This document shows positions 1-64,000 of a DNA stretch of 64,000 nucleotides, piece after piece. The translations under genes and the position numbers were made by a program. Each line of letters opens with the position of its first letter. Positions within the stretch are counted from its first letter, which is position 1. The notes under the pieces are model-generated. The model did no database searches. It was not told where the DNA came from and saw only the letters and a program-made list of their open reading frames with translations. The stretch covers positions 13,348-77,347 of the forward strand of contig CAZUZY010000002.1 in the NCBI GenBank assembly GCA_964624885.1. Reading direction: 5' to 3'. The stretch comes from an uncultured Polyangiales bacterium. GTDB taxonomy: Bacteria; Myxococcota_A; Polyangia; Polyangiales; JADJMO01.

Positions 1-704
1 TTCGCGATGCCGGCGCCGAGGAAACCCCCGAGCAGCGCGGCGACGGCCATCGCCCCCGCGACCGGCCAGAGCACCCGGTGCGAGAGCGCGAAGGTGATCG
101 CCGCCACGCCGTTGATGGTCGCCGCCGCGAGGTTCTTGAACGCGTTGAGCCGGTGGATCGACGCATTGGCCAGCACGATGCCCATGGCCGCCAGCATCAG
201 GATCCCGATCCCCGCGCCGAAGAAGCCGCCGTACGTGGCGACGAGCAGCTGGAACAGCGGCAGGGCGAACCGCGGTAGCCGATTGGTACGGCGCTCGAGC
301 GCGCGCTTGACCAGCGGCTGCACGAGGAACAGCGCCGTGGCCCCGTAGAGCAAGAACGGCACGAGCTTCGCGAACGAGCGGTCGCCGAGTCGCATCACGA
401 GGACCGCGCCGAGCACGCCGCCGACGACGGACGGCAGGCCGAGGGTGAGCAGCTCTTGCTGCGCGGCCTTGCGCTCGTCGCCGTAGCCGAAGAAGGCGCC
501 GAGCGACCCGGGCACGAGGGCCACCGTGCTGGTCGCGTTGGCCACGATCGGCGAGATGCCGGCCGAGAGCAGCGTGGGGAACGTGAGGAGCGTGCCGCCG
601 CCGGCCACCGAGTTGACCGCGCCGGCGAGGAACGCCGCGCAGAGGAGCAGCGTCCAGGAGAGCAGGCTCACGCGCGCTCCATAGCGCGGATCGCCCGCGG
701 GCAT
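1..704 (-). CDS. TauE/SafE (DUF81) family anion-exporter-like membrane protein; C-terminus lies beyond the window start
   Basis: The minus-strand frame is open from nt 1 up to ATG 704..702 (alternative GTG 671..669). My translation is MPAGDPRYGARVSLLSWTLLLCAAFLAGAVNSVAGGGTLLTFPTLLSAGISPIVANATSTVALVPGSLG..., the typical Gly-rich TauE/SafE N-terminus. It is absent from the ORF track because no stop lies inside the window. Confidence 0.75.
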   Translation of the reverse strand, partial: MPAGDPRYGARVSLLSWTLLLCAAFLAGAVNSVAGGGTLLTFPTLLSAGISPIVANATSTVALVPGSLGAFFGYGDERKAAQQELLTLGLPSVVGGVLGAVLVMRLGDRSFAKLVPFLLYGATALFLVQPLVKRALERRTNRLPRFALPLFQLLVATYGGFFGAGIGILMLAAMGIVLANASIHRLNAFKNLAAATINGVAAITFALSHRVLWPVAGAMAVAALLGGFLGAGIA

Positions 705-740
705 GTTTCGGTCGGCCTCCGTTCCGGCTAGAGCCCGACC

Positions 741-1367
741 GTGGTGTCGCCCGCCGCGCTCCAGCCCGTGCGGCTCGGCTTCCTGCCCGAGCTGTCGCTG
801 CGCCTCGTCCACCGCCTCGAGTCCCACTGGCAGGAGAGCGAGCCGCCGTGGTGGGCGGTCGCGTGGGTCGGGGGTCAGGCGCTCGCCCGGTTCGTGCTCG
901 ACCAGCCGGAGCGGGTGCGGGGCCGGCGCGTCCTCGACTTCGGGACAGGCGGAGGCGTCGTCGCGCTCGCGGCCGCGAGGGTCGGCGCGCAGGTCTCGGC
1001 CGTGGACGTCGATCCCGCGGCCATCGAGGCGACGCGCGTCAACGCGGACGACAACGGTCTCGCGATCGACGCCCGCTGTGGGGACTCGATCGGGCAGGCG
1101 GTCGACGTCGACCTCATCCTCGCCGGCGACGTCTGCTACGACGCCGCGATGGCGGCGCGGGTGCTGCCCTGGCTGACCGAGCGAGCCCGCGCGGGGGTGG
1201 AGGTGTGGCTCGCCGACCCTGGGCGCCGCTACCTACCGCGGCAGGGCCTCGTCGAGCTCGCCCGGTACGAGGTGCCGAGCCAAGGTGGCGTCGAGGGGGA
1301 CGCCACCCGGTCGGTCAGCGTCTATTTGTACCAGACCTCGAGGTCGTCGATGCTCCAGGAGTTGTAG
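741..1367 (+). CDS. Class I SAM-dependent methyltransferase
   Basis: Track ORF 741..1367 with a GTG start. It has SAM motif I VLDFGTGGGVVALAAARVG followed by the acidic loop SAVDVDP. The last 46 nt overlap the convergent gene 1322..2878. Confidence 0.7.
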   Translation: MVSPAALQPVRLGFLPELSLRLVHRLESHWQESEPPWWAVAWVGGQALARFVLDQPERVRGRRVLDFGTGGGVVALAAARVGAQVSAVDVDPAAIEATRVNADDNGLAIDARCGDSIGQAVDVDLILAGDVCYDAAMAARVLPWLTERARAGVEVWLADPGRRYLPRQGLVELARYEVPSQGGVEGDATRSVSVYLYQTSRSSMLQEL

Positions 1368-2878
1368 CTGCCGCAGAAGTCGTTGCGGCAGGTGGTGTCG
1401 GTCCCGCCGTCGGTGCCGATGCGGCACTTGAACGTGTAGCCGATGTAACAGTAGCCCGTGCCGATGGTGCCGCTGCTGCCCGAGACGAAGTCGTGGCCAC
1501 CGCCGAACGTGGGGCCGTACGACGACGAGCTGTACTGGGTGTAGGTGACCGAGGAGCTGTAGGTGCTGATCCAGTAGTGCTTGAACGAGTTGGTGAGCGA
1601 GAACAGGAACGTGCTCGAGTCGCCCATCCAGCTGCCGGTGGTGGCCCAGGACTTGGAGGCATAGGCCCCGATCAGCCGCACGTCCCCGGTGCTCGCGGTG
1701 GTGAGCTTGGCGACGGTGACGGTCGGCCCCTTGCCGTCGCAGTTGGTGTGGAACGTGGAGGTGCTGGCGCCGTGCAGCGCCTTCGAGTAGCACCGCGTCC
1801 ACACGGCGCTCGGCGTGCCGACCCAGCTGTTGATGAGCGTGGAGTGGGTGCTCGTGATGAGCGACGAGCCGATGAACCCGGTGGGCGGGCAGCTCGTGGC
1901 GAAGCAGGTGTCGCCGCAGAGCACGTAGCCCGGCTTGCAGGCGCAGGTCCCCGTGGTGCACACCTGGTCGGTGCCGCACGCCTTGGTGCAGCTCCCGCAG
2001 TGGGCCGCGTCGCTGGTCAGATCCGCGCACGCACCGTCGGGGCACTTGGTCCCGCCGCCGGCGCACTTGCACGCCCCGCCCGAGCAGGTCTCGGTGGCAC
2101 CGCACGCCTTGCCGCAGCCACCACAGTTCTTGGTATCGGTGGCGAAGTCGGCCTCGCAGCCGTCGTCGCTCTTGTCGTTGCAGTTGCCGTAGCCGGTGTC
2201 GCAGATCAGCAGGCAGGCGCTGCTCGAGCACGCGGGCGTGGACTTGGGCCCGCTCGCGCACTTCTTGCCGCAGCCGCCGCAGTTGTCGGCGTCGAAGCCG
2301 GGGTCGACGCACTTGTCGGTGCACTTGATCTTGGGGAGGTCGCAGGAGAGCGCGCACGCGCTCGCGACGCACGCCTGCCCGGTGGGGCACGGCTTGTCGC
2401 ACGCGCCGCAGTTGGCCGAGTCGCTCGTGGTGTCGACGCACTTGGTGCCGCACTTGGTCTGGCCCGTCGGGCACGGGCTCGTGCACACGCCGGCCTCGCA
2501 GGTCTGACCGGTCGTGCACGCCTTGCCGCAGCCGCCGCAGTTCTTGGTGTCGACCTTGGTGTCGACGCAGTCCGTCCCGCACTTGGTGGACGAAGCCGTG
2601 CACGTGCACGTGCCTGACTCGCAGGTCTGGCCGCTGGTGCACGCCTTGGCGCAGCCGCCGCAGTTCTTCGGGTCGGCCTTGGTGTCGACGCAGACCCCGC
2701 TGCACTTGGTCTGGGTCGCGGTACACGCCACGTCACTCGGGGCGTCGGTGCCGACGTCTCCCGTGTCGACCGACGTGTCCGCCCCGCCGGTGTCCGGCTT
2801 CGGGGTGACCGTGTCGTCCTGGGTGGTGGCACAGCCGGCAGAGAAGAGCGCAACGAAGCAAAGCGACGACCAACGCAT
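1322..2878 (-). CDS. Secreted lipoprotein with six NCGxC Cys-rich repeats and a C-terminal TLDc domain
   Basis: Lies in the frame of track ORF 1322..3778. ATG 2878 gives the lipoprotein signal MRWSSLCFVALFSAGC. Six repeats have the form C..CVD...D..NCG.C.K.C..GQ.C. The C-terminal ~190 aa carry TLDc hallmarks (FHTNCDGKGPTVTV, STFLFSL, YGPTFGGGHDF, IDDLEVWYK). Confidence 0.85.
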   Translation of the reverse strand: MRWSSLCFVALFSAGCATTQDDTVTPKPDTGGADTSVDTGDVGTDAPSDVACTATQTKCSGVCVDTKADPKNCGGCAKACTSGQTCESGTCTCTASSTKCGTDCVDTKVDTKNCGGCGKACTTGQTCEAGVCTSPCPTGQTKCGTKCVDTTSDSANCGACDKPCPTGQACVASACALSCDLPKIKCTDKCVDPGFDADNCGGCGKKCASGPKSTPACSSSACLLICDTGYGNCNDKSDDGCEADFATDTKNCGGCGKACGATETCSGGACKCAGGGTKCPDGACADLTSDAAHCGSCTKACGTDQVCTTGTCACKPGYVLCGDTCFATSCPPTGFIGSSLITSTHSTLINSWVGTPSAVWTRCYSKALHGASTSTFHTNCDGKGPTVTVAKLTTASTGDVRLIGAYASKSWATTGSWMGDSSTFLFSLTNSFKHYWISTYSSSVTYTQYSSSSYGPTFGGGHDFVSGSSGTIGTGYCYIGYTFKCRIGTDGGTDTTCRNDFCGSYNSWSIDDLEVWYK

Positions 2879-3112
2879 GGCGGAAAGGTACCACTTCTCT
2901 GGAAATTCGCAGCCACCCCGCCTGGACGCGAGCGAAGTGCGTATTGCCATTCGCAGGAACTCGTGCATCGGCGTTTCACTGTTTGGCTGTTGCAGCCGCC
3001 CGGACAACGCGCCGCGCTGGCTGTCTCGCGTCAATGGATCCTGCGCCGCGTCGGTCGTTTTTTCGGGCCCGCGCCTTTGCAGGAGGGCGCGGAAGACGCA
3101 CCATGGGAACCC

Positions 3113-3661
3113 ATGAGCGTGCTCACCACGCCCCGGCTCTCGATGGAGCCCATCACCCTCGCGGTCGTCGAGGCGGTGATGTCGGGGCGTCGGGAGGAGG
3201 CCGAGCGGCTGGCCGGCGCCGAGCTGCCGCCCGCCTGGCCGAACCACGCGCTCATCGAGCGCGCGTTCCGCGCCGACCTCGACGCCATCCGGGGCGACCC
3301 GCAGAAGCGCCTGTGGGGCGACCGCGTGATGATCCTCCGCCACGGCCCGCGGCGCGTGGTGGGCAGCGTCGTGTTCCACGGGGCGCCCGACGAGGAGGGC
3401 GTGGTGGAGGTCGGGTACGGCGTCGAACAGGACCTGCAGCGAAAGGGCTACGCCACCGAGGCCACCGAGGCCGCCGTCGCATGGGCACTCGTGCAGCCGG
3501 GGGTGCGGGTGGTCCGCGCCGTGACCCCGTCCTGGCACGTGGCGTCGCGCCGGGTGCTCGAGAAGATCGGCTTCGTCGTGCTCGGCACCCGCGAGCACGA
3601 CATGCTCGATCTCGTGGAGTACGAGCGGTTGGCCTCTCCCGCTTTGCGCGCAGCCGTGTAG
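3113..3661 (+). CDS. GNAT family N-acetyltransferase (RimJ/RimL-like)
   Basis: Internal ATG 3113 of track ORF 2963..3661 (MSVLTTPRLSMEPIT...). Acetyl-CoA pocket motif VGYGVEQDLQRKGYATEATEAAVAWAL. Confidence 0.8.
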   Translation: MSVLTTPRLSMEPITLAVVEAVMSGRREEAERLAGAELPPAWPNHALIERAFRADLDAIRGDPQKRLWGDRVMILRHGPRRVVGSVVFHGAPDEEGVVEVGYGVEQDLQRKGYATEATEAAVAWALVQPGVRVVRAVTPSWHVASRRVLEKIGFVVLGTREHDMLDLVEYERLASPALRAAV

Positions 3662-3672
3662 CATCGCGGTCC

Positions 3673-5460
3673 GTGACCGCCGACACCATCCCGAGCCGCC
3701 TCTTCCGCCAGCAACGCATCCGCCCCAAGGACCCGGCCTACTTCGCCAAGAAGAACGGGCAGTGGGTCGAGACCACATGGGGTGAGTACGGCGATCAGGT
3801 CAAGCGCGCCGGCAAGGCCCTCATCGCGCTCGGCCTCGAGAAGAACGCCTCCGTGTGCATCCTCGGGTTCAACCGGCCCGAGTGGGTGATCATGGACGTC
3901 GCCAACATGTGCATCGGCGGCGCGCCCGCCGGGATCTACGCCACGTGTTCTCCGCCCGAGGTGCAGTACATCGTGCACCACTGCGAGGCCAAGGTCGTCC
4001 TCGTGGAGAACGAGGCGCAGTGGCAGAAGATCCACAAGGAGCGCGAGCGACTGCCGCACCTGCGTCACGTCGTCATGATGCAGGGCGCGCCGAAGGTGGA
4101 CGACCCGCTCGTGCTGTCGTGGGAGGAGTTCCTCGCCAAGGCCGAGGGCATCCCCGACGAGCGCTTCTTCGACCGCATCGAGCAGCTCGAGCCGAAGGGG
4201 CTCGCCACGCTCATCTACACCTCGGGCACCACCGGGCCGCCCAAGGGGGTCATGCTGTCGCACGAGAACCTCGCCTGGACGGCGGCGTGCGCGCAGCAGA
4301 TCACCGAGATCTCCTCGCGCGACGTGGCCCTGTCGTATCTGCCGCTCTCGCACATCGCCGAGCAGATGTTCACCATCCACGGGCCGATCACCGGGGGCAT
4401 GAGCGTCTACTTCGCGGAGTCGATCGAGAAGGTGCCGGACAACCTCAAGGAGGTCCGCCCCACGGTGTTCTTCGCCGTGCCGCGCATCTGGGAGAAGTTC
4501 CACGCCGGCATCAGCGGCAAGATGGCCCTCGCCGACGACAAGAAGAAGAAGCTCCTCGGCTGGGCGCGCGGGGTCGGCACCGCCGCCACCGCGCACAAGG
4601 CCTCGGGCAAGCCGCTGCCGCTCGCCCTCGCGGCGCAGTACAAGCTCGCGAGCAAGCTGGTGTTCAGCAAGCTCAAGGCCGCGATCGGGCTCGATCGCGC
4701 GCGGGTGTGCGTGAGCGGCGCGGCCCCCGTGTCGCGCGAGGTGCTCGAGTTCTTCGCCTCGCTCGACATCATGGTGAGCGAGGTCTACGGCCAGAGCGAA
4801 GACACCGGCCCCACCTCGTTCAACCGCAACGGCAAGCTGCGCTACGGCACGGTCGGCCCGGCGATCCCCGGCGTCGACGTGCGCATCGCCAAGGACGACG
4901 AGATCATCGTCCGCGGCCCCAACGTGTTCCTCGGCTACTACAAGGAGCCCGAGGCCACCGCGGAGACGCTGGTCGAGGGCTGGCTGCACTCGGGCGATCT
5001 CGGCCGCTTCGACGACGACGGCTTCCTGCAGATCACCGGCCGCAAGAAGGAGATCATCATCACCGCGGGTGGCAAGAACATCGCCCCCAAGAACATCGAG
5101 GCCTCCCTCAAGAACCACCCCTTGATCAACGAGGCGGTGGTGATCGGCGATCGCCGCAAGTACCTGACCGCGCTGGTCACCCTCGACGCGGACGCGGTGG
5201 CCGCGTTCTGCAAGGACCGCGGCCTCGACGCGGCGCGGGCCCACGAGCTCGCCGAGATCCGCGCCGAGGTGCAGCGAGCGGTGGACACCGCCAACGAGGA
5301 GCTGGCGCGGGTCGAGCAGATCAAGAAGTTCGCCGTCCTCGCGCGCAACTTCGGCGTGGACACCGGCGAGCTCACCCCGACGCTCAAGGTGAAGCGCAAG
5401 AAGGTCAACGAGATCTGGGGCGCCGAGATCGAGGCGCTGTACCCCGAAGGCGACGGCTAG
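3673..5460 (+). CDS. Long-chain fatty-acid--CoA ligase (AMP-dependent synthetase)
   Basis: GTG 3673 lies in the frame of track ORF 2944..5460. AMP-binding motif IYTSGTTGPPKGVMLSH; later motifs GDLGRFDDDGFLQITGRKKE and GGKNIAPK. Confidence 0.9.
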   Translation: MTADTIPSRLFRQQRIRPKDPAYFAKKNGQWVETTWGEYGDQVKRAGKALIALGLEKNASVCILGFNRPEWVIMDVANMCIGGAPAGIYATCSPPEVQYIVHHCEAKVVLVENEAQWQKIHKERERLPHLRHVVMMQGAPKVDDPLVLSWEEFLAKAEGIPDERFFDRIEQLEPKGLATLIYTSGTTGPPKGVMLSHENLAWTAACAQQITEISSRDVALSYLPLSHIAEQMFTIHGPITGGMSVYFAESIEKVPDNLKEVRPTVFFAVPRIWEKFHAGISGKMALADDKKKKLLGWARGVGTAATAHKASGKPLPLALAAQYKLASKLVFSKLKAAIGLDRARVCVSGAAPVSREVLEFFASLDIMVSEVYGQSEDTGPTSFNRNGKLRYGTVGPAIPGVDVRIAKDDEIIVRGPNVFLGYYKEPEATAETLVEGWLHSGDLGRFDDDGFLQITGRKKEIIITAGGKNIAPKNIEASLKNHPLINEAVVIGDRRKYLTALVTLDADAVAAFCKDRGLDAARAHELAEIRAEVQRAVDTANEELARVEQIKKFAVLARNFGVDTGELTPTLKVKRKKVNEIWGAEIEALYPEGDG

Positions 5461-5810
5461 CCTCGGTCGGCCCAGCTCCTCGTTGGCGGGGTCAAGGTCA
5501 CCGCCACGACCCGGGCCGAGGCGAGCTGGCTCTCGTCGTCGTCGCCGGCGACCGGGGCGGCCTCGCCGAGCACCCGCGCGTGGCCGAGGAGCTCCCGCGC
5601 GCGGGCGACCAGCACCGCGTACCGCTCGTCGATGCGGAACACGCTCGCGTGCTCGTGGCAGCTCTGGTCGAAGTCGGCGTCGGCCTCCCGGAAGCGCTGC
5701 AGCGCCCGCGCGAGGGGCTGGGGCAGGGCCAGCGCCAGGGCCTTCGCGCGCGGCCCCGCCGACGAGGTCGGGGGCGTCGAGGGGCGGGAGCGAGGTTGGC
5801 GCGAGACCAT
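5457..5810 (-). CDS. Hypothetical protein
   Basis: C-terminal 117 aa (MVSRQPRS...) of track ORF 5457..6023. GC3 is near saturation in this frame when read codon by codon. No recognisable motif. Confidence 0.45.
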   Translation of the reverse strand: MVSRQPRSRPSTPPTSSAGPRAKALALALPQPLARALQRFREADADFDQSCHEHASVFRIDERYAVLVARARELLGHARVLGEAAPVAGDDDESQLASARVVAVTLTPPTRSWADRG

Positions 5811-5840
5811 CGCGGTACAGCGTGCGATGCTTCGGCCCCG

Positions 5841-6053
5841 ATGCGCAAGATTCCGCCGTACGCGGAGCACATCCCGCTCTACCGACTGGTCTCGATCCCC
5901 TGCCTCGGTTGCAAGGCCCGGCGGTGGGCCGAGCTCGTGAACCCCCCCGCGGGCGTCCGCGTGCCGCCCACCCTGCCGTTCCCGGGGCAGGTGGCCAAGT
6001 GCCTCGTGTGCGGCCTCCTGCACGCCGACAAGAACGGCTGGGTCGGTCCGTAG
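5841..6053 (+). CDS. Small zinc-ribbon-like protein (70 aa)
   Basis: ATG 5841 lies in the frame of track ORF 3855..6053: MRKIPPYAEHIPLYRLVSIPCLGCKARRW...VAKCLVCGLLHADKNGWVGP. It has two CxxC pairs and high GC3. Confidence 0.5.
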   Translation: MRKIPPYAEHIPLYRLVSIPCLGCKARRWAELVNPPAGVRVPPTLPFPGQVAKCLVCGLLHADKNGWVGP

Positions 6054-6087
6054 CCGCTACGCGGAGCGATTCCGTGCGCTGCCGACG

Positions 6088-6720
6088 TCAGTGGCTCCTC
6101 GCGTGCACGGCGAGGCGCCACGAGTAGAAGACCGGGGCGAGCGCGCCGAGCACGAGGACGACGACCGCGGGCGCCGTGCCGAACAGCACCTCGAGGGCCA
6201 GGCCGAGGAGCGCCGAGCCGACGAAGGTGAAGCCGGCGAAGCGGTGGGTCTGCGCCCAGTTCTCGTCGGAGGTCAGGGTCCACGGCGTGCGCACGCCGAT
6301 GAACGGGTTGCGGCGCACGCGCGGCATCACGAGGCCGAGCGCCAGCCAGGCGATCGAGAGGAGGACCACGAGCCCGAGCAGTCGCCCGCCGGGCTGCAGG
6401 GCCGCGCGGAGCATCAGGAGCTGCAGCGCCGAGAGCAGCCCCACCACGACGAGCCCCACCAACGCCGTCGGAGACTTGTCGAGGCGCTCGCGCTCCCCGC
6501 GCGGGACCAGCCAGCGCCCGTAGCGGACCGTGGCCCAGGTGAGCAGGGTCGCGGCCGGCATCAGCCAGGCGCCGATCGCGCGCGACGCGAAGCCGTCGGC
6601 CACGCCGTGCACGTCGAAATGGATCGGCACCCGCGCGGGCAGGCGCGGGAACAGGAGCGCCGTGATCGCAGCGGTGCCGAGGGTGACGCCGAGCGAGATG
6701 CGGTCGAGCAACCGGGACAT
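6088..6720 (-). CDS. SdpI/YhfL family membrane protein (DUF1648 + SdpI-like)
   Basis: Track ORF of 210 aa. Polytopic protein with N-terminal LLFPRLPARVPIHFDVHGVADGF and later NPFIGVRTPWTLTSDENWAQTHRFAG, the characteristic SdpI-family motif. Confidence 0.8.
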   Translation of the reverse strand: MSRLLDRISLGVTLGTAAITALLFPRLPARVPIHFDVHGVADGFASRAIGAWLMPAATLLTWATVRYGRWLVPRGERERLDKSPTALVGLVVVGLLSALQLLMLRAALQPGGRLLGLVVLLSIAWLALGLVMPRVRRNPFIGVRTPWTLTSDENWAQTHRFAGFTFVGSALLGLALEVLFGTAPAVVVLVLGALAPVFYSWRLAVHARSH

Positions 6721-6775
6721 GGAGTGGTCTCCCTTCTGCGAACGCGCGCCAGGGCCGTTCGCGGACTTCTTCGGA

Positions 6776-7063
6776 TCAGGAGTCGCTGGTGCGCACCGCG
6801 GGGCGCGCGAGGTCGAGCACGTGGCGCGCGAGGTCCTCGAGCGCGTTGGTCTGCAGCGTGTAGACGATGCTGGTGCCCCGCCGCTCCGAGCGGACGAGGC
6901 CCGCTTGCTCCAGCACCTTGAGGTGGTGCGAGATGGTCGGCTTCGAGGTGTGGAACTCCGCGGCGATGTCGCCCGCCGGCCGGGAGCCGTCGCGCAGGAG
7001 CGCGAGGATCCTTCGGCGGGTGTCGTCGGCGAGGGCCGCGAAGAGCGAGGGGGGCGGGGCCAT
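6776..7063 (-). CDS. ArsR/SmtB family transcriptional regulator (SdpR-like position)
   Basis: Internal ATG 7063 of track ORF 6776..7117. wHTH sequence [50 protein letters not shown]. Confidence 0.85.
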
Positions 7064-7077
7064 GTTCGACAGACGTC

Positions 7078-7105
7078 TATTTAGACATCCGTCGAAGTTT
7101 GGCAA
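7078..7105 (-). promoter_or_regulatory. Candidate sigma70-type promoter with overlapping operator for the ArsR-SdpI pair
   Basis: The minus strand reads TTGCCA (7105..7100), a 16-nt spacer, then TAAATA (7083..7078), 14 nt before ATG 7063. The -10 is overlapped by the inverted repeat GTCTA-tt-TAGAC (7075..7086) and the palindrome AGACGTCT (7071..7078). This is an AT-rich island in a GC-rich genome. Confidence 0.35.
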
Positions 7106-7130
7106 GGGCGCAGCCAAGTGGCTGGAAATA

Positions 7131-8627
7131 TTATGTTTCGGAGCCCTCCGGCTCCACGGGCGGCGCGCCGGCAGGGTCGGCGGGGGGCGCGTGGCCCTCC
7201 GGAGCCGTGGCGAGGGCGTGCCCCTCGGCGGCGGTGTGCCCCTCGGCGGCGGTGTGCAGATGCGGATCGCCAGGCGCGTGGCTGTCCTGCTCGGTCCGCA
7301 TGGAGGCCTCCTTCGAGCTCTCCCCCGCGCGGTCGAGGGCGAGCTTGAACAAGACCGGCCCCACCATCTCGTTGATGGCCACGGTGGCGAGCGCGAGCGA
7401 GCGGAAGTAGGTCCCGAACGAGGGGAAGTTGCGCTCGACGACCGCCGACATGCCGAGGGTGAGGCCGGCTTGGGAGACGAGGGAACCCCAACCCCACCGC
7501 CGTACGACCGGACCGTCGTTGCTCAGCTGCGAGGAGAGGCGGTGCGCGGCGACGGAGACGAGGATGCGGCTCCCGGCGAGCACCAGGGCGACGATCCACA
7601 GGCGCTTGAGGAGCGGCACGTCGAGGTGGGCGCCGGCGGTGGCGAAGAAGATCACATAGACCACGCCGCCCGTCTTCTCGATCGCGTGCAGGAACACCTC
7701 ACCCTGATCGGAGAGGTTCGCGACCACGAAGCCCGCCACCATGAAGGTGAGCAGCGCTTCGAAGCCGAGGTAGCGCAGCATCTCGCTCATGCCGAAGCCC
7801 AGCGCGAGGAGCACGAGCAGGAGTTGCTTGCCGACGAACCGGCAGTAGGCCGCGAGCACGAGGCCGAGGGTGGTGCCGAGCGCCACCGAGCCCAGCATCT
7901 CGTGCCCGAGCTCCTTGAACACGGCCAGCGAGATGGTGGAGCCCGCCTCGACCAGCGGGCGCGCCACGGCCATCGCCACGGCGAGCAGCACCACCACGAC
8001 GATGTCGGAGCTGAGGACGAACGCCAGCGAGAAGGTGGCCACCGGGCCCTTGGCGCGGGTCTGGGAGAGCACGCCGAGGAGCGCTGACGGGCTGCGGCTG
8101 ACCGCGAGGGTGCCCCACAGGAGGCCGACGCCGACGATCATCGTCGACGACATGCCCTTGGTGAACGGCATCAACGGACGCGCGGCGACGAAGACGCCCG
8201 TCATCACGACGGCCACGAGGGTGGTCTGGGCCAGGGTCGCCCACGCGAGGCTGCGCAGCACCTTCTTGAGCACCTCGAGCTTGAGCTCGGCGCCGCCGGC
8301 CAGCGCGATGAGGGCGAGGGCCAGCGTGTTGACCTGGGAGAGGTTCTCGACCGTCTCGTGGTCCACGAGGTGGAGCACGTGGGGCCCGGCGAGGATGCCA
8401 GCGCCGAGATAGCCCGTGAGGTGCGGGACGCCGAGCGGCTCGAGCACCTCGCTCGCGAGGGTGCCCGCGAGCAGGAGGAAGCCGGTCGCCACGATGGTGT
8501 CGAGGGTGCCGTGGGAGTCGTGGCTGACGTGGGTCGCGCCCCACAGCATGGCGTAGACGCCGACGAGGACGACGAGCTGGACGAGCCGCGTGCCGACCCC
8601 CTTGGGGCTTCCACCACCGCCGCTCAC
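7131..8627 (-). CDS. Cation:proton antiporter (Na+/H+ exchanger family, CPA-type) with His-rich C-terminal tail
   Basis: Track ORF of 498 aa, polytopic. Its ATG overlaps the stop of the upstream gene (ATGA at 8624..8627). Tail sequence [24 protein letters not shown]. Confidence 0.8.
7218..7253 (-). repeat. Perfect 18-bp tandem duplication inside the antiporter tail
   Basis: The plus strand reads gtgcccctcggcggcggt twice (7218..7235 and 7236..7253), encoding TAAEGH x2 on the minus strand. Confidence 0.9.
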
Positions 8628-9913
8628 GAGGGGGCTCCTTCGCTCGGGTCGTGGTGCTCGTCGTGCTCGGGATCCGGCTCCTCGTCGTGGGCCGGCTCCT
8701 CCGGCGCGGACACGGGGGCCGGTTCGACGATCTCACCTGCGCCGGCGAGCACACGACGCAAGGCGAGCGGCCCGGCGAGCTCGCCCGCGAGGGTCACGGC
8801 CACGGCGGTCGCGAGGACGGTGTCGCCGACGGCCCCCGGGAAGCGCAGGGCCAGCGCGAGGCCGATGCAGATGGTCATGCCGCCCGAGGAGACGAGGCCG
8901 AGGCCGAGCAGCGGCGGCGCGCCCTTGGCGACGGGCTGCGAGCCACGCAGGGCCACGCCGACCATGAACTTGGCGCCGAAGCGGAGCAGCAGGGCGATCG
9001 GGATGAGGAGCCCGAGCCGGCCGATGTTCGAAGGATCGATGCGCGCGCCGGCGAGGACGAGCGCGGGCATCATGACGGCCCGCTCGGTCGTGGCGACCAT
9101 CTGCTGGATGTCACGGCGGTGACGAGAGCCGACGGCGATCGTGGCGCCGAGCGAGAACATCGCGGTGATCGCCGCCAGATCGAGGCGAGCCGCGAGCCCG
9201 ATGGTCATGAGCGAGGTGCCGAGGATGGTCCCCCAGCTCTCGCCGGTGCGGAGATCGCGCGCGAGCAACGCCGCGGTGGCCACCCCGAGCATCACCCCGA
9301 CGACCACCGTGGCGCCGGCCCAGCCGAGCGGCGGGAGGTGCACGGTGGCGTGCGCCGGGGGCCGCAGCGAGTAGAGCAGCGCGAGCGCGGCGATGGGCAC
9401 GATCTCGTCGGACTGGGAGAGGTCGGAGAGCAGCTCGGTGAGCGGGCCCTTGGCCTCGTAGCGCTCGACCACCCACTGGATCGCGAGGCGGGTCGTCTCG
9501 GCGCACGCGGCCCCGATGCCGCCGGCGAGCAACAGCCGGGAGGAGGTGTCCATGGTCGCGACCAGCGGGACCGCGAACCACACCCCGACCGCGACGATGC
9601 CTCCGCAGAGGAGGGAGAGCGCGATGCCGGCGAGCATGCGCGCGAGCGGCACGCGGCGGTCGTCGACGTGGCCGTAGCCGAGCCCGATCGAGAGCGCGAG
9701 CCAGCCCGTCGCGACGTACAAGAGCGGGTCGAACGTCTCGAGCGAGGAGCGGGTGACGGCGCCGAGGACCAGTGGGCCGGCGATGATCCCGAGCACGATG
9801 AGCTCCGAGCCCGAGGGCAGGCCGGCGGTCGCGCGGAGGCCGCGACCCGAGGCGAGGAAGCTCCCGAGATAGCTCAGGAGCAAGAGCGCCATCAGGACGA
9901 CGATGGTGTTCAC
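8624..9913 (-). CDS. Cation:proton antiporter (second paralogous CPA-type transporter)
   Basis: GTG 9913 lies in the frame of track ORF 8624..10564 and overlaps the TGA of the MscS gene (GTGA). Sequence VNTIVVLMALLLLSYLGSFL... is polytopic with an acidic His-rich tail. An alternative ATG lies at 9892. Confidence 0.75.
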   Translation of the reverse strand: MNTIVVLMALLLLSYLGSFLASGRGLRATAGLPSGSELIVLGIIAGPLVLGAVTRSSLETFDPLLYVATGWLALSIGLGYGHVDDRRVPLARMLAGIALSLLCGGIVAVGVWFAVPLVATMDTSSRLLLAGGIGAACAETTRLAIQWVVERYEAKGPLTELLSDLSQSDEIVPIAALALLYSLRPPAHATVHLPPLGWAGATVVVGVMLGVATAALLARDLRTGESWGTILGTSLMTIGLAARLDLAAITAMFSLGATIAVGSRHRRDIQQMVATTERAVMMPALVLAGARIDPSNIGRLGLLIPIALLLRFGAKFMVGVALRGSQPVAKGAPPLLGLGLVSSGGMTICIGLALALRFPGAVGDTVLATAVAVTLAGELAGPLALRRVLAGAGEIVEPAPVSAPEEPAHDEEPDPEHDEHHDPSEGAPS

Positions 9914-11748
9914 GGGCCCCCAGCGCGGGCGCGGCGGCCGAGGCCGATGCCCTCGCGGGCCAGCGCGTCCGCCAGCAGCGAGGTGAGCTGCACGGTCGTG
10001 GTCACCCCGAGGGGCACGATGCGCGGATCGTGCATGCCAGGGATGGTCATGCGCGGGAGACCCGGCATCGACAGGGGAGGGATGGAGGGGTGCTTCTCGC
10101 GCTCGGGCGCGCCGTGGGGCAGCGTGGCCACGCGCGTGCTCGCGAGGCGGGCCGGCGTCCGGGTGCGCTTGCCCGTCGGCGACACCATCGGGCCGAGCAG
10201 CTGGGTCGCGACGCCGAGGGTCACGCGGTAGAGCGCGCCGTCCGCGTCGATCGAGGTGAGGTCGACGCGCACGTTGGTGCCCACCTTGCGCGCGGCCTCG
10301 CTGAGGACGTCGCGGACCTTCACCTGCTCGGCCTTCGGATCCACCACGAGCTCGATGGCGACCACGGGCGAGGGGCCCATCACCCGGGTGGGGTGCCAGA
10401 GCGACAGCACGTGGGGCACGCGCACCTCGCAGCCGTGCTCGTCCTCGAGGTGGACCTCGAGCAGGCTCACGGCGCGCACGCGGCCGGTGCGGCCGCCCAC
10501 CTCGACGAAGTCCCCCGGGCGCAAGCGACGGTCGAACACCACGAGGGAGCCGACCACCCCGCACGCGATGACCGGCGTGGCCGAGAGCCCGAACGCCGCG
10601 AGGATGGCGATCCCCGCGCGCGAGAGGGCGCCGTCGTCGGTGCCGGTGAGGAGCGGCGCGGCGAGCACGATGGCGGCGACCACGATGCCGATGCGGACCA
10701 GGATGCCGACGGGGTGCGCGAGATCCTGCGGGACCCAGTCGAGGGTGGTCTCGCCGCGCGCGACGCCCGCGAAGAACACGGCCGTGAAGCGCACGAGCAG
10801 CACGACCGCCAGCGCGGCGATGGCGAACACCACCGCCATCGGCAGGCCGGTGCCGAGCCGCGTGAGCAGCCCCGAGAGGGGCCCGAGGACGAGCGACGTG
10901 AGCCGGTCGGTGTAGCCCTTGGTCGCGTCGAACAACGACAGCGCGAACAGGAGCCAGGCGTAGAGCACGCCGAACTGCAGGATGCGCTTGCCCGCATCGA
11001 TGGCCAGCGTGGCGACCGCCTCGAGCGCCGCCGGCCGCATGAGCTCGATGCCGCCGAGCCGCACGCTCGGCATGCGCTCGGGGTTGTCCTCCACCCAGTT
11101 CTGCGCGCGGCCCGCGAGCTCGCTGGCCTTGCCGAGCAGCAGGAAGGCGATGAGCGCACTGAACACCACGAGCGAGAAGCCGAAGACCGTGTTGGCGATC
11201 TGGCTGCGCTTCTTCTCCTGGGAGAGCGCGGACTGGACCTTGGTCGTGAGGTCGGCGGCGTAGGCCTCGAGGGTCGCGGCGCCCGCGGCCTGTGCGTCGG
11301 CCTCGTCGACCTCGACGATCGGGGTCTTGCCGGCGTAGACGATGGCCACGCCCTTCTCGAGGACGTAGCGCACGTCGACCGGCTCCTTGCCCGCGGCGTC
11401 GAACGCGCGCTCGAGGGCGTGGCTCGCGTGCTTGGCGCGCTCGCTGGCGTTCTTGCCGAACAGCCCGAACACCTTGCGGTCCTTGATGCGGACGGCGAAC
11501 TCGGCGCCCTTGGGGGCGCTGGAACCCGATGCCGAAGGGGCCGCGCTCGCCGACGGCGCGGGTGGCGCTTCGGAGACGCGCGACGGCGGCGCGCTCGGTG
11601 CGCTCGGCACCGGTGCACTCGGCGCTGCTGCCGTGGACGGCGTCGGCTCCGGTTGCTGGGCGCGAGGGTCGTGTTCGTCGGCGCGCGCGAAGGCGCTGCT
11701 CGCGAAGAGGCCCGCGAGCACGAGGAAGACTGCGAGGAGCCGTCGCAT
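9910..11748 (-). CDS. Mechanosensitive ion channel family protein (MscS-like) with signal peptide and Pro/Ala-rich N-terminal region
   Basis: Track ORF 9910..11760; start at M5 (MRRLLAVFLVLAGLFASSAFA). MscS beta-domain motif GDFVEVGGRTGRVRAVSLLEVHLEDEHG. Confidence 0.8.
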   Translation of the reverse strand: MRRLLAVFLVLAGLFASSAFARADEHDPRAQQPEPTPSTAAAPSAPVPSAPSAPPSRVSEAPPAPSASAAPSASGSSAPKGAEFAVRIKDRKVFGLFGKNASERAKHASHALERAFDAAGKEPVDVRYVLEKGVAIVYAGKTPIVEVDEADAQAAGAATLEAYAADLTTKVQSALSQEKKRSQIANTVFGFSLVVFSALIAFLLLGKASELAGRAQNWVEDNPERMPSVRLGGIELMRPAALEAVATLAIDAGKRILQFGVLYAWLLFALSLFDATKGYTDRLTSLVLGPLSGLLTRLGTGLPMAVVFAIAALAVVLLVRFTAVFFAGVARGETTLDWVPQDLAHPVGILVRIGIVVAAIVLAAPLLTGTDDGALSRAGIAILAAFGLSATPVIACGVVGSLVVFDRRLRPGDFVEVGGRTGRVRAVSLLEVHLEDEHGCEVRVPHVLSLWHPTRVMGPSPVVAIELVVDPKAEQVKVRDVLSEAARKVGTNVRVDLTSIDADGALYRVTLGVATQLLGPMVSPTGKRTRTPARLASTRVATLPHGAPEREKHPSIPPLSMPGLPRMTIPGMHDPRIVPLGVTTTVQLTSLLADALAREGIGLGRRARAGGP

Positions 11749-11836
11749 GCAGCCGACCAACGTACCGAACGAATGGTCACTGCCGGAAGAGGTTTGTCGG
11801 AGACCTTGCGCCAGATCGCCTTCGCGCGCGGATAGG

Positions 11837-12403
11837 TCAGGCGCTGCCGCGCTTGGTGCTCATGAAGCCGAGCGGCGCGACACCGGCCCGATCGAACGCG
11901 GCCTGCCAGCGCTCGGCCACGGGCACGTCGAACACGATGGCCTCGTCGAGCAGCGCCGTGGGGAGCCACGAGCCGTGGCTGATCTCCTCCTCGAGCTGGC
12001 CTGGGGCCCAGCCGGCATAGCCGAGGTAGGTCGCGTACTTCTCGGGGCCGTCGTGCCGACCGATCGCGGCGAGCACCTCGCGCGACTGGGTGACGGCCAC
12101 CTCGTCGGAGAGGCGGATCTCGCCCTCGCGCGCCTCGGCGGAGGGGCGGTACACGATCCAGCCGATCTCGGGCTGCACGGGCCCGCCGAGCCGCACCGGC
12201 TCGTCCCGGCCCGCGGTGTCGGTCTCGAGGCCGAGCTGCTCGAGCAGATCGCCCACCGAGGCGACGGTCTTGGTGCCGTTGATGACGAGACCGAGCGCGC
12301 CCTCTTCGCCGTGCGCGACGAGGAGCACCAGCGACCGCTCGAAATTCGGGTCGTTGAGCGGCGGGGTCGCGATGAGGAACCCCGGTGCGAGCGGCCGCGA
12401 CAT
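11837..12403 (-). CDS. YqgE/AlgH family protein (UPF0301)
   Basis: Internal ATG 12403 of track ORF 11837..12574. Sequence MSRPLAPGFLIATPPLNDPNFERSLVLLVAHGEEGALGLVINGT is the family signature. Confidence 0.85.
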   Translation of the reverse strand: MSRPLAPGFLIATPPLNDPNFERSLVLLVAHGEEGALGLVINGTKTVASVGDLLEQLGLETDTAGRDEPVRLGGPVQPEIGWIVYRPSAEAREGEIRLSDEVAVTQSREVLAAIGRHDGPEKYATYLGYAGWAPGQLEEEISHGSWLPTALLDEAIVFDVPVAERWQAAFDRAGVAPLGFMSTKRGSA

Positions 12404-12422
12404 GATCGAGGCGTACCTCAGG

Positions 12423-12968
12423 CTAACGCTTCCGTCGACCGTGCTCGTGCGCGGGCTTCTCGAGGGGGGCTCGGCCCACCGCGTGGGTGTGCCCGCCGTC
12501 CTTGCCCGGCGGCCCGTGCGCGTGGTCCGCGGACCCATGGAAATGCGCGCGCGAGGCCTCGGGCACCGGCACACCGGTGAGGGTCAGGCGGCCGTGCATC
12601 ACCCCCTTCTCGGCGACGATGCGGTCGGCGGCGTTGCGCAACAGCGCGGCCTCGCCGCGCATGACCACGACCTCGAGGCAGTGGTCGTGGTCGAGGTGCA
12701 CGTGCAGGGCCGAGACGACGTGGTGCCCGAGCTCGTGCTGGATGTCGGTGAGGCGCTCGGAGAGCTCGCGCACGTGGTGGTCGTAGACCAGGGTGAGGGT
12801 GCCGGTGACCTGCGCGTAGGGGTCGTCGACCTGCTCGACGAGGTCCGCGCGGATGAGGTCGCGGATGGCCTCGCTGCGGTTCTCGTAGCCCTTGGCGGCG
12901 ACCCGCGCATCGAAGCGCTCGAGCAGCTCCTGGTCGATGGCGATGCCGAAGCGGACGAGGTCCGACAT
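12423..12968 (-). CDS. nikR: Nickel-responsive regulator NikR with extended His-rich C-terminal tail
   Basis: Internal ATG 12968 of track ORF 12423..13004. Ribbon-helix-helix N-terminus RFGIAIDQELLERFDARVAAKGYENRSEAIRDLIR. Metal-site motif HVHLDHDHCLEV. Tail HFHGSADHAHGPPGKDGGHTHAV...AHEHG. Confidence 0.9.
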   Translation of the reverse strand: MSDLVRFGIAIDQELLERFDARVAAKGYENRSEAIRDLIRADLVEQVDDPYAQVTGTLTLVYDHHVRELSERLTDIQHELGHHVVSALHVHLDHDHCLEVVVMRGEAALLRNAADRIVAEKGVMHGRLTLTGVPVPEASRAHFHGSADHAHGPPGKDGGHTHAVGRAPLEKPAHEHGRRKR

Positions 12969-12998
12969 GGCGGGGAGCGAACCCGACCGTCGCCGGCC

Positions 12999-13016
12999 CG
13001 TCAACGGGTGTTGACG
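12999..13016. promoter_or_regulatory. Inverted repeat in the nikR / POT divergent intergenic region
   Basis: CGTCAAC-gggt-GTTGACG has perfect 7-bp arms. It lies between nikR ATG 12968 (minus) and POT ATG 13049 (plus). It does not match the E. coli NikR box (GTATGA-N16-TCATAC). Confidence 0.3.
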
Positions 13017-13048
13017 CCGCTCTAGCCCAGGTTTCCTCTCCCGCGCCG

Positions 13049-15013
<1,965 letters not shown>

Positions 15014-15030
15014 CGGCGCACACCGAGGGG

Positions 15031-15702
15031 CTAGAACGCCCAGCCGACGGCGAGGTCGCCGAGGAGCGCGAAGGTCTGGTCCTCGTCGGCCGGCTTCGCG
15101 CCACCGCTGCCGAGGCGGGCGCCGATGCCGATCTGCGAGTCCACGATCCAGCGGTTGCGGAACGCGTACTTGAACCCGAGCAGCGGGCCCGCGAGCACGC
15201 CGGGCTGCACGCCGCTCGTGCGCAGGGTCATGCTGGCGTCCCCCGCCCGCGACAGGAGGCCCGACACCCCGAGGTGCACGCCGCCGTCCTCGAAGTCGCC
15301 GGCGATGTACCACTGCACCGAGAGCCCCACCTGGAACAGGGGGGTGCGCGTGTCCTCGCCCGTCGAGATGCGGACCGGCGCGCGGCCGTAGGCGAGCGAG
15401 AGCGTGGTCGAGATCGAGTCCGACACGCGGATCTCCGCCGCGAGCGCGCCGGCCGGGATCAGCAGACGCAGCGGCAGCCACTCGATCACCACCCGCTTGG
15501 GGGATGGGGCCTCGGCTTGCTCCTGTTCGCTCGCGAACGCGCGGGGCTTGTGCTGCACCGGCGGGGGCGCGGCCTCGGGGATCTTCGGCGAAGGAGCCTC
15601 GGTGGGTGCCGGCTCCTCCGCGGGAGCCGGCTCCTCGGCGTGTGCGAGGGAGGCGTGCGCGACGAGCGCGAGCGTCAGGGCGAACCCGGCCGTCGCGCGC
15701 AT
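15031..15702 (-). CDS. Secreted protein, possible small outer-membrane beta-barrel
   Basis: Track ORF of 223 aa. Signal peptide MRATAGFALTLALVAHASLAHA, a Pro-rich EEPAP repeat region, then alternating hydrophobic pattern ending ...LGDLAVGWAF (aromatic C-terminus). Confidence 0.6.
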   Translation of the reverse strand: MRATAGFALTLALVAHASLAHAEEPAPAEEPAPTEAPSPKIPEAAPPPVQHKPRAFASEQEQAEAPSPKRVVIEWLPLRLLIPAGALAAEIRVSDSISTTLSLAYGRAPVRISTGEDTRTPLFQVGLSVQWYIAGDFEDGGVHLGVSGLLSRAGDASMTLRTSGVQPGVLAGPLLGFKYAFRNRWIVDSQIGIGARLGSGGAKPADEDQTFALLGDLAVGWAF

Positions 15703-15707
15703 CGTCC

Positions 15708-16760
15708 TCAGTTCTCGTCGCTCACGGCGAGCTTGCGGCAGAAGAGCAGCGCGTCGACCCGCTGCTCGCCGACCCGCAGGTGCTGCCGCAGGAGCCCGGT
15801 GCGTCGGAAGCCGGCAGCCACGAACGCCGTCGCGAGGCGCACGTCGTCCACCGGCGACAGCGCGAACGCGCAGACGCTCTGGTTCTGCTGCAGACGGTCG
15901 CAGACCGCGCCGAGGGCGGCGGCGAGGAAGTTGCGCTCCTTGTCGTCGCGCGGAGAGGTGAGCACCTCGAGGAAGGCGTTGCCGTAGCAGCGCTGGATCT
16001 CGGCGCCGATCACCACCTCTTGCCCGCGCTGGCTCACGACCAGATCGTCACGGGTGACGTCGCGGCCGAAGGCCTCGAAGCCAGTCAGGGCGCGACCCTC
16101 CTTGGTGGCCTTCTCGATCCGCTTGTGCGTCTCGGCCTCGGAGAGCGGCGTGAGCTTGAGGGGGCCGGCGCCGGGGGTGAGCTCCTTGGCGAGCTTGCGG
16201 GCCTGCACCATGGTCTTCTCGGCCTGCGCGGAGGCGACGGGGCTCGGCAGCTCGTCGTCGTCCTCGGGCTCCTGGTCGAGGCCGAAGGCGCCGATGCTGA
16301 ACACGCCGGACTCACCGATGCGCGGCGGGGCACTCGGGCGACGCTCGCGCGGCGCGGGCGCGTCGGCGGCGGGCACGACGCAGCCCATGATGAAGGCGTC
16401 GCTGCGCTTGTAGAAGCCGGCAATGTTCCCCTCGCGCGAGAAGCCGAGGCGGGCCCACGTGGCGCACTCGTCGCGCTCCACGAGGACGATGATCTTGTCC
16501 ATCTGTTCGCGACGCGCGATCGACTGGACGAACACCTTCTTGGCCGGCGAAGCCCCGGCGCGGAAGTCGATGACCCGCATGGTCCGCGCGCGGCGATTGA
16601 CCAGCAGACACAGCGAGACCACGTCGTTGCGGACGAAGACCTCCTCGCCCCGCGCTCCTTCGTGACTGGGCGCGTGGGCGCGCTCCTTCTGTGCACCCTT
16701 CTGCACGAGCGTCTTCGCCGTGACCTTCGTGCCGACGGCGGCACGCAGCTTGGTAGCCAT
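15708..16760 (-). CDS. Two-domain GNAT-like acetyltransferase family protein
   Basis: Track ORF of 350 aa. The N-terminal half (IIVLVERDECATWARLGFSREGNIAGFY) and the C-terminal half (SPVDDVRLATAFVAAGFRRTGLLRQHL) both resemble GNAT C-terminal cores. Precise function not assigned. Confidence 0.6.
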   Translation of the reverse strand: MATKLRAAVGTKVTAKTLVQKGAQKERAHAPSHEGARGEEVFVRNDVVSLCLLVNRRARTMRVIDFRAGASPAKKVFVQSIARREQMDKIIVLVERDECATWARLGFSREGNIAGFYKRSDAFIMGCVVPAADAPAPRERRPSAPPRIGESGVFSIGAFGLDQEPEDDDELPSPVASAQAEKTMVQARKLAKELTPGAGPLKLTPLSEAETHKRIEKATKEGRALTGFEAFGRDVTRDDLVVSQRGQEVVIGAEIQRCYGNAFLEVLTSPRDDKERNFLAAALGAVCDRLQQNQSVCAFALSPVDDVRLATAFVAAGFRRTGLLRQHLRVGEQRVDALLFCRKLAVSDEN

Positions 16761-16847
16761 CCCCGTTACCTCCCCTGTCTACGCGCCCGTGCGTACTCCG
16801 GAGGGCGCCGGAAGTCATAGAGGTTTTCCACCGGTTGCTCCGTCGCA

Positions 16848-16877
16848 AACAGTGCTTTCCAGGTGTTCAGCACTGTT
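16848..16877 (-). terminator. Hairpin (perfect 9-bp stem, 12-nt loop) downstream of gene 16895..17827
   Basis: AACAGTGCT (16848..16856) pairs with AGCACTGTT (16869..16877), 18 nt after the stop at 16895. On the minus strand only a short TTTG follows, so this is a weak intrinsic terminator or a protein-binding site. Confidence 0.35.
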
Positions 16878-16894
16878 CGGCGCGCAGCCGGCGC

Positions 16895-17827
16895 TCAGTC
16901 GGGGGGCGACACGCGGAGCGCGGCCCAGACCTCGGCGAGGCGACCGCGCGGGACCGAGACGCGGGTGGGCATGCCGCCCGACAGACCGAGCAGGGCGAGG
17001 AAGTCGACCCCGCTGTCGAAGGGGGCCGCGAGCGCGATGGTGTCCCCGTCGGCGACGACCGCGATCGTCTCGCGCTCCTGGCCGAGGAGGAGGAGGAGCG
17101 TCTTGTCGTAGGAGCGACGGCGCGCCGTGGTCACGTCCACCCAGGCCACCCCGTGCGGGTGTCCGGTGATCCGAGCGAACCCGTGGGCGAGCCGGCGCGC
17201 CTCCTCTTCCTGCGCGGCGTACTCGCTGGCGGCGGCGTCGAGGGGGACCCAGAGCGTGCTGTCGGAGAGGCCGGTGGCGAGGTGGCGGACCACCAGACCG
17301 AAGAGGCCCTCGTCGTTGGGCCGGCCCCGGAGGGCGCGGTCGAAGCGCTGACCGATGGGGCCGGGCTTGCCGACGCGGGTGTCGATGGCCCGCGCGTCCT
17401 CGTCGGCGCCGGCGTAGGGCTCGAGCCCACCGCGGAGCCACTTGGCGGCGGAGCACAACCCGTCGAAGTCCGTGTGGCAGCAGATCGTGTCGACGGCCCC
17501 GACCCGGGCGACGAGCTCAGGTGTGACCATCTCGGGGCAGGCCGGGTGCTCCTGCTTGGTCGAGAGGACGAAGCGCGGATCGGCGCGGAAGTCCGCGTGG
17601 CGCGCGTGATCGTGGTGATCGACCCAGGCGGCCAGGCGCGGGCCTAGATCCTGGATGAAGCGGAGTGTGGTCTTCTCGAAGTTGCCCGCTTTCCCGCTGG
17701 ATTCGCCGCCCGTGTCGTAGGCGAAGGCCACGTCGAGCACGACGACTCGGCCGTGGAGGTCCCGCGCGCGAGGGAGCTTGCGAGGGGTGCCGAAGGCGAT
17801 GCGCGCGGCCGCGGCGATGGACGACAT
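16895..17827 (-). CDS. Hypothetical protein with DHH-like metal motifs
   Basis: Track ORF of 310 aa with high GC3. It contains WVDHHDH and CCHTDFDGLCSAAKW, reminiscent of DHH-family phosphoesterase motifs but in atypical order. Function unassigned. Confidence 0.6.
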   Translation of the reverse strand: MSSIAAAARIAFGTPRKLPRARDLHGRVVVLDVAFAYDTGGESSGKAGNFEKTTLRFIQDLGPRLAAWVDHHDHARHADFRADPRFVLSTKQEHPACPEMVTPELVARVGAVDTICCHTDFDGLCSAAKWLRGGLEPYAGADEDARAIDTRVGKPGPIGQRFDRALRGRPNDEGLFGLVVRHLATGLSDSTLWVPLDAAASEYAAQEEEARRLAHGFARITGHPHGVAWVDVTTARRRSYDKTLLLLLGQERETIAVVADGDTIALAAPFDSGVDFLALLGLSGGMPTRVSVPRGRLAEVWAALRVSPPD

Positions 17828-17908
17828 GTCGGTCCTTCGTAGCCTGGTGCGCCACCAGGCGGAAGCGCGTCGAGGCCCGCTGCGGGCGTGTTACGCTCGG
17901 AAAGGAGC

Positions 17909-19846
<1,938 letters not shown>

Positions 19847-19856
19847 AGGGCCGGGC

Positions 19857-21608
<1,752 letters not shown>

Positions 21609-21611
21609 CCG

Positions 21612-22841
21612 TCAGCGCGAGAGCGCCTTGAGGTTGAGCGGCCGACCGAACAGGTTGCGCTGCACGCCGGCCATGGTGAGGATCATCTGCCGGCGCAGGA
21701 ACGGCAGCGCCGTCGCGATCGGGAACGAGAGGTCGCGCAGGTCGCCGAGCAGGGCGTGGTCGCTCTGGAAGAACGGCGTGAGCCAGCGGCTCGCGAGGCG
21801 GTAGAACAAGAGGTGGGCGCGCCGTCGCCGGCTGTACTCGGCGAGGGCCTCGCGGGTCGGCAGCGAAGACAGGCAGTCGGCGAGCACCATCGCGTCGTAG
21901 AGCGCGAGGTTCGCCCCCTGACCGAGCTGGGGCGACATTGCGTGGGCGGCGTCGCCCACGTAGACCACCGTGTCCTCGTGCCAGTGGGGCATCTCGACGT
22001 CGAAGTAGCTCGAGAACAGCAGCTGATCCTGGTGGGTGATCTGGTCGAGCAACGGCGCCGCCTCGGGCACCGCCGTCCGCACCTCGTCCTGGAACGCCGC
22101 GAGACCCCGCGCGCGGAACGCGGCGAGGCGATCGCCGCGGAGGCTGTAGAACAGGCTCAGGAGGGGCTGATCGCCATCGCCGGGGCCGCACCCCGTCGGC
22201 AGGAGGCCGACCAGGAAGCTCGTGCTGTCGACCACCTGGTGCAGGCGGTCGGGATAGGGGTGATCGCCCGCGTGCCCGACGAACCACAGCGCCCCCCACG
22301 GGTAGGGGCGGATCTCCTTGCCGAACGTGGTGTCGTCGCGCAGCGAAGATCGCGCGCCGTCGGCCACGATCACGAGGTCGTGGGCGCCGACTTCCACGCC
22401 GCCCTCGCGGCCCGGCGGCGCGAACAGCACCGTCTTGTCCCGATGTCGGGCGAGGTCCTCGACGGGGCAGCCGAGCACGAGTCGCGTGGCGGAGGCCCGC
22501 ACGGCCGCGAACAGGTGCTCGAAGAGGGCGCCGCGGTGGATGCCGACGGCGTGCAGCTCGGGGTGGATCTCGGCGTAGTCGAGCGTGGTGAGCACGCGGC
22601 GGCGCGTCTTCACGCGGAGGCCGGCCATGCGCGCGCCGCGACCCACGATCGCGTCGTGCAGCCCGAGCCGCGCGAGCACGGCGAGGCCGGTGGGCTGGAG
22701 CATGATGCCCGCGCCGATCGGTCGTGGATCGAGGACGCGCTCGTAGACGGTGACGGCGTGGCCGGCGCGAGAGAGGAACAGCGCCGCCGCGCTGCCGGCG
22801 GTGCCCCCGCCGATGATCCCGATGTCGAGGCGCGCGCGCAT
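21612..22841 (-). CDS. FAD-dependent monooxygenase (UbiH/aromatic hydroxylase-like)
   Basis: ATG 22841 lies in the frame of track ORF 21612..23351. Motifs DIGIIGGGTAGSAAALFLSRAGHAVTVYER (GxGxxG) and GDAAHAMSPQLGQGANLALYDA. The ATG overlaps the upstream stop (ATGA). Confidence 0.85.
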   Translation of the reverse strand: MRARLDIGIIGGGTAGSAAALFLSRAGHAVTVYERVLDPRPIGAGIMLQPTGLAVLARLGLHDAIVGRGARMAGLRVKTRRRVLTTLDYAEIHPELHAVGIHRGALFEHLFAAVRASATRLVLGCPVEDLARHRDKTVLFAPPGREGGVEVGAHDLVIVADGARSSLRDDTTFGKEIRPYPWGALWFVGHAGDHPYPDRLHQVVDSTSFLVGLLPTGCGPGDGDQPLLSLFYSLRGDRLAAFRARGLAAFQDEVRTAVPEAAPLLDQITHQDQLLFSSYFDVEMPHWHEDTVVYVGDAAHAMSPQLGQGANLALYDAMVLADCLSSLPTREALAEYSRRRRAHLLFYRLASRWLTPFFQSDHALLGDLRDLSFPIATALPFLRRQMILTMAGVQRNLFGRPLNLKALSR

Positions 22842-23719
22842 CAGTACCGCGACGGTTCGTAGATGAAGTCGAGGGTGGGGTAGACGTCGACCGAGCGCAC
22901 GGCCACCCGGTGCCACTTGCCGGCTTCGTCCTTGCGGACCTCCTGCCGGTGGTCGTCGTAGTCGTAGGCGCGCACGCCGAGCGCGAGGCGGGTGTGCCAG
23001 GTCAAGTGGAAGTCGAAGCCGCCGTGCGCTCCGAGGATCCAGGGCGACTTCTCGGGCTCGGGCGTGCCTCGTCCGAGGAACCAGCCGTCCAGGCCGACGC
23101 GGGCCCGGAGGTGCTTGCCGAAGCCCACGTCGTAGGTGACGCGGCCGTGCACACGGGTGCCGTTCAGCGCGGGGCCGAACAGGACCTCGAGCGGCGCGTA
23201 GCCGTCGAGGGGACGGGCGTCGTTCGGCCCGAGGGAGATCCCGATGGCGGTGTCGAGGGCGAGGGTCCACGACCGCTCGTCGCCGTGGGTCGCGAGGAGA
23301 CCGACCGAGGGGACGACGAACCACCCGACGCGACCGCCGCCCTCTTCCCACTTCGGGAACAGGGCGCCCTGGGTGAGCCGCATCGGCACCGTCGGCACCG
23401 AGAGGCCCCAGGTGCTCGCGATCGACCAGAACTCTCCGTGGCGCTCCCGAGGACGGTGCGCAGAGTGACGCACCTTGATCTCCGCGTTGGGCGCGAGGGC
23501 GAGGAAGAGCAGCGGGTGGGTGGCCAGCTCGACGTCGTCACCGACGGGGATGCGCAGCGGATCGAAGAGGCCGATCGACCACTTCTCCACGGGGACCGCC
23601 GTGTCGCGCGCGTGCATCCTCTCGAGACCCCCCGAACCGCGGAGCGGGCCGGTGAGATGGATCTCCTGCGCGGCGGCGGTGGGCGCCAAGAGCAGCAGGC
23701 CGAGGACCAGCGGCCTCAC
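22841..23719 (-). CDS. Secreted hypothetical protein, possibly outer-membrane beta-barrel
   Basis: GTG 23719 lies in the frame of track ORF 22841..25771 and overlaps the TGA of the EEP gene. Signal VRPLVLGLLLLAPTAAAQE. Beta-rich alternating pattern; C-terminus ...VYPTLDFIYEPSRY. Confidence 0.6.
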   Translation of the reverse strand: MRPLVLGLLLLAPTAAAQEIHLTGPLRGSGGLERMHARDTAVPVEKWSIGLFDPLRIPVGDDVELATHPLLFLALAPNAEIKVRHSAHRPRERHGEFWSIASTWGLSVPTVPMRLTQGALFPKWEEGGGRVGWFVVPSVGLLATHGDERSWTLALDTAIGISLGPNDARPLDGYAPLEVLFGPALNGTRVHGRVTYDVGFGKHLRARVGLDGWFLGRGTPEPEKSPWILGAHGGFDFHLTWHTRLALGVRAYDYDDHRQEVRKDEAGKWHRVAVRSVDVYPTLDFIYEPSRY

Positions 23720-24837
23720 GGCAGCACCCAGACGCCCACCACCGGCGCGTGATCGGAGAGCCAGAGTGGATCGCTCCGCACCCCCTGTCGGCCGCTCGTC
23801 TGCAGCACGTCGCCGTCGTGGAACGCACTGCCCTTGCTGGCGAACAGGTGATCGAGCGTGCGGTTCCAGAACCCCGGCTTGCCGGTCTGCGCGCTCACGT
23901 GCCCCGGCCCGAGGACTGTGTGCGAGTAGTAGCGGCGCTGGGCGTCGAGGGTGGTGCCGTACTGCGCGAGCGGGATCGCCGGGACGAACTCGTCGAAGAA
24001 CGGCTGCAGGACCGCCGGCGTGTACGGAGGCTGCTCGAACTCGGTCCCCTTGGCCTTGTCGCTCTCGTCGTCGAACCCGGAGAGCTGGAGCGCGGTCGGG
24101 GGCAGCTCGTTGAAGTCGCCGCCGACGAGCCACGGGCGGGTCTCCTTCGCGAGCAGGTCGTGGATCTGGCGGATCTGCTTCTGCTTGGTGCCGTCCTGGT
24201 CGTAGGCCTCGGTGTGCACCACGTGGAAGGCGAGCTCGCGGTCGCCGACCTTCACGAGCGCCCGCCCGATCGCGCGGTGGATGTAGAACGTGGAGGTGAG
24301 GGCGCCCTGGTCGGTGCGATCCTCCTGCCGGATGCGCTCGGCGAACGTGATCGGGTACTTGGAGAAGATCGCGTTGCCGAGGTCCATCCGCCCGAGCCCT
24401 TCGCTCGGGATCCACCGCGAGGCCCAGGTCTGGAAGTAGGCGCCGTAGTTGAGGCGGGTGTGGTCGAGCACGTGCTGGACCATGTCCACGTACGCCGACC
24501 GCTTGCTGTTCACCTCGATCTCCTCGGTGAGGAGGACGTCGGGGTCGTACTCGTCGATCAGTCGCTCGATGGCCGCGAGGTTGCCGAGCACCTCGGTGCG
24601 GGTCATCTGCACGCGGTCGCCCCAGTAGTCGAACCAGAAGTCGATGCGCGCGGCGCCGTACTTCACGTTCCAGGCCATCACCCGCAGCTCGCGGGGCGCG
24701 GGGTTCGCGGGCGGCACGAGCGTGGCCCGCTCGAACACCGGCACCTCCTCGCGGTCGAAGTCGAAGCTCGCGGCGGGCGGCTCGCAGCCGGAGCCCACGG
24801 CGATCACGACGAGGCCGACGAACGCGAAGGACCGCAC
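23716..24837 (-). CDS. Endonuclease/exonuclease/phosphatase (EEP) family lipoprotein
   Basis: Track ORF of 373 aa. Lipobox VIAVGSGC. EEP motifs LRVMAWNVKYG, LLTEE, GGDFN and SDHAPV. Confidence 0.85.
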   Translation of the reverse strand: MRSFAFVGLVVIAVGSGCEPPAASFDFDREEVPVFERATLVPPANPAPRELRVMAWNVKYGAARIDFWFDYWGDRVQMTRTEVLGNLAAIERLIDEYDPDVLLTEEIEVNSKRSAYVDMVQHVLDHTRLNYGAYFQTWASRWIPSEGLGRMDLGNAIFSKYPITFAERIRQEDRTDQGALTSTFYIHRAIGRALVKVGDRELAFHVVHTEAYDQDGTKQKQIRQIHDLLAKETRPWLVGGDFNELPPTALQLSGFDDESDKAKGTEFEQPPYTPAVLQPFFDEFVPAIPLAQYGTTLDAQRRYYSHTVLGPGHVSAQTGKPGFWNRTLDHLFASKGSAFHDGDVLQTSGRQGVRSDPLWLSDHAPVVGVWVLP

Positions 24838-24849
24838 GGCCCGCGATCC

Positions 24850-24865
24850 TACACGTGAACGTGTA
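24850..24865. promoter_or_regulatory. Inverted repeat in the 41-bp divergent region between the EEP operon and the M18 aminopeptidase gene
   Basis: TACACG-tgaa-CGTGTA has perfect 6-bp arms and contains CACGTG. Confidence 0.25.
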
Positions 24866-24878
24866 CGATGTTGCGCCC

Positions 24879-26126
24879 ATGTCCGAAGCCCGTGACCTCT
24901 GCGCGTTCCTCGACGCGAGTCCCTCCCCTTTCCACGCGGTCCTCGAGGCTCGCCGTCGCCTCCTCGCCGCCGGGTTCCGCGAGCTCTCCGAGCTCGACGC
25001 CTGGAGCCCCCGGCCCGGCGACGCTTGCTTCGTCACGCGCGCCGACGCCTCGCTGATCGCCTTCCGCGTGGGCGAGCCCGCGGCCGGGTTCCGCGTGATC
25101 GGCGCCCACACCGACAGTCCGAACCTGCGCCTGAAGCCCAACGCCGCCGGCGGCAAGGAGGGCTTCGCCCAGCTCGGCGTCGAGGTGTATGGCGGCGCGC
25201 TCCTGCACACCTGGCTCGACCGCGATCTCGGGATCGCGGGTCGCCTGGTGCTCGAGGATCTGTCGCGCCACTTCGTGCGCCTCGACGAGCCGCTGTGCCG
25301 GGTGCCGAGCCTCGCCATCCACCTCGACCGCGAGGTCAACGAGAAGGGCCTCGTGCTCAACCGCCAGCAGCACCTGCCGCCGATCTTCGCGCTCGGCGAC
25401 GGCGAAGAGGCGGGCCGGCGCCTGTTCGCGCGGCTCGCGGAGAAGGCCGGCGTGGAGGCGGCGCGCATCCGCCGCTTCGACCTCGGTCTGTTCGACCTCA
25501 CCCCGGCCGCGATTGGCGGCGAGGACGGCGCGTTCGTGTTCGCCGGGCGCCTCGACAACCTCGCCTCCTGCCACGCGGGGCTCTCGGCGCTGCTGTCCTC
25601 CACCGGCGGTGCGCTGACCCAGGTGGTCGCGCTGTTCGACCACGAGGAGGTGGGCTCGAGCTCGGCCCAGGGCGCGGCCGGCCCGTTCCTCGAGGACGTG
25701 CTGCGTCGCCTCTGTCCCCCCGAGTCGTTCTCGCGCGCCATCGCGGCGAGCTTCTGCGTCTCGGCCGACATGGCCCACGCGGTGCACCCGAACTACGCCG
25801 ACCGCCACGAGCCGAAGCACATGCCCCGGCTCGGCCGCGGCCCGGTGATCAAGGCCAACGCGCAGCAGCGCTACGCGACGGACGGCCTCTCGGCCGCGCG
25901 CTTCGAGGCCGCGTGCCTCGCGGCGGGCTTCGCGCCCCAGGACTTCGTCACGCGGACGGACCTCGCGTGTGGCTCGACCATCGGGCCCATCACCGCGACG
26001 CGGCTCGGCATCCCCACGGTCGACGTGGGCAACCCGATGCTGTCGATGCACTCGTCGCGCGAGATGTGCGGAGCGGCCGACGTGCCAAGGATGGTGGCGG
26101 CGCTGGGCCAGATCCTCGCGCGGTAG
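24879..26126 (+). CDS. M18 family aminopeptidase (aspartyl aminopeptidase-like)
   Basis: Internal ATG 24879 of track ORF 24855..26126. Motifs FLDASPSPFHAV, IGAHTDSPNLRLKP, FDHEEVGS and HSSREM. Confidence 0.9.
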   Translation: MSEARDLCAFLDASPSPFHAVLEARRRLLAAGFRELSELDAWSPRPGDACFVTRADASLIAFRVGEPAAGFRVIGAHTDSPNLRLKPNAAGGKEGFAQLGVEVYGGALLHTWLDRDLGIAGRLVLEDLSRHFVRLDEPLCRVPSLAIHLDREVNEKGLVLNRQQHLPPIFALGDGEEAGRRLFARLAEKAGVEAARIRRFDLGLFDLTPAAIGGEDGAFVFAGRLDNLASCHAGLSALLSSTGGALTQVVALFDHEEVGSSSAQGAAGPFLEDVLRRLCPPESFSRAIAASFCVSADMAHAVHPNYADRHEPKHMPRLGRGPVIKANAQQRYATDGLSAARFEAACLAAGFAPQDFVTRTDLACGSTIGPITATRLGIPTVDVGNPMLSMHSSREMCGAADVPRMVAALGQILAR

Positions 26127-26160
26127 GTCCGGTTGCTTCCGGGCGGAGCCGCTGGTAGGC

Positions 26161-26183
26161 AGTGAGAAGCTCGACTTCTCACT
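26161..26183. promoter_or_regulatory. Perfect 9-bp inverted repeat immediately upstream of the MerR-family gene
   Basis: AGTGAGAAG-ctcga-CTTCTCACT lies 35 nt after the M18 stop and 4 nt before ATG 26188. Confidence 0.35.
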
Positions 26184-26187
26184 CGTC

Positions 26188-26994
26188 ATGAGACCCACCA
26201 AGAACTCCGCCCGCGCCGCTCCCGTGAGCGAGGAGCCCACGCCACCGCGGCTCCTGAAGATGTCGGCGCTCGCGCGGTCGAGCGGCGTACCGGCCGCCAC
26301 CATCAAGCACTACCTCCGGGAGGGCCTCCTGCCCGCGGCGGACGTGAAGACCGCGCGCAACATGGCGTTCTACGACCCGGCGCTCGTCGGGCGGATCCGG
26401 CAGATCAAGGAGCTGCAGCGCACCCACTTCCTGCCGCTCAGGGTGATCAAGGGCGTCCTCGAGGGCCGCGCCTCCGAGGACGACGACGCGGAGACCGCCG
26501 CGGCCATCCGCCGGGCCCTCGACTCGATGGCGCCCTCCGAGGTGCGCACGCGCGCCCAGCTCGTCGCCGGTGGCCTCCCCGAGCGAGAGCTCGTCTTCCT
26601 CGAGTCGCTCGGGCTCGTGGCGCCGGTCGAGCGCCACGGGATCGTCGCCTACACGGGCGACGATCTCGCGCTGTTGCGCATCCTCGGCTCGTCGCGCAAG
26701 ACCGGGCTCACGCGGGAGATGCTGCCGCAGGAGATCCTCGGCTCGTACGTCGCCGCGCTCCGCGAGGTCGTCGAGATCGAGCTCCGCATCTTCCGGGAGG
26801 GTGTCGTGCCGCGCGCGGGCCAGGACCTGCCTCGCCTCACCGACGCGGCGACCCGGTTGTCGGAGCAGCTCGTCGTCCTGATCCGCAGGAAGATGCTGCT
26901 GCCGACGCTGGCCGCGATCGTCGCCGACCACGAGCGAAAGAAGGCCGAGAAGCCCCGCCGCAAGCGCGCGGCCCGGTCGAAGCGGGCGTCCTAG
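26188..26994 (+). CDS. MerR family transcriptional regulator
   Basis: ATG 26188 lies in the frame of track ORF 25969..26994 (alternative ATG 26260 = MSALARSSG...). HTH sequence MSALARSSGVPAATIKHYLREGLLP. Basic C-terminal tail. Confidence 0.85.
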   Translation: MRPTKNSARAAPVSEEPTPPRLLKMSALARSSGVPAATIKHYLREGLLPAADVKTARNMAFYDPALVGRIRQIKELQRTHFLPLRVIKGVLEGRASEDDDAETAAAIRRALDSMAPSEVRTRAQLVAGGLPERELVFLESLGLVAPVERHGIVAYTGDDLALLRILGSSRKTGLTREMLPQEILGSYVAALREVVEIELRIFREGVVPRAGQDLPRLTDAATRLSEQLVVLIRRKMLLPTLAAIVADHERKKAEKPRRKRAARSKRAS

Positions 26995-27040
26995 GCCGTC
27001 TACTTCCCTCCGAAATCGCGAGCCGCTAGGGTCCCGCGCC

Positions 27041-27787
<747 letters not shown>

Positions 27788-27814
27788 TTGCGACGGCGGG
27801 ATAGACTCCGCGCC

Positions 27815-29044
27815 ATGTCGGGTCTCGTCGGAAGGGCCGTCCTCGCCGGGGTGATCGCGCTCGCCGGGTGTTCGTCGAAGGACGCGCCCCCGGCGACCGC
27901 CGAGGACACGGGAGGCGAGGCGAGCGTCGCGCTGCCACCGTGGGCCATCGAGGCTCACGTCCTCGTCTCCGGGCACGACCCGGTGAGCGAGGACTGCCGC
28001 ACCGGGATCTGTCGCCACAACGAGAACACCGACCTGCTCGTGTGGAAGGGCGCCACCTATCTGGTGCACCGCACCGCCATCAGCCAGGTCCTCGGGCCGA
28101 ACAGCTCGCTGCGCATCTCGCGCACCACCGACGCGGGCAAGACCTGGGAGCCGCTCGCGACGATCCCCGCGCCGCTCGCCAAGCTCGGGCCCGACGACAA
28201 GGCCGACAAGGGACGCGACCTGCGTGACCCGTCGCTCTACGTCGTCGGCGACACGCTGCACCTCAAGGCGCTCACGCGGCTCCCGATCGTCTCGACGCGT
28301 GACGCGGGCGTCGACACCATCACCGTGCACAGCACCAGCACCGACGGCAAGACCTGGACGCCGCTCACCGCGATGGGCCCGCTCGGTCAGAGCTTCTGGC
28401 GCATCAAGAAGGCGCCGGACGGCAACTACTACAACGCGGCCTACGAGGACGCCGATCAGGCCGTGACGCTGTACTCGTCACCCGACGGCGTGACCTGGAC
28501 CAGGGGCGCGACGGTGTGGAGCGCCGCGGCGGACACCCCGCTCGAGACGGAGATCGAGTTCTTGCCCAAGGGGAAGATGCTCCTCCTCGTGCGCATGGAC
28601 GGAGACCCGGACAAGGCCGAATACCTGGACCCCGCGGCGCCGGGCGCGCGACAGCGGACGAAGGTCTGCTGGGCATCGCCGCCGTATTCGAAGGTCGACT
28701 GCCCGCAGGAGCTCACCAACGCGCGACTGGACGGCCCGGTGAGCTTCCAATGGAAAGGACGTTTGTTCGTCCTCGCACGCTCGCACCTTGCCGCAGTGAA
28801 GAAGCGGACGAGCCTGTTCGAGCTGAGCGGCGACCTCGACGGCGGGCCGCTCACGCTCAAGAACTGGGGTGACCTGCCGAGCGCGGGAGACACCGCCTAC
28901 GCCGGTGTCGCGCCGGTGGACGCCAACCGCTTCCTCGTGACCTGGTACTCGAGCGACGTCGGCGACGACCCGAACTGGCTCTACGGCATGGCGGGCCTGA
29001 CGGACGTGTGGCAGGGGACGCTCGATCTCTCGCGGCTGCCGTGA
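27815..29044 (+). CDS. BNR/sialidase-like beta-propeller lipoprotein
   Basis: Internal ATG 27815 of track ORF 27788..29044. Lipobox VIALAGC. BNR-type motifs TTDAGKTW, STDGKTW and SPDGVTW. Confidence 0.7.
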   Translation: MSGLVGRAVLAGVIALAGCSSKDAPPATAEDTGGEASVALPPWAIEAHVLVSGHDPVSEDCRTGICRHNENTDLLVWKGATYLVHRTAISQVLGPNSSLRISRTTDAGKTWEPLATIPAPLAKLGPDDKADKGRDLRDPSLYVVGDTLHLKALTRLPIVSTRDAGVDTITVHSTSTDGKTWTPLTAMGPLGQSFWRIKKAPDGNYYNAAYEDADQAVTLYSSPDGVTWTRGATVWSAAADTPLETEIEFLPKGKMLLLVRMDGDPDKAEYLDPAAPGARQRTKVCWASPPYSKVDCPQELTNARLDGPVSFQWKGRLFVLARSHLAAVKKRTSLFELSGDLDGGPLTLKNWGDLPSAGDTAYAGVAPVDANRFLVTWYSSDVGDDPNWLYGMAGLTDVWQGTLDLSRLP

Positions 29045-29728
29045 CGGTCGGAGCGTGGTGTGCGCGCGCTGCGTGACAGACTTCCTTTCGTCATCCAGGA
29101 CCGCGAAGCATCGCCGCGCGCGCTCCGCTTCCGCTGAGATTCGTCAAAAGCGCACGCGCATCGGTTGCGCGGCGGCCCGCCAGAAAGAGCGTTCGTTCGT
29201 GATTCTCACCCGTCGTTTCGTCTCGCTCTACGGCTGAGCACTGGCGACCCGAGGGAAAAACAAGGCCGTCGTCGGCGAGTGTTCCCTCGGTCTCCGCGAC
29301 CGTGCGCCGGCACACCAAGTGCTTGGTGAGGAGCGCCAACGTGTAACCAGGCCCCTTTTCCGGAGCCATCGTCCGGAGCCAGCCAAGCGAGGATGCAAGC
29401 CATGCGTTTTCGCGAAGCTCTCGCGCAGCACAGGGCCCTCAGTCAAACCGAGAAACCAAGGATAGGTCCCCCTAAGGACCATTGTGCGACGCGAAGAAGT
29501 GTGCGAACAACGCCCCGCATCGAGTCCCAGTGCATGAGCCTCGAGAGCGTGGTTCCGAAGTAAGAAGCGCAAGCTGGAAGACGTGCGCGAGGGCTCGACG
29601 GGCCGCCTGTGACCCCAACCGAGCGCGAGCGAACAGCGGTCGCCGAAGACGATCGCTGGTGGACAGTTCGGCTTCAACCCGGCCGGCGAGGGCACCTCGC
29701 TCGAGCTAGCAGAGGGAGCATTCACTCC

Positions 29729-32695
29729 ATGAAAAAGTATACGAAACCAATCTCGCTCAGTAGCTTCGGGCTGCTCGCAGCGAGCATGTTGCTGGTCAGC
29801 GCCTGCGAAGGCTCCGCCGGGGAAGCCGGCGCGGCCGGGGCACCCTGCTCGGTCAAGGCGAACACCGACGGCTCCTCCACGATCACGTGTCCGGACGGCA
29901 CGTCCGTCACGGTGACCGGTGGCAAGGGCGACAAGGGCGACCCGGGCGACGCGGGCGCCAAGGGCGATCCGGGCGACTCGGGCACCTCGTGCACGATCGT
30001 CGACAACCCCGATGGCACCAAGACCATCACCTGCACCGACGGCACCAAGATCACGCTCTCGACCTCCACGGTCGACTACGCGCTGCTCTCTCCCGCCGAG
30101 AAGGAAGTCCTCGATCCCACGCTCACCATCGTGAAGGCGGACTTCCCGGCCGATGGCAAGCCGGTCCTGACCATGAAGGTCACCGACCGCAAGGGCATGC
30201 CGGTCAAGGGGCTCAACGCCCTCACCGACGGCGCGGGCATCAGCTGGCGCGCGGCGGTCCTCAAGCTCGAGCCGGGCTGCACCACGGGCACGGCGTGCGC
30301 GGGCAAGAGCGCGGCCGACACCTGGATCAGCTACATGGCCGCCAACGCGACCTCGAGCGCGAGCACCGAGTCGGCGTCGACCACCGCGGCGGCAACGGCG
30401 ACGGCCGGTCTCCTCAAGGACAACGGCGACGGCACGTACACCTACACCTTCGCCAAGGTCATCAACGTCGAGGCGTCGGCCGGCACCAAGTACGAGGCCG
30501 ACAAGACCCACCGCATCGCGGTCATCGCTTCGAAGTCGGGCAACCCGTTCCGCCCGATGAACGCCTACAAGGACCTCGTGCCCGCCACCGGCGCGGACAT
30601 GACCGGCAAGAACGACAAGGTCAACGGCGCCAACTGCCTGAACTGCCACTCGGAGTTCCGCGGCCGCGCCCTCAAGTCGGCCGACTTCCATGGCGGCGCG
30701 CGCTACGAGACGCACATCTGCGTCGCGTGCCACAACGACCAGCGCAAGTACTCGAGCACCGGCGCCGTCACGGCGGAGCCGACCATGACCGCGAGCGCGA
30801 CCACGCCGCCCACGTTCAAGTGGACCGGCAACGCGGCGGTGATCAACGGTGAGGCGGTCATCAACTGGCCGGTCTTCGTCCACAAGATCCACATGGGCGA
30901 GGAGCTCAGCCTCAAGGCCGATCGCGCCGGCGGCGGCGGCGGCTACTCCGCGGTCCAGTTCGACGAGGTCACCTACCCGCAGGACATCCGCAACTGCGCC
31001 AAGTGCCACAGCACGGCCGACAAGGCCGACAACTGGAAGAACCTGCCGAGCCGGCGCGCCTGCGGCGCCTGCCACGACGGCGTCTCCTTCGAGGCGACCC
31101 CGCCGGTCGGCCGCAAGGCCCACACGGGCGGCGCCAAGACCGACGACACCACGTGCACCCTCTGCCACACGGCGGCGGACATCACGGCCAAGCACATCCC
31201 GGTGACCCCGCCGGCGGCCATCACCACCGGCACCCTGCCGAGCTCCCCGGACGGCCAGTACGTCCAGTCGGGCTGGCAGTTCATCGGTGGCGCCAACAAG
31301 AGCTGCACCGTGGCTGCTCCGTGCACCTGCACGACGCTCAACCCGTGCCTGCCGAGCGCCAACAGCAACGCGGCCTACCTCGCCGGCACGGGCTTCGTCC
31401 CGACGGGCGCGGCCAAGATCACCTACGACGTCAAGGAAGTCCTCGTCGACGCGACGACCAAGAACCCGAAGATCGTCTTCAAGCTGCTCAAGGACGGCAC
31501 GGACGTCGACTTCGGCACCTACGCGGCCGGCACCAAGACCGAGCTGATGGACGGCTTCGTCGGTTCGCCCAGCGCGTACTTCGCCTGGTCGCTCCCGCAG
31601 GACGGCATCGCCACCCCGGTCGACTTCAATGCGAGCGCCAGCGTCTACATCAAGGGCGCGTGGGACGGCTCCACCACGGGGATGACGCTCACGCGTGACA
31701 GCGCGACGGGCTACTACACCCTCACCGTGGGGACCGTGGTCCTCCCGTCGACGGCCAAGATGCTGACCGGTGGCATCGGCTACACGTACAGCATGACGAG
31801 CACCCAGCCGCTGACGCAGACCAGCGTGGCCGCGTACTCGTACTCCGCCACGACCAAGATGGGTGGCCTCATCGTGCCGGCGCCGAACGTCTGGAAGACC
31901 GCCACGGGCTACACCGCCCGTCGCGCGATCGTCGAGACGGCGCGCTGCAACAAGTGCCACGACGGCCTCGGCGTCGCGCCGACCTTCCACACCGGTCAGC
32001 GCAACGACGGCCCGACCTGCTCGTTCTGCCACAACCCGAACCGCGTCAACGGCGGCTGGGCGGTGAACGCGAAGGACATCATCCACGCCATCCACGGCTC
32101 CGAGAAGCGCACCGTGCCGTTCACCTGGCATGGTGAGATCAAGGCCTGGAAGGTCGCCTACCCCGGCGTCCTGAACAACTGCCAGCAGTGCCACGTTGCC
32201 GGCGGCAACGACTTCAGCACGACCGCGGCGACCAGCGCGCTGCCGAACATGCTGTACAGCACCGCCGCCACCGGCACCTACAGCAACGCGCCCACCGCGC
32301 CGGCGACCATCGGTCCGTTCATCGCGCCGTACGTCACGCCCGGCACGAACTACGGCAACGGCTACGCGACGTCGAACCAGACCACGGGCGTCCGCACCAC
32401 GGGCACCCAGGGTGGCGTCGCCTGCACGCCGAGCGCGCCCTGCACCTGCACGACCACTGCGCCGTGCGTCTGCTCGCTGACCGCGCCCTGCGAGGCCGAG
32501 TCGACGACCCTCGTCCACTCGCCGATCACCGCCGCCTGCAGTGCTTGCCACGACAGCACTGTCGCCAAGAAGCACTTCGCGGACAACAACGGCTCGCTCT
32601 ACCTGCCGCGTAGCGTCGCTATCGGCAAGCCCGAGCAGTGCCTGATGTGCCACGGACCTGGCAAGGTCGCGGCCATCGCCGACGTGCACCAGTAG
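29729..32695 (+). CDS. Decaheme c-type cytochrome lipoprotein, OmcA/MtrC-like, with N-terminal collagen-like segment
   Basis: ATG 29729 lies in the frame of track ORF 29609..32695 and is preceded by GAGGGAG. Lipobox LLVSAC (Cys26). There are exactly 10 CxxCH motifs, with first Cys at aa 303, 331, 423, 445, 476 and 740, 764, 818, 937, 971. These form two pentaheme groups separated by a ~260-aa heme-free region. Seven Gly-X-Y triplets at aa 64-85. Confidence 0.85.
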   Translation: MKKYTKPISLSSFGLLAASMLLVSACEGSAGEAGAAGAPCSVKANTDGSSTITCPDGTSVTVTGGKGDKGDPGDAGAKGDPGDSGTSCTIVDNPDGTKTITCTDGTKITLSTSTVDYALLSPAEKEVLDPTLTIVKADFPADGKPVLTMKVTDRKGMPVKGLNALTDGAGISWRAAVLKLEPGCTTGTACAGKSAADTWISYMAANATSSASTESASTTAAATATAGLLKDNGDGTYTYTFAKVINVEASAGTKYEADKTHRIAVIASKSGNPFRPMNAYKDLVPATGADMTGKNDKVNGANCLNCHSEFRGRALKSADFHGGARYETHICVACHNDQRKYSSTGAVTAEPTMTASATTPPTFKWTGNAAVINGEAVINWPVFVHKIHMGEELSLKADRAGGGGGYSAVQFDEVTYPQDIRNCAKCHSTADKADNWKNLPSRRACGACHDGVSFEATPPVGRKAHTGGAKTDDTTCTLCHTAADITAKHIPVTPPAAITTGTLPSSPDGQYVQSGWQFIGGANKSCTVAAPCTCTTLNPCLPSANSNAAYLAGTGFVPTGAAKITYDVKEVLVDATTKNPKIVFKLLKDGTDVDFGTYAAGTKTELMDGFVGSPSAYFAWSLPQDGIATPVDFNASASVYIKGAWDGSTTGMTLTRDSATGYYTLTVGTVVLPSTAKMLTGGIGYTYSMTSTQPLTQTSVAAYSYSATTKMGGLIVPAPNVWKTATGYTARRAIVETARCNKCHDGLGVAPTFHTGQRNDGPTCSFCHNPNRVNGGWAVNAKDIIHAIHGSEKRTVPFTWHGEIKAWKVAYPGVLNNCQQCHVAGGNDFSTTAATSALPNMLYSTAATGTYSNAPTAPATIGPFIAPYVTPGTNYGNGYATSNQTTGVRTTGTQGGVACTPSAPCTCTTTAPCVCSLTAPCEAESTTLVHSPITAACSACHDSTVAKKHFADNNGSLYLPRSVAIGKPEQCLMCHGPGKVAAIADVHQ

Positions 32696-32866
32696 TCGGA
32701 CCGAGCCGCGAGGCTCACGAGCGAGGCGCCGAGAGATCGGCGCCTCGCCGCTTTTTGTCTCGCGGGGAGAAATGCTCCGTTGCGTGACGAATGTCACGTG
32801 AAGGAGCCTGCCCGAAGGTACTGGCCCGGGGTCGGCCTGCAGTGTCGCCCGGAAGGAGGAGCGGTC

Positions 32867-35800
32867 ATGCGTCCTCGTCTCACAGTCGCAGTCGCGTTCG
32901 TCGTCCTCGTCGGATGTGGGGGTGGTTCGGGTGGAGAAGGGGAGCCGGACGTCGACGTCCTGGACGCGGACGACGCGGAGGCCGCGACGGACACGGCTTC
33001 GACCGAGGGGGCGCCCGACACCGTGGTGCCTGGGGACTCGGCCGCCGACGCCACCACGGACGCCACCGAGGACGCGGTCGAGACCAGCGACGCCAGCGAC
33101 GCGACGGTCGACGTGGGCTTCCCGACGATCTGCACGACCTGCCACGGCGACCCGGCGACCGCGAACCCGGCGCCTCCCAAGGCCGTCTCGGGCGCGACCG
33201 ACACGACCTCGCCCAAGGTGGGCGCACATGCCAAGCACCTCGCCACGAGCGCCTGGCGCCACGAGGTGGCCTGCAACGACTGCCACGAGGTCCCCACGAG
33301 TCCGACCCACAGCAACGGCAAGACCGACTTCAAGTGGAGCAGCCTGGCGGGTGGGGCGAGCTACGACACCACGTTCACCTGCCGCGGGGCGTACTGCCAC
33401 GGCGCGACGCTCCTGCCTCCCCCGGCGGGCACCAGCGTTGCGCGGGTGCCCATGTGGAACGTCGTCGACGGCACCTACTCCAAGTGTGGAGAGAGCTGCC
33501 ACACCAACCCTCCCGGGGGTGGACACATCACCTCGACGAGCTGCTCCACCTGCCACGGCGACGTCATCGCCTCGTACGACGCGACCACCAAGACGGCCGT
33601 CTGGAAGGACGCTTCCCGCCACATCAACGGCACCGTCGATCTGGTCGGTGGCAAGACCTGCACGACGTGCCACGGCGACCCGGTCGCCAAGAGCCCGGCG
33701 CCCCCCAAGGGCACCAAGGGGGAGACCGCGACCACCGACCACGCGGTCGGCGCGCACCAGAACCACCTGCGCCCGAGCACGTGGCGGCGCGACGTCCAGT
33801 GCAACGACTGCCACGCGTTGCCGTTCCTCACCGAGCACTCCGACGGCAAGACCGACTTCGTGTGGAGCAGCGTCGCGACGAGTGGCGGTGCGACCCCACT
33901 CTACGACACCACCTCGTACACGTGCACGAGCGTGTACTGCCACGGCACGACGCTGAAGGGCGCCGTCACCGGCGGCACGATCAACCGCGAGCCGATCTTC
34001 AACCAGGTGGATGGCACGTTCAACGCCTGTGGCTCCAGCTGCCACACCAACCCTCCCGGTGACACCCACCCCAACAACACCGCGTGCCCCTCGTGTCACG
34101 GCGCGGTGATCGCGACCTACGACCCGGTGACGAAGGCGGCCACCTGGAAGGACCGCACGCTGCACGTCGACGGCATCGTCGAGCGCTCGACGCTCACCTG
34201 CACCACGTGCCACGGCAACCCGGTGACGGGCGATCCGGCGCCCCCGCTCTCCACCAAGGGGGAGACCGCCACGACGGCGCAAGCGGTCGGCGCGCACCAG
34301 GCCCACCTCGCGACGAGCACCTGGCGCAAGGACATGGTCTGCAGCGACTGCCACGTGGTGCCGACCTCCACGTCGCACTTCGATGGCAAGACCGACCTCG
34401 CGTGGGGCGCGCTCGCCACCACGCGCGGCAGCAAGCCCGCCTACGACGCCGCGAGCGCCAAGTGCTCGACGGTCTACTGCCACGGCGACGGCCTCCTCGG
34501 CGCCGCCTCGGGCGGCACCGTCGCCCGCAGTCCGATCTGGAACGTGGTCGACGGCACGTGGAAGGCGTGCGGCACCACCTGCCACACCAACCCTCCCGGA
34601 GGCACGCACCCCGCAGACACCGGCTGTCCCACCTGCCACGGCACGGTCATCGCGAGCTACGACGCGTCGACGAAGACGGCGACGTGGAAGAACCGCACGC
34701 TGCATGTCAACGGCGTGGTCGAGAAGTCTGCGTTGCTCTGCACCTCGTGCCACGGCGACCCCGCGGTCAACGAGGCGCCACCCAGGGGGACCAAGGGCGA
34801 GACCCTGAGCTCGCAGAAGGCGGTCGGCGCGCACCAGAAGCACCTGTCGACCTCGGCCTGGCACCGCGACGTCGTGTGCGCGGACTGCCACGAGAAGCCC
34901 GTCTCGCCCACGCACTCGAACGGCGTCACGGACTTCGCGTGGAGCACTCTGAGCTCGGCCGCCGGCGCGAAGCCGGCCTACGACGGCGCGACCGCGACCT
35001 GCTCGAGCGTGTACTGCCACGGCAGCACGCTGCTGCCCGCGACCAGCGGCGGAACGACCAAGCGTTCGCCGGTGTGGACGACGGTGGACGGCTCCTTCGA
35101 GGCCTGCGGCGCGAGCTGCCACACCAACCCGCCCGGCGGGACACACCCGACCTCCACGGCGTGCAACACCTGCCACGGCGCGGTCGTCACGAGCTACGAT
35201 CCGGTGACCAAGGCCACGGTCTGGAAGGACCGCACGCTCCACATCAACGGCGTCGTCGACCGCGTGGACCTGAACTGCACCTCGTGTCACGGCAACCCGC
35301 TGACCAGCGACGCGGCGCCGCCCAAGGGCACCAAGGGCGAGACCCTGAGCTCGCAGAAGGCCGTCGGCGCCCACCAGAACCACCTGCTCACGAGCACGTG
35401 GCGCAAGGACCTCGCCTGCAACGACTGCCACGCGGTGCCCATCTCGCCGACCCACACCAACTCGGTGACGGACTTCTCGTGGGGTGCGCTGAGCACGACG
35501 GGCGGCGCCACGCCGAGCTACGACTCGGCCACCGTGACCTGCTCTGGCGTCTACTGCCACGGCTCCACGCTGGCGGGGGCGATCGTCGGCGGCACGGTCA
35601 AGAAGGCGCCGCTCTGGACGACCGTCGACGGCAGCTATGTCGCCTGCGGTGCGAGCTGCCACACCAACCCGCCCGGCGGCACGCACAGCACGAGCACCGA
35701 CTGCGCGATGTGCCACGGCACGGTCATCGCGGGGTACGACGCGACGACCAAGAAGGCCACGTGGGCGGACCGCACGCTGCACGTGAACGGCAAGAAGGAG

Positions 35801-36682
35801 TCGAGCAAGTACCACGACCTCGGTGGCTGGACCTCGCCCGGCGGAGGCGCCAACCACCACGGGAGCCACTACTTCCTCACCAACCAGCAGAAGGACGAGC
35901 ACGGCCGCCTCTGCACCGACTGTCACGGTACGGACTACGCGGGTGGCACGGTGGGTGTCTCCTGCAACAACGCGAGCTGCCACAAGGGTGCCGACTGGCG
36001 CGGATGCTCCTTCTGCCACGGCACGCCGCCGAGTCAGTGGAGCCCACCGGTCGGCGTCGCGAAGGAGACCGCGACCAACACGCTCGCGGTCGGGCGCCAC
36101 ACGGCGCACCTGACGAGCAGCACGACGCACGTCGCCTTCGCCTGCGCGACCTGTCACACGGTGCCCGCGACGGGCGACGTGTCGCACGCCCTCGGCTACG
36201 TGTCGAGCCCGACCCTCGAGACCACCGGTCACCACGGTGACGTCACCTTCACCGCGGGCGGCGTGGGCATGACGTTCGCGGCGACCGCCTCGACCGGCAC
36301 CCCCGTCACCGCGCGCGGCACCTGTCTCGGCGGTTGTCACTCGAACGGTCGCGGTGGTCCTCCGGCGGTGACGCCGTACTGGGCCGGCGGAGCGTGGACG
36401 GTGGGTAGCTGCACCGCCTGCCACTCGAACTCGATGAGCAGCCTCGGCGCCCGGCACCCGAAGCACTCGGGCGAGGGCCTCACGTGCACGTCGTGTCACC
36501 CGGCAGCGAGTGGGAGCACGCACCTCGACGGCACGAAGGAGGTGTCCGGGACGATCACCGGGCCGTCGGGGGGCTCGGTCACGACGAAGGCGCCCGGTGC
36601 TGCGGGCAATCCGTGCGGTGCGGCGTGGTCGTGCAGCGGGACCTGCCACGGCAAGTCGCACACGAACTTCTGCTGGAAGTGA
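32867..36682 (+). CDS. Giant multiheme c-type cytochrome lipoprotein (CxxxxCH...CxxCH repeat family), 33 heme-attachment motifs
   Basis: ATG 32867 lies in the frame of track ORF 32780..36682 and is preceded by GGAAGGAGGA. Lipobox VLVGC. I counted 20 CxxCH, 6 Cx4CH and 7 Cx3CH motifs. Five tandem modules of 176-180 aa are followed by a degenerate sixth. Confidence 0.85.
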   Translation: MRPRLTVAVAFVVLVGCGGGSGGEGEPDVDVLDADDAEAATDTASTEGAPDTVVPGDSAADATTDATEDAVETSDASDATVDVGFPTICTTCHGDPATANPAPPKAVSGATDTTSPKVGAHAKHLATSAWRHEVACNDCHEVPTSPTHSNGKTDFKWSSLAGGASYDTTFTCRGAYCHGATLLPPPAGTSVARVPMWNVVDGTYSKCGESCHTNPPGGGHITSTSCSTCHGDVIASYDATTKTAVWKDASRHINGTVDLVGGKTCTTCHGDPVAKSPAPPKGTKGETATTDHAVGAHQNHLRPSTWRRDVQCNDCHALPFLTEHSDGKTDFVWSSVATSGGATPLYDTTSYTCTSVYCHGTTLKGAVTGGTINREPIFNQVDGTFNACGSSCHTNPPGDTHPNNTACPSCHGAVIATYDPVTKAATWKDRTLHVDGIVERSTLTCTTCHGNPVTGDPAPPLSTKGETATTAQAVGAHQAHLATSTWRKDMVCSDCHVVPTSTSHFDGKTDLAWGALATTRGSKPAYDAASAKCSTVYCHGDGLLGAASGGTVARSPIWNVVDGTWKACGTTCHTNPPGGTHPADTGCPTCHGTVIASYDASTKTATWKNRTLHVNGVVEKSALLCTSCHGDPAVNEAPPRGTKGETLSSQKAVGAHQKHLSTSAWHRDVVCADCHEKPVSPTHSNGVTDFAWSTLSSAAGAKPAYDGATATCSSVYCHGSTLLPATSGGTTKRSPVWTTVDGSFEACGASCHTNPPGGTHPTSTACNTCHGAVVTSYDPVTKATVWKDRTLHINGVVDRVDLNCTSCHGNPLTSDAAPPKGTKGETLSSQKAVGAHQNHLLTSTWRKDLACNDCHAVPISPTHTNSVTDFSWGALSTTGGATPSYDSATVTCSGVYCHGSTLAGAIVGGTVKKAPLWTTVDGSYVACGASCHTNPPGGTHSTSTDCAMCHGTVIAGYDATTKKATWADRTLHVNGKKESSKYHDLGGWTSPGGGANHHGSHYFLTNQQKDEHGRLCTDCHGTDYAGGTVGVSCNNASCHKGADWRGCSFCHGTPPSQWSPPVGVAKETATNTLAVGRHTAHLTSSTTHVAFACATCHTVPATGDVSHALGYVSSPTLETTGHHGDVTFTAGGVGMTFAATASTGTPVTARGTCLGGCHSNGRGGPPAVTPYWAGGAWTVGSCTACHSNSMSSLGARHPKHSGEGLTCTSCHPAASGSTHLDGTKEVSGTITGPSGGSVTTKAPGAAGNPCGAAWSCSGTCHGKSHTNFCWK
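33131..35810 (+). repeat. Five in-frame tandem coding repeats of ~530-540 bp inside the giant cytochrome gene
   Basis: The first Cys codon of each module's CT(T/S)CHG lies at 33131, 33659, 34199, 34739 and 35276, giving periods of 528, 540, 540 and 537 nt. Units 4 and 5 share exact runs such as accaagggcgagaccctgagctcgcagaaggc and gcgagctgccacaccaacccgcccggcgg. Confidence 0.9.
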
Positions 36683-36780
36683 GCGTCGGCCCGGACCGAC
36701 AGGCGGTCTCGCTGGATTCGTCCAGTGAGGCAGCCTGCTCCGGTGGGGCATTCGGTACCGTGCGTGAAGGGAGATCTTTC

Positions 36781-37143
36781 ATGCACCATCGACTCTGGTC
36801 GTGGACTCTGGTTCTGGGCGCGATTGGCTGCTCTTCGGGCGGCAGCACGGATCCTGGCGTCGGGCCGACGGGGCTTGTGGTCGGCGCGACCTGCACCAAG
36901 GACGCGCAGTGCACGTACAAGTGCGACAACAACACCTGCACCAAGGCGTGCAAGAACGACCTCGATTGTCCAGGCGGCACGGTCTGCATCACGTCCGACT
37001 CGGGCAAGTGCGCGATCGTCTGCGTCGACAACACCTCGTGCGCCGGCGTGGGCGGGAGCACGGCGGGGAGTGCGGCCTATGTCTGCCGCGCCGAGACCAA
37101 GCTCGACGGCACCGGCAAGGCCAACGTGTGCAGGGAGCCGTAG
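36781..37143 (+). CDS. Small Cys-rich lipoprotein (120 aa)
   Basis: ATG 36781 lies in the frame of track ORF 36484..37143 and is preceded by GAAGGGAG. Lipobox LGAIGC. The mature part has 12 further Cys (CTKDAQCTYKCDNNTCTKACKNDLDCPGGTVC...) and no CxxCH. Confidence 0.75.
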   Translation: MHHRLWSWTLVLGAIGCSSGGSTDPGVGPTGLVVGATCTKDAQCTYKCDNNTCTKACKNDLDCPGGTVCITSDSGKCAIVCVDNTSCAGVGGSTAGSAAYVCRAETKLDGTGKANVCREP

Positions 37144-37170
37144 CAGCGTCTGGTTGCACCCGAGCGGGCG

Positions 37171-40100
37171 CTAGCGCACCCGCGGCTTGGTGAACCGGTC
37201 CATCGCGAGGTAGATGACCGGCGTCGTGAACAGGGTGAGGAGCTGCGAGAGCAGGAGCCCGCCGACGATGGTGATGCCGAGCGGGGTGCGGAGCTCCGAG
37301 CCCGCGCCGCCGCCGATGGCCAGCGGCAGGCCGCCGAGGAGGGCGGCCATCGTGGTCATGAGGATCGGTCGGAAGCGCAGCACGGCCGCCTTGTAGATCG
37401 CGTCGACCGGCGGCACGCCCTCGTCGCGCTCGAGCTCGATGGCGAAGTCGATCATCATGATGGCGTTCTTCTTCACGATGCCGATGAGCAAGAGGATGCC
37501 GACCAGCGCGATGATGCTGAACTCGGTCTTGAAGAGCAGCAACGCGAGCAGCGCGCCCACGCCGGCCGAGGGCAGGGTGGACAGGATGGTGATGGGGTGG
37601 ATGGTGCTCTCGTAGAGCACGCCGAGCACGATGTAGACGGTGATCAACGCCGCCAGGATCAGGAACGGCTGCGACGAGAGCGAGCTCTGGAACGCCTGGG
37701 CGGTGCCCGAGAACGAGCCCTGCACGGTCGCCGGCGCGCCGATGGCGAGGCGCGCCTTCTCGATGGCCGCGACGGCGTCGCTCATCGCCTTGCCGGGCGC
37801 GAGGTTGAACGAGATGGTCGTCGAGGGGAACTGGCCTTGGTGGTTGACCGAGAGGGCGGTCGCGCTCTCCTTCACCTTGGTCACCGCCGACAGCGGCACA
37901 GGCCCGCCCGCCGAGCCGACGAAGATCTTGCCGAGCGCGTCGGGCGTCGTCGAGAGCTCCGGCTTGATCTCGAGGACCACGCGGTACGGATTGGCCTGGG
38001 TGTAGGTGGTCGCGATCTGCCGCTGCCCGAACGCGTCCGAGAGCGTCGCGTCGATCGCGACGGGCGTGATCCCGAGCTTGCTCGCGCTGTCGCGGTCGAT
38101 CCCGAGCTCGAGCTGTCGACCCGCGGTCTGCTGGTCGGTGTTGACGTCCTTGAGCTCGGGGAGCTTGCGGAGGGCGTCGACCAGCTTCGGACCCCACACG
38201 AGCAGCTCCTCGAGGTTCGCGTCCTGGAGCGTGTACTGGTACTGCGTGCGGGCGAGGCGGCCGCCGATGCGGACGTCCTGCATCGACTGCAGGAACAGCG
38301 TGATCCCGTCGGCCTTGGCGAGCTGGGGGCGCAGCCGGGCGATGATGGCGTCGGCGGTCACCTTGCGGCCGGTGCGGGGCTTGAGCGCGATGAACGTGGT
38401 GCCGGTGTTGCCCGCCGAGCCGCCGGGGCCACCGCCCATGAACGACACCGAGTGGAGCACCTCCGGGTCGGTCTTCACGATCTCGTTGAGCTTGGTCTGC
38501 CGCGCCAGCATCGCGGGGAAGCTGATGTCCTGCGGGGCCTCCGAGAAGCCCATCAGCATGCCGGTGTCCTGCTGGGGGAACAGGCCCTTCGGGACGATGA
38601 CGTAGAGATAGATGGTGAGCGAGAGCGTGAGGACGGTGAGCAGACCCACGACGGGGCGATGGCGCAGCACCCAGCGCAGCGCGCCGGAGTAGGCGCCGAG
38701 CAGGCCGTCGAAGAACGCCTCCGAGGCGCGAGCGAGCAGGCCAGGCCGCTCCGTGCTGCGCGTGCGGAGCAGCTGGGCGCACATCATCGGCGTCAAGGTG
38801 AGCGACACCACGGCCGAGATGGCGATGGCGATGCTGAGCACCACCGCGAACTCCCGGAAGAGTCGTCCGACGATGCCCCCCATCAGCAGGATGGGGATGA
38901 ACACCGCGAGCAGGGACACCGTGATCGAGACGATGGTGAAGCCGATCTGCTTCGCGCCGCGCAAAGCGGCTTCGACCGGCGCGACCCCCTCCTCGAGGAA
39001 TCGGGTCACGTTCTCGGTCACCACGATGGCATCGTCGACCACGAAGCCGGTCGCGATGGTGAGGGCCATCAGCGACAGGTTGTCGAGGCTGTAGTCGAGC
39101 AGGTACATCACGCCGAACGTGCCGAGCAGCGAGATCGGCACCGCGACGCTCGGGATGATGGTGGCCCGCGCGCTCCGCAGGAACACGAACACCACCGCGA
39201 TCACGAGGCCGATGGAGATGAGCAGGGTCTTCTCGACGTCCTCGACCGAGGCGCGGATGGTCTCGGTGCGATCGACGGCCACCTCGAGCTTGATCGCCGG
39301 GGAGATCGAGGTGGAGAGCTTGGGGATCAGCGATTTGACCCGCTCGGTCGTCTCGATGATGTTGGCGCCGGGTTGCCGGCGGACGATGCACAGCACGGCG
39401 CGGCGGCCGTCGGCCCAGGCGGCGACCCGGTTGTTCTCCACGTCGTCGACGACCTGGGCGACGTCGCGCAGGCCCAGGGCCGCGCCGGCGTTGTGGCGCA
39501 GCACGAGCCCCTCGAAGGCCCGGGCGCCGAACAGCTGGTCGTTGGCGCCGATGGTCTGGGTGAGCAGCGCGCTCGAGAGCGAGCCCTTGGGCACGTCGAC
39601 GGTGGCGCCCGCGATGACGGTCCGCACGTCCTCGAGGGAGAGCCCGGTGCCGGCCAGCTTCAGGGGGTCGACCTGCACGCGCACGGCGGGCTGCTGGCCG
39701 CCACCGACGAACACCTGCCCGACGCCGTCGACCTGCGAGATCTTCTGGGCCAGCACCGTGTTGGCCTCCTCGAACACCCGCGACAGCGGGAGCGCGTCCG
39801 AGGTGAGGGCCAGGATCAGGATCGGCGTGTCCGCGGGGTTCACCTTGCGGTAGTTCGGCCGCGTCGGCATGTTGGTCGGGAGCTCGCCGCCCGCGGCGCC
39901 GATCGCGGCTTGCACGTCGCGCGCCGCCGAGTCCGCGTCGCGGTCGAGGTCGAACTGCATCGTGATCTGCACCGAGCCGATCGCCGACGTGCTGGTGATC
40001 TCGGTGATCCCGGCGATGCGCCCGAACCGGCGCTCGAGCGGGGTGGCGACGGCCGCCGCCATCGTCTCGGGCGAGGCCCCGGGGAGCGCCGCGTTCACCG

Positions 40101-40236
40101 AGATGGTGGGGAAGTCCACCCGCGGGAGCGGTGAGACCGGCAGGAGCTTGTAGGCGGCGAGCCCCGCCAGCAGGATCGCGAGCGCGAGCAGCGTCGTCGC
40201 GATGGGCCGACGGATGAACGGCTCGCTGACGTTCAC
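37171..40236 (-). CDS. mdtC: Multidrug efflux RND transporter permease, MdtC-like
   Basis: GTG 40236 lies in the frame of track ORF 37171..43410 and overlaps the TGA of the upstream gene. The N-terminus VNVSEPFIRRPIATTLLALAILLAGLAAYKLLPVSPLPRVDFPTISV...GASPETMAAAVATPLERRFGRIAG aligns closely, by eye, with E. coli MdtC. Confidence 0.9.
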   Translation of the reverse strand: MNVSEPFIRRPIATTLLALAILLAGLAAYKLLPVSPLPRVDFPTISVNAALPGASPETMAAAVATPLERRFGRIAGITEITSTSAIGSVQITMQFDLDRDADSAARDVQAAIGAAGGELPTNMPTRPNYRKVNPADTPILILALTSDALPLSRVFEEANTVLAQKISQVDGVGQVFVGGGQQPAVRVQVDPLKLAGTGLSLEDVRTVIAGATVDVPKGSLSSALLTQTIGANDQLFGARAFEGLVLRHNAGAALGLRDVAQVVDDVENNRVAAWADGRRAVLCIVRRQPGANIIETTERVKSLIPKLSTSISPAIKLEVAVDRTETIRASVEDVEKTLLISIGLVIAVVFVFLRSARATIIPSVAVPISLLGTFGVMYLLDYSLDNLSLMALTIATGFVVDDAIVVTENVTRFLEEGVAPVEAALRGAKQIGFTIVSITVSLLAVFIPILLMGGIVGRLFREFAVVLSIAIAISAVVSLTLTPMMCAQLLRTRSTERPGLLARASEAFFDGLLGAYSGALRWVLRHRPVVGLLTVLTLSLTIYLYVIVPKGLFPQQDTGMLMGFSEAPQDISFPAMLARQTKLNEIVKTDPEVLHSVSFMGGGPGGSAGNTGTTFIALKPRTGRKVTADAIIARLRPQLAKADGITLFLQSMQDVRIGGRLARTQYQYTLQDANLEELLVWGPKLVDALRKLPELKDVNTDQQTAGRQLELGIDRDSASKLGITPVAIDATLSDAFGQRQIATTYTQANPYRVVLEIKPELSTTPDALGKIFVGSAGGPVPLSAVTKVKESATALSVNHQGQFPSTTISFNLAPGKAMSDAVAAIEKARLAIGAPATVQGSFSGTAQAFQSSLSSQPFLILAALITVYIVLGVLYESTIHPITILSTLPSAGVGALLALLLFKTEFSIIALVGILLLIGIVKKNAIMMIDFAIELERDEGVPPVDAIYKAAVLRFRPILMTTMAALLGGLPLAIGGGAGSELRTPLGITIVGGLLLSQLLTLFTTPVIYLAMDRFTKPRVR

Positions 40237-43200
40237 GGCGCGGCGGCCTCGCTCTCCAGCGGGGGAGCCTTCGCGCCGCGGAAGAGGCGGGAGAGTCGCT
40301 CCATGTAGAGGTACACGACCGGCGTCGTGTAGAGCGTGAGCACCTGCGAGATGAGGAGCCCCCCGACGATGGTGATGCCGAGCGGGCGACGCAGCTCGGC
40401 GCCCGTGCCCGTCTCGATGGCCAGCGGTAGGCCGCCGAGCAGCGCGGCCATGGTGGTCATCATGATCGGCCGGAACCGCAGGAGGCACGCCTTGTGGATC
40501 GCCTCCTCGGGGGTGAGGCCCTGCTCGCGCTCCGCCTCCAGCGCGAAGTCGATCATCATGATGGCGTTCTTCTTCACGATGCCGATGAGCAGCACGATGC
40601 CGATGAGCGCGATGATGGTGAACTCCACCCGGCACACGAGCAGCGCGAGGAACGCGCCCACGCCCGCGGAGGGCAGCGTCGAGAGGATGGTGACGGGGTG
40701 GATGTAGCTCTCGTAGAGCACACCGAGCACGATGTAGACGGTGAGCAGGGCGGCCAGGATCAAGAGGGGCTCGCTGGCCAGCGAGGCGCGGAACGCCTGG
40801 GCGGTGCCCTGGAAGTCGGCGTGGATCCCGGGCGGCAGCTCGAGGCGCACCGAGGTCCGGCGGATGGCCTCGACCGCGTCGCCGAGGGAGACCCCGGGCG
40901 CCGTGTCGAACGACAGCGTGACCACCGGGAACTGGCCCTGGTGGGTGATGGCGACCGGCGCCGAGGTCTCCTCGAACTTGGCGAACGACGAGAGCGGGAT
41001 GCTGGCGCCCCCCGTGGCCTTCACGAAGACCTGCGCCAGCGCCGACGGGCTGTCCTGGTACTCGGGCTTCACCTCGAGGATCACGCGGTACTGGTTGAGC
41101 TGGGTGAAGATGGTGGAGATCTGCCGCTGACCGAACGCGTCGTAGAGGACGTCGTCGATCTGCTGCGGCGACACGCCGAGGCGCGACGCGGTGTCGCGGT
41201 CGATGACCACGGTGACCTTGCGGCCAAGAGCCCCTTGATCGCTCGCCACGTTGCGCAGCTCCGGGAGCTTGCGCAGCTCCTCGAGGAGCCGCGGCGCCCA
41301 GACGCGGAGCTCCTCGGGGTCGGCGTCCTCGAGCGTGTACTGGTACTGGGTGCGCGACGCCCGGCTCTCGATGGTGAGGTCCTGCACCGGCTGCAGGTAG
41401 ACCGCGAGGCCAGCGACCCCGGCGAGCTTCGGCTCGAGGCGCGCGAGGATGGCGGCGATGTCGCTCGAGCGCTCCTCGCGGGGCTTGAGCGAGATCGAGA
41501 AGCGGCCGCTGTTGCTGGTGGCGTTCTGGCCGTCGGCGCCGATGAACGACGAGACACTGACCACGTCTGGGTCCTTGCGCAGCACGTCCGCGGCCGCGCG
41601 CTGCAGGTCGATCATGCGGGTGAAGGAGACGTCGGGCGCTGCCTCGGTGACGCCGAGGATCAGGCCGGTGTCCTGCTGGGGGAAGAACCCCTTGGGGACG
41701 AGGACGGCGAGCCAGGCCGTGAGGACGACGGTGCCGATGGTGAGCAGCAGGGTGAACAGCTGGTGACGCAGCACCCACCGCACACCGACGTCGTAGCCGG
41801 CGATGATCCGCTCCCACACGCGCTCGCTCCACTGGTAGAGGCGGCCCTCCTTGCGCTCCTCCCGGAGGAGGTGGGCGCACATCATGGGCGTCAGGGTGAG
41901 TGACAGCACCGCCGAGACGGCGATGGCCGCGGCGAGGGTGACCGCGAACTCGCGGAACAGGCGCCCGATGAGCCCCTGCATGAAGAGGAGCGGGATGAGC
42001 ACCGCGATCAGCGACACGGTGAGCGAGACGATCGTGAAGCCAATCTGCTTCGCGCCCGCGAGCGCGGCCTCGAACGGCGACTCGCCCTCCTCGATGTAGC
42101 GGGCGATGTTCTCGATCATCACGATGGCGTCGTCGACGACGAAGCCGGTCGAGATGGTGAGCGCCATCAGCGAGAGGTTGTTCAGCGAGTACCCGAGGAA
42201 GTACATCACGCCGAACGTGCCCACGAGCGAGAGCGGGACCGCGAGCGCCGGGATCAGCGTGGCGCGCCAGTTGCGCAGGAACACGAAGATCACCATGACG
42301 ACGAGGCCGATGGTGAGCACCAGCGTGAACTGCACGTCGCGCACCGAGGCCCGCACGGTCTCGGTGCGGTCGGTGAGGATCTCGACCTTCATGCCTTGCG
42401 GCAGCGAGGAGGAGAGCTGAGGCAGCAGCGCCTTCACCCGATCGGCGACCTGGATGATGTTGGCGCCGGGCTGGCGCTGGACGTTGAGGATGACGGCGCG
42501 GTGGTCGCCGGCCCACCCGGCGAGCTGGGTGTTCTCCACGCCGTCGGTCACCTTGGCCACCGCGCGGAGCCGGATCGGCGCGCCGTTGCGGTAGGCGAGG
42601 ATGATCGGCTCGAACTGCTTGGCCTCGGTGAGCTGATCGTCGGTCTGCAGGGTGAAGTCCTGCCGCGGGCCGTCGATGTTGCCCTTGGGCTGGTTCACGT
42701 TGGCGGCGACGACGGCGAGGCGGACGTCCTCCATGGTGAGCGAGGCGCCCGCGAGCGCGGCCGGGTCGACCTGCACGCGCACCGCGGGCTTCTGGCCGCC
42801 GCCGAGCGTGACGAGGCCCACGCCCGACACCTGCGAGATCTTCTGCGCCAGGATCGAGTCGGCGTAGTCGTCCACCTTCTCGAGCGGCAGCGTGTCGGAC
42901 GAGATCGAGAGGGTGAGGATCGGCGCGTCGGCGGGGTTGCTCTTGCTGTAGACCGGCGGGGCCGGCAGCGTGCGCGGCAGGAGGTTGCTCGCGGCGTTGA
43001 TGGCCGCCTGCACGTCCTGCTCGGCGGCGTCGATGCTCCGATCCAGGTTGAACTGCAGGGTCACCTGCGACCACCCGAAGCTCGAGACCGAGGTCATCTG
43101 CGTGAGCGCCGGGATCTGCCCGAACTGTCGCTCGAGGGGCGTGGTGACCGCCGACGCCATCGTCTCGGACGAGGCGCCGGGCAGGTACGTCGAGATGACG

Positions 43201-43334
43201 ATGGTCGGGTAGTCGACCTGCGGGAGCGCCGAGACCGCGAGCTCCCGATAGGCGACCAGGCCCGCGAGCAGGAGTCCGATCATCAGCAGCGTCGTCGCCA
43301 CCGGCCGGCGGATGAACGGCGCCGAGATGCTCAC
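40233..43334 (-). CDS. mdtB: Multidrug efflux RND transporter permease, MdtB-like
   Basis: Track ORF of 1033 aa. MSISAPFIRRPVATTLLMIGLLLAG...LPQVDYPTI...TPLERQFGQIP...AEQDVQAAINAA aligns closely, by eye, with E. coli MdtB. Confidence 0.9.
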   Translation of the reverse strand: MSISAPFIRRPVATTLLMIGLLLAGLVAYRELAVSALPQVDYPTIVISTYLPGASSETMASAVTTPLERQFGQIPALTQMTSVSSFGWSQVTLQFNLDRSIDAAEQDVQAAINAASNLLPRTLPAPPVYSKSNPADAPILTLSISSDTLPLEKVDDYADSILAQKISQVSGVGLVTLGGGQKPAVRVQVDPAALAGASLTMEDVRLAVVAANVNQPKGNIDGPRQDFTLQTDDQLTEAKQFEPIILAYRNGAPIRLRAVAKVTDGVENTQLAGWAGDHRAVILNVQRQPGANIIQVADRVKALLPQLSSSLPQGMKVEILTDRTETVRASVRDVQFTLVLTIGLVVMVIFVFLRNWRATLIPALAVPLSLVGTFGVMYFLGYSLNNLSLMALTISTGFVVDDAIVMIENIARYIEEGESPFEAALAGAKQIGFTIVSLTVSLIAVLIPLLFMQGLIGRLFREFAVTLAAAIAVSAVLSLTLTPMMCAHLLREERKEGRLYQWSERVWERIIAGYDVGVRWVLRHQLFTLLLTIGTVVLTAWLAVLVPKGFFPQQDTGLILGVTEAAPDVSFTRMIDLQRAAADVLRKDPDVVSVSSFIGADGQNATSNSGRFSISLKPREERSSDIAAILARLEPKLAGVAGLAVYLQPVQDLTIESRASRTQYQYTLEDADPEELRVWAPRLLEELRKLPELRNVASDQGALGRKVTVVIDRDTASRLGVSPQQIDDVLYDAFGQRQISTIFTQLNQYRVILEVKPEYQDSPSALAQVFVKATGGASIPLSSFAKFEETSAPVAITHQGQFPVVTLSFDTAPGVSLGDAVEAIRRTSVRLELPPGIHADFQGTAQAFRASLASEPLLILAALLTVYIVLGVLYESYIHPVTILSTLPSAGVGAFLALLVCRVEFTIIALIGIVLLIGIVKKNAIMMIDFALEAEREQGLTPEEAIHKACLLRFRPIMMTTMAALLGGLPLAIETGTGAELRRPLGITIVGGLLISQVLTLYTTPVVYLYMERLSRLFRGAKAPPLESEAAAP

Positions 43335-44584
43335 GGATGCTTCCCGCTCGGCTTGCCCGAAGGGGCCGCCGACTTGCCCTCGGGCGCCGCGGGGCCGAAC
43401 GGGCGAGCAATCACGCGCGCGCCCGGCCGCAGCTGGCTCTGGCCGTCGACCACCACGCGGTCGCCGACCGCGAGCCCCTTGCTGACGACGACGAGGTCGC
43501 CCTGGGTCATCTCCACCTCGACCGGGACCAGCCGGACCTTGTCACCCTCCTCCACGACGTACGCGTACGCCCCCTGAGGGCCGCGCTGGACGACCGTGGC
43601 CGGGACCGCGATCGCCGCCTTCTTGGTGGTGAGGGCGAGGCGCGCCTTCACGAACTGGTTCGGCCAGAGAACGCGCTTGTCGTTGGCGAACACGGCCTTG
43701 AGCCGGATGGTCGCGGTCGTCGGGTCTATCTTGTTGTCGACGAGGAGTAGCTCCCCGTGCGCGAGGAGTTGCGCGCCGTCGCGGCTGTAGGCGTCCACCC
43801 CGAGCTTGCCCTTGGCCATGGCCGAGCTGATCCGCGGCAAGTCGTCCTCGGGCAGCGTGAAGATCACCGTGATCGGATCGAGCTGGGTGATCACGACGAT
43901 TCCACCGGGGTCGCTCGGGTGGACGACGTTCCCCACGTCCACCAGCCGGACCCCGGTGACGCCGTCGATCGGTGACTTGATGCGCGCGAAGTCGAGCTGC
44001 AGCTGGGCGTTCGCGGCGGTGGCGGCGTCACCGGCGACGACCCCCTCGTTCTTGGCGACCTCGGCGCGGGCGTCGTCGACCGCCTGTTGCGAACCGACCC
44101 CCTGCTTGAACAGGTTCTCGTTGCGGGCGAGTACCAGCCTGGCGTTGGTGAGGACCGCCTTGTCACGCAGCAGTGCTGCCGAAGCGAGCTGCGCCTGGAT
44201 GGCGAAGGGGCGCGGGTCGATCTGCACGAGCAGCTCGCCCGCCTTCACGGAGGCCCCCTCGGTGAAGAGGATCTTGTCGATGCGGCCGTCCACCTGCGGC
44301 TTCACCGTGACCGTGTTGTAGGCGGTGACGGACCCGAGGGCGTCGAGCACGACCGGTAGATCCCGGGCGGTCACGGTGATCACCGGCACCGGCACGATGC
44401 GCTCCGACGCCGACGCCGAGGGCGCGGACCCGGCGCCCGTCCCGAGCGCGCGCGACCGGACGAACAGGCCGATGCCGAGCACGGCGCCGAGGGCCAGCAC
44501 GGTGAGCACGACGCGGCGGAGAGGGGACGAGGGTGGCAAGGTGCACGGCGATGTTGGCACGGCAGGTCGCGCACGCGGCTTCAC
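43331..44584 (-). CDS. mdtA: Efflux RND transporter periplasmic adaptor (membrane fusion protein), MdtA-like
   Basis: Lies in the frame of track ORF 43331..44710. The start is uncertain (GTG 44584 or GTG 44560; ATG 44710 would overlap the divergent regulator gene). Motif VKPQVDGRIDKILFTEGASVKAGELLVQIDPRPF. The stop overlaps the mdtB ATG (ATGA). Confidence 0.8.
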   Translation of the reverse strand: MKPRARPAVPTSPCTLPPSSPLRRVVLTVLALGAVLGIGLFVRSRALGTGAGSAPSASASERIVPVPVITVTARDLPVVLDALGSVTAYNTVTVKPQVDGRIDKILFTEGASVKAGELLVQIDPRPFAIQAQLASAALLRDKAVLTNARLVLARNENLFKQGVGSQQAVDDARAEVAKNEGVVAGDAATAANAQLQLDFARIKSPIDGVTGVRLVDVGNVVHPSDPGGIVVITQLDPITVIFTLPEDDLPRISSAMAKGKLGVDAYSRDGAQLLAHGELLLVDNKIDPTTATIRLKAVFANDKRVLWPNQFVKARLALTTKKAAIAVPATVVQRGPQGAYAYVVEEGDKVRLVPVEVEMTQGDLVVVSKGLAVGDRVVVDGQSQLRPGARVIARPFGPAAPEGKSAAPSGKPSGKHP

Positions 44585-44626
44585 TTCACATTCCCTCACA
44601 CGCGCACGCGCTATCCTCGTGCCTCG

Positions 44627-45328
44627 ATGACCTCGGTGACGATCCGCGTGCTGCTGGTCGAGGACGACGCTCGTCTCGCGCGACTCACCGCCAAGTACCT
44701 GGAGTCGCATGGTCTCCTGGTGTTCGTGGTGGGCGACGGGCAGGAGGCACTGGCGCAGGCGGTCCTGTCGCGACCCGACGTGGTGTTGCTCGACCTCATG
44801 CTGCCCGGTCTCGACGGGTTCGCGGTCTGCCGCCAGCTCCGCGAGCGGCTCGACGTCCCCATCCTGATGGTGACGGCGCGTGGCGAGGAGGCCGAGCGGG
44901 TGGTCGGCCTCGAGGGCGGCGCCGACGACTACCTCGTGAAGCCCGTCTCGTCACGCGAGCTCCTGGCGCGTATCCGGGCGCACGTGCGGCGGGCGCGCGG
45001 CGAGCTCGTGCGGAGCGAGGAGCGCATCGAGGTGGGGCCCCTCCGTGTGGAGCCGAAGACCCTCCGGGCGACCCTCGAGGACCGCGAGCTCGCCCTCACC
45101 ACGTACGAGTTCGCGCTGCTGCGCGCGCTCGCCGAGCGCGCCGGGCGGGTGCTGTCTCGCGAGCAGCTGATCGAGCTGGTGCGGGGGAGCGCGGACCAGG
45201 CCTTCGACCGCTCGATCGACGTTCACGTCTCCCACCTCCGGGCGAAGCTCGGCGACGACCCGCGGAGCCCGCGGATCCTCAAGACCATCCGGGGGCTCGG
45301 CTACATGCTCGCGCTCGAGAAGGCCTGA
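44627..45328 (+). CDS. OmpR/PhoB-family response regulator (BaeR-like context)
   Basis: Track ORF of 233 aa. Receiver domain RVLLVEDD...VVLLDLMLPGLDG...ADDYLVKP. Winged-helix C-terminus LKTIRGLGYML. Confidence 0.9.
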   Translation: MTSVTIRVLLVEDDARLARLTAKYLESHGLLVFVVGDGQEALAQAVLSRPDVVLLDLMLPGLDGFAVCRQLRERLDVPILMVTARGEEAERVVGLEGGADDYLVKPVSSRELLARIRAHVRRARGELVRSEERIEVGPLRVEPKTLRATLEDRELALTTYEFALLRALAERAGRVLSREQLIELVRGSADQAFDRSIDVHVSHLRAKLGDDPRSPRILKTIRGLGYMLALEKA

Positions 45329-45329
45329 G

Positions 45330-46589
45330 ATGCGCCTGGCCTGGCAGATCTACCTGGTCGGTGTGGTGATCGCCGTCGTGGTGCTCGGCTCGTTCATCAC
45401 GGTCGCGCGCGCGCTCGGGCCGACCGTGCGACCCGCCACGCCCCCGCTCGTCACCGAGATCCTCTCGGCGGTGGAGCGGCGTGAAGATCTGCCCGCCGCG
45501 GTCGATCGTCTCCGCACCACCTACAACCTCGCGATCAGCGTCCGCGACAAGTCGGGCGCGCTGATCGCCGGCGAACCCAGCGTGCCGAAGAGCGTGCGTA
45601 CCGTGACCCAGCCCATCCGGACCGGCCCGGCGGCGGGGGCGCTCGTGACCGTCTCCTACCCGGCGCCGCCCACGTTCACCGCGCGCCTCTGGATCACGCT
45701 GGCCATGGTGCTGGTGTTCCTGGTGTTCGGAACCCTGGGTGTCGCGCGCTGGCTCGACCGTCCGCTCGCGGCCATCGCCGGCGCGGCGCGGGCGTTCGGC
45801 TCGGGCGAGCTCTCGGCGCGCGTGAAGCTCGCGCGCAAGGACGAGCTCGGCCAGGTGGCCCAGGCCTTCGACGAGATGGCCGACCGGGTGGAGCAGCTGC
45901 TGCGCACCGAGCGGGAGCTCCTCGCCAACGTCTCGCACGAGCTCCGCACCCCCCTCGCGCGCATCCGCACCGCGCTCGACATCGCCACCGAGGGCGATCC
46001 CGCCACCGCCCAGGCGATGCTGGGCGAGATCGACGAGGACCTCGGCGAGCTGCAGCGGCTGGTCGAGGACGTGCTCACCACGGCGCGCCTCGACCTCGAG
46101 GCGCGGAGGGCCGGCGAGGCCCTGCCCCCGTTGCGGGTGGCGCGCACCTCGGTCGCCGAGCTGGTGGAGCAGTCGGTCACGCGCCTCGCGACGGCGCACC
46201 CCGACGCCCGCGTCGAAGTCGACCTCGAGAGCGATCTCCCGACGCTCCAGGTCGACGGCATGCTCGTCCGGCGCGTGATCGGCAACCTCCTCGAGAACGC
46301 GCGCCGCTACGGGCCGGCGACCGGCCCCATCGAGCTGCGCGCACGAGCCCGAGCCGGCAAGGTGCGCCTCGAGATCGAAGACCACGGGATGGGGATGACG
46401 GCCGAGGACGGAGACAGAGCGTTCACGCCGTTCTTCCGCGCGGAGGCGTCACGCACGCGCGCGAAGGGTGGGCTCGGCCTCGGGCTCACCCTGGCCAAGC
46501 GCATCGTCGAGGCGCACGGGGGGAGCATCGGTCTGACGAGCGAGCTCGGCGTCGGGACCACGGTGTTCGTCGAGCTGCCCACCGGCTAG
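45330..46589 (+). CDS. Sensor histidine kinase (HAMP-HisKA-HATPase; BaeS-like context)
   Basis: Track ORF of 419 aa. Two TM segments, H-box SHELRTPLA, N-box NLLENARRYG, G-box GGLGLGLTLAKRIVEAHGG. It starts 2 nt after the regulator stop. Confidence 0.9.
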   Translation: MRLAWQIYLVGVVIAVVVLGSFITVARALGPTVRPATPPLVTEILSAVERREDLPAAVDRLRTTYNLAISVRDKSGALIAGEPSVPKSVRTVTQPIRTGPAAGALVTVSYPAPPTFTARLWITLAMVLVFLVFGTLGVARWLDRPLAAIAGAARAFGSGELSARVKLARKDELGQVAQAFDEMADRVEQLLRTERELLANVSHELRTPLARIRTALDIATEGDPATAQAMLGEIDEDLGELQRLVEDVLTTARLDLEARRAGEALPPLRVARTSVAELVEQSVTRLATAHPDARVEVDLESDLPTLQVDGMLVRRVIGNLLENARRYGPATGPIELRARARAGKVRLEIEDHGMGMTAEDGDRAFTPFFRAEASRTRAKGGLGLGLTLAKRIVEAHGGSIGLTSELGVGTTVFVELPTG

Positions 46590-46638
46590 CCAGGCTCGAA
46601 AAGCTGCGGAAAACCCGCCTGCCTACATTGTGGTTGCG

Positions 46639-46660
46639 CGTAACTCACCAATGAGTTACG
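46639..46660. promoter_or_regulatory. Perfect AT-rich 9-bp inverted repeat upstream of lipoprotein gene 46685
   Basis: CGTAACTCA-ccaa-TGAGTTACG lies 50 nt after the kinase stop and 25 nt before ATG 46685. Confidence 0.35.
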
Positions 46661-46684
46661 AGCCCCTCGGAAGCGAGGTCGGCC

Positions 46685-48415
46685 ATGGTCAAGATCACCG
46701 TCCGGAAGACTGCTGTCGCGCTCGTCGGCGCCGCGCTCGCGCAAGGCGCCTGCGCCCCCGCGAACCACACGCAGGAAGGGTTCGAGACCGAGGTCTCGTC
46801 CCAGTCCGCCGCCTACTCGGTCCCGAGCCCGGGCGAAGCCACGCTGCGACTCGACTTCCCCTCGTACGGCCCCTCGGGCACGCCGCTGAAGCAGTTCGTC
46901 GTCAACGGCGGCACGAGCGACGAGTTCATCCGGGTGGGCGAGAAGCTCACGCTCGAGGTGCCGGGCTGGGCGATTCTCCCGCTCGTCCAGGACGAGGTGG
47001 GCAGCGTCACGACCGACAACCTCTCGAGCTGCTCCGCGCGCCTCGTGATCACGTGGCTCCGCGGCGCCGCCACCGTGTCCACGCAGACGGTGAAGGTCAC
47101 CTCGTGGAAGAGCGACGCCACCTACGGCTGGCCCGACGCGCGCACCGACGCGTTCGTGGTCCCGAAGGGGGTCACCGGGTTCCGCGCGGTGCTCGAGGCG
47201 ACCAGCGCCGACGGCAAGAAGACCGGTCGCGACCCGCTCGCCGAGACACCCGTGTTCGGCGGTGAGCTCCCCAACAAGCACGTGTTCTTCGACCTCGACG
47301 CCACCGGGCCGCGGAGCCGCGTGCTCGAGAAGGGCGCGCCGATCGCGGGCGCCGAGCTCGTCGTCGCCTATGCCGAGCCGCGCGCCGATCGCCTCGTCGA
47401 CACCGGCACGGTCGAGCGCCGGATCGGGCGCGTGAAGACCTACAACCCGCGCTTCGGCACCTACGAGAGCGACGTGTTCGGCGAGCTCGTGCACGTGATC
47501 GCGGTCGGCTACGACTTCGGCAAGGGCTTCGAGGAGCAGACCCTCGTCACGAGCCCGAGCTCGTACCTGCGCTACGGCAAGTCGCAGGAGACGCGCCTGC
47601 ACGTGCCCGAGGGCGCGACGAAGGCCTCGCTGTACTTCCACGTCAAGACGTACCTCGTCGCGAAGTACCCGACCTACGGCGAGGTCACCGAGCGCAAGTA
47701 CGCGGAGGGGGAGTGGATCCTCGTCCGCGAGAAGTGGGACAACCCGAGCGGCGCCGGCACCAACTTCGCCCTCGGCACCGAGCCCAAGGAGCCCCTCGAG
47801 AAGGGCTTCGCGCGCACCGTGGTGTTCATCAAGGGCGAGACGTCTCCGGGCCAGGACCTGTTCGTGCGGGGTGGAATCGACCACGACGCCTCGAAGAAGC
47901 TGCGCGGTGTCGACTGCCAGAACGACGATGGCTCGCCCAACTACCGCTGCGCGCTCCCCATCGTGCACCGCAACCTGCGCAACGCGACGACCAAGCCGTG
48001 GAAGCTCGGCGACGCGTTCCTCGACTGGTATGGTCGCGAGACCACCCAGCTCGTGCCCTCCCTGGCCGGGCTCGCGCAGGGTACCGCGGCCGACTGGACG
48101 ACCAACAGCTGGCCGAGCTCGTGGGGCGCGGCCAAGACCGTCCCCGTCGACGGCTACGGCCTCGAGAAGCTCAACACCGTCGGGCCGCACCTCTGGATGC
48201 TCGACGTGGACATGGACTGCACGCAGGCCTTCAAGGGGCTCGACGGCACGCGCTGGTTCGAGGTGAAGAGCTTCGTCTCCAACGGCCCGGGCTGGGAGGG
48301 TGACGTCGCGCAGGCCGGCACGCCGTATCCCTCGGCCAACCACTTCGCCAAGTGCGGACAGGTGAGCGTGTTCGAGCGCGGCAAGAGCACCGCGACGTTC
48401 AAGCCCTTGCCCTGA
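46685..48415 (+). CDS. Lipoprotein of unknown function (possible C-terminal carbohydrate-binding module)
   Basis: Track ORF of 576 aa. Lipobox GAALAQGAC. The C-terminal ~190 aa (VVFIKGETSPGQDLFVRGGIDHD...WFEVKSFVSNGPGWEGD) loosely resemble starch-binding-module architecture. It lies 25 nt upstream of the GH13 fusion gene. Confidence 0.6.
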   Translation: MVKITVRKTAVALVGAALAQGACAPANHTQEGFETEVSSQSAAYSVPSPGEATLRLDFPSYGPSGTPLKQFVVNGGTSDEFIRVGEKLTLEVPGWAILPLVQDEVGSVTTDNLSSCSARLVITWLRGAATVSTQTVKVTSWKSDATYGWPDARTDAFVVPKGVTGFRAVLEATSADGKKTGRDPLAETPVFGGELPNKHVFFDLDATGPRSRVLEKGAPIAGAELVVAYAEPRADRLVDTGTVERRIGRVKTYNPRFGTYESDVFGELVHVIAVGYDFGKGFEEQTLVTSPSSYLRYGKSQETRLHVPEGATKASLYFHVKTYLVAKYPTYGEVTERKYAEGEWILVREKWDNPSGAGTNFALGTEPKEPLEKGFARTVVFIKGETSPGQDLFVRGGIDHDASKKLRGVDCQNDDGSPNYRCALPIVHRNLRNATTKPWKLGDAFLDWYGRETTQLVPSLAGLAQGTAADWTTNSWPSSWGAAKTVPVDGYGLEKLNTVGPHLWMLDVDMDCTQAFKGLDGTRWFEVKSFVSNGPGWEGDVAQAGTPYPSANHFAKCGQVSVFERGKSTATFKPLP

Positions 48416-48440
48416 GGGCGCGTCGCGACGAAGGTGAGGT

Positions 48441-51329
48441 GTGTCCCATCCGGTCCACCTCACCTTCCCGCGCGGCGCCGTGCTGTTCGGGGAGCTGACC
48501 GATTGGCTGCACGGTCGGGTGCTGCCCGAGGGCACGTTCTCGGCGAGCCTTCCGCCCGGGCTCTACGCCTACAAGGCGCGGTTCGGCGACGCCTGGCTCG
48601 AGCCGGGCGGTCGCACGCGCAGCGTGGGTGGGGTCCGCAACGAGGTGCTCGTGGTCGGGGGCGCCGAAGAACCCTTGCTGTTCGCGCCCGGCGCGCCGTG
48701 CGTCAGCGAGGACCTCGACGGCACCTTGCGCGTGTTCGTGGGGCTTCGGCGCGGGCACGGCGAGCACGTGCGGCTCCGATACCGCGAGGATGAAGGAGAC
48801 CCGTTCGTGGCGGTCGACTGTGCGCCGTTCGTCGAAGAGGACGAGCACTCGGTCCTGCTCGCGGTGCTGCCGGTCTCGAGCGACGCCGTGGAGCTCGCGT
48901 TCGAGATCGACGGTCAGGCCCTCGGCGACGTGCTGCGCTGGCAGCGGGGCCCGCGCGTGCGCGTCGAGCTCGGCAACGTGTACACGGTGCTGGTCGATCG
49001 ATTCCGGCGCGTGCCCGAGGCGGCGTGGGTCGACCCCCGCGGCGATGCACCCGCCGGCGGGAACCTCGACGGCGTGACGGCCTCGCTCGACGAGCTCCGT
49101 GCGCTCGGCGTCGAGACCCTCTATCTCACGCCCGTGCAGCGCGCCGCGAGCTGTCACCGCTACGATCTCGTCGACCCGCTGCAGATCGACCCGGCGCTCG
49201 GCGGCGAGGCTGCGTTCGGCCGGCTGGTGGAGGGCGTGCACGCGCGGGGGATGCGGCTCCTGCTCGACTTCTCGTTCGTGCACGTCGGGGCGGGATTCCC
49301 GGCCTACGAGGACGTCCGGAAGCAGGGGCGAGCTTCGCGGTTCGCGGCGTGGTTCCAGTGGCAGGGGGAGCAGCTCCGGCACTACGGGCACCGAGACGAC
49401 GCGCCCTTGCTCGACCTCGCGTCGGCCGAAGTGCGCGCGCTCGCGCTCGAGACCGTCGAGTACCTGGCGCGCCTCGGCGTGGACGGGTTCCGCTTCGACG
49501 CGGTCGCGGACGTGCCGCTCGACTTCGCCGAGGCGGTGCGGAGGCGGTTGCGTGAGGTGCGTCCCGAGGCGATCGTCCTCGGCGAGGTGGTGCCGCCGCA
49601 CGCCTTCCGGTTCGCCTCGGCGGTCGACTTCGCGACGGACTTCTCATTCCACGCCCTCTCTACCGCGTTCGTCGCGCAGCGCTCGATCGACGCCGCCGCG
49701 TTCGCCGAGGGGTTGCGCCGCGCCGAGCTCGTGCGCGGGAGCGTGGGCAGCCGGGCGGTTCGCTTCCTGTCGACCCACGACCACCCGCGGTTCGCCTCGA
49801 TCGCGCGCCGCCACGGGGACTCCGGGCGCACGCCGCTCGGGCTCCTCCTGCTGCTCGCGTCTCCGGGGATTCCAGCGCTGCTCTACGGCGAGGAGCTCGG
49901 TCTCTCGGCGGCGGACGTCGCCATGGAGATCGAGGGCGCCTGGGCCGATCGGATGCCCATGCCGTGGCGCGACCGAGACGAGGAGTTGCGCACGCGGGTG
50001 GCACACTTGCTCGCCCTCCGCGCCCGTTCGCGCGCCCTCGCTCGCGGCTCGTTCGAGGTGCTGTTCGCCGAGGGGCCTCTCCTCGTGTTCCGGAGGCGCG
50101 CAGACGAGACCCTGGACGTCGCGCTCAACGCCTCCGACACCCCCCTCGAGGTGGATCTCGAGGACGACGAGCTCGGCGCGCTGGAGGTGCTCGCGGCGGT
50201 GGGCGAGGCGCGGGTCGTCGGGCAGACGCTGCACCTCGGGGCGAACGCGGGCCTGCTCGTGCGGCGCACCCGGTCGCCGGAGCAAGGGGCGCGGCGCGCG
50301 GCGTTCTTCCACGCGTTGCCGGTCCTGCGGGACCGCGATCTGGCCGCAGCAAGCCCTGTGGTCGCGGGTCGTCCACTCCGCCTCGACTTCTCGCTGACGG
50401 AGGTCTGCAACCTGCGCTGCGCGCATTGTCTCACGCTCGCCCCCGAGAAGACGGCGCGGGGGACGGCCCGGTCGATGAGCCCCGCGGTGCTCGACCGGCT
50501 CCGCGACGACCTCGGGCACGCGGCGTGGTTCGGGTTCGTGCACGGCGGCGAGTCGCTGACGAGCCCGCTCTTGTTCCCGATGCTCCAGGCGATCCAGGAG
50601 GAGCGACCGGGCGGCATGGTCCACCTGCTCACCAACGGCAAGCTCCTGCGCGGCGCGATGACCGCGCGGCTCTACGAGCACGGGGTGCGATCGCTGTTCG
50701 TGTCCCTCGACGGCGCCACGGCGGCGACCAACGATCGCATCCGGATCGGCGGGGATTTTCAGGCGATCTGCGGCAACGTGCGCGCCGCGGTGGAGCTGCG
50801 TGGCGCGCAGGGGCTCGATCTGCGAATCGGCCTCTCCCACGTGGTGATGCGCAGCAACGTGGGGGAGCTCGGCGCGTTCGTCGAGCTCGCCGCACAGCTC
50901 GGGGTGGACTGGGTCAAGCTCGAAGAGCCGGTGCCCGCGACGCCGTTCGCGCGGGCCGAGATGCTCGATCTGCCCGACGATCGCGTCGCGGCGGCGGTCG
51001 AGCGCGCGCGGTCGCTCGGGCTCGTCGCCGTGGACCACGTGACGCCGCCGCCAGTGTGGCGATGCCGCCTCGACGAGCCCGCGCGCGCGTTCCTCGCGGC
51101 CGACGAGTTCGCGAACCGCACCGAGATCCACCCTTGCCGGGCGGCGTGGGAGCGCGCGTGCGTGTTCCCGAACGGAGACGTGGCCATCGACGACTTCCTG
51201 TTGCCGGTGGTGGGCAACGTGCTCGCGACCCCGCTCGCGGAGCTGTGGAACTCGCCCGCGGCGCAGCGGCAGAGAGAGCACGCCGTCGCCCGCTGGATCT
51301 GCGGCGGCAAGCCGACCTGTGTGGGCTAG
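48441..51329 (+). CDS. Fusion protein: GH13 alpha-amylase-family domain (with N-terminal E-set/CBM48-like region) + radical SAM domain with Cys-rich C-terminal extension
   Basis: Track ORF of 962 aa with no internal stop. GH13 regions read by eye: DFSFVH, GVDGFRFDAV (Asp353), IVLGEV (Glu382), FLSTHD (Asp447). Radical SAM motif CNLRCAHC (Cys656/660/663, nt 50406..50429), followed by VHGGESL, LLTNG and VSLDG. C-terminal Cys at 875, 899, 907, 954 and 960. Confidence 0.8.
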   Translation: MSHPVHLTFPRGAVLFGELTDWLHGRVLPEGTFSASLPPGLYAYKARFGDAWLEPGGRTRSVGGVRNEVLVVGGAEEPLLFAPGAPCVSEDLDGTLRVFVGLRRGHGEHVRLRYREDEGDPFVAVDCAPFVEEDEHSVLLAVLPVSSDAVELAFEIDGQALGDVLRWQRGPRVRVELGNVYTVLVDRFRRVPEAAWVDPRGDAPAGGNLDGVTASLDELRALGVETLYLTPVQRAASCHRYDLVDPLQIDPALGGEAAFGRLVEGVHARGMRLLLDFSFVHVGAGFPAYEDVRKQGRASRFAAWFQWQGEQLRHYGHRDDAPLLDLASAEVRALALETVEYLARLGVDGFRFDAVADVPLDFAEAVRRRLREVRPEAIVLGEVVPPHAFRFASAVDFATDFSFHALSTAFVAQRSIDAAAFAEGLRRAELVRGSVGSRAVRFLSTHDHPRFASIARRHGDSGRTPLGLLLLLASPGIPALLYGEELGLSAADVAMEIEGAWADRMPMPWRDRDEELRTRVAHLLALRARSRALARGSFEVLFAEGPLLVFRRRADETLDVALNASDTPLEVDLEDDELGALEVLAAVGEARVVGQTLHLGANAGLLVRRTRSPEQGARRAAFFHALPVLRDRDLAAASPVVAGRPLRLDFSLTEVCNLRCAHCLTLAPEKTARGTARSMSPAVLDRLRDDLGHAAWFGFVHGGESLTSPLLFPMLQAIQEERPGGMVHLLTNGKLLRGAMTARLYEHGVRSLFVSLDGATAATNDRIRIGGDFQAICGNVRAAVELRGAQGLDLRIGLSHVVMRSNVGELGAFVELAAQLGVDWVKLEEPVPATPFARAEMLDLPDDRVAAAVERARSLGLVAVDHVTPPPVWRCRLDEPARAFLAADEFANRTEIHPCRAAWERACVFPNGDVAIDDFLLPVVGNVLATPLAELWNSPAAQRQREHAVARWICGGKPTCVG

Positions 51330-51405
51330 GCTGCAGGCCGATGAAGGAGGCGTCGAGGGTGTGACGCCGATCTCTGATCTCGCTACACGAACGGCCAGCC
51401 GGACG

Positions 51406-51703
51406 TCAGGGGCGTCCGCGCAGCTCGGCGAGGCTCGCGTCGATCCAGTCCTGGTACCAGTCGAGGAAGCCGGTCGGTCGCCCGCGGTGGAGGCGAAGAG
51501 CTGTCCGACGAATGCGCGGTACTCCTCGGGGAGGGTCACGCCCTGCCGCCTCTCCCAGCGGGCGAGGTCGGTCTCCGCGACGGCGTCCATCCTTCGGTAC
51601 TGGTGCGTGTCCGCGCCGAACACCGCGCGGTCCGCGTCCAGGGTGTCGAGCTCGCGGAGGGAGGCGTCGATCCTCTGGAGCCGGCGACGGAGCGTTGCGC
51701 GGG

Positions 51704-51707
<4 letters not shown>
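51406..51707 (-). pseudogene. Degenerate SMI1/KNR4 (SUKH)-like gene remnant, frameshifted
   Basis: ATG 51707 overlaps the kinase TGA (ATGA). The frame reads MTRATLRRRLQRIDASLRELD...DLARWERRQGVTLPEEYRAFVGQLFASTAG with high GC3. GC3 then collapses, while another frame reads RPTGFLDWYQDWIDASLAELRGRP and stops at 51406. The span of 302 nt is not a multiple of 3. Confidence 0.45.
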
Positions 51708-53536
<1,829 letters not shown>

Positions 53537-53588
53537 CCGCTCAGGGTAGCGGCCCCGCGCGGGACGACGAAGTTCGCGGCGAAACCCG

Positions 53589-55352
53589 CTAGTCGCAGGG
53601 CTCGACGCGCAGCTCCACCTCGAGCACCTCGCGGCCCCCGCCGACGTAGATGGTGCCGCTGGTCGGCGTGGCGTCGACGTAGTTGCGGCCCACCGCCACC
53701 CGGATGTGGTCGGTCTGGGTGAGGATGCCGTTGGTCGGATCGAAGCCGCGCCAGCCGACCTCGGGCAGGTACACCTGCACCCAGGCGTGGGAGGCCTCGC
53801 TCTGCACGTGGTGCTCTCCCTTGGGCCCGGTGTACACGTACCCGCAGGCGTAGCGCGCGGGGACCCCGAGCAAGCGCGCGAGGCAGATGAAGAGGTTCGC
53901 GAAATCCTGACAGACGCCGCGGCGGTTGACGTAGACGTCGAACGGGGTCGTCTGCAGGTTGGTCGTGCCCTGGCGGTAGGCGTACTCGCGGAAGATGCTG
54001 TTGTTGAGGTCGAGCAGCGTGTCCACCACGTCGTAGTCGTTGCGCTCGACGAAGCTGTTCGCGTACTCGGTGAGCTCGCGCAGCTCGCTCTCGGGCAGCT
54101 CGGGCGGCAGCAGGAACGGCTGCAGCATGTGGCGCTGCCAGGGCATCCACACGAGCGGGATGGTGGTGCGCGGGTGGCGCAGCCCACCCGGGAACGGCTC
54201 GACGTCGAGCAGCTCCACGCGCGACCGACCCTCGATGCTCATCTCGGTGTAGGGCGTGTCGATGAGCACCCGCCGCGCGCGGTTGCCGAACACGTCGTCG
54301 TACTCGCGCGAGGCCCCGGGGACCGAGACGGTGACGGTGCTCTCGAGCACGGTCTGCAGCCGGTCGTGCGCCGGGATCAAGCGCAGCACGTGGGTGCTGC
54401 GTTCCACCGGCTTGTCGTAGCGGTAGGTGGTCTTGTGCTGCACCGAGAAGCGGCGCACCGGGGCGCGCACGGGGAGGCGCGGCGCGGTCGGCAGGATGCT
54501 GCCCGAGCGCTTCTCCGTCCGCGGGCCCACGTGCGCACGGACCGCGCCCTGCCGGACGACGATGAGGTGCCCGGGCGGCACCTTCTCCCAGGCTGGCTTC
54601 ACCTCGCTCTCGGCGGTGAGCCCGAGGGGCGCCGAGGACACGACCACGCCCTTGCGGCTCTTGACCCCGCGCTTGGCGAGGTCGACCTCGAGATCGTCGT
54701 CGCCGAAGGAGAGCTCGCCGTAGGGCGGGACGAGCTTCCACACATAGATGCCCCGCTCGGCACGGTCGTCGGTCTCGATCGAGACGCGGTCGCCGGCGTC
54801 GGCGTAGACGCAGAGATCCCGCCCGTCGGTGAGCACGGCGGTGATGGTGCCGAGCCGGTTGAGCTCCTCGAACCAGTCGCGGAGCTCGTGGGGATCGGCG
54901 TCGCCGAGCGAGCGCCACCCTTGCTTGGCGAAGCGCCCGAGGAGGTCGCAGAAGATGGCCTCGGTGTCGGTGGAGCCGACCGGCGTGAACGCGGCCTCGT
55001 CGGCGCGTGGGAAGCGCTGGGCCAGGCTGCCCGCGTGGACGAACAGCCAGTCGCGACCGCCGTGGCTGCGGCTGAAGGGCTGGGTGTTGGCGTCGCTGAG
55101 CTGTCCCCAGGTGGCGATGCGGATGTGCAGCAAGAACACCGAGGACTCCAGGTGTTCCCACGCCTTGACCAGCTCCGAGCGGATGCTTCCCTGGGGCGGC
55201 GCGGGCTCCTTGAGCACGGACGCCGAGGGCTCGCCGCCGGGGTAGTAGCCGATGCCCCAGCCGTCGGGGAGCTTGCGTCCAGCGTGCAGGCAGCGGAGGT
55301 CGAAGGAGGGCGCGAGCTCGCCCTCGAAGGACATGGCCAGGAGATTCGGCAT
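53589..55352 (-). CDS. Fusion: class II glutamine amidotransferase-like domain (nucleophile Cys absent) + bacterial transglutaminase N-domain + transglutaminase core
   Basis: Track ORF of 587 aa. The N-terminus is MPNLLAMSFEG, where YafJ-type GATases read MC..L. An in-frame TAG lies 4 codons upstream of the ATG. Bact_transglu_N-like SVQHKTTYRYDKPV. TGase core GVCQDFANLFICLARLLGVPARYACGY...HAWVQVYLPEVGWRGFDPTN. Confidence 0.85.
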   Translation of the reverse strand: MPNLLAMSFEGELAPSFDLRCLHAGRKLPDGWGIGYYPGGEPSASVLKEPAPPQGSIRSELVKAWEHLESSVFLLHIRIATWGQLSDANTQPFSRSHGGRDWLFVHAGSLAQRFPRADEAAFTPVGSTDTEAIFCDLLGRFAKQGWRSLGDADPHELRDWFEELNRLGTITAVLTDGRDLCVYADAGDRVSIETDDRAERGIYVWKLVPPYGELSFGDDDLEVDLAKRGVKSRKGVVVSSAPLGLTAESEVKPAWEKVPPGHLIVVRQGAVRAHVGPRTEKRSGSILPTAPRLPVRAPVRRFSVQHKTTYRYDKPVERSTHVLRLIPAHDRLQTVLESTVTVSVPGASREYDDVFGNRARRVLIDTPYTEMSIEGRSRVELLDVEPFPGGLRHPRTTIPLVWMPWQRHMLQPFLLPPELPESELRELTEYANSFVERNDYDVVDTLLDLNNSIFREYAYRQGTTNLQTTPFDVYVNRRGVCQDFANLFICLARLLGVPARYACGYVYTGPKGEHHVQSEASHAWVQVYLPEVGWRGFDPTNGILTQTDHIRVAVGRNYVDATPTSGTIYVGGGREVLEVELRVEPCD

Positions 55353-55364
55353 CCGCGGGGGATG

Positions 55365-56327
55365 CTACTGCGATTGGCTCTGGCTCGCCTGCACCACTTG
55401 CCCGAGCAGCTCGCCGCCGATCTCGTCGGCGATGCACGCGACCTCGTCGACCACGTGCGTCAAGAGCCCGTGCAGGTCTTCGATCGGACCCTCCGAGGAC
55501 AGCCGCTCGTGCAGCGCGGCGAGCCGAGCCGCGCTCCTCGCCCCGGGCAGATCGGGCGTCGGGCGAATGCGGCCGAAGCGCTCACGGGCCTCCTGGACGC
55601 AGAAGCGAATCGCGCGTGGGTGCCGTGGCTCGAGGACGAGGAACCGCGCGACGCCTTCGCCGGTCACGCGGCCGTGACGTTGCATGAACGCCTCGAGCCC
55701 GGAGCACGCGCGCAGCAGGGCGAGCCACACCGCGTCGTCGACCGCCAGCTCGGCCCCGTCGGCCGCGCGTTCGCGGTGGTACTGCATGTCGAGGATGCGC
55801 GCGGTCTGGCTCGCGCGCTCGAGCACCGCGCCGAGCCACACGAAGTCGAGCGGGAGGTCGTGCAGCATGGTGTTGCGGAGGGCCCCGAGCACCAGCAGGC
55901 ACGCGTCGCGGATGTGACGGTAGAAGTGCTCCCGGTCGGCGTCGAACAGCTCCTCGGCCGCCTCGCTGTTCATCCACAGCCAGAGCTCGTTCACGGTCTG
56001 CCAGACGTCGAGGCTCAGCACTTCGCGGATCGACCGCGCGGTGTCGCGCACGGCGTGGATCGAGGAGCGAATCGAGGTGAGGTTCGCGCGGTCCCAGGTG
56101 AGGTAGCGCTGTACCACCTCGCCGTCCTGCATGGCCGCGTCGCCGAAACGCGCCACGAACCCGGCCTCCTCCCCGGCGACCACGACCACCGGCCGCCACG
56201 ACTGGCGGGCGGAGAGGTCGGCGTCGAGGGCGACCGCGAGCGTCACCGGGAGCACGCGCGCGGTGTTCTCGGCGCGCTCGAGGTAACGACCGAACCAGAA
56301 GCAATGATCGGCGACGCGCGAGATCAC
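55365..56327 (-). CDS. Alpha-E domain protein (DUF403)
   Basis: GTG 56327 lies in the frame of track ORF 55365..57101 and overlaps the upstream TGA (GTGA). VISRVADHCFWFGRYLERAENTARVL is the family's N-terminal signature. Confidence 0.85.
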   Translation of the reverse strand: MISRVADHCFWFGRYLERAENTARVLPVTLAVALDADLSARQSWRPVVVVAGEEAGFVARFGDAAMQDGEVVQRYLTWDRANLTSIRSSIHAVRDTARSIREVLSLDVWQTVNELWLWMNSEAAEELFDADREHFYRHIRDACLLVLGALRNTMLHDLPLDFVWLGAVLERASQTARILDMQYHRERAADGAELAVDDAVWLALLRACSGLEAFMQRHGRVTGEGVARFLVLEPRHPRAIRFCVQEARERFGRIRPTPDLPGARSAARLAALHERLSSEGPIEDLHGLLTHVVDEVACIADEIGGELLGQVVQASQSQSQ

Positions 56328-57775
56328 TTGAGCACCCAGGTGTCCTTGGAGCCACCGCCCTGGCTCGAGTTGACGACGTACGAACCCTCGACGAGCGCGG
56401 TGCGGGTCAGGCCACCTGGCAGCACCCAGGGCCCCTTCGGCCCCGTGAGCACGTAGGGGCGCAGGTCGACCCGCCGCGGCGCGACCTTCCGCTGCTCGCC
56501 GATGAAGGTGGGACAGGTGGAGAGCTCGATCCGCCGCTGCGCGATGTACTTGCGAGGGTCTTCGAGCACGCGGGCCCGGAACTCCGCGCGCTGCTCCGCG
56601 GTCGACTGCGGGCCCATCAGCATGCCGTAGCCGCCGGCCTCGTCGACCGCCTTGACCACCAGCTCCTCGAGGTGGTCGACCACGAAGCGGCGATCGTCGG
56701 GGCGCGCGCACACCCAGGTCGGCACCTGCGCGAGGATCGGCTCTTCGCTCAGGTAGAACCGCACGATGTCGGGCACGTAGGGGTAGATGGCCTTGTCGTC
56801 GGCGACGCCGTTGCCGGGCGCGTTGGCGAGCGTGACGTTGCCCTTGGCCCACGCGCGGAAGATCCCCGGCACCCCGAGCAGGCTGTCCTTGCGGAACACC
56901 TCCGGGTCGAGGAACGCCTCGTCGGTGCGCCGGTAGACGACCTCGACCCGGCGCGGCCCGCGGGTGGTGCGCACCCACACTCGGTCGTCGTCGACGAACA
57001 GATCGACGTTCTGCACGAGCTCGACGCCCATGGTCCGCGCGAGGAACGAGTGCTCGTAGTAGGCCGAGTTGTAGGGGCCCGGCGTGAGCACCACGATGCA
57101 CGCGTCGTCGCGACCCGAAGGCGCGCAGGCGCGCAGGGTGGCGGCGAGCTGCGCGGAGTAGCCGTCCACGCGGTGCACGCGCGCGAGGTCGAACGCCCGG
57201 GTGAGCACGCGCTTGCTGACGGCGCGGTTCTCGAGCACGTACGACACACCCGACGGCGTACGCAGGTTGTCCTCGAGCACCTGGAACGTCCCGCTCGCGT
57301 CGCGGACGAGGTCGATGCCCGAGACGTGCACGCGCACCCCGCCCGGCGGTCGGACCCCGCGGACCACGGGGAGATATTGCTTGGATCCGAGCACGAGCTC
57401 GCGCGGCACCACGCCATCGGTGAGGATGCGCTGGTCACCGTAGACGTCGTCGAGGAACATGCCGAGCGCCTGGACCCGCTGCGCGAGCCCCCGCTCGAGG
57501 TGGCTCCAGTCCTCGGCCGAGACGAGGCGGGGCACGAGGCACACCGGGAAGATCTTCTCGGTGCCGCGCGCGTCGGCGTAGACCGAGAAGGTGACGCCCT
57601 GCGCGAGCAGCGAGCGTTCGGCGAGGGCCTGCTTGCGCGCGAAGGCCTCGGGGGTGGTGGCGTCGATCGCGGCGATCGTCTCGCGGAAAGCAGGCCGGGG
57701 TGTGCCCTCGGGGAGGAACAGCTCGTCGGCCGCCCCCGGGTAGGGGCGGTAGCCCGCGAAGAGGCCCTCAGTCAT
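56324..57775 (-). CDS. Circularly permuted ATP-grasp protein (DUF407-type)
   Basis: ATG 57775 lies in the frame of track ORF 56324..58381. Motifs GVTFSVY...ERIFP-like TEKIFPVCLVPR, VLEDNLRTPSGVSYVLENR, LANAPGNGVADDKAIYPYVP and SSQGGGSKDTWVL. There is an 8-nt overlap with the upstream gene. Confidence 0.85.
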   Translation of the reverse strand: MTEGLFAGYRPYPGAADELFLPEGTPRPAFRETIAAIDATTPEAFARKQALAERSLLAQGVTFSVYADARGTEKIFPVCLVPRLVSAEDWSHLERGLAQRVQALGMFLDDVYGDQRILTDGVVPRELVLGSKQYLPVVRGVRPPGGVRVHVSGIDLVRDASGTFQVLEDNLRTPSGVSYVLENRAVSKRVLTRAFDLARVHRVDGYSAQLAATLRACAPSGRDDACIVVLTPGPYNSAYYEHSFLARTMGVELVQNVDLFVDDDRVWVRTTRGPRRVEVVYRRTDEAFLDPEVFRKDSLLGVPGIFRAWAKGNVTLANAPGNGVADDKAIYPYVPDIVRFYLSEEPILAQVPTWVCARPDDRRFVVDHLEELVVKAVDEAGGYGMLMGPQSTAEQRAEFRARVLEDPRKYIAQRRIELSTCPTFIGEQRKVAPRRVDLRPYVLTGPKGPWVLPGGLTRTALVEGSYVVNSSQGGGSKDTWVLK

Positions 57776-60700
57776 GGTCGCCTCCTGCAGCGCCGAGGCG
57801 GGGCACCGGTTCGTCGCGATAGCGCTGGCCGGCCCGTGGTGGGGAGCGGTCGACCGGGAGTCGTCGCAGATCGAGCGTGTAGGGCGCGTCCGGGTGCGGT
57901 GCGGCCGGCGCGGCGACGACCGGCCAGGGCAGGGGACCCTCGACGGTGAACCGCTGCGCGCGGCGCGCCGTGGCCTCGAACCGGGTGAGGGGCGGCGCGT
58001 CGAACGCGCGGCCCTCGGGGTGCCACACGTGGTAGGCGCACGCGCCGAGCGACCGCCGCGCCCACGTGTCGAGCACGTCGAGGCGGATCGGGTGGTGGAT
58101 GCCGACGTGGGGGTGGAGGCTGTGCGCGGGTGCCCACGCGCGGAACCGCACGCCGGCCACCGCACGCCCGGCCGTGCTCGTCGGGTGGAGCGGCAGCAGG
58201 TGGCCGTTGACGAGCACCACGTGGCGCTCGGGCACGAGGCCCTCCGCGCGGACCTCGATGCGCTCCATCGACGAGTCCACGTAGCGAGACGTGCCGGCGG
58301 TGGTGCCCTCTTCACCGAGGACAGGCCACGGCTCGATGGCGTTGCGCACCTCGAGGGTGACGTCGCCGGCCTGCAGGACACCCACGCGAGGACAGCGGAG
58401 CTCGAGGAACGGCTGGTAGGCGGCGGGCGGCAGCGGGAGCCCGCGGCGCCCGAGGTGGGCGAGCACGTCCTCGAGATCGCGCCCGAGGAAGTAGGGCAGG
58501 AGGTACCGGTCGTGCAGGGCGAGGCCGAACCGTGCGAGCGGCGCCGCGTAGGGCTCGTCGACGAACGAGGCGACGATCGCCCGCGCGAGCGCCATCTGCG
58601 CGACCATCATGCGCGGGTGCGGCGGCATCTCGAACGCGCGGAGCTCGACCAGGCCCTGTCGGCCGTGGGGGGTCGCGGGGTCGAACAGCTTGTCGATGCA
58701 CAGCTCGGTGCGATGGGTGTTGCCCGACACGTCGACCAGGAGGTGCCGGAACAGCGCGTCGGCGAGCCAGGGCGGGGGCGCCTCGTCCCGCGCGGCGAAG
58801 GCCCGGGTGAGCGCGATCTCGAGCTCGTAGAGCGCGTCGTGGCGCGCCTCGTCGACGCGCGGCGCCTGCGAGGTCGGGCCGACGAACAGCCCGGAGAACA
58901 GATACGAGAGCACCGGGTGGTGCTGCACGAACGTGATCAACGAGGCGAGCAGATCCGGTCGCCGCAGGAACGGGCTCGCGAGCGGGGTGGGCCCGCCGAA
59001 GGTGAGGTGGTGGCCGCCGCCGCTCCCGGCCTGGCGCCCGTCGAGCAGGTACTTCTCGGCGTGGAGACCCACCTGCAGCGCCGCGTCGAACACGTCGTGC
59101 GCGAGCGCCGAGTAGGCGCGCAGGTCGCTCGTGGGTGCCACGTTCACCTCGAGCACGCCAGGATCGGGGGTGACGGCGAAGCGCGTGAGCGCCGGGCTGC
59201 TCGGCGGCGCGTAGCCCTCGAGCAGCACGCACGACGGCGTCGTCAGGCCCGCGTCGTCGACCGCCGCATCGATCGCCGACACGAGCGCGAGGAAGTCGTC
59301 GCCGGTCGGGAGCGGGGGGAGGAACACGAACAGCGAGCCGGCTCGCGCCTCGACACAGACCGCCGTGCGGACGCCCGCGAGGGTCGGCACCGGCGCGAGC
59401 CCCCCGACGCGGACCTGCGCTTGGGCGGTCTCCTCGGGATCCCCGCGACGCGGATCGGGCGGAGAAAATGGCTCCTCTTTCGGATCGGGGACCGCCACCG
59501 CAGCGAGGCTCCCGAGCGGCAACCGCAGCCCGATCGGGCTGTCGCCGGGCAGCAGGAACAGGTGATCGCGGCGGAACTTCCACCGTTCTGTGACCCACCC
59601 CGCCGCGGTGCGGCCGAGGGGCAACACGAAGCCGACCGGGCGACCGAGGCCGCGCGAGAGCACGTGCGCGAGGCGGCGCCGCTCCTCCCCGCTCCCGAGG
59701 TCGAGTGCGAGCGGGTCGACGTCGACGGGGAGGCGCTGCTCGTCGAGGGTGTGGGGCCAGGGGTCCTCGTAGGCCGGGTGCACGCCGTCGAGGTCGAGCC
59801 GCTGCGCGAGCGCCTCGGCGAGCCGGCGCGCGTCGTCGACGGTCGGGCTCGCGAGCACGCCCTGCGGCCTCGACCAGATCGGTGCGCCGTCGTGGCGCGC
59901 CACGACATCGAGCGCCCAGCGGGGAAGGCTCTCGCCCGGGTACCACTTGCCCGTCCGGTGCAGCAGCACGCCACCCCTGGCGCGTCGCTCGAGGAGCGCG
60001 TGCGCGAGGGCGAGGCCGTGGCGCCACTTGCTCGGGCCGAGCGCCTCACCGAGCCACTCCGGCAGGGCGACGTCGTCCCGCGCGTTGAAGGTGGGCTCGC
60101 CGCCCATGGTGAGCGTGACGTCGTGCTCGCGCAGACGCGCGTCGATCGCGTCGCCCGCCACGAGCAGCGCGCTCCGCGTAGGGGGTGGTGGGGGTCGGCT
60201 CGTGACCGACGCGCCCGATCCGCATCTCGAACCGGAAGTCGTCGGAGAGCACGGTGGTGGTGCCGTCGACGGGCGCCGCCAGCGCCGGGGTCGCGGTGCA
60301 CGCGAGCGGCACGTGGCCTTCGCCGCACAGGAGGCCGCTCGTGCCGTCGAGCCCGATCCACCCGGCGCCCGGGAGGAACACCTCGGCCCACGCGTGCAGG
60401 TCGACCACGTCGCGACCGACGCCTCGGGGCTGATCGGGGAGCATGCCGTCGTCGGCGAGCTGCACGAGGTAGCCGCTGACGAACCGTGCGGCGAGTCCGC
60501 GGGCGCGCAGGGCCGCGACGAGGAGCGCCGCCGAGTCCCGACAGCTCCCGCGCTTCTCGGTCAGGGTCTGCTCCGGCGTGAACGTGCCGGGCTCCTCGCG
60601 GATGACGTAGCGGACCTCCTCCTTCACCCGCCGGTCCAGCTCGACGAGGTAGTCGACGGTGGGGCCGCTCCGCGGCAGCGAGGCCGTGAACTCCGTGAAA

Positions 60701-61086
60701 CGAGCGCCCCGCGCGTACGCCGGGTCGTCGACGGCGAAGAACGGCGCGAGCTCGCGCCGCAGATCGTCGGGGTACTCGAACGGCAGCTCCGCGCACCGCG
60801 GCTCGACGTAGAAGTCGAAAGGATTGACGGGCCTGATCTCGAGCGCGATCTCGACCAGGAGGTCGAGGCTCTCGAGGCCCACGTCGTCGAGGAACGTGAG
60901 CCGCGCGACCTCGTTGCCCCACGGGTCGTGCTGCCAGTGCACGCGGTGCGGCTGCTCGACGCGCAGCGCGTACGAGAGGACCTTCGCCTTGGTGTGGTGC
61001 GCGGGCTTGAGCCGCACGACGTGGGGACCGAGCAACGCCGGCTCGGGGTATCCGTACCGCGTGTAGTGCTGGAGCAGGACGCGCAC
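57768..61086 (-). pseudogene. Large transglutaminase family protein (Bact_transglu_N + TGase core + DUF2126), split by an apparent +1 frameshift near 60161..60180
   Basis: The N-terminal part lies in the frame of track ORF 60046..61305 from GTG 61086 ([16 protein letters not shown]...[27 protein letters not shown]...[17 protein letters not shown]...[14 protein letters not shown]). The C-terminal part is track ORF 57768..60161 (..[24 protein letters not shown]...). The total span of 3319 nt is 3n+1. The junction lies next to C-runs (acccccaccaccccc). Confidence 0.65.
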
Positions 61087-61147
61087 TCCGAGGAGCGTCG
61101 CGCGGTTGGGTAACGGGGCGGTTACCGGCGCGGTGCTAGACGGGTGT

Positions 61148-61870
61148 TCACCGCACGAGCCAACGCACGAGACCGAGGATCGCCCAGCCGATCCCGACGC
61201 CGACCCCGATCTTGCCGACCCGCTCGAGGATGACGGCGAGCCGTTGTTCGGCGCGCGACTGGACGCGGAGCTGGTCCAGCGTCTGCGTGACCAGGGTGGG
61301 GCCACCTGTTTCGCCGACGAGCACCCGCCCGCCGTCTCGCTCGATCAATCGACCGAACGCGAACAGGCGCTGCCCCGGTCGCAGGAGACGCTCGTGGCAG
61401 AGGTAGGGATGGCGCGCCTTCGGCCCGAGGCGCGGGTCGACGGTCGAACGCTGCGTGGAGGTGAGCGGGTCGACAATCACGTCCACCTCTGCGACGAGCT
61501 CGGCGCGGTCGGATTCCACGCCCGCCTGGACGCCCGAACCATCGTCGATGGAGAACGGAGAGGCTACGCGCAGTACCTCCAGGCTCTCGACGCCGTCGGC
61601 GATGTCGATCTGCGCCTGGACGACGCACAAGACCCCGGTGTTCCCCGTCAGTGGGGAGGCGACCGTGCCGTCGGCCACGACGGTCCCCTCGATCTTGATC
61701 GACGTGTCGAGCGCGGCCTCTGCGATCGTGACCGGCGGCCGCTGGTGAGCGGCCACCCACTCCCCCTCGCGCTTTCGCTGCATCGCCCCGAAGCCGCGTC
61801 CCGATGCGGCCACCGCGATCGAGGCCAGTGTCAGGACTGCCGAGCCGACGAGTGCCGTGGTGAAGTCCAT
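61148..61870 (-). CDS. Membrane protein with N- and C-terminal TM helices flanking a beta-rich domain (GIDE-like topology, low confidence)
   Basis: Track ORF of 240 aa. TM1 [19 protein letters not shown]2 [15 protein letters not shown]. No catalytic motif recognised. Confidence 0.6.
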
Positions 61871-61949
61871 GTCGACGACGATCGCACGGCTGAGCTCTTG
61901 CGCCCACGCCGCCGTGCTCGTCTTCGTCGGCCGCCCCGTTTCGCTCAGC

Positions 61950-62894
61950 TCACTTCTTGAGCAGCCACAGGAGCCCCATCACGCTGCCCCCGAGCACGAG
62001 GAGGCCGACGATCAGCGCGAGCACCTCGAGCGCGCGGCTCGCTCCGCGGTAGCTGCGGCGTCGATCGTGCGTCGGTCGTGGGGGAGGCGCCGCCGGCTCC
62101 TCGGAGACCGCGATCGGCGCTGCGACGGGCGCGGCCTCGACGAGCGGTGGCGGCGGCGGCGTCTCCTCGACGGGCACGGGTGCCACCTTCTCGTCGGGCA
62201 GCTCGGCGCTCGCATCGAGGGCGCGCGCGATGGGATCGCTCAGTACGAGGCGCGTCTCGCCGACCACCAACGCCGCGCCGTCCGCCCACGGCAGCGGCGT
62301 CGGCCCGAGATCCCGTGCGCCGAGCTTCGCGACCGTGCGGTCGTCGCACGCCCGCACGCGCACCCGCCCTTGCTCGGCCGACACCTCGAGCGCGATCGGC
62401 GAGACCGCGCGGTCTGACAGGCGCAGCGCGCACCGCGGGTCACGACCGATCGTCTTCGGCTCCACACCGAGCGCCAGCGACGCTCCGCGATCGGGCCCGT
62501 CTTCGACGCGGATCGTGGCGGCTTCGCCGTCCACCGCGCGCGCCACCATGGCGAGCGCGATCTCGCGGGTCTCCTCCGCGCTCGAGGCGCGCGCCGCGCC
62601 GAGCTTGATCTCGAGCTGCATGCGACCGAGCACGACGCGATCGCCGGTCTCGATCTTGCGGGCCGACTGCACCGCGAGCCGCTCGCCGTTGAGGAACGTG
62701 CCGTTGGTGGAGCCCTCGTCCACCAGCACCCAGATGGCGTTCTGGGCACGGATCGAGGCGTGGCGCGCGGACACGCTCGCATCGGGCAAGCGCAGATCGC
62801 ACGAAGCGCTGCGTCCGAGGACGACCCGCGGTCCGTCGAAGGTCACCGCCGGGAGCGAGACGCCCTCGGCCTTGACGACGAGGGTCACCGGCAC
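61950..62894 (-). CDS. FHA domain protein (one canonical and one degenerate FHA) with Pro-rich linker and C-terminal TM anchor
   Basis: Track ORF of 314 aa. FHA1 is VVLGRSASCDLRLPDASVSARHASI...DEGSTNGTFLNGERL. The second FHA-like segment is KTIGRDPRCALRLSD.... C-terminal TM ALEVLALIVGLLVLGGSVMGLLWLL. Confidence 0.85.
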   Translation of the reverse strand: MPVTLVVKAEGVSLPAVTFDGPRVVLGRSASCDLRLPDASVSARHASIRAQNAIWVLVDEGSTNGTFLNGERLAVQSARKIETGDRVVLGRMQLEIKLGAARASSAEETREIALAMVARAVDGEAATIRVEDGPDRGASLALGVEPKTIGRDPRCALRLSDRAVSPIALEVSAEQGRVRVRACDDRTVAKLGARDLGPTPLPWADGAALVVGETRLVLSDPIARALDASAELPDEKVAPVPVEETPPPPPLVEAAPVAAPIAVSEEPAAPPPRPTHDRRRSYRGASRALEVLALIVGLLVLGGSVMGLLWLLKK

Positions 62895-62998
62895 GCCCCA
62901 CTCGTAGCAGAACTCCTCCGGTCCTCGAAGAACGCGGGTGCCTTTTCCCTTGACACGATTCTTGGCCAGTCTCGCCGACCTCCGATAAGGCGCAGACC

Positions 62999-64000
62999 AT
63001 GACCGAGAACACCGACCGTCGGAGCCCGCACGCCCGGGTCCCCTTCGAGGCGCTCGTCGAGATCGCCGCCCCCGACGGGGCCGCGTTCGAGGCCGAGAGC
63101 GTCGATCTCTCCGCGACCGGCATGCACCTGCGCACCGCGTTCGTCCCGGCCGTCGGCACTGCGCTGACGTTCCGGTTCGAGGGCGATGGCGGCGGGCACC
63201 CGGTCTACGCGAAGGGGGAGGTCGTGTGGACCGAGGACGCGGACGGCGGCGCCGAGTTCGGCGTGCGGTTCGCCGAGCTCGCCGACGGCGACGCCGAGGC
63301 GATCCGCCAGATCGTGAGCATCAGCGAGGGCCCCTCGGAGTCGGCTTCCGAGCCCACGTTCCGCGCAGCGGACCGGCCGTTCGCCCCTGTTCGCATCCAC
63401 ATCGAGGGCATGCCGTCGCCGATGCGCGCCGCCCTCGAACGATCCGACGCGCACGCCGCGCTGGTCGGCAGCGAGCTCAAGATGCTGCGCCTCGGCGCGC
63501 GCGTCGAGCTCGAGGACAAGTCCTCCGCAGCCCGACGCCCCGCGTTCGTCGACGGTGTCGCCTGCGAGATCGAGCCCGAGACCAAGGTCCCGCGGCTCGT
63601 GGTGAAGCTCCGTTACGAGGTCGACCCCGCCCGCATCGACGGGCGCCCAACCGAGAAGGCTGCCATGTCGAACGATGCCCACGTCCCCGCCGAGAGCCCG
63701 TCTGCCGAGCCCGAGACCGTCGCCGCCGCGCCGCGCAGCAGCGAGCAACAGCGGCAGGCGATGCCTGTCGCCGAGGAGGACGGCGGCCACCGCATGAAGG
63801 ACACGATGAAGAGCGCGTGGGTGGGCGTCTCGTCGTTCGCGACGAAGACCTTCTCGCGCCTCGGCACGACGGTCGCGCTGCTCCGCAAGAAGGGCGAGCG
63901 CGCCGAGGACGACAAGGACGGCCGCCGGATGACCGCCACGGTCGCGACGGAGAAGACGAGGCGAACGCTCCGCCCCCAAGGCGCGTCGCGAGACATTTCC
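62999..64000 (+). CDS. PilZ domain protein, C-terminus beyond window end
   Basis: ATG 62999; the frame is open to nt 64000, so it is not in the ORF track. My translation is MTENTDRRSPHARVPFEALVEIAAPDGAAFEAESVDLSATGMHLRT...AKGEVVWTEDADGGAEFGVRFAEL, with an RxxxR-like motif plus the DxSxxG PilZ motifs. GC3 is high. Confidence 0.75.
   Translation, partial: MTENTDRRSPHARVPFEALVEIAAPDGAAFEAESVDLSATGMHLRTAFVPAVGTALTFRFEGDGGGHPVYAKGEVVWTEDADGGAEFGVRFAELADGDAEAIRQIVSISEGPSESASEPTFRAADRPFAPVRIHIEGMPSPMRAALERSDAHAALVGSELKMLRLGARVELEDKSSAARRPAFVDGVACEIEPETKVPRLVVKLRYEVDPARIDGRPTEKAAMSNDAHVPAESPSAEPETVAAAPRSSEQQRQAMPVAEEDGGHRMKDTMKSAWVGVSSFATKTFSRLGTTVALLRKKGERAEDDKDGRRMTATVATEKTRRTLRPQGASRDIS

Follow-up and report, generated by a model that had tools for sequence, protein, structure and literature searches.

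The window, by which we mean the whole 64-kb stretch of DNA analyzed here (GC content 70.9%), carries on its plus strand, at positions 29729-32695, a gene whose translation gives 988 amino acids followed by a stop codon, and whose product is assigned to the OmcA/MtrC family of decaheme lipoproteins based on translation, motif count, HMM searches, alignment, and an AlphaFold2 (AF2) model. This is the genuine coding frame, with a GC3 of 0.93 and a GGGAG preceding an ATG whose position is common to two related genomes. An antisense ORF of 2507 aa (29228-36751) and other overlapping ORFs were considered and discarded, as codon-position GC marks them as wrong-phase shadows of a high-GC sequence. 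The precursor begins with a predicted lipoprotein signal peptide, MKKYTKPISLSSFGLLAASMLLVSAC (29729-29806, plus strand), read from the sequence as ending in the lipobox V-S-A-C (LVSAC), with Cys26 as the predicted lipidated residue; Cys26 is kept in 113 of 116 aligned homologs. An earlier note on this DNA had reported the length of 988 aa and the lipobox, both confirmed by translation, as well as ten CxxCH motifs arranged as 5+5 with none before aa 303, which our recount matched exactly. No Cx3-4CH motif was found in the protein.

In the 684-bp intergenic region upstream of the gene, cross-genome identity revealed a conserved non-coding core (29309-29600, plus strand), which is ~98% identical to loci L001 and L010 (89% for the whole aligned region), has an MFE z-score of -2.98, and gave no match to Rfam at E<=1. 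An nhmmer search of 89 loci recovered this upstream region from the three closest genomes and no others. It is possible that the core acts as a structured 5' leader or regulatory region. The only small ORF present upstream, of 58 codons, was set aside because its frame is broken by a 1-nt indel in both L001 and L010. A 418-aa ORF further upstream (27788-29044) was evaluated as a porin partner and rejected, its product being instead a lipoprotein that has Asp-box repeats (SxDxGxTW) and gave no match in Pfam or NCBIfam; save for a 147-nt remnant, L001, which is the closest genome, lacks this ORF.

Downstream, a terminator-like hairpin was recognized by sequence reading at 32721-32758 (plus strand), starting 26 nt past the stop codon, with a 12-bp stem containing 10 GC pairs and followed by a T-run. 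Because of this hairpin, the decaheme gene would represent its own transcription unit. The next gene (32867-36682, plus strand) encodes a predicted multiheme cytochrome lipoprotein of 1271 aa, in which HMM search and motif count identified six TIGR01904 CxxxxCH/CxxCH domains, and 20 CxxCH, 7 CxxxCH, and 6 CxxxxCH motifs (~33 hemes). A giant TIGR01904 cytochrome is also found downstream in the two closest genomes, L001/L011 and L010, and the neighboring protein is a candidate redox partner. These two are the only cytochrome genes in the window, in which no MtrA-like gene was found and no mtrAB adjoins the decaheme gene.

Family membership and domain architecture

The earlier note had proposed that the protein follows the core plan of OmcA and MtrC, in which two pentaheme domains alternate with two beta-barrel domains in a lipoprotein, and had suggested comparing it to MtrC, OmcA, and UndA by HMM and by structure; significant similarity was obtained by both routes. 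The TIGR03507 profile matched the protein with 382.1 bits, above the curated NCBIfam cutoff of 209.3 (E=5e-114), over aa 141-987 and profile positions 4-672, while PF22113 matched aa 732-841 (E=6.6e-42); given these two E-values, the family pattern is far beyond chance. PF22112 (OmcA-like_N) matched aa 210-288 with 26.3 bits, under the Pfam gathering threshold of 27, and the MtrC-MtrF_N match in the Pfam scan was negligible. For MtrF, the E-value was 5.8e-22 in the sequence comparison and 1.8e-40 in the profile comparison, and for OmcA it was 2.3e-19. Foldseek agreed with these results when the AF2 model (pLDDT 81.4, pTM 0.78, built without hemes) was compared to the PDB, as the 11 matches at E<=0.001 were all OmcA (4LMH), MtrC (6QYC, 7O7G, 7QTH), UndA (3UCP), or MtrF (3PMQ) chains. 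The significant E-values ranged from 8e-25 to 6e-17, OmcA being the top match (E=7.9e-25), and the best TM-scores among the PDB matches, 0.70-0.73, were those normalized to MtrC. Judging from profiles and predicted fold, the protein genuinely belongs to the OmcA/MtrC family of decahemes, which is already known, and its modeled core shows beta-barrel domain I, pentaheme domain II, beta-barrel domain III, and pentaheme domain IV.

Domain I, the N-terminal beta-barrel of the family core (aa ~131-295; 30119-30613, plus strand), was delimited using TIGR03507, PF22112, the OmcA profile alignment, and the model, in which its strands have a pLDDT of 85-97. Because TIGR03507 aligns from aa 141, the family profile pairs positions 123-324 with OmcA residues 46-250, and PF22112 finds its match here, this beta-rich region is an ordinary domain I, as in the Shewanella proteins. 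This changes the size of the N-terminal addition, which had previously been put at ~300 residues and described as an extra module of ~270 aa, comprising a collagen-like segment and a beta-rich region, absent from the Shewanella proteins. Such an estimate does not hold, as the lipidated Cys and heme 1 are separated in the alignment by 277 residues compared to 170 in MtrF, or ~107 aa extra, and the genuine addition corresponds to aa 27-130. In other words, the stalk described below is indeed extra, but the beta-rich region is not. Most of the excess length is internal, which the earlier note had overlooked: the protein is ~350 aa longer than MtrF, with ~107 aa at the N-terminus and the rest in three insertions, namely 57 extra residues separating hemes 2 and 3, another 89 within domain III, and 79 more separating hemes 8 and 9. 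This corrected annotation is the immediate practical value of our analysis.

The N-terminal stalk

Between Cys26 and domain I, alignment and profile comparisons show a stalk of ~100 aa that combines two short GXY runs with two 23-aa, two-cysteine CFSR-like repeats. All stalk elements lie on the plus strand. The lipidated Cys is directly followed by four GXY triplets (aa 28-39; 29810-29845), which align with CGGSDGDDGSPGEPG of MtrF, a short counterpart in that protein; then come a first CFSR-like repeat (aa 40-62, CSVKANTDGSSTITCPDGTSVTV, Cys40/Cys54; 29846-29914), eight GXY triplets (aa 64-87; 29918-29989), a second CFSR-like repeat (aa 88-110, CTIVDNPDGTKTITCTDGTKITL, Cys88/Cys102; 29990-30058), and a conserved linker with a short helix, VDYALLSPAEKEVLDP (30059-30118), leading from the stalk to domain I. 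The collagen-like segment of the earlier note is thus real, both GXY runs being recognizable by sequence reading. PF19079 (CFSR) matched the protein with 22.5 bits and E=1.4e-4, below its gathering cutoff of 27 bits; the first repeat was assigned using this match and Cys conservation, and the second using Pfam, Cys conservation, and the model. In the AF2 model the first repeat forms three short strands, the eight-triplet run has a pLDDT <50, and the linker, with consensus VDYAxMxADExAALD, is helical at 122-126. The stalk layout is common to the 116 aligned homologs, which are mostly Myxococcota MAGs, with Cys26, 40, 54, 88, and 102 each kept in at least 112 of them, so that the extension, whose conservation had been left to be checked, is indeed shared. 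The GXY run between the two repeats ranges from 0 to 23 triplets across homologs.

To find further occurrences of the stalk, an exhaustive search with aa 39-112 was performed, which returned 798 representative clusters of 90-2716 aa (a word-indexed search gave one match only). Among the 78 relatives scanned, CFSR (PF19079) was detected in 51 (best E=1.4e-21) and Collagen in 40, while MtrC domains were present in only four; the cargo domains were diverse and included LRR_5, DUF7151, FGE-sulfatase, and SRCR. These domain scans show a module reused by many unrelated bacterial surface proteins. Our literature search returned nothing relevant on collagen-like or CFSR features in MtrC-family proteins, and the novelty of this decaheme protein is the ~100-residue stalk rather than 300 extra residues.

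The stalk would act as a spacer or tether that raises the cytochrome off the membrane toward its partners. Alternatively, the collagen-like runs could wind into a triple helix for which the CFSR repeats serve as nucleation sites, giving a trimer whose three decahemes share a single rigid stalk. Collagen repeats typically flank CFSR repeats, and the frequency of Collagen among the stalk-module relatives (40/78), the presence of up to 23 consecutive triplets within the family (P0053), and the long GP-rich GXY runs that follow the lipidated Cys in beta- and gammaproteobacterial MtrCs (Collagen E=3.8e-4 in L085) all point in this direction. Precomputed annotations also list PF01391 (Collagen) in homologs P0013, P0034, and P0053, and PF19079 in P0003, P0013, and P0026. 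The protein studied here, however, has only 8+4 triplets, and gave no PF01391 match at E<=1, while characterized bacterial collagens have many more; furthermore, some homologs lack a GXY run between the CFSR repeats altogether, and the run is modeled as disordered, even though a triple helix could not appear in the model of a monomer. We therefore consider trimerization of this protein improbable.

Heme domains, insertions, and cysteine motifs

Domain II (30614-31198, plus strand), defined by motifs, Pfam, and alignment to MtrF, holds hemes 1-5 at C303, C331, C423, C445, and C476. Domain III, the second beta-barrel (aa ~491-730; 31199-31918, plus strand), was placed using the MtrF alignment and the model, and domain IV (31919-32692, plus strand), with hemes 6-10 at C740, C764, C818, C937, and C971, using PF22113 and the MtrF alignment. 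Each of the ten CxxCH motifs keeps both Cys and the His in all 116 sequences, and the heme domains contain exactly ten invariant non-motif His, five in domain II (321, 385, 388, 465, 489) and five in domain IV (754, 786, 789, 949, 987). These extra His are putative heme ligands, and their number would indirectly fit a staggered-cross heme arrangement with bis-His ligation. Comparison of heme spacing with MtrF located the ~79-aa insertion between hemes 8 and 9 at aa ~840-928 (32246-32512, plus strand), the distance between these hemes being 119 compared to 40 in MtrF, and 79 to 267 across homologs.

Two of the three internal insertions carry a C-x5-C-x-C-x5-C motif, of which the APCTCTT string is a part. 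As previously noted, APCTCTT occurs twice, at 530 and 903 (formerly given as ~904), although not after the start of each pentaheme group as had been stated, because the first lies ~50 aa past heme 5, where domain III begins, and the second between hemes 8 and 9. The first copy of the motif, aligned as C526-x5-C532-x-C534-x5-C540 (31304-31348, plus strand), is limited to the subclade of our protein (16/116), with a low local pLDDT of 46-79. The second, supported by alignment and model, has six Cys, C899-x5-C905-x-C907-x5-C913-x-C915-x5-C921 (32423-32491, plus strand), and its core four Cys are found in 94-95 of 116 sequences, with a pLDDT of 84-96; it was absent from the ten beta-, gamma-, and acidobacterial relatives sampled. 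Neither Pfam nor NCBIfam, including known myxobacterial cysteine-rich repeat families, gave a match to the APCTCTT motif at E<=1.

In the Shewanella clades (MtrC, MtrF, OmcA, and UndA), a conserved CX8-15C disulfide loop in domain III serves as a redox switch for flavin binding (PMC4486940). No such loop was found at the equivalent position of our decaheme protein, where the only Cys of domain III are those at 526, 532, 534, and 540, near the domain start; likewise, there is no Cys near aa 711, where at least 41 other family members have a C-x5-C loop. As the Shewanella-type loop is missing, the flavin-dependent behavior of this protein may differ from that of its Shewanella relatives.

Distribution and operon context

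More than 900 protein clusters matched, with relatives in 365 species-level genomes, dozens of which are Myxococcota MAGs (Polyangiaceae, Kofleriaceae, Myxococcaceae, and Archangiaceae). The closest relatives are MAGs from wastewater, soil, and fen. Because these belong to groups usually regarded as aerobes, a role in respiratory metal reduction is not assured. In 38 of the 59 Myxococcota-type loci the gene is an orphan, a 13-heme gene is found in 10, and only three have a nearby ORF that resembles MtrA in size and carries 9-11 hemes; an MtrA-like gene is adjacent in 12 of 21 beta/gamma/other loci, and L085 and L089 continue with MtrA-like and MtrB_PioB genes (PF11854; E=1e-148 and 3e-168). 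Relative L004 has a conduit-like cluster composed of a 13-heme protein and a 426-aa protein without a Pfam match, and cytochrome bd oxidase and hemerythrin genes in the same neighborhood.

These data bear on whether the protein is simply the MtrC subunit of a canonical MtrCAB complex, with mtrA and mtrB elsewhere in the genome and the stalk being incidental. Such an arrangement would be in line with the mtrC-mtrA-mtrB order of the 36-41% identical relatives from Burkholderiales, Steroidobacteraceae, and Gammaproteobacteria, and with a 2025 study that found mtrC separated from mtrAB in Desulfobacterota, whose mtrCAB genes were presented as previously unreported (PMC12133095). The window nonetheless lacks an MtrA-like gene, MtrA-sized ORFs are as rare among the Myxococcota-type loci as reported above (3/59), and the conduit-like clusters that do adjoin the gene consist of 13-heme and 426-aa proteins instead of MtrA and MtrB_PioB, which makes this explanation unlikely in our opinion. 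Two surveys of mtrCAB-cluster distribution (PMC8805035 and PMC12133095) contain nothing from Myxococcota, and our literature search on decahemes in this phylum returned nothing relevant.

A further explanation is that, in an aerobic or predatory myxobacterium, the protein performs some other extracellular redox task and not that of a respiratory terminal reductase, candidates being Fe(II) electron uptake, iron acquisition, peroxide or oxygen reduction, and redox attack on prey. The wide distribution of the family in Myxococcota MAGs, mostly as orphan genes, the oxidase and hemerythrin genes of L004, and the missing domain III redox-switch disulfide of Shewanella speak for it. No feature, however, points specifically to such roles, fold and heme ligands are fully conserved, and to our knowledge all characterized members of the OmcA/MtrC family act in outward extracellular electron transfer, while Mtr-type conduits are known to run both ways, leading us to view this explanation as rather doubtful.

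Proposed function and significance

The reading we favor, and deem quite probable, is that of an outer-surface, lipid-anchored OmcA/MtrC-family decaheme, carried on a stalk and relaying electrons outward in a Polyangia-type myxobacterium. By analogy to MtrC and OmcA, the heme core would work at the cell surface, handing electrons on to partner cytochromes or to acceptors outside the cell, with Fe/Mn oxides, humics, and electrodes as candidate acceptors; surface exposure, heme loading, and the physiological acceptor are here inferred from family membership. The stalked cytochrome would not be rigidly docked to MtrAB porins at its side, and the ~33-heme lipoprotein encoded next door would be its likeliest local partner. 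The trans-outer-membrane conduit would have to come from another part of the genome, and in some relatives would be the porin-cytochrome-like cluster with the 13-heme protein and not MtrAB.

A broader scenario, which we put forward only tentatively, is that Myxococcota hold a large undescribed class of MtrAB-independent stalked decahemes, in which the conserved lipid-Cys/GXY/CFSR module is a dedicated surface-display device that keeps the MtrC-type heme cross at a distance from the membrane. Within such a scenario the module may trimerize through its collagen-like runs or serve as a surface-export tether, and electrons would be shuttled between a conduit of non-Mtr type, giant lipoproteins with many hemes, and minerals or neighboring cells outside. 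If true, this would reveal hidden capacity for extracellular electron transfer in Polyangia-type myxobacteria, which are usually seen as aerobic predators.

Research on electron transfer from microbes to minerals and electrodes takes MtrC and OmcA as its reference proteins, and surveys of where they occur have looked for complete mtrCAB clusters. Our results point to a well-populated clade in which the decaheme core appears uncoupled from MtrAB, fused to a generic surface stalk, provided with extra Cys motifs, and devoid of the Shewanella flavin-switch disulfide. If functional, these proteins would add to the organisms expected to exchange electrons with solid phases in soil, groundwater, and wastewater, and would provide a natural experiment in which the effects of tether length and docking on electron transfer at the surface could be compared.

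Comparison with known systems

MtrF and MtrC (3PMQ, 4LM8-type, 6QYC) are likewise four-domain lipoproteins whose ten CxxCH motifs follow the same order, and MtrF in particular has hemes that align one-to-one with those of our protein and a short GXY run after the lipidated Cys. Identity to these proteins is, however, only ~15-17%, and the protein studied here adds the CFSR-repeat stalk and the C-x5-C-x-C-x5-C motifs, and lacks the CX8C loop and an adjacent mtrAB. OmcA (4LMH) and UndA (3UCP) are also not encoded within a porin complex unit, and by analogy our protein may be a peripheral, mobile surface cytochrome of this kind. Its domain I matches the OmcA-like_N profile (PF22112), but with this score just under cutoff and MtrC-MtrF_N negligible it falls in neither the OmcA nor the UndA clade; it has no 11th heme, and its N-terminus and disulfide pattern are different.

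Closer in sequence are the long-form MtrCs of Burkholderiales, Steroidobacteraceae, and Gammaproteobacteria (for example L085, L089, and L067 from Pseudaquabacterium terrae S2), which are ~930-1005 aa long, share 36-41% identity, and have the same enlarged domain III, heme 8-9 spacing, and collagen-like GXY run after the lipidated Cys; these are, however, encoded in mtrC-mtrA-mtrB operons, and lack the CFSR repeats and Cys motifs. The stalk itself resembles that of CFSR/collagen-like surface proteins (PF19079 plus PF01391), secreted or lipid-anchored, in which the same ~23-aa two-cysteine repeat alternates with GXY near the N-terminus, and where the cargo is an LRR, DUF7151, sulfatase-modifying-enzyme, SRCR, or similar domain instead of a decaheme. 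Finally, the Geobacter Pcc lipoprotein cytochromes such as OmcB have no sequence or fold relationship to our protein, and Pcc-like partners are absent from the 64-kb window; they are nevertheless surface multiheme lipoproteins as well, the 1271-aa neighbor carries a Geobacter-type CxxxxCH/CxxCH domain, and in L004 the decaheme homolog sits in a Pcc-like setting, next to genes for a putative porin and a multiheme protein of the periplasm.

Results

The gene at 29729-32695 on the forward strand translates into 988 aa and a stop codon, opens with a lipoprotein signal and lipobox (MKKYTKPISLSSFGLLAASMLLVSAC, lipobox Cys26), and encodes CxxCH motifs at residues 303, 331, 423, 445 and 476, and again at 740, 764, 818, 937 and 971. 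Translation and motif scanning thus reproduced the features that an earlier note had read from the sequence, including a repeated APCTCTT, placed there at about 530 and 904 and found at 530 and 903. Because the window has a GC content of 70.9%, long ORFs occur on both strands; by codon-position GC, the decaheme frame is the coding one (GC3 of 0.93), and a 2507-aa antisense ORF over the gene was rejected as a shadow.

Profile searches and modelling identify the product as a genuine OmcA/MtrC family member, as that note had proposed for its core, because family profiles and the predicted fold both match and the ten heme motifs are accompanied by ten invariant histidines. Positions 4-672 of TIGR03507, the family's decaheme profile, align to residues 141-987, and PF22113 (MtrC/MtrF domains II/IV) matches with E=6.6e-42. 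MtrF (3PMQ) is the best solved relative by sequence (E=5.8e-22), and a family-profile search returned MtrF at 1.8e-40 and OmcA at 2.3e-19. AlphaFold2, run on a 116-sequence alignment, produced a model (mean pLDDT 81.4, pTM 0.78) with 11 Foldseek matches in the PDB at E<=0.001, every one to OmcA, MtrC, UndA or MtrF, with a TM-score normalised to MtrC of 0.70-0.73. In the 116-sequence alignment, the invariant non-motif histidines number five in each heme domain, the count required for bis-His ligation of ten hemes. Neither outcome that the note had listed as refuting its reading, a similarity limited to motif count or an unrelated fold, was seen. The best of more than 900 matching protein clusters comes from a Myxococcales MAG (87% identity); Polyangiaceae, Kofleriaceae and Polyangia are among the sources of the rest. 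Relatives were found in 365 species-representative genomes. The best 59 of these are Myxococcota-type MAGs; next, at 36-41% identity, come Burkholderiales, Steroidobacteraceae, one Solibacteraceae MAG and one Nitrospirae MAG.

The earlier note had also credited the protein with ~300 (or ~270) extra N-terminal residues, and this was wrong, as domain I is shared with the Shewanella proteins. Sequence comparison assigns the beta-rich region at ~131-295 to domain I, since TIGR03507 aligns from residue 141, PF22112 (OmcA-like_N) matches 210-288, and the family profile aligns OmcA residues 46-250 to this N-terminal region; the 300-residue headline was largely an artefact of not recognising that domain. 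The true N-terminal addition, on the same comparison, is residues 27-130. In a residue-by-residue alignment with MtrF, the distance from lipid Cys to heme 1 is 277 aa against 170 (+107), and excess also lies between hemes 2 and 3 (92 against 35, +57), between hemes 5 and 6, in domain III (264 against 175, +89), and between hemes 8 and 9 (119 against 40, +79).

The added stalk (27-130) consists of four GXY triplets, a 23-aa CFSR-like unit (CSVKANTDGSSTITCPDGTSVTV), eight further GXY triplets, a second 23-aa CFSR-like unit (CTIVDNPDGTKTITCTDGTKITL) and a conserved short helix (VDYALLSPAEKEVL). Pfam CFSR (collagen-flanked surface repeat) matches the two units weakly and below cutoff (E=1.4e-4); in the model, each unit forms three short strands and the GXY runs are disordered. 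Conservation of the extension among homologs, a check that the note had suggested, was borne out: Cys26, 40, 54, 88 and 102 are kept in at least 112 of the 116 aligned sequences, and the CFSR-like repeats vary from two to three and the GXY runs from 0 to 23 triplets. An exhaustive search with residues 39-112 returned 798 representative clusters of 90-2716 aa. A domain scan of 78 of these relatives matched CFSR in 51 and Collagen in 40; LRR_5, DUF7151, FGE-sulfatase and SRCR were among the cargo domains, and MtrC domains were present in just four. Such diverse cargo marks the stalk, at the sequence level, as a promiscuous surface-protein module acquired by this cytochrome clade; no other gene in the 64-kb window carries it. 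The stalk would serve as a spacer or tether; a less likely reading is that its collagen-like triplets drive trimerisation.

APCTCTT belongs to a larger motif, C-x5-C-x-C-x5-C. Between hemes 8 and 9 it occurs in 94-95 of 116 relatives, up to three times, and is here extended to six cysteines and modelled at pLDDT 84-96; the copy that opens domain III is found in 16 of 116, all from the query's subclade. The motif is missing from ten beta-, gamma- and acidobacterial relatives that were sampled. Both copies are putative disulfide staples of surface insertions.

Gene context contrasts sharply between Myxococcota-type and beta/gammaproteobacterial relatives. The latter show the order mtrC-mtrA-mtrB, with a porin matching MtrB_PioB (E=1e-148 and 3e-168), whereas at 38 of 59 Myxococcota-type loci the fetched flanks contain no further multiheme gene. 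A 13-heme gene is present at ten of the 59, and its frequent companions are a NapC/NrfH-like protein, a cytochrome of TIGR01904 type and a 426-aa protein that matches no family. Locus L004 (756-13081; also L005, L020, L023, L029, L041, L046 and L071) has such a set, a candidate cluster for a non-Mtr conduit across the outer membrane of Myxococcota. It encodes a 5-heme protein resembling NapC/NrfH, a pair of monoheme cytochromes c and a TIGR01904-type lipoprotein of 554 aa; next come the 426-aa signal-peptide protein, possibly a porin, a 13-heme protein of 349 aa and, in tandem, two stalked paralogs of the OmcA/MtrC type.

In the window, no mtrAB adjoins the decaheme gene, and the only other cytochrome gene lies downstream (32867-36682, forward strand). 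It encodes a 1271-aa lipoprotein, related to the 554-aa cytochrome of L004. The lipid Cys of this protein is followed by an acidic, low-complexity tether of ~75 aa, and its six TIGR01904 CxxxxCH/CxxCH domains are arranged as tandem repeats of ~180 aa; its 20 CxxCH, 7 CxxxCH and 6 CxxxxCH motifs could bind up to 33 hemes. The arrangement is kept in the two closest genomes (L001/L011 and L010). A strong terminator-like hairpin separates the two genes and makes independent transcription of the decaheme gene probable. In the upstream intergenic region (29140-29728, forward strand), a ~290-nt core (29309-29600) is ~98% identical in three genomes with ~89% identical coding DNA. It was located only in the three closest relatives, has lower GC (~60%) and an MFE z-score of -2.98, and gave no conserved ORF and no Rfam match; it is possibly a structured leader or regulatory region. 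Further upstream, 27788-29044 (forward strand) encodes a predicted lipoprotein of 418 aa in which an SxDxGxTW (Asp-box/BNR-like) repeat occurs three times; neither Pfam nor NCBIfam gave a match. L001, though syntenic in other respects, retains just a 147-nt remnant of this gene, which indicates an indel between close relatives. The reverse strand (37171-44710) carries two AcrB/MdtBC-type genes for RND transporters, arranged in tandem (37174-40236 and 40233-43334), and one for an HlyD-family membrane-fusion protein (43331-44710); all three run towards the cytochrome pair and are probably unrelated to it.

Discussion

The OmcA/MtrC family is already known, and automated pipelines name proteins of this type correctly. 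In the searchable literature, we found no paper that couples "decaheme" with Polyangia, Myxococcales, Anaeromyxobacter or Haliangium and none that describes a collagen-like or CFSR N-terminus for a protein of this family, and two surveys of MtrCAB distribution (PMC8805035, PMC12133095) do not mention Myxococcota. Given its family membership, the protein would be exposed at the cell surface and act in extracellular electron transfer, although a non-respiratory redox role is a rival reading. Its most likely local partner would be the neighbouring 1271-aa cytochrome, which stays beside it in the closest genomes; a distal MtrAB is a less likely alternative.

A CX8-15C loop in domain III of all Shewanella clades gates flavin binding (PMC4486940); the query lacks any such loop at the corresponding site, whereas many other myxobacterial members carry a C-x5-C loop there. 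In an Anaeromyxobacter sp. MAG (L077, 4771-14144), three tandem 10-heme OmcA/MtrC-type genes are found, and the one product examined has a long GXY run, no CFSR repeat and four C-x5-C-x-C-x5-C motifs. Long Pro-rich GXY runs directly follow the lipid Cys in MtrCs encoded in beta/gammaproteobacterial mtrCAB operons (L061, L067, L069, L078, L082, L084, L085 and L089), that of L085 having roughly 17 triplets and a Pfam Collagen match (E=3.8e-4); no mention of these runs was found in the literature searched. MtrF itself, like the query, has a short GXY run after its lipid Cys, while the runs of the beta/gammaproteobacterial MtrCs are much longer than that of MtrF and come without CFSR repeats.

What the first reader, a model, noticed from the sequence alone, without database searches (positions are those of the whole stretch)
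32867..36682. 1271-aa lipoprotein with 33 heme-attachment motifs arranged as a fixed five-motif module repeated five times
Seen: after the lipobox comes an acidic Asp/Ala/Thr-rich linker, then five consecutive modules. Each module has the same ordered set: CT(T/S)CHG(D/N)P, then (A/K)VGAHxxHL, then CxDCH, then Cx4CHG, then Cx3CHTNPPG, then CxxCHG. A degenerate sixth module and tail add 8 more motifs (CTDCH, CNNASCH, CSFCH, CATCH, CLGGCH, CTACH, CTSCH, CSGTCH). My count is 20 CxxCH + 6 Cx4CH + 7 Cx3CH = 33, about one motif per 38-39 residues. Established: CxxCH is the canonical c-type heme site, and Cx4CH sites bind heme in Desulfovibrio tetraheme cytochrome c3. Inference: if all sites are loaded, this would be a very long heme wire or capacitor. 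The invariant AVGAHxxHL histidines are candidates for distal ligands. Whether the Cx3CH sites (CHTNPPGG) bind heme is unknown to me.
Basis: partly seen in the sequence, partly recalled or inferred. Interest (0 to 1): 0.8.

Follow-up and report, generated by a model that had tools for sequence, protein, structure and literature searches.

The report
33-heme repeat cytochrome lipoprotein
This gene really does encode a lipid-anchored protein with 33 heme-attachment sites built from a five-heme unit repeated five times, but that unit is the standard building block of a large, already annotated and still uncharacterised family of bacterial "electron wire" cytochromes.

Summary
Window 32867-36682 (+) encodes a 1271-aa lipoprotein with 20 CxxCH, 7 Cx3CH and 6 Cx4CH motifs (33). 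It has five ~180-aa modules, 55-66% identical, followed by a conserved 296-aa, eight-motif C-terminal cap.

The arrangement is not new. The protein scores 149 bits (cut-off 27) on NCBIfam TIGR01904, "CxxxxCH/CxxCH domain c-type cytochrome". Sequences at least 90% identical are already in NCBI under that name, from Myxococcales MAGs. The same module is found in 2,989 50%-identity clusters, in up to 30 copies (151 motifs). One relative is the 40-motif cytochrome of Anaeromyxobacter dehalogenans.

- **Cx3CH site.** It aligns to a canonical CxxCH site in most relatives, so it is a one-residue loop variant of a heme site.
- **Ligands.** Each module carries five further conserved histidines, including the AVGAHxxH pair. 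This fits five bis-His hemes per module.
- **Structure.** No solved structure is related by sequence or by fold.
- **Context.** The gene has its own terminator-bounded transcription unit next to an OmcA/MtrC-family decaheme lipoprotein gene.
- **Likely function (inferred).** A membrane-tethered single-chain heme wire or electron store for extracytoplasmic electron transfer.

Verdict: ordinary new member of a known kind.

The parts
32721..32758 (+). Intrinsic-terminator-like hairpin (12-bp stem, 10 G-C pairs, T-run). It lies between the upstream OmcA/MtrC-like gene and this gene, so this gene probably has its own transcription unit.
32854..32860 (+). Shine-Dalgarno-like GGAGGAG, 6 nt before the ATG at 32867.
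   Evidence: read directly from the sequence
32867..36682 (+). Whole gene: a 1271-aa multiheme c-type cytochrome lipoprotein with 33 CxnCH motifs, of the TIGR01904 family.
32867..32917 (+). Lipoprotein signal peptide, aa 1-17, with lipobox L-V-G-C17.
   Evidence: read directly from the sequence
32918..33106 (+). Acidic low-complexity linker rich in Asp, Ala, Thr and Gly (aa 18-80). Presumed flexible tether.
33107..33634 (+). Module 1 (aa 81-256). Motifs CTTCH, CNDCH, CRGAYCH, CGESCH, CSTCH.
33635..34174 (+). Module 2 (aa 257-436). Motifs CTTCH, CNDCH, CTSVYCH, CGSSCH, CPSCH.
34175..34714 (+). Module 3 (aa 437-616). Motifs CTTCH, CSDCH, CSTVYCH, CGTTCH, CPTCH. Conserved extra histidines at 477, 480, 504, 581 and 613.
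34715..35251 (+). Module 4 (aa 617-795). Motifs CTSCH, CADCH, CSSVYCH, CGASCH, CNTCH. The best TIGR01904 stretch is aa 683-761.
35252..35791 (+). Module 5 (aa 796-975). Motifs CTSCH, CNDCH, CSGVYCH, CGASCH, CAMCH.
35792..36679 (+). Conserved C-terminal cap (aa 976-1271): two extra motifs, a degenerate sixth module and one terminal motif, eight in all. Conserved in 15 orthologs are 14 non-motif His, Met1135 and the pair Cys1250/Cys1269.
29729..32695 (+). Neighbouring gene, given as context: an OmcA/MtrC-family decaheme c-type cytochrome lipoprotein with ten CxxCH motifs and a collagen-like N-terminal repeat.
   Evidence: TIGR03507, 382 bits against a cut-off of 209

Best explanation
The gene encodes a lipid-anchored multiheme c-type cytochrome of the CxxxxCH/CxxCH-domain family (NCBIfam TIGR01904, Pfam PF09698).

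Inferred maturation: after Sec export and lipidation at Cys17, the cell's general cytochrome c maturation system attaches heme c at all 33 CxnCH sites.

Shown from conservation: each ~180-aa module supplies five proximal histidines (the H of each motif) and five further conserved histidines. The five hemes of a module are therefore most likely low-spin bis-His electron-transfer hemes with no open catalytic site.

Inferred architecture: five modules in series plus an eight-heme cap make one continuous chain of closely spaced hemes. It hangs from the membrane by a ~63-residue acidic flexible linker.

Inferred function: it carries electrons, and transiently stores up to about 33 of them, outside the cytoplasm. 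The most likely place is the cell surface, working together with the neighbouring OmcA/MtrC-type decaheme lipoprotein. Likely acceptors are minerals, humic substances or other cells, during the oxic/anoxic swings of activated sludge.

The Cx3CH site is a one-residue-longer loop version of the family's ordinary fourth CxxCH site.
For: - **Family.** TIGR01904 E = 2e-44, 149 bits against a cut-off of 27, six stretches. PF09698 and PF14522 also match.
- **Relatives.** More than 600 homologs were found in a capped search, and those that carry a name are called CxxxxCH/CxxCH domain proteins. Cluster mates at least 90% identical are already named that way in NCBI (MBL8716455.1, MBK7395107.1). The module profile finds 2,989 representatives, 996 of them at E <= 1e-30.
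- **Module is the family unit.** Motif strings of relatives are tandem runs of 2-2-4-2-2 or 2-2-4-3-2, from 2 to 30 copies.
- **Heme site and ligand counts.** In 254 modules the 15 motif positions are 96-100% conserved and five extra histidines are 88-100% conserved. The same columns are invariant in alignments A1 and A2.
- **Cx3CH.** It is homologous to CxxCH. CXXXCH carries heme c in MmcA by mass spectrometry (PMC11024163). CXXXXCH occurs twice in cytochrome c3 (PMC10454114).
- **All sites conserved.** All 33 motifs are kept in orthologs of 72-92% identity.
- **Export.** Lipobox and linker.
- **Neighbour.** A full-length OmcA/MtrC-family decaheme lipoprotein.
- **Literature.** Predicted long extracellular single-chain heme wires that are not in porin operons are described for Desulfuromonadia (PMC11492766). 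The homolog P0088 of A. dehalogenans has 40 motifs, matching the 40-heme cytochrome discussed as a possible capacitor in PMC2330069.
Against: - There is no experimental evidence for heme loading, localisation or function for any member that I could find.
- A strong terminator separates the gene from the OmcA/MtrC-like neighbour. That neighbour is absent beside more distant homologs, so the functional link is weak.
- No porin or periplasmic partner cytochrome lies in the window; only two CxxCH-rich ORFs are present.
- Surface exposure as opposed to a periplasmic position cannot be decided from the lipobox.
- The AlphaFold models are only low to moderate in confidence (pLDDT 57 and 67.5), and coordinates could not be inspected. 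Heme-heme distances and His-heme pairings were therefore not tested.
- The cap carries about six more conserved histidines than its eight hemes need. A different role for the tip, such as metal or substrate binding, is not excluded.
Confidence: 0.6

Rival explanations
1. A periplasmic electron store or bridge rather than a surface wire. The lipoprotein stays on the periplasmic face of the inner or outer membrane. It buffers electrons, up to 33 per molecule, or spans the periplasm during shifts between oxic and anoxic conditions.
For: - The gene stands alone, without a porin or secretion partner.
- The capacitor idea was proposed for the 40-heme Anaeromyxobacter relative (PMC2330069) and for high-heme secreted cytochromes of activated-sludge MAGs (PMC11495043).
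- The closest genome matches are activated-sludge Myxococcales MAGs.
Against: - A chain of 33 hemes would be longer than a typical periplasm, if the roughly 350 Å predicted for 27 hemes in PMC11492766 applies here.
- The adjacent gene belongs to a family whose characterised members are cell-surface lipoproteins (TIGR03507; their localisation is from my general knowledge of Shewanella MtrC/OmcA).
Confidence: 0.25
2. A multiheme enzyme. The repeats only feed electrons to a catalytic heme or metal site in the conserved C-terminal cap, for example a reductase for a soluble oxyanion or a metal.
For: - The cap is a distinct domain, 55-94% conserved.
- It has a surplus of conserved histidines (YHDL, NHHG, DEH, GHHGD), a conserved Met and a conserved Cys pair beyond what eight bis-His hemes need.
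Against: - The cap matches no known catalytic multiheme family. NCBIfam gives only a sub-threshold TIGR01904 match for the cap.
- The only PDB hit for the whole protein is an insignificant match to NrfA (E = 0.015).
- There is no CxxCK or other known catalytic-heme motif.
- There are enough histidines for all eight cap hemes to be six-coordinate.
Confidence: 0.1
3. The Cys/His motifs are structural zinc or disulfide sites, not heme sites.
For: Only a spurious Pfam match to the zinc-finger-like Pcf11_C domain (PF21936, no stretch passing on its own).
Against: - Every one of the 33 Cys pairs is followed directly by His.
- The protein is exported as a lipoprotein.
- It passes the curated cut-off of a c-type cytochrome family model.
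- The number of additional conserved histidines per module equals the number of motifs.
Confidence: 0.02

Closest known systems
CxxxxCH/CxxCH domain c-type cytochromes (NCBIfam TIGR01904, Pfam PF09698), including the 40-motif cytochrome of Anaeromyxobacter dehalogenans 2CP-C (P0088)
   Same: - It passes the curated family model.
- It has the same ~180-aa five-site module with the same five extra histidines, repeated in tandem.
- Many members have a lipobox.
- The gene usually stands alone.
   Different: - In this clade the fourth site of every full module is Cx3CH instead of CxxCH, giving 2-2-4-3-2 against the commoner 2-2-4-2-2.
- Only five full modules are present, whereas relatives have up to 30.
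- It has its own conserved eight-motif cap.
GSU1996-type dodecaheme 'nanowire' cytochromes built from c7 triheme repeats (TIGR04257, PF14522)
   Same: - Same principle: a single polypeptide made of repeated small multiheme units, giving an elongated heme chain.
- PF14522 gives a match across a module junction, aa 220-316.
   Different: - No TIGR04257 hit at E <= 0.01.
- No c7 or GSU1996 PDB chain is found by sequence or by profile.
- No fold match.
- The repeat here holds five hemes in 180 aa, not three in about 75.
Polymerising cytochrome filaments OmcS, OmcE and OmcZ
   Same: Presumed job: long-distance electron transport along a chain of stacked bis-His hemes outside the cell.
   Different: - Those are filaments made of many small subunits; this is one covalent chain tethered by a lipid anchor.
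- No sequence or fold similarity to any solved chain.
Desulfovibrio tetraheme cytochrome c3 and Methanosarcina MmcA
   Same: - They use non-canonical Cx4CH (c3; PMC10454114) and Cx3CH (MmcA, heme shown by mass spectrometry; PMC11024163) alongside CxxCH.
- The HxxH distal-ligand pair ahead of a CxxCH motif resembles c3/c7 (from my own knowledge, not tested here).
   Different: - No detectable homology in the PDB searches.
- Size and architecture are very different.

Membership tests
TIGR01904 / PF09698 CxxxxCH/CxxCH domain c-type cytochrome | Score above the curated cut-off of the family model | tested here: met
   TIGR01904 gives 149.1 bits against a cut-off of 27, in six stretches. PF09698 gives 30 bits against 21.7.
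TIGR01904 / PF09698 CxxxxCH/CxxCH domain c-type cytochrome | Domain occurs as several tandem copies in one protein | tested here: met
   Five full modules plus one degenerate module. Relatives have 2-30 copies.
TIGR01904 / PF09698 CxxxxCH/CxxCH domain c-type cytochrome | Literal signature: CxxxxCH followed about 28 residues later by CxxCH | tested here: not met
   In the five full modules the second motif is Cx3CH (for example CSSVYCH...CGASCH). In the cap the pair is Cx3CH...CxxCH (CLGGCH...CTACH). Alignment shows these are the homologous columns with a difference of one residue in the loop. Other members also vary, reading 2-2-3-2-2. The letter of the name fails, but homology holds.
TIGR01904 / PF09698 CxxxxCH/CxxCH domain c-type cytochrome | Covalent heme c at the motifs | not testable with these tools
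   Needs heme staining or mass spectrometry. Indirect support comes from the conserved proximal His and the equal number of conserved distal His.
Cytochrome c7/c3 superfamily (PF14522, PF02085) | Homology to solved c7 or c3 chains, or a shared fold | tested here: inconclusive
GSU1996-type c7-repeat nanowire cytochromes (TIGR04257) | Match to the triheme nanowire domain model | tested here: not met
   No TIGR04257 hit at E <= 0.01 for this protein.
OmcS/OmcE/OmcZ polymerising cytochrome filaments | Sequence or fold similarity to a filament subunit | tested here: not met
   No PDB chain of these proteins was found by sequence or by fold.
OmcA/MtrC decaheme family (TIGR03507); this row concerns the neighbouring gene, not the 33-heme protein | Full-length match above the cut-off, and ten CxxCH motifs | tested here: met
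   The neighbour at 29729-32695 gives 382 bits against 209, profile positions 4-672 of 672, and has ten CxxCH motifs. The 33-heme protein itself does not match this family.

The most novel reading that the evidence does not exclude
The ~180-aa five-heme module could be a multiheme fold with no solved relative. It would use a systematic Cx3CH heme at site 4. Chained five times and capped by a histidine-rich eight-heme tip, it would form a lipid-tethered single-polypeptide nanowire roughly 40 nm long. Such a wire would be an alternative to polymerised cytochrome filaments. The same module is scaled up to 151 hemes in relatives, more than the 113-heme record quoted in the literature.
Probability: 0.35. 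Interest if true: 0.5.

Novelty: new member of a known kind. Interest (0 to 1): 0.25.

Why it matters
This particular gene matters little. It is a mid-sized member of a family that annotation pipelines already recognise, and near-identical sequences are already public under that family name.

The family is worth more attention than the gene. About 3,000 clusters at 50% identity share one five-heme module, repeated 2 to 30 times. No member has a solved structure, a measured heme count or a demonstrated function.

A two-module construct from a compact member such as this one would be a practical target for three questions:
- a first structure of the module;
- a direct test of whether Cx3CH and Cx4CH sites are loaded;
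- a measurement of conduction along a single-chain heme wire of defined length.

Tried and rejected
- **AlphaFold2, single module 3, 32-row alignment.** Mean pLDDT 56.9, too poor to use.
- **AlphaFold2, modules 3 and 4 together.** pLDDT 67.5, pTM 0.53. Both modules show the same pattern of secondary structure, but coordinates cannot be read, so heme-site distances and His pairings were not tested.
- **PDB sequence searches.** The whole protein, the module profile and the junction segment that Pfam calls c7-like gave nothing significant. I therefore treat the PF14522 c7 match as motif-driven and do not claim c7 membership.
- **The search for related loci with the alignment.** It failed for lack of a sufficiently conserved stretch. 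The single-sequence scan gave only five loci, all Myxococcales or uncultured MAGs.
- **Tandem Repeats Finder.** It found nothing because its longest period (500) is below the 540-nt module. Pairwise DNA identity was computed instead.
- **Conserved operon.** Rejected. The neighbours differ in P0003, P0005 and Anaeromyxobacter P0019.
- **Geobacter proteins.** I could not confirm that specific proteins such as GSU2887 or GSU2884 carry this module, and I do not claim it.
- **Pcf11_C (PF21936).** Dismissed as a Cys/His artefact.
Full report

Yes, in every detail. The + strand ORF starting at ATG 32867 and ending with the stop at 36680-36682 encodes 1271 aa. A GGAGGAG ribosome-binding site lies 6 nt upstream of the ATG.

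A regular-expression count gives 20 CxxCH, 7 Cx3CH and 6 Cx4CH, 33 motifs in all. 66 of the 69 cysteines lie in these motifs. Shuffling the same residues 2000 times gives a mean of 0.66 motifs and a maximum of 6.

The N-terminus (MRPRLTVAVAFVVLVG|C17) is a lipoprotein signal with a lipobox. It is followed by a 63-residue linker rich in Asp, Ala and Thr.

Five modules follow, at aa 81-256, 257-436, 437-616, 617-795 and 796-975. They are 55-66% identical as protein and 67-76% as DNA. Each has the order CxxCH, AVGAHxxHL, CxxCH, Cx4CH, Cx3CH, CxxCH.

The last 296 residues carry eight more motifs. They include a degenerate sixth module.

**2. What is it?**

It is a member of an annotated family.
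- NCBIfam TIGR01904, "CxxxxCH/CxxCH domain c-type cytochrome", matches with E = 2e-44. The score is 149 bits against a curated cut-off of 27, in six stretches.
- Pfam gives PF09698, the same motif family, and the generic PF14522 c7 model.
- A capped homology search returned 602 proteins at E <= 1e-5. The named ones are called CxxxxCH/CxxCH domain proteins and come from Anaeromyxobacter, Polyangiaceae, Myxococcales and "Deltaproteobacteria" MAGs.
- The 90%-identity cluster of the best hit holds a 1271-aa member. It also holds NCBI entries MBL8716455.1 and MBK7395107.1, already named [quoted passage not shown].
- Genome-contig hits of 95% and 92% identity are Myxococcales MAGs. One carries an EsbW isolate label, which I read as a Danish wastewater-plant MAG.

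**3. Is the five-motif module a new arrangement?**

No. Writing each protein as a string of loop lengths shows that the relatives are tandem runs of the same five-site unit.
- The window's closest clade reads 2-2-4-3-2.
- Anaeromyxobacter and most other members read 2-2-4-2-2.
- Some members read 2-2-3-2-2.

An HMM built from the window's five modules recovered 254 full modules from 85 of 121 proteins.

A profile of the module was searched against 1.84 billion cluster representatives. It found 2,989 proteins at E <= 1e-3 and 996 at E <= 1e-30, with up to 30 matched stretches in one protein.
- The largest, P0121, has 5,264 aa and 151 motifs.
- P0122 has 72 motifs, in 13 or more modules of the same 2-2-4-3-2 type as the window.
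- P0088 from A. dehalogenans has exactly 40 motifs. This matches the "40 heme" cytochrome highlighted in the 2CP-C genome paper (PMC2330069).

The window's protein is therefore a mid-sized, ordinary member.

Module orthology is one-to-one with the 72-75% identical orthologs P0003 and P0004. It is scrambled with more distant relatives. Copy number has therefore changed repeatedly in the family.

**4. Do the Cx3CH sites bind heme?**

This cannot be proven here, but three lines of evidence say yes.
- **Homologous position.** The TIGR01904 and PF09698 models span site 3 (Cx4CH), site 4 and the following PPxxxHP histidine. The "CxxCH" in the family name is therefore site 4. The window's Cx3CH occupies exactly that column, with one extra loop residue: ACGTTCH against ACGTCH.
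- **Conservation.** The site is conserved as strongly as the canonical sites, with Cys at 96% and 98% and His at 98% over 254 modules.
- **Precedent.** A CXXXCH motif was shown by peptide mass spectrometry to carry heme c in Methanosarcina MmcA (PMC11024163). CXXXXCH occurs twice in cytochrome c3 (PMC10454114).

**5. Ligands**

Beyond the five motif histidines, exactly five more histidines per module are conserved at 88-100%. All five are invariant in the curated alignments A1 and A2.

Five proximal plus five further histidines fits five six-coordinate bis-His hemes. That is the signature of electron-transfer hemes rather than catalytic ones. Which histidine serves which heme was not tested.

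**6. The C-terminal cap**

Residues 976-1271 are conserved at 55-94% in 15 proteins that share the terminal motif string 2-4-2-2-3-2-2-3. The cap holds eight motifs and 14 conserved non-motif histidines, among them YHDL, NHHG, DEH and GHHGD. Met1135 and a Cys1250/Cys1269 pair are also conserved.

This is about six histidines more than eight bis-His hemes need. The cap is the end farthest from the lipid anchor, so it is the obvious candidate for the contact or reaction site. That is inference only.

**7. Structure**

No solved structure is related by sequence, whether the query is the whole protein, the module profile or the junction segment.

AlphaFold2 without hemes gave pLDDT 56.9 for one module and 67.5 (pTM 0.53) for two modules. 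In the two-module model both modules show the same pattern: short helices at each CxnCH and at AVGAHxxHL, plus two small hairpins.

**8. Context**

The gene immediately upstream (29729-32695, +) is a full-length OmcA/MtrC-family decaheme lipoprotein. It scores 382 bits on TIGR03507 against a cut-off of 209. It has ten CxxCH motifs and a collagen-like N-terminal repeat.

A strong terminator hairpin at 32721-32758 separates the two genes, so they are probably transcribed separately.

The pairing is kept in the 92% ortholog. It is absent beside P0003, P0005 and Anaeromyxobacter P0019, where the gene stands alone among unrelated genes.

No porin, periplasmic cytochrome or other CxxCH-rich ORF lies in the 64-kb window. 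This matches the published description of predicted long single-chain heme wires in Desulfuromonadia. Those are predicted to be extracellular and are not part of porin-cytochrome operons (PMC11492766). I did not verify that that cluster belongs to this same family.

**9. Most likely mechanism**

- **Shown.** It is an exported lipoprotein of a c-type cytochrome family, with 33 conserved heme-attachment motifs and a matching set of conserved distal histidines.
- **Inferred.** All sites are loaded by the general maturation system. The hemes form one continuous chain. If the roughly 13 Å per heme implied by the 27-heme, 350 Å prediction in PMC11492766 holds here, the chain is about 40 nm long. It is tethered by the acidic linker and moves or stores electrons outside the cytoplasm.
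- **Favoured reading.** It works at the cell surface with the OmcA/MtrC-like neighbour.

Rivals are a periplasmic electron store or bridge (0.25), an enzyme with a catalytic cap (0.1), and non-heme Cys/His sites (0.02).

**10. Verdict**

The suggested novelty of the module does not hold, because the module is the family's standard repeat. The only distinctive point is the systematic Cx3CH at site 4 in this Myxococcales clade. That is one of several loop-length variants in the family.

Classification: new member of a known kind. Interest is low for the gene and moderate for the uncharacterised family.

Noticed in passing
P0121 and P0123 (relatives from public metagenomes, not in the window): The same five-heme module occurs 30 times in a 5,264-aa protein with 151 CxnCH motifs (P0121, JGI metagenome). 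It occurs about 24 times in a 4,309-aa protein with 126 motifs (P0123, MBI4817592.1). Both exceed the 113-heme 'record' quoted in PMC11492766.
   Followed up: partly
window 29729-32695 (+): An OmcA/MtrC-family decaheme lipoprotein (TIGR03507, 382 bits) in a Myxococcales genome. It has a collagen-like Gly-X-Y / collagen-flanked surface repeat near its N-terminus (PF19079 hit below cut-off). This N-terminal addition looks unusual to me for this family, a point I did not check.
   Followed up: partly
window 36781-37143 (+): A small 120-aa lipoprotein (lipobox LGAIGC) with 16 cysteines and no Pfam or NCBIfam match lies directly downstream of the 33-heme gene. A 119-aa gene sits at the same position in the 92% ortholog locus (L001 12337-12696).
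   Followed up: partly
window 27788-29044 (+): A 418-aa lipoprotein (lipobox LAGC) with no family match lies upstream of the two cytochrome genes. An unannotated 426-aa gene sits just upstream of the P0003 homolog (L002 6550-7830). Whether the two are related was not checked.
   Followed up: no
window 37171-43541 (-): Two large RND (AcrB-type) efflux transporter genes lie on the opposite strand just downstream. The same arrangement (PF00873 genes) is seen in the ortholog locus L001.
   Followed up: no
window 48438-51329 (+): The stop-to-stop reading frame submitted to Pfam here matches both an alpha-amylase catalytic domain and a radical SAM domain. This is an odd combination. It may be two adjacent genes merged by my stop-to-stop ORF call.
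   Followed up: no
aa 976-1271 of the protein (window 35792-36679): The C-terminal cap has about six more conserved histidines (NHHG, GHHGD, YHDL, DEH) than its eight hemes need, plus a conserved Cys1250/Cys1269 pair. This could be a metal- or substrate-binding tip.
   Followed up: partly
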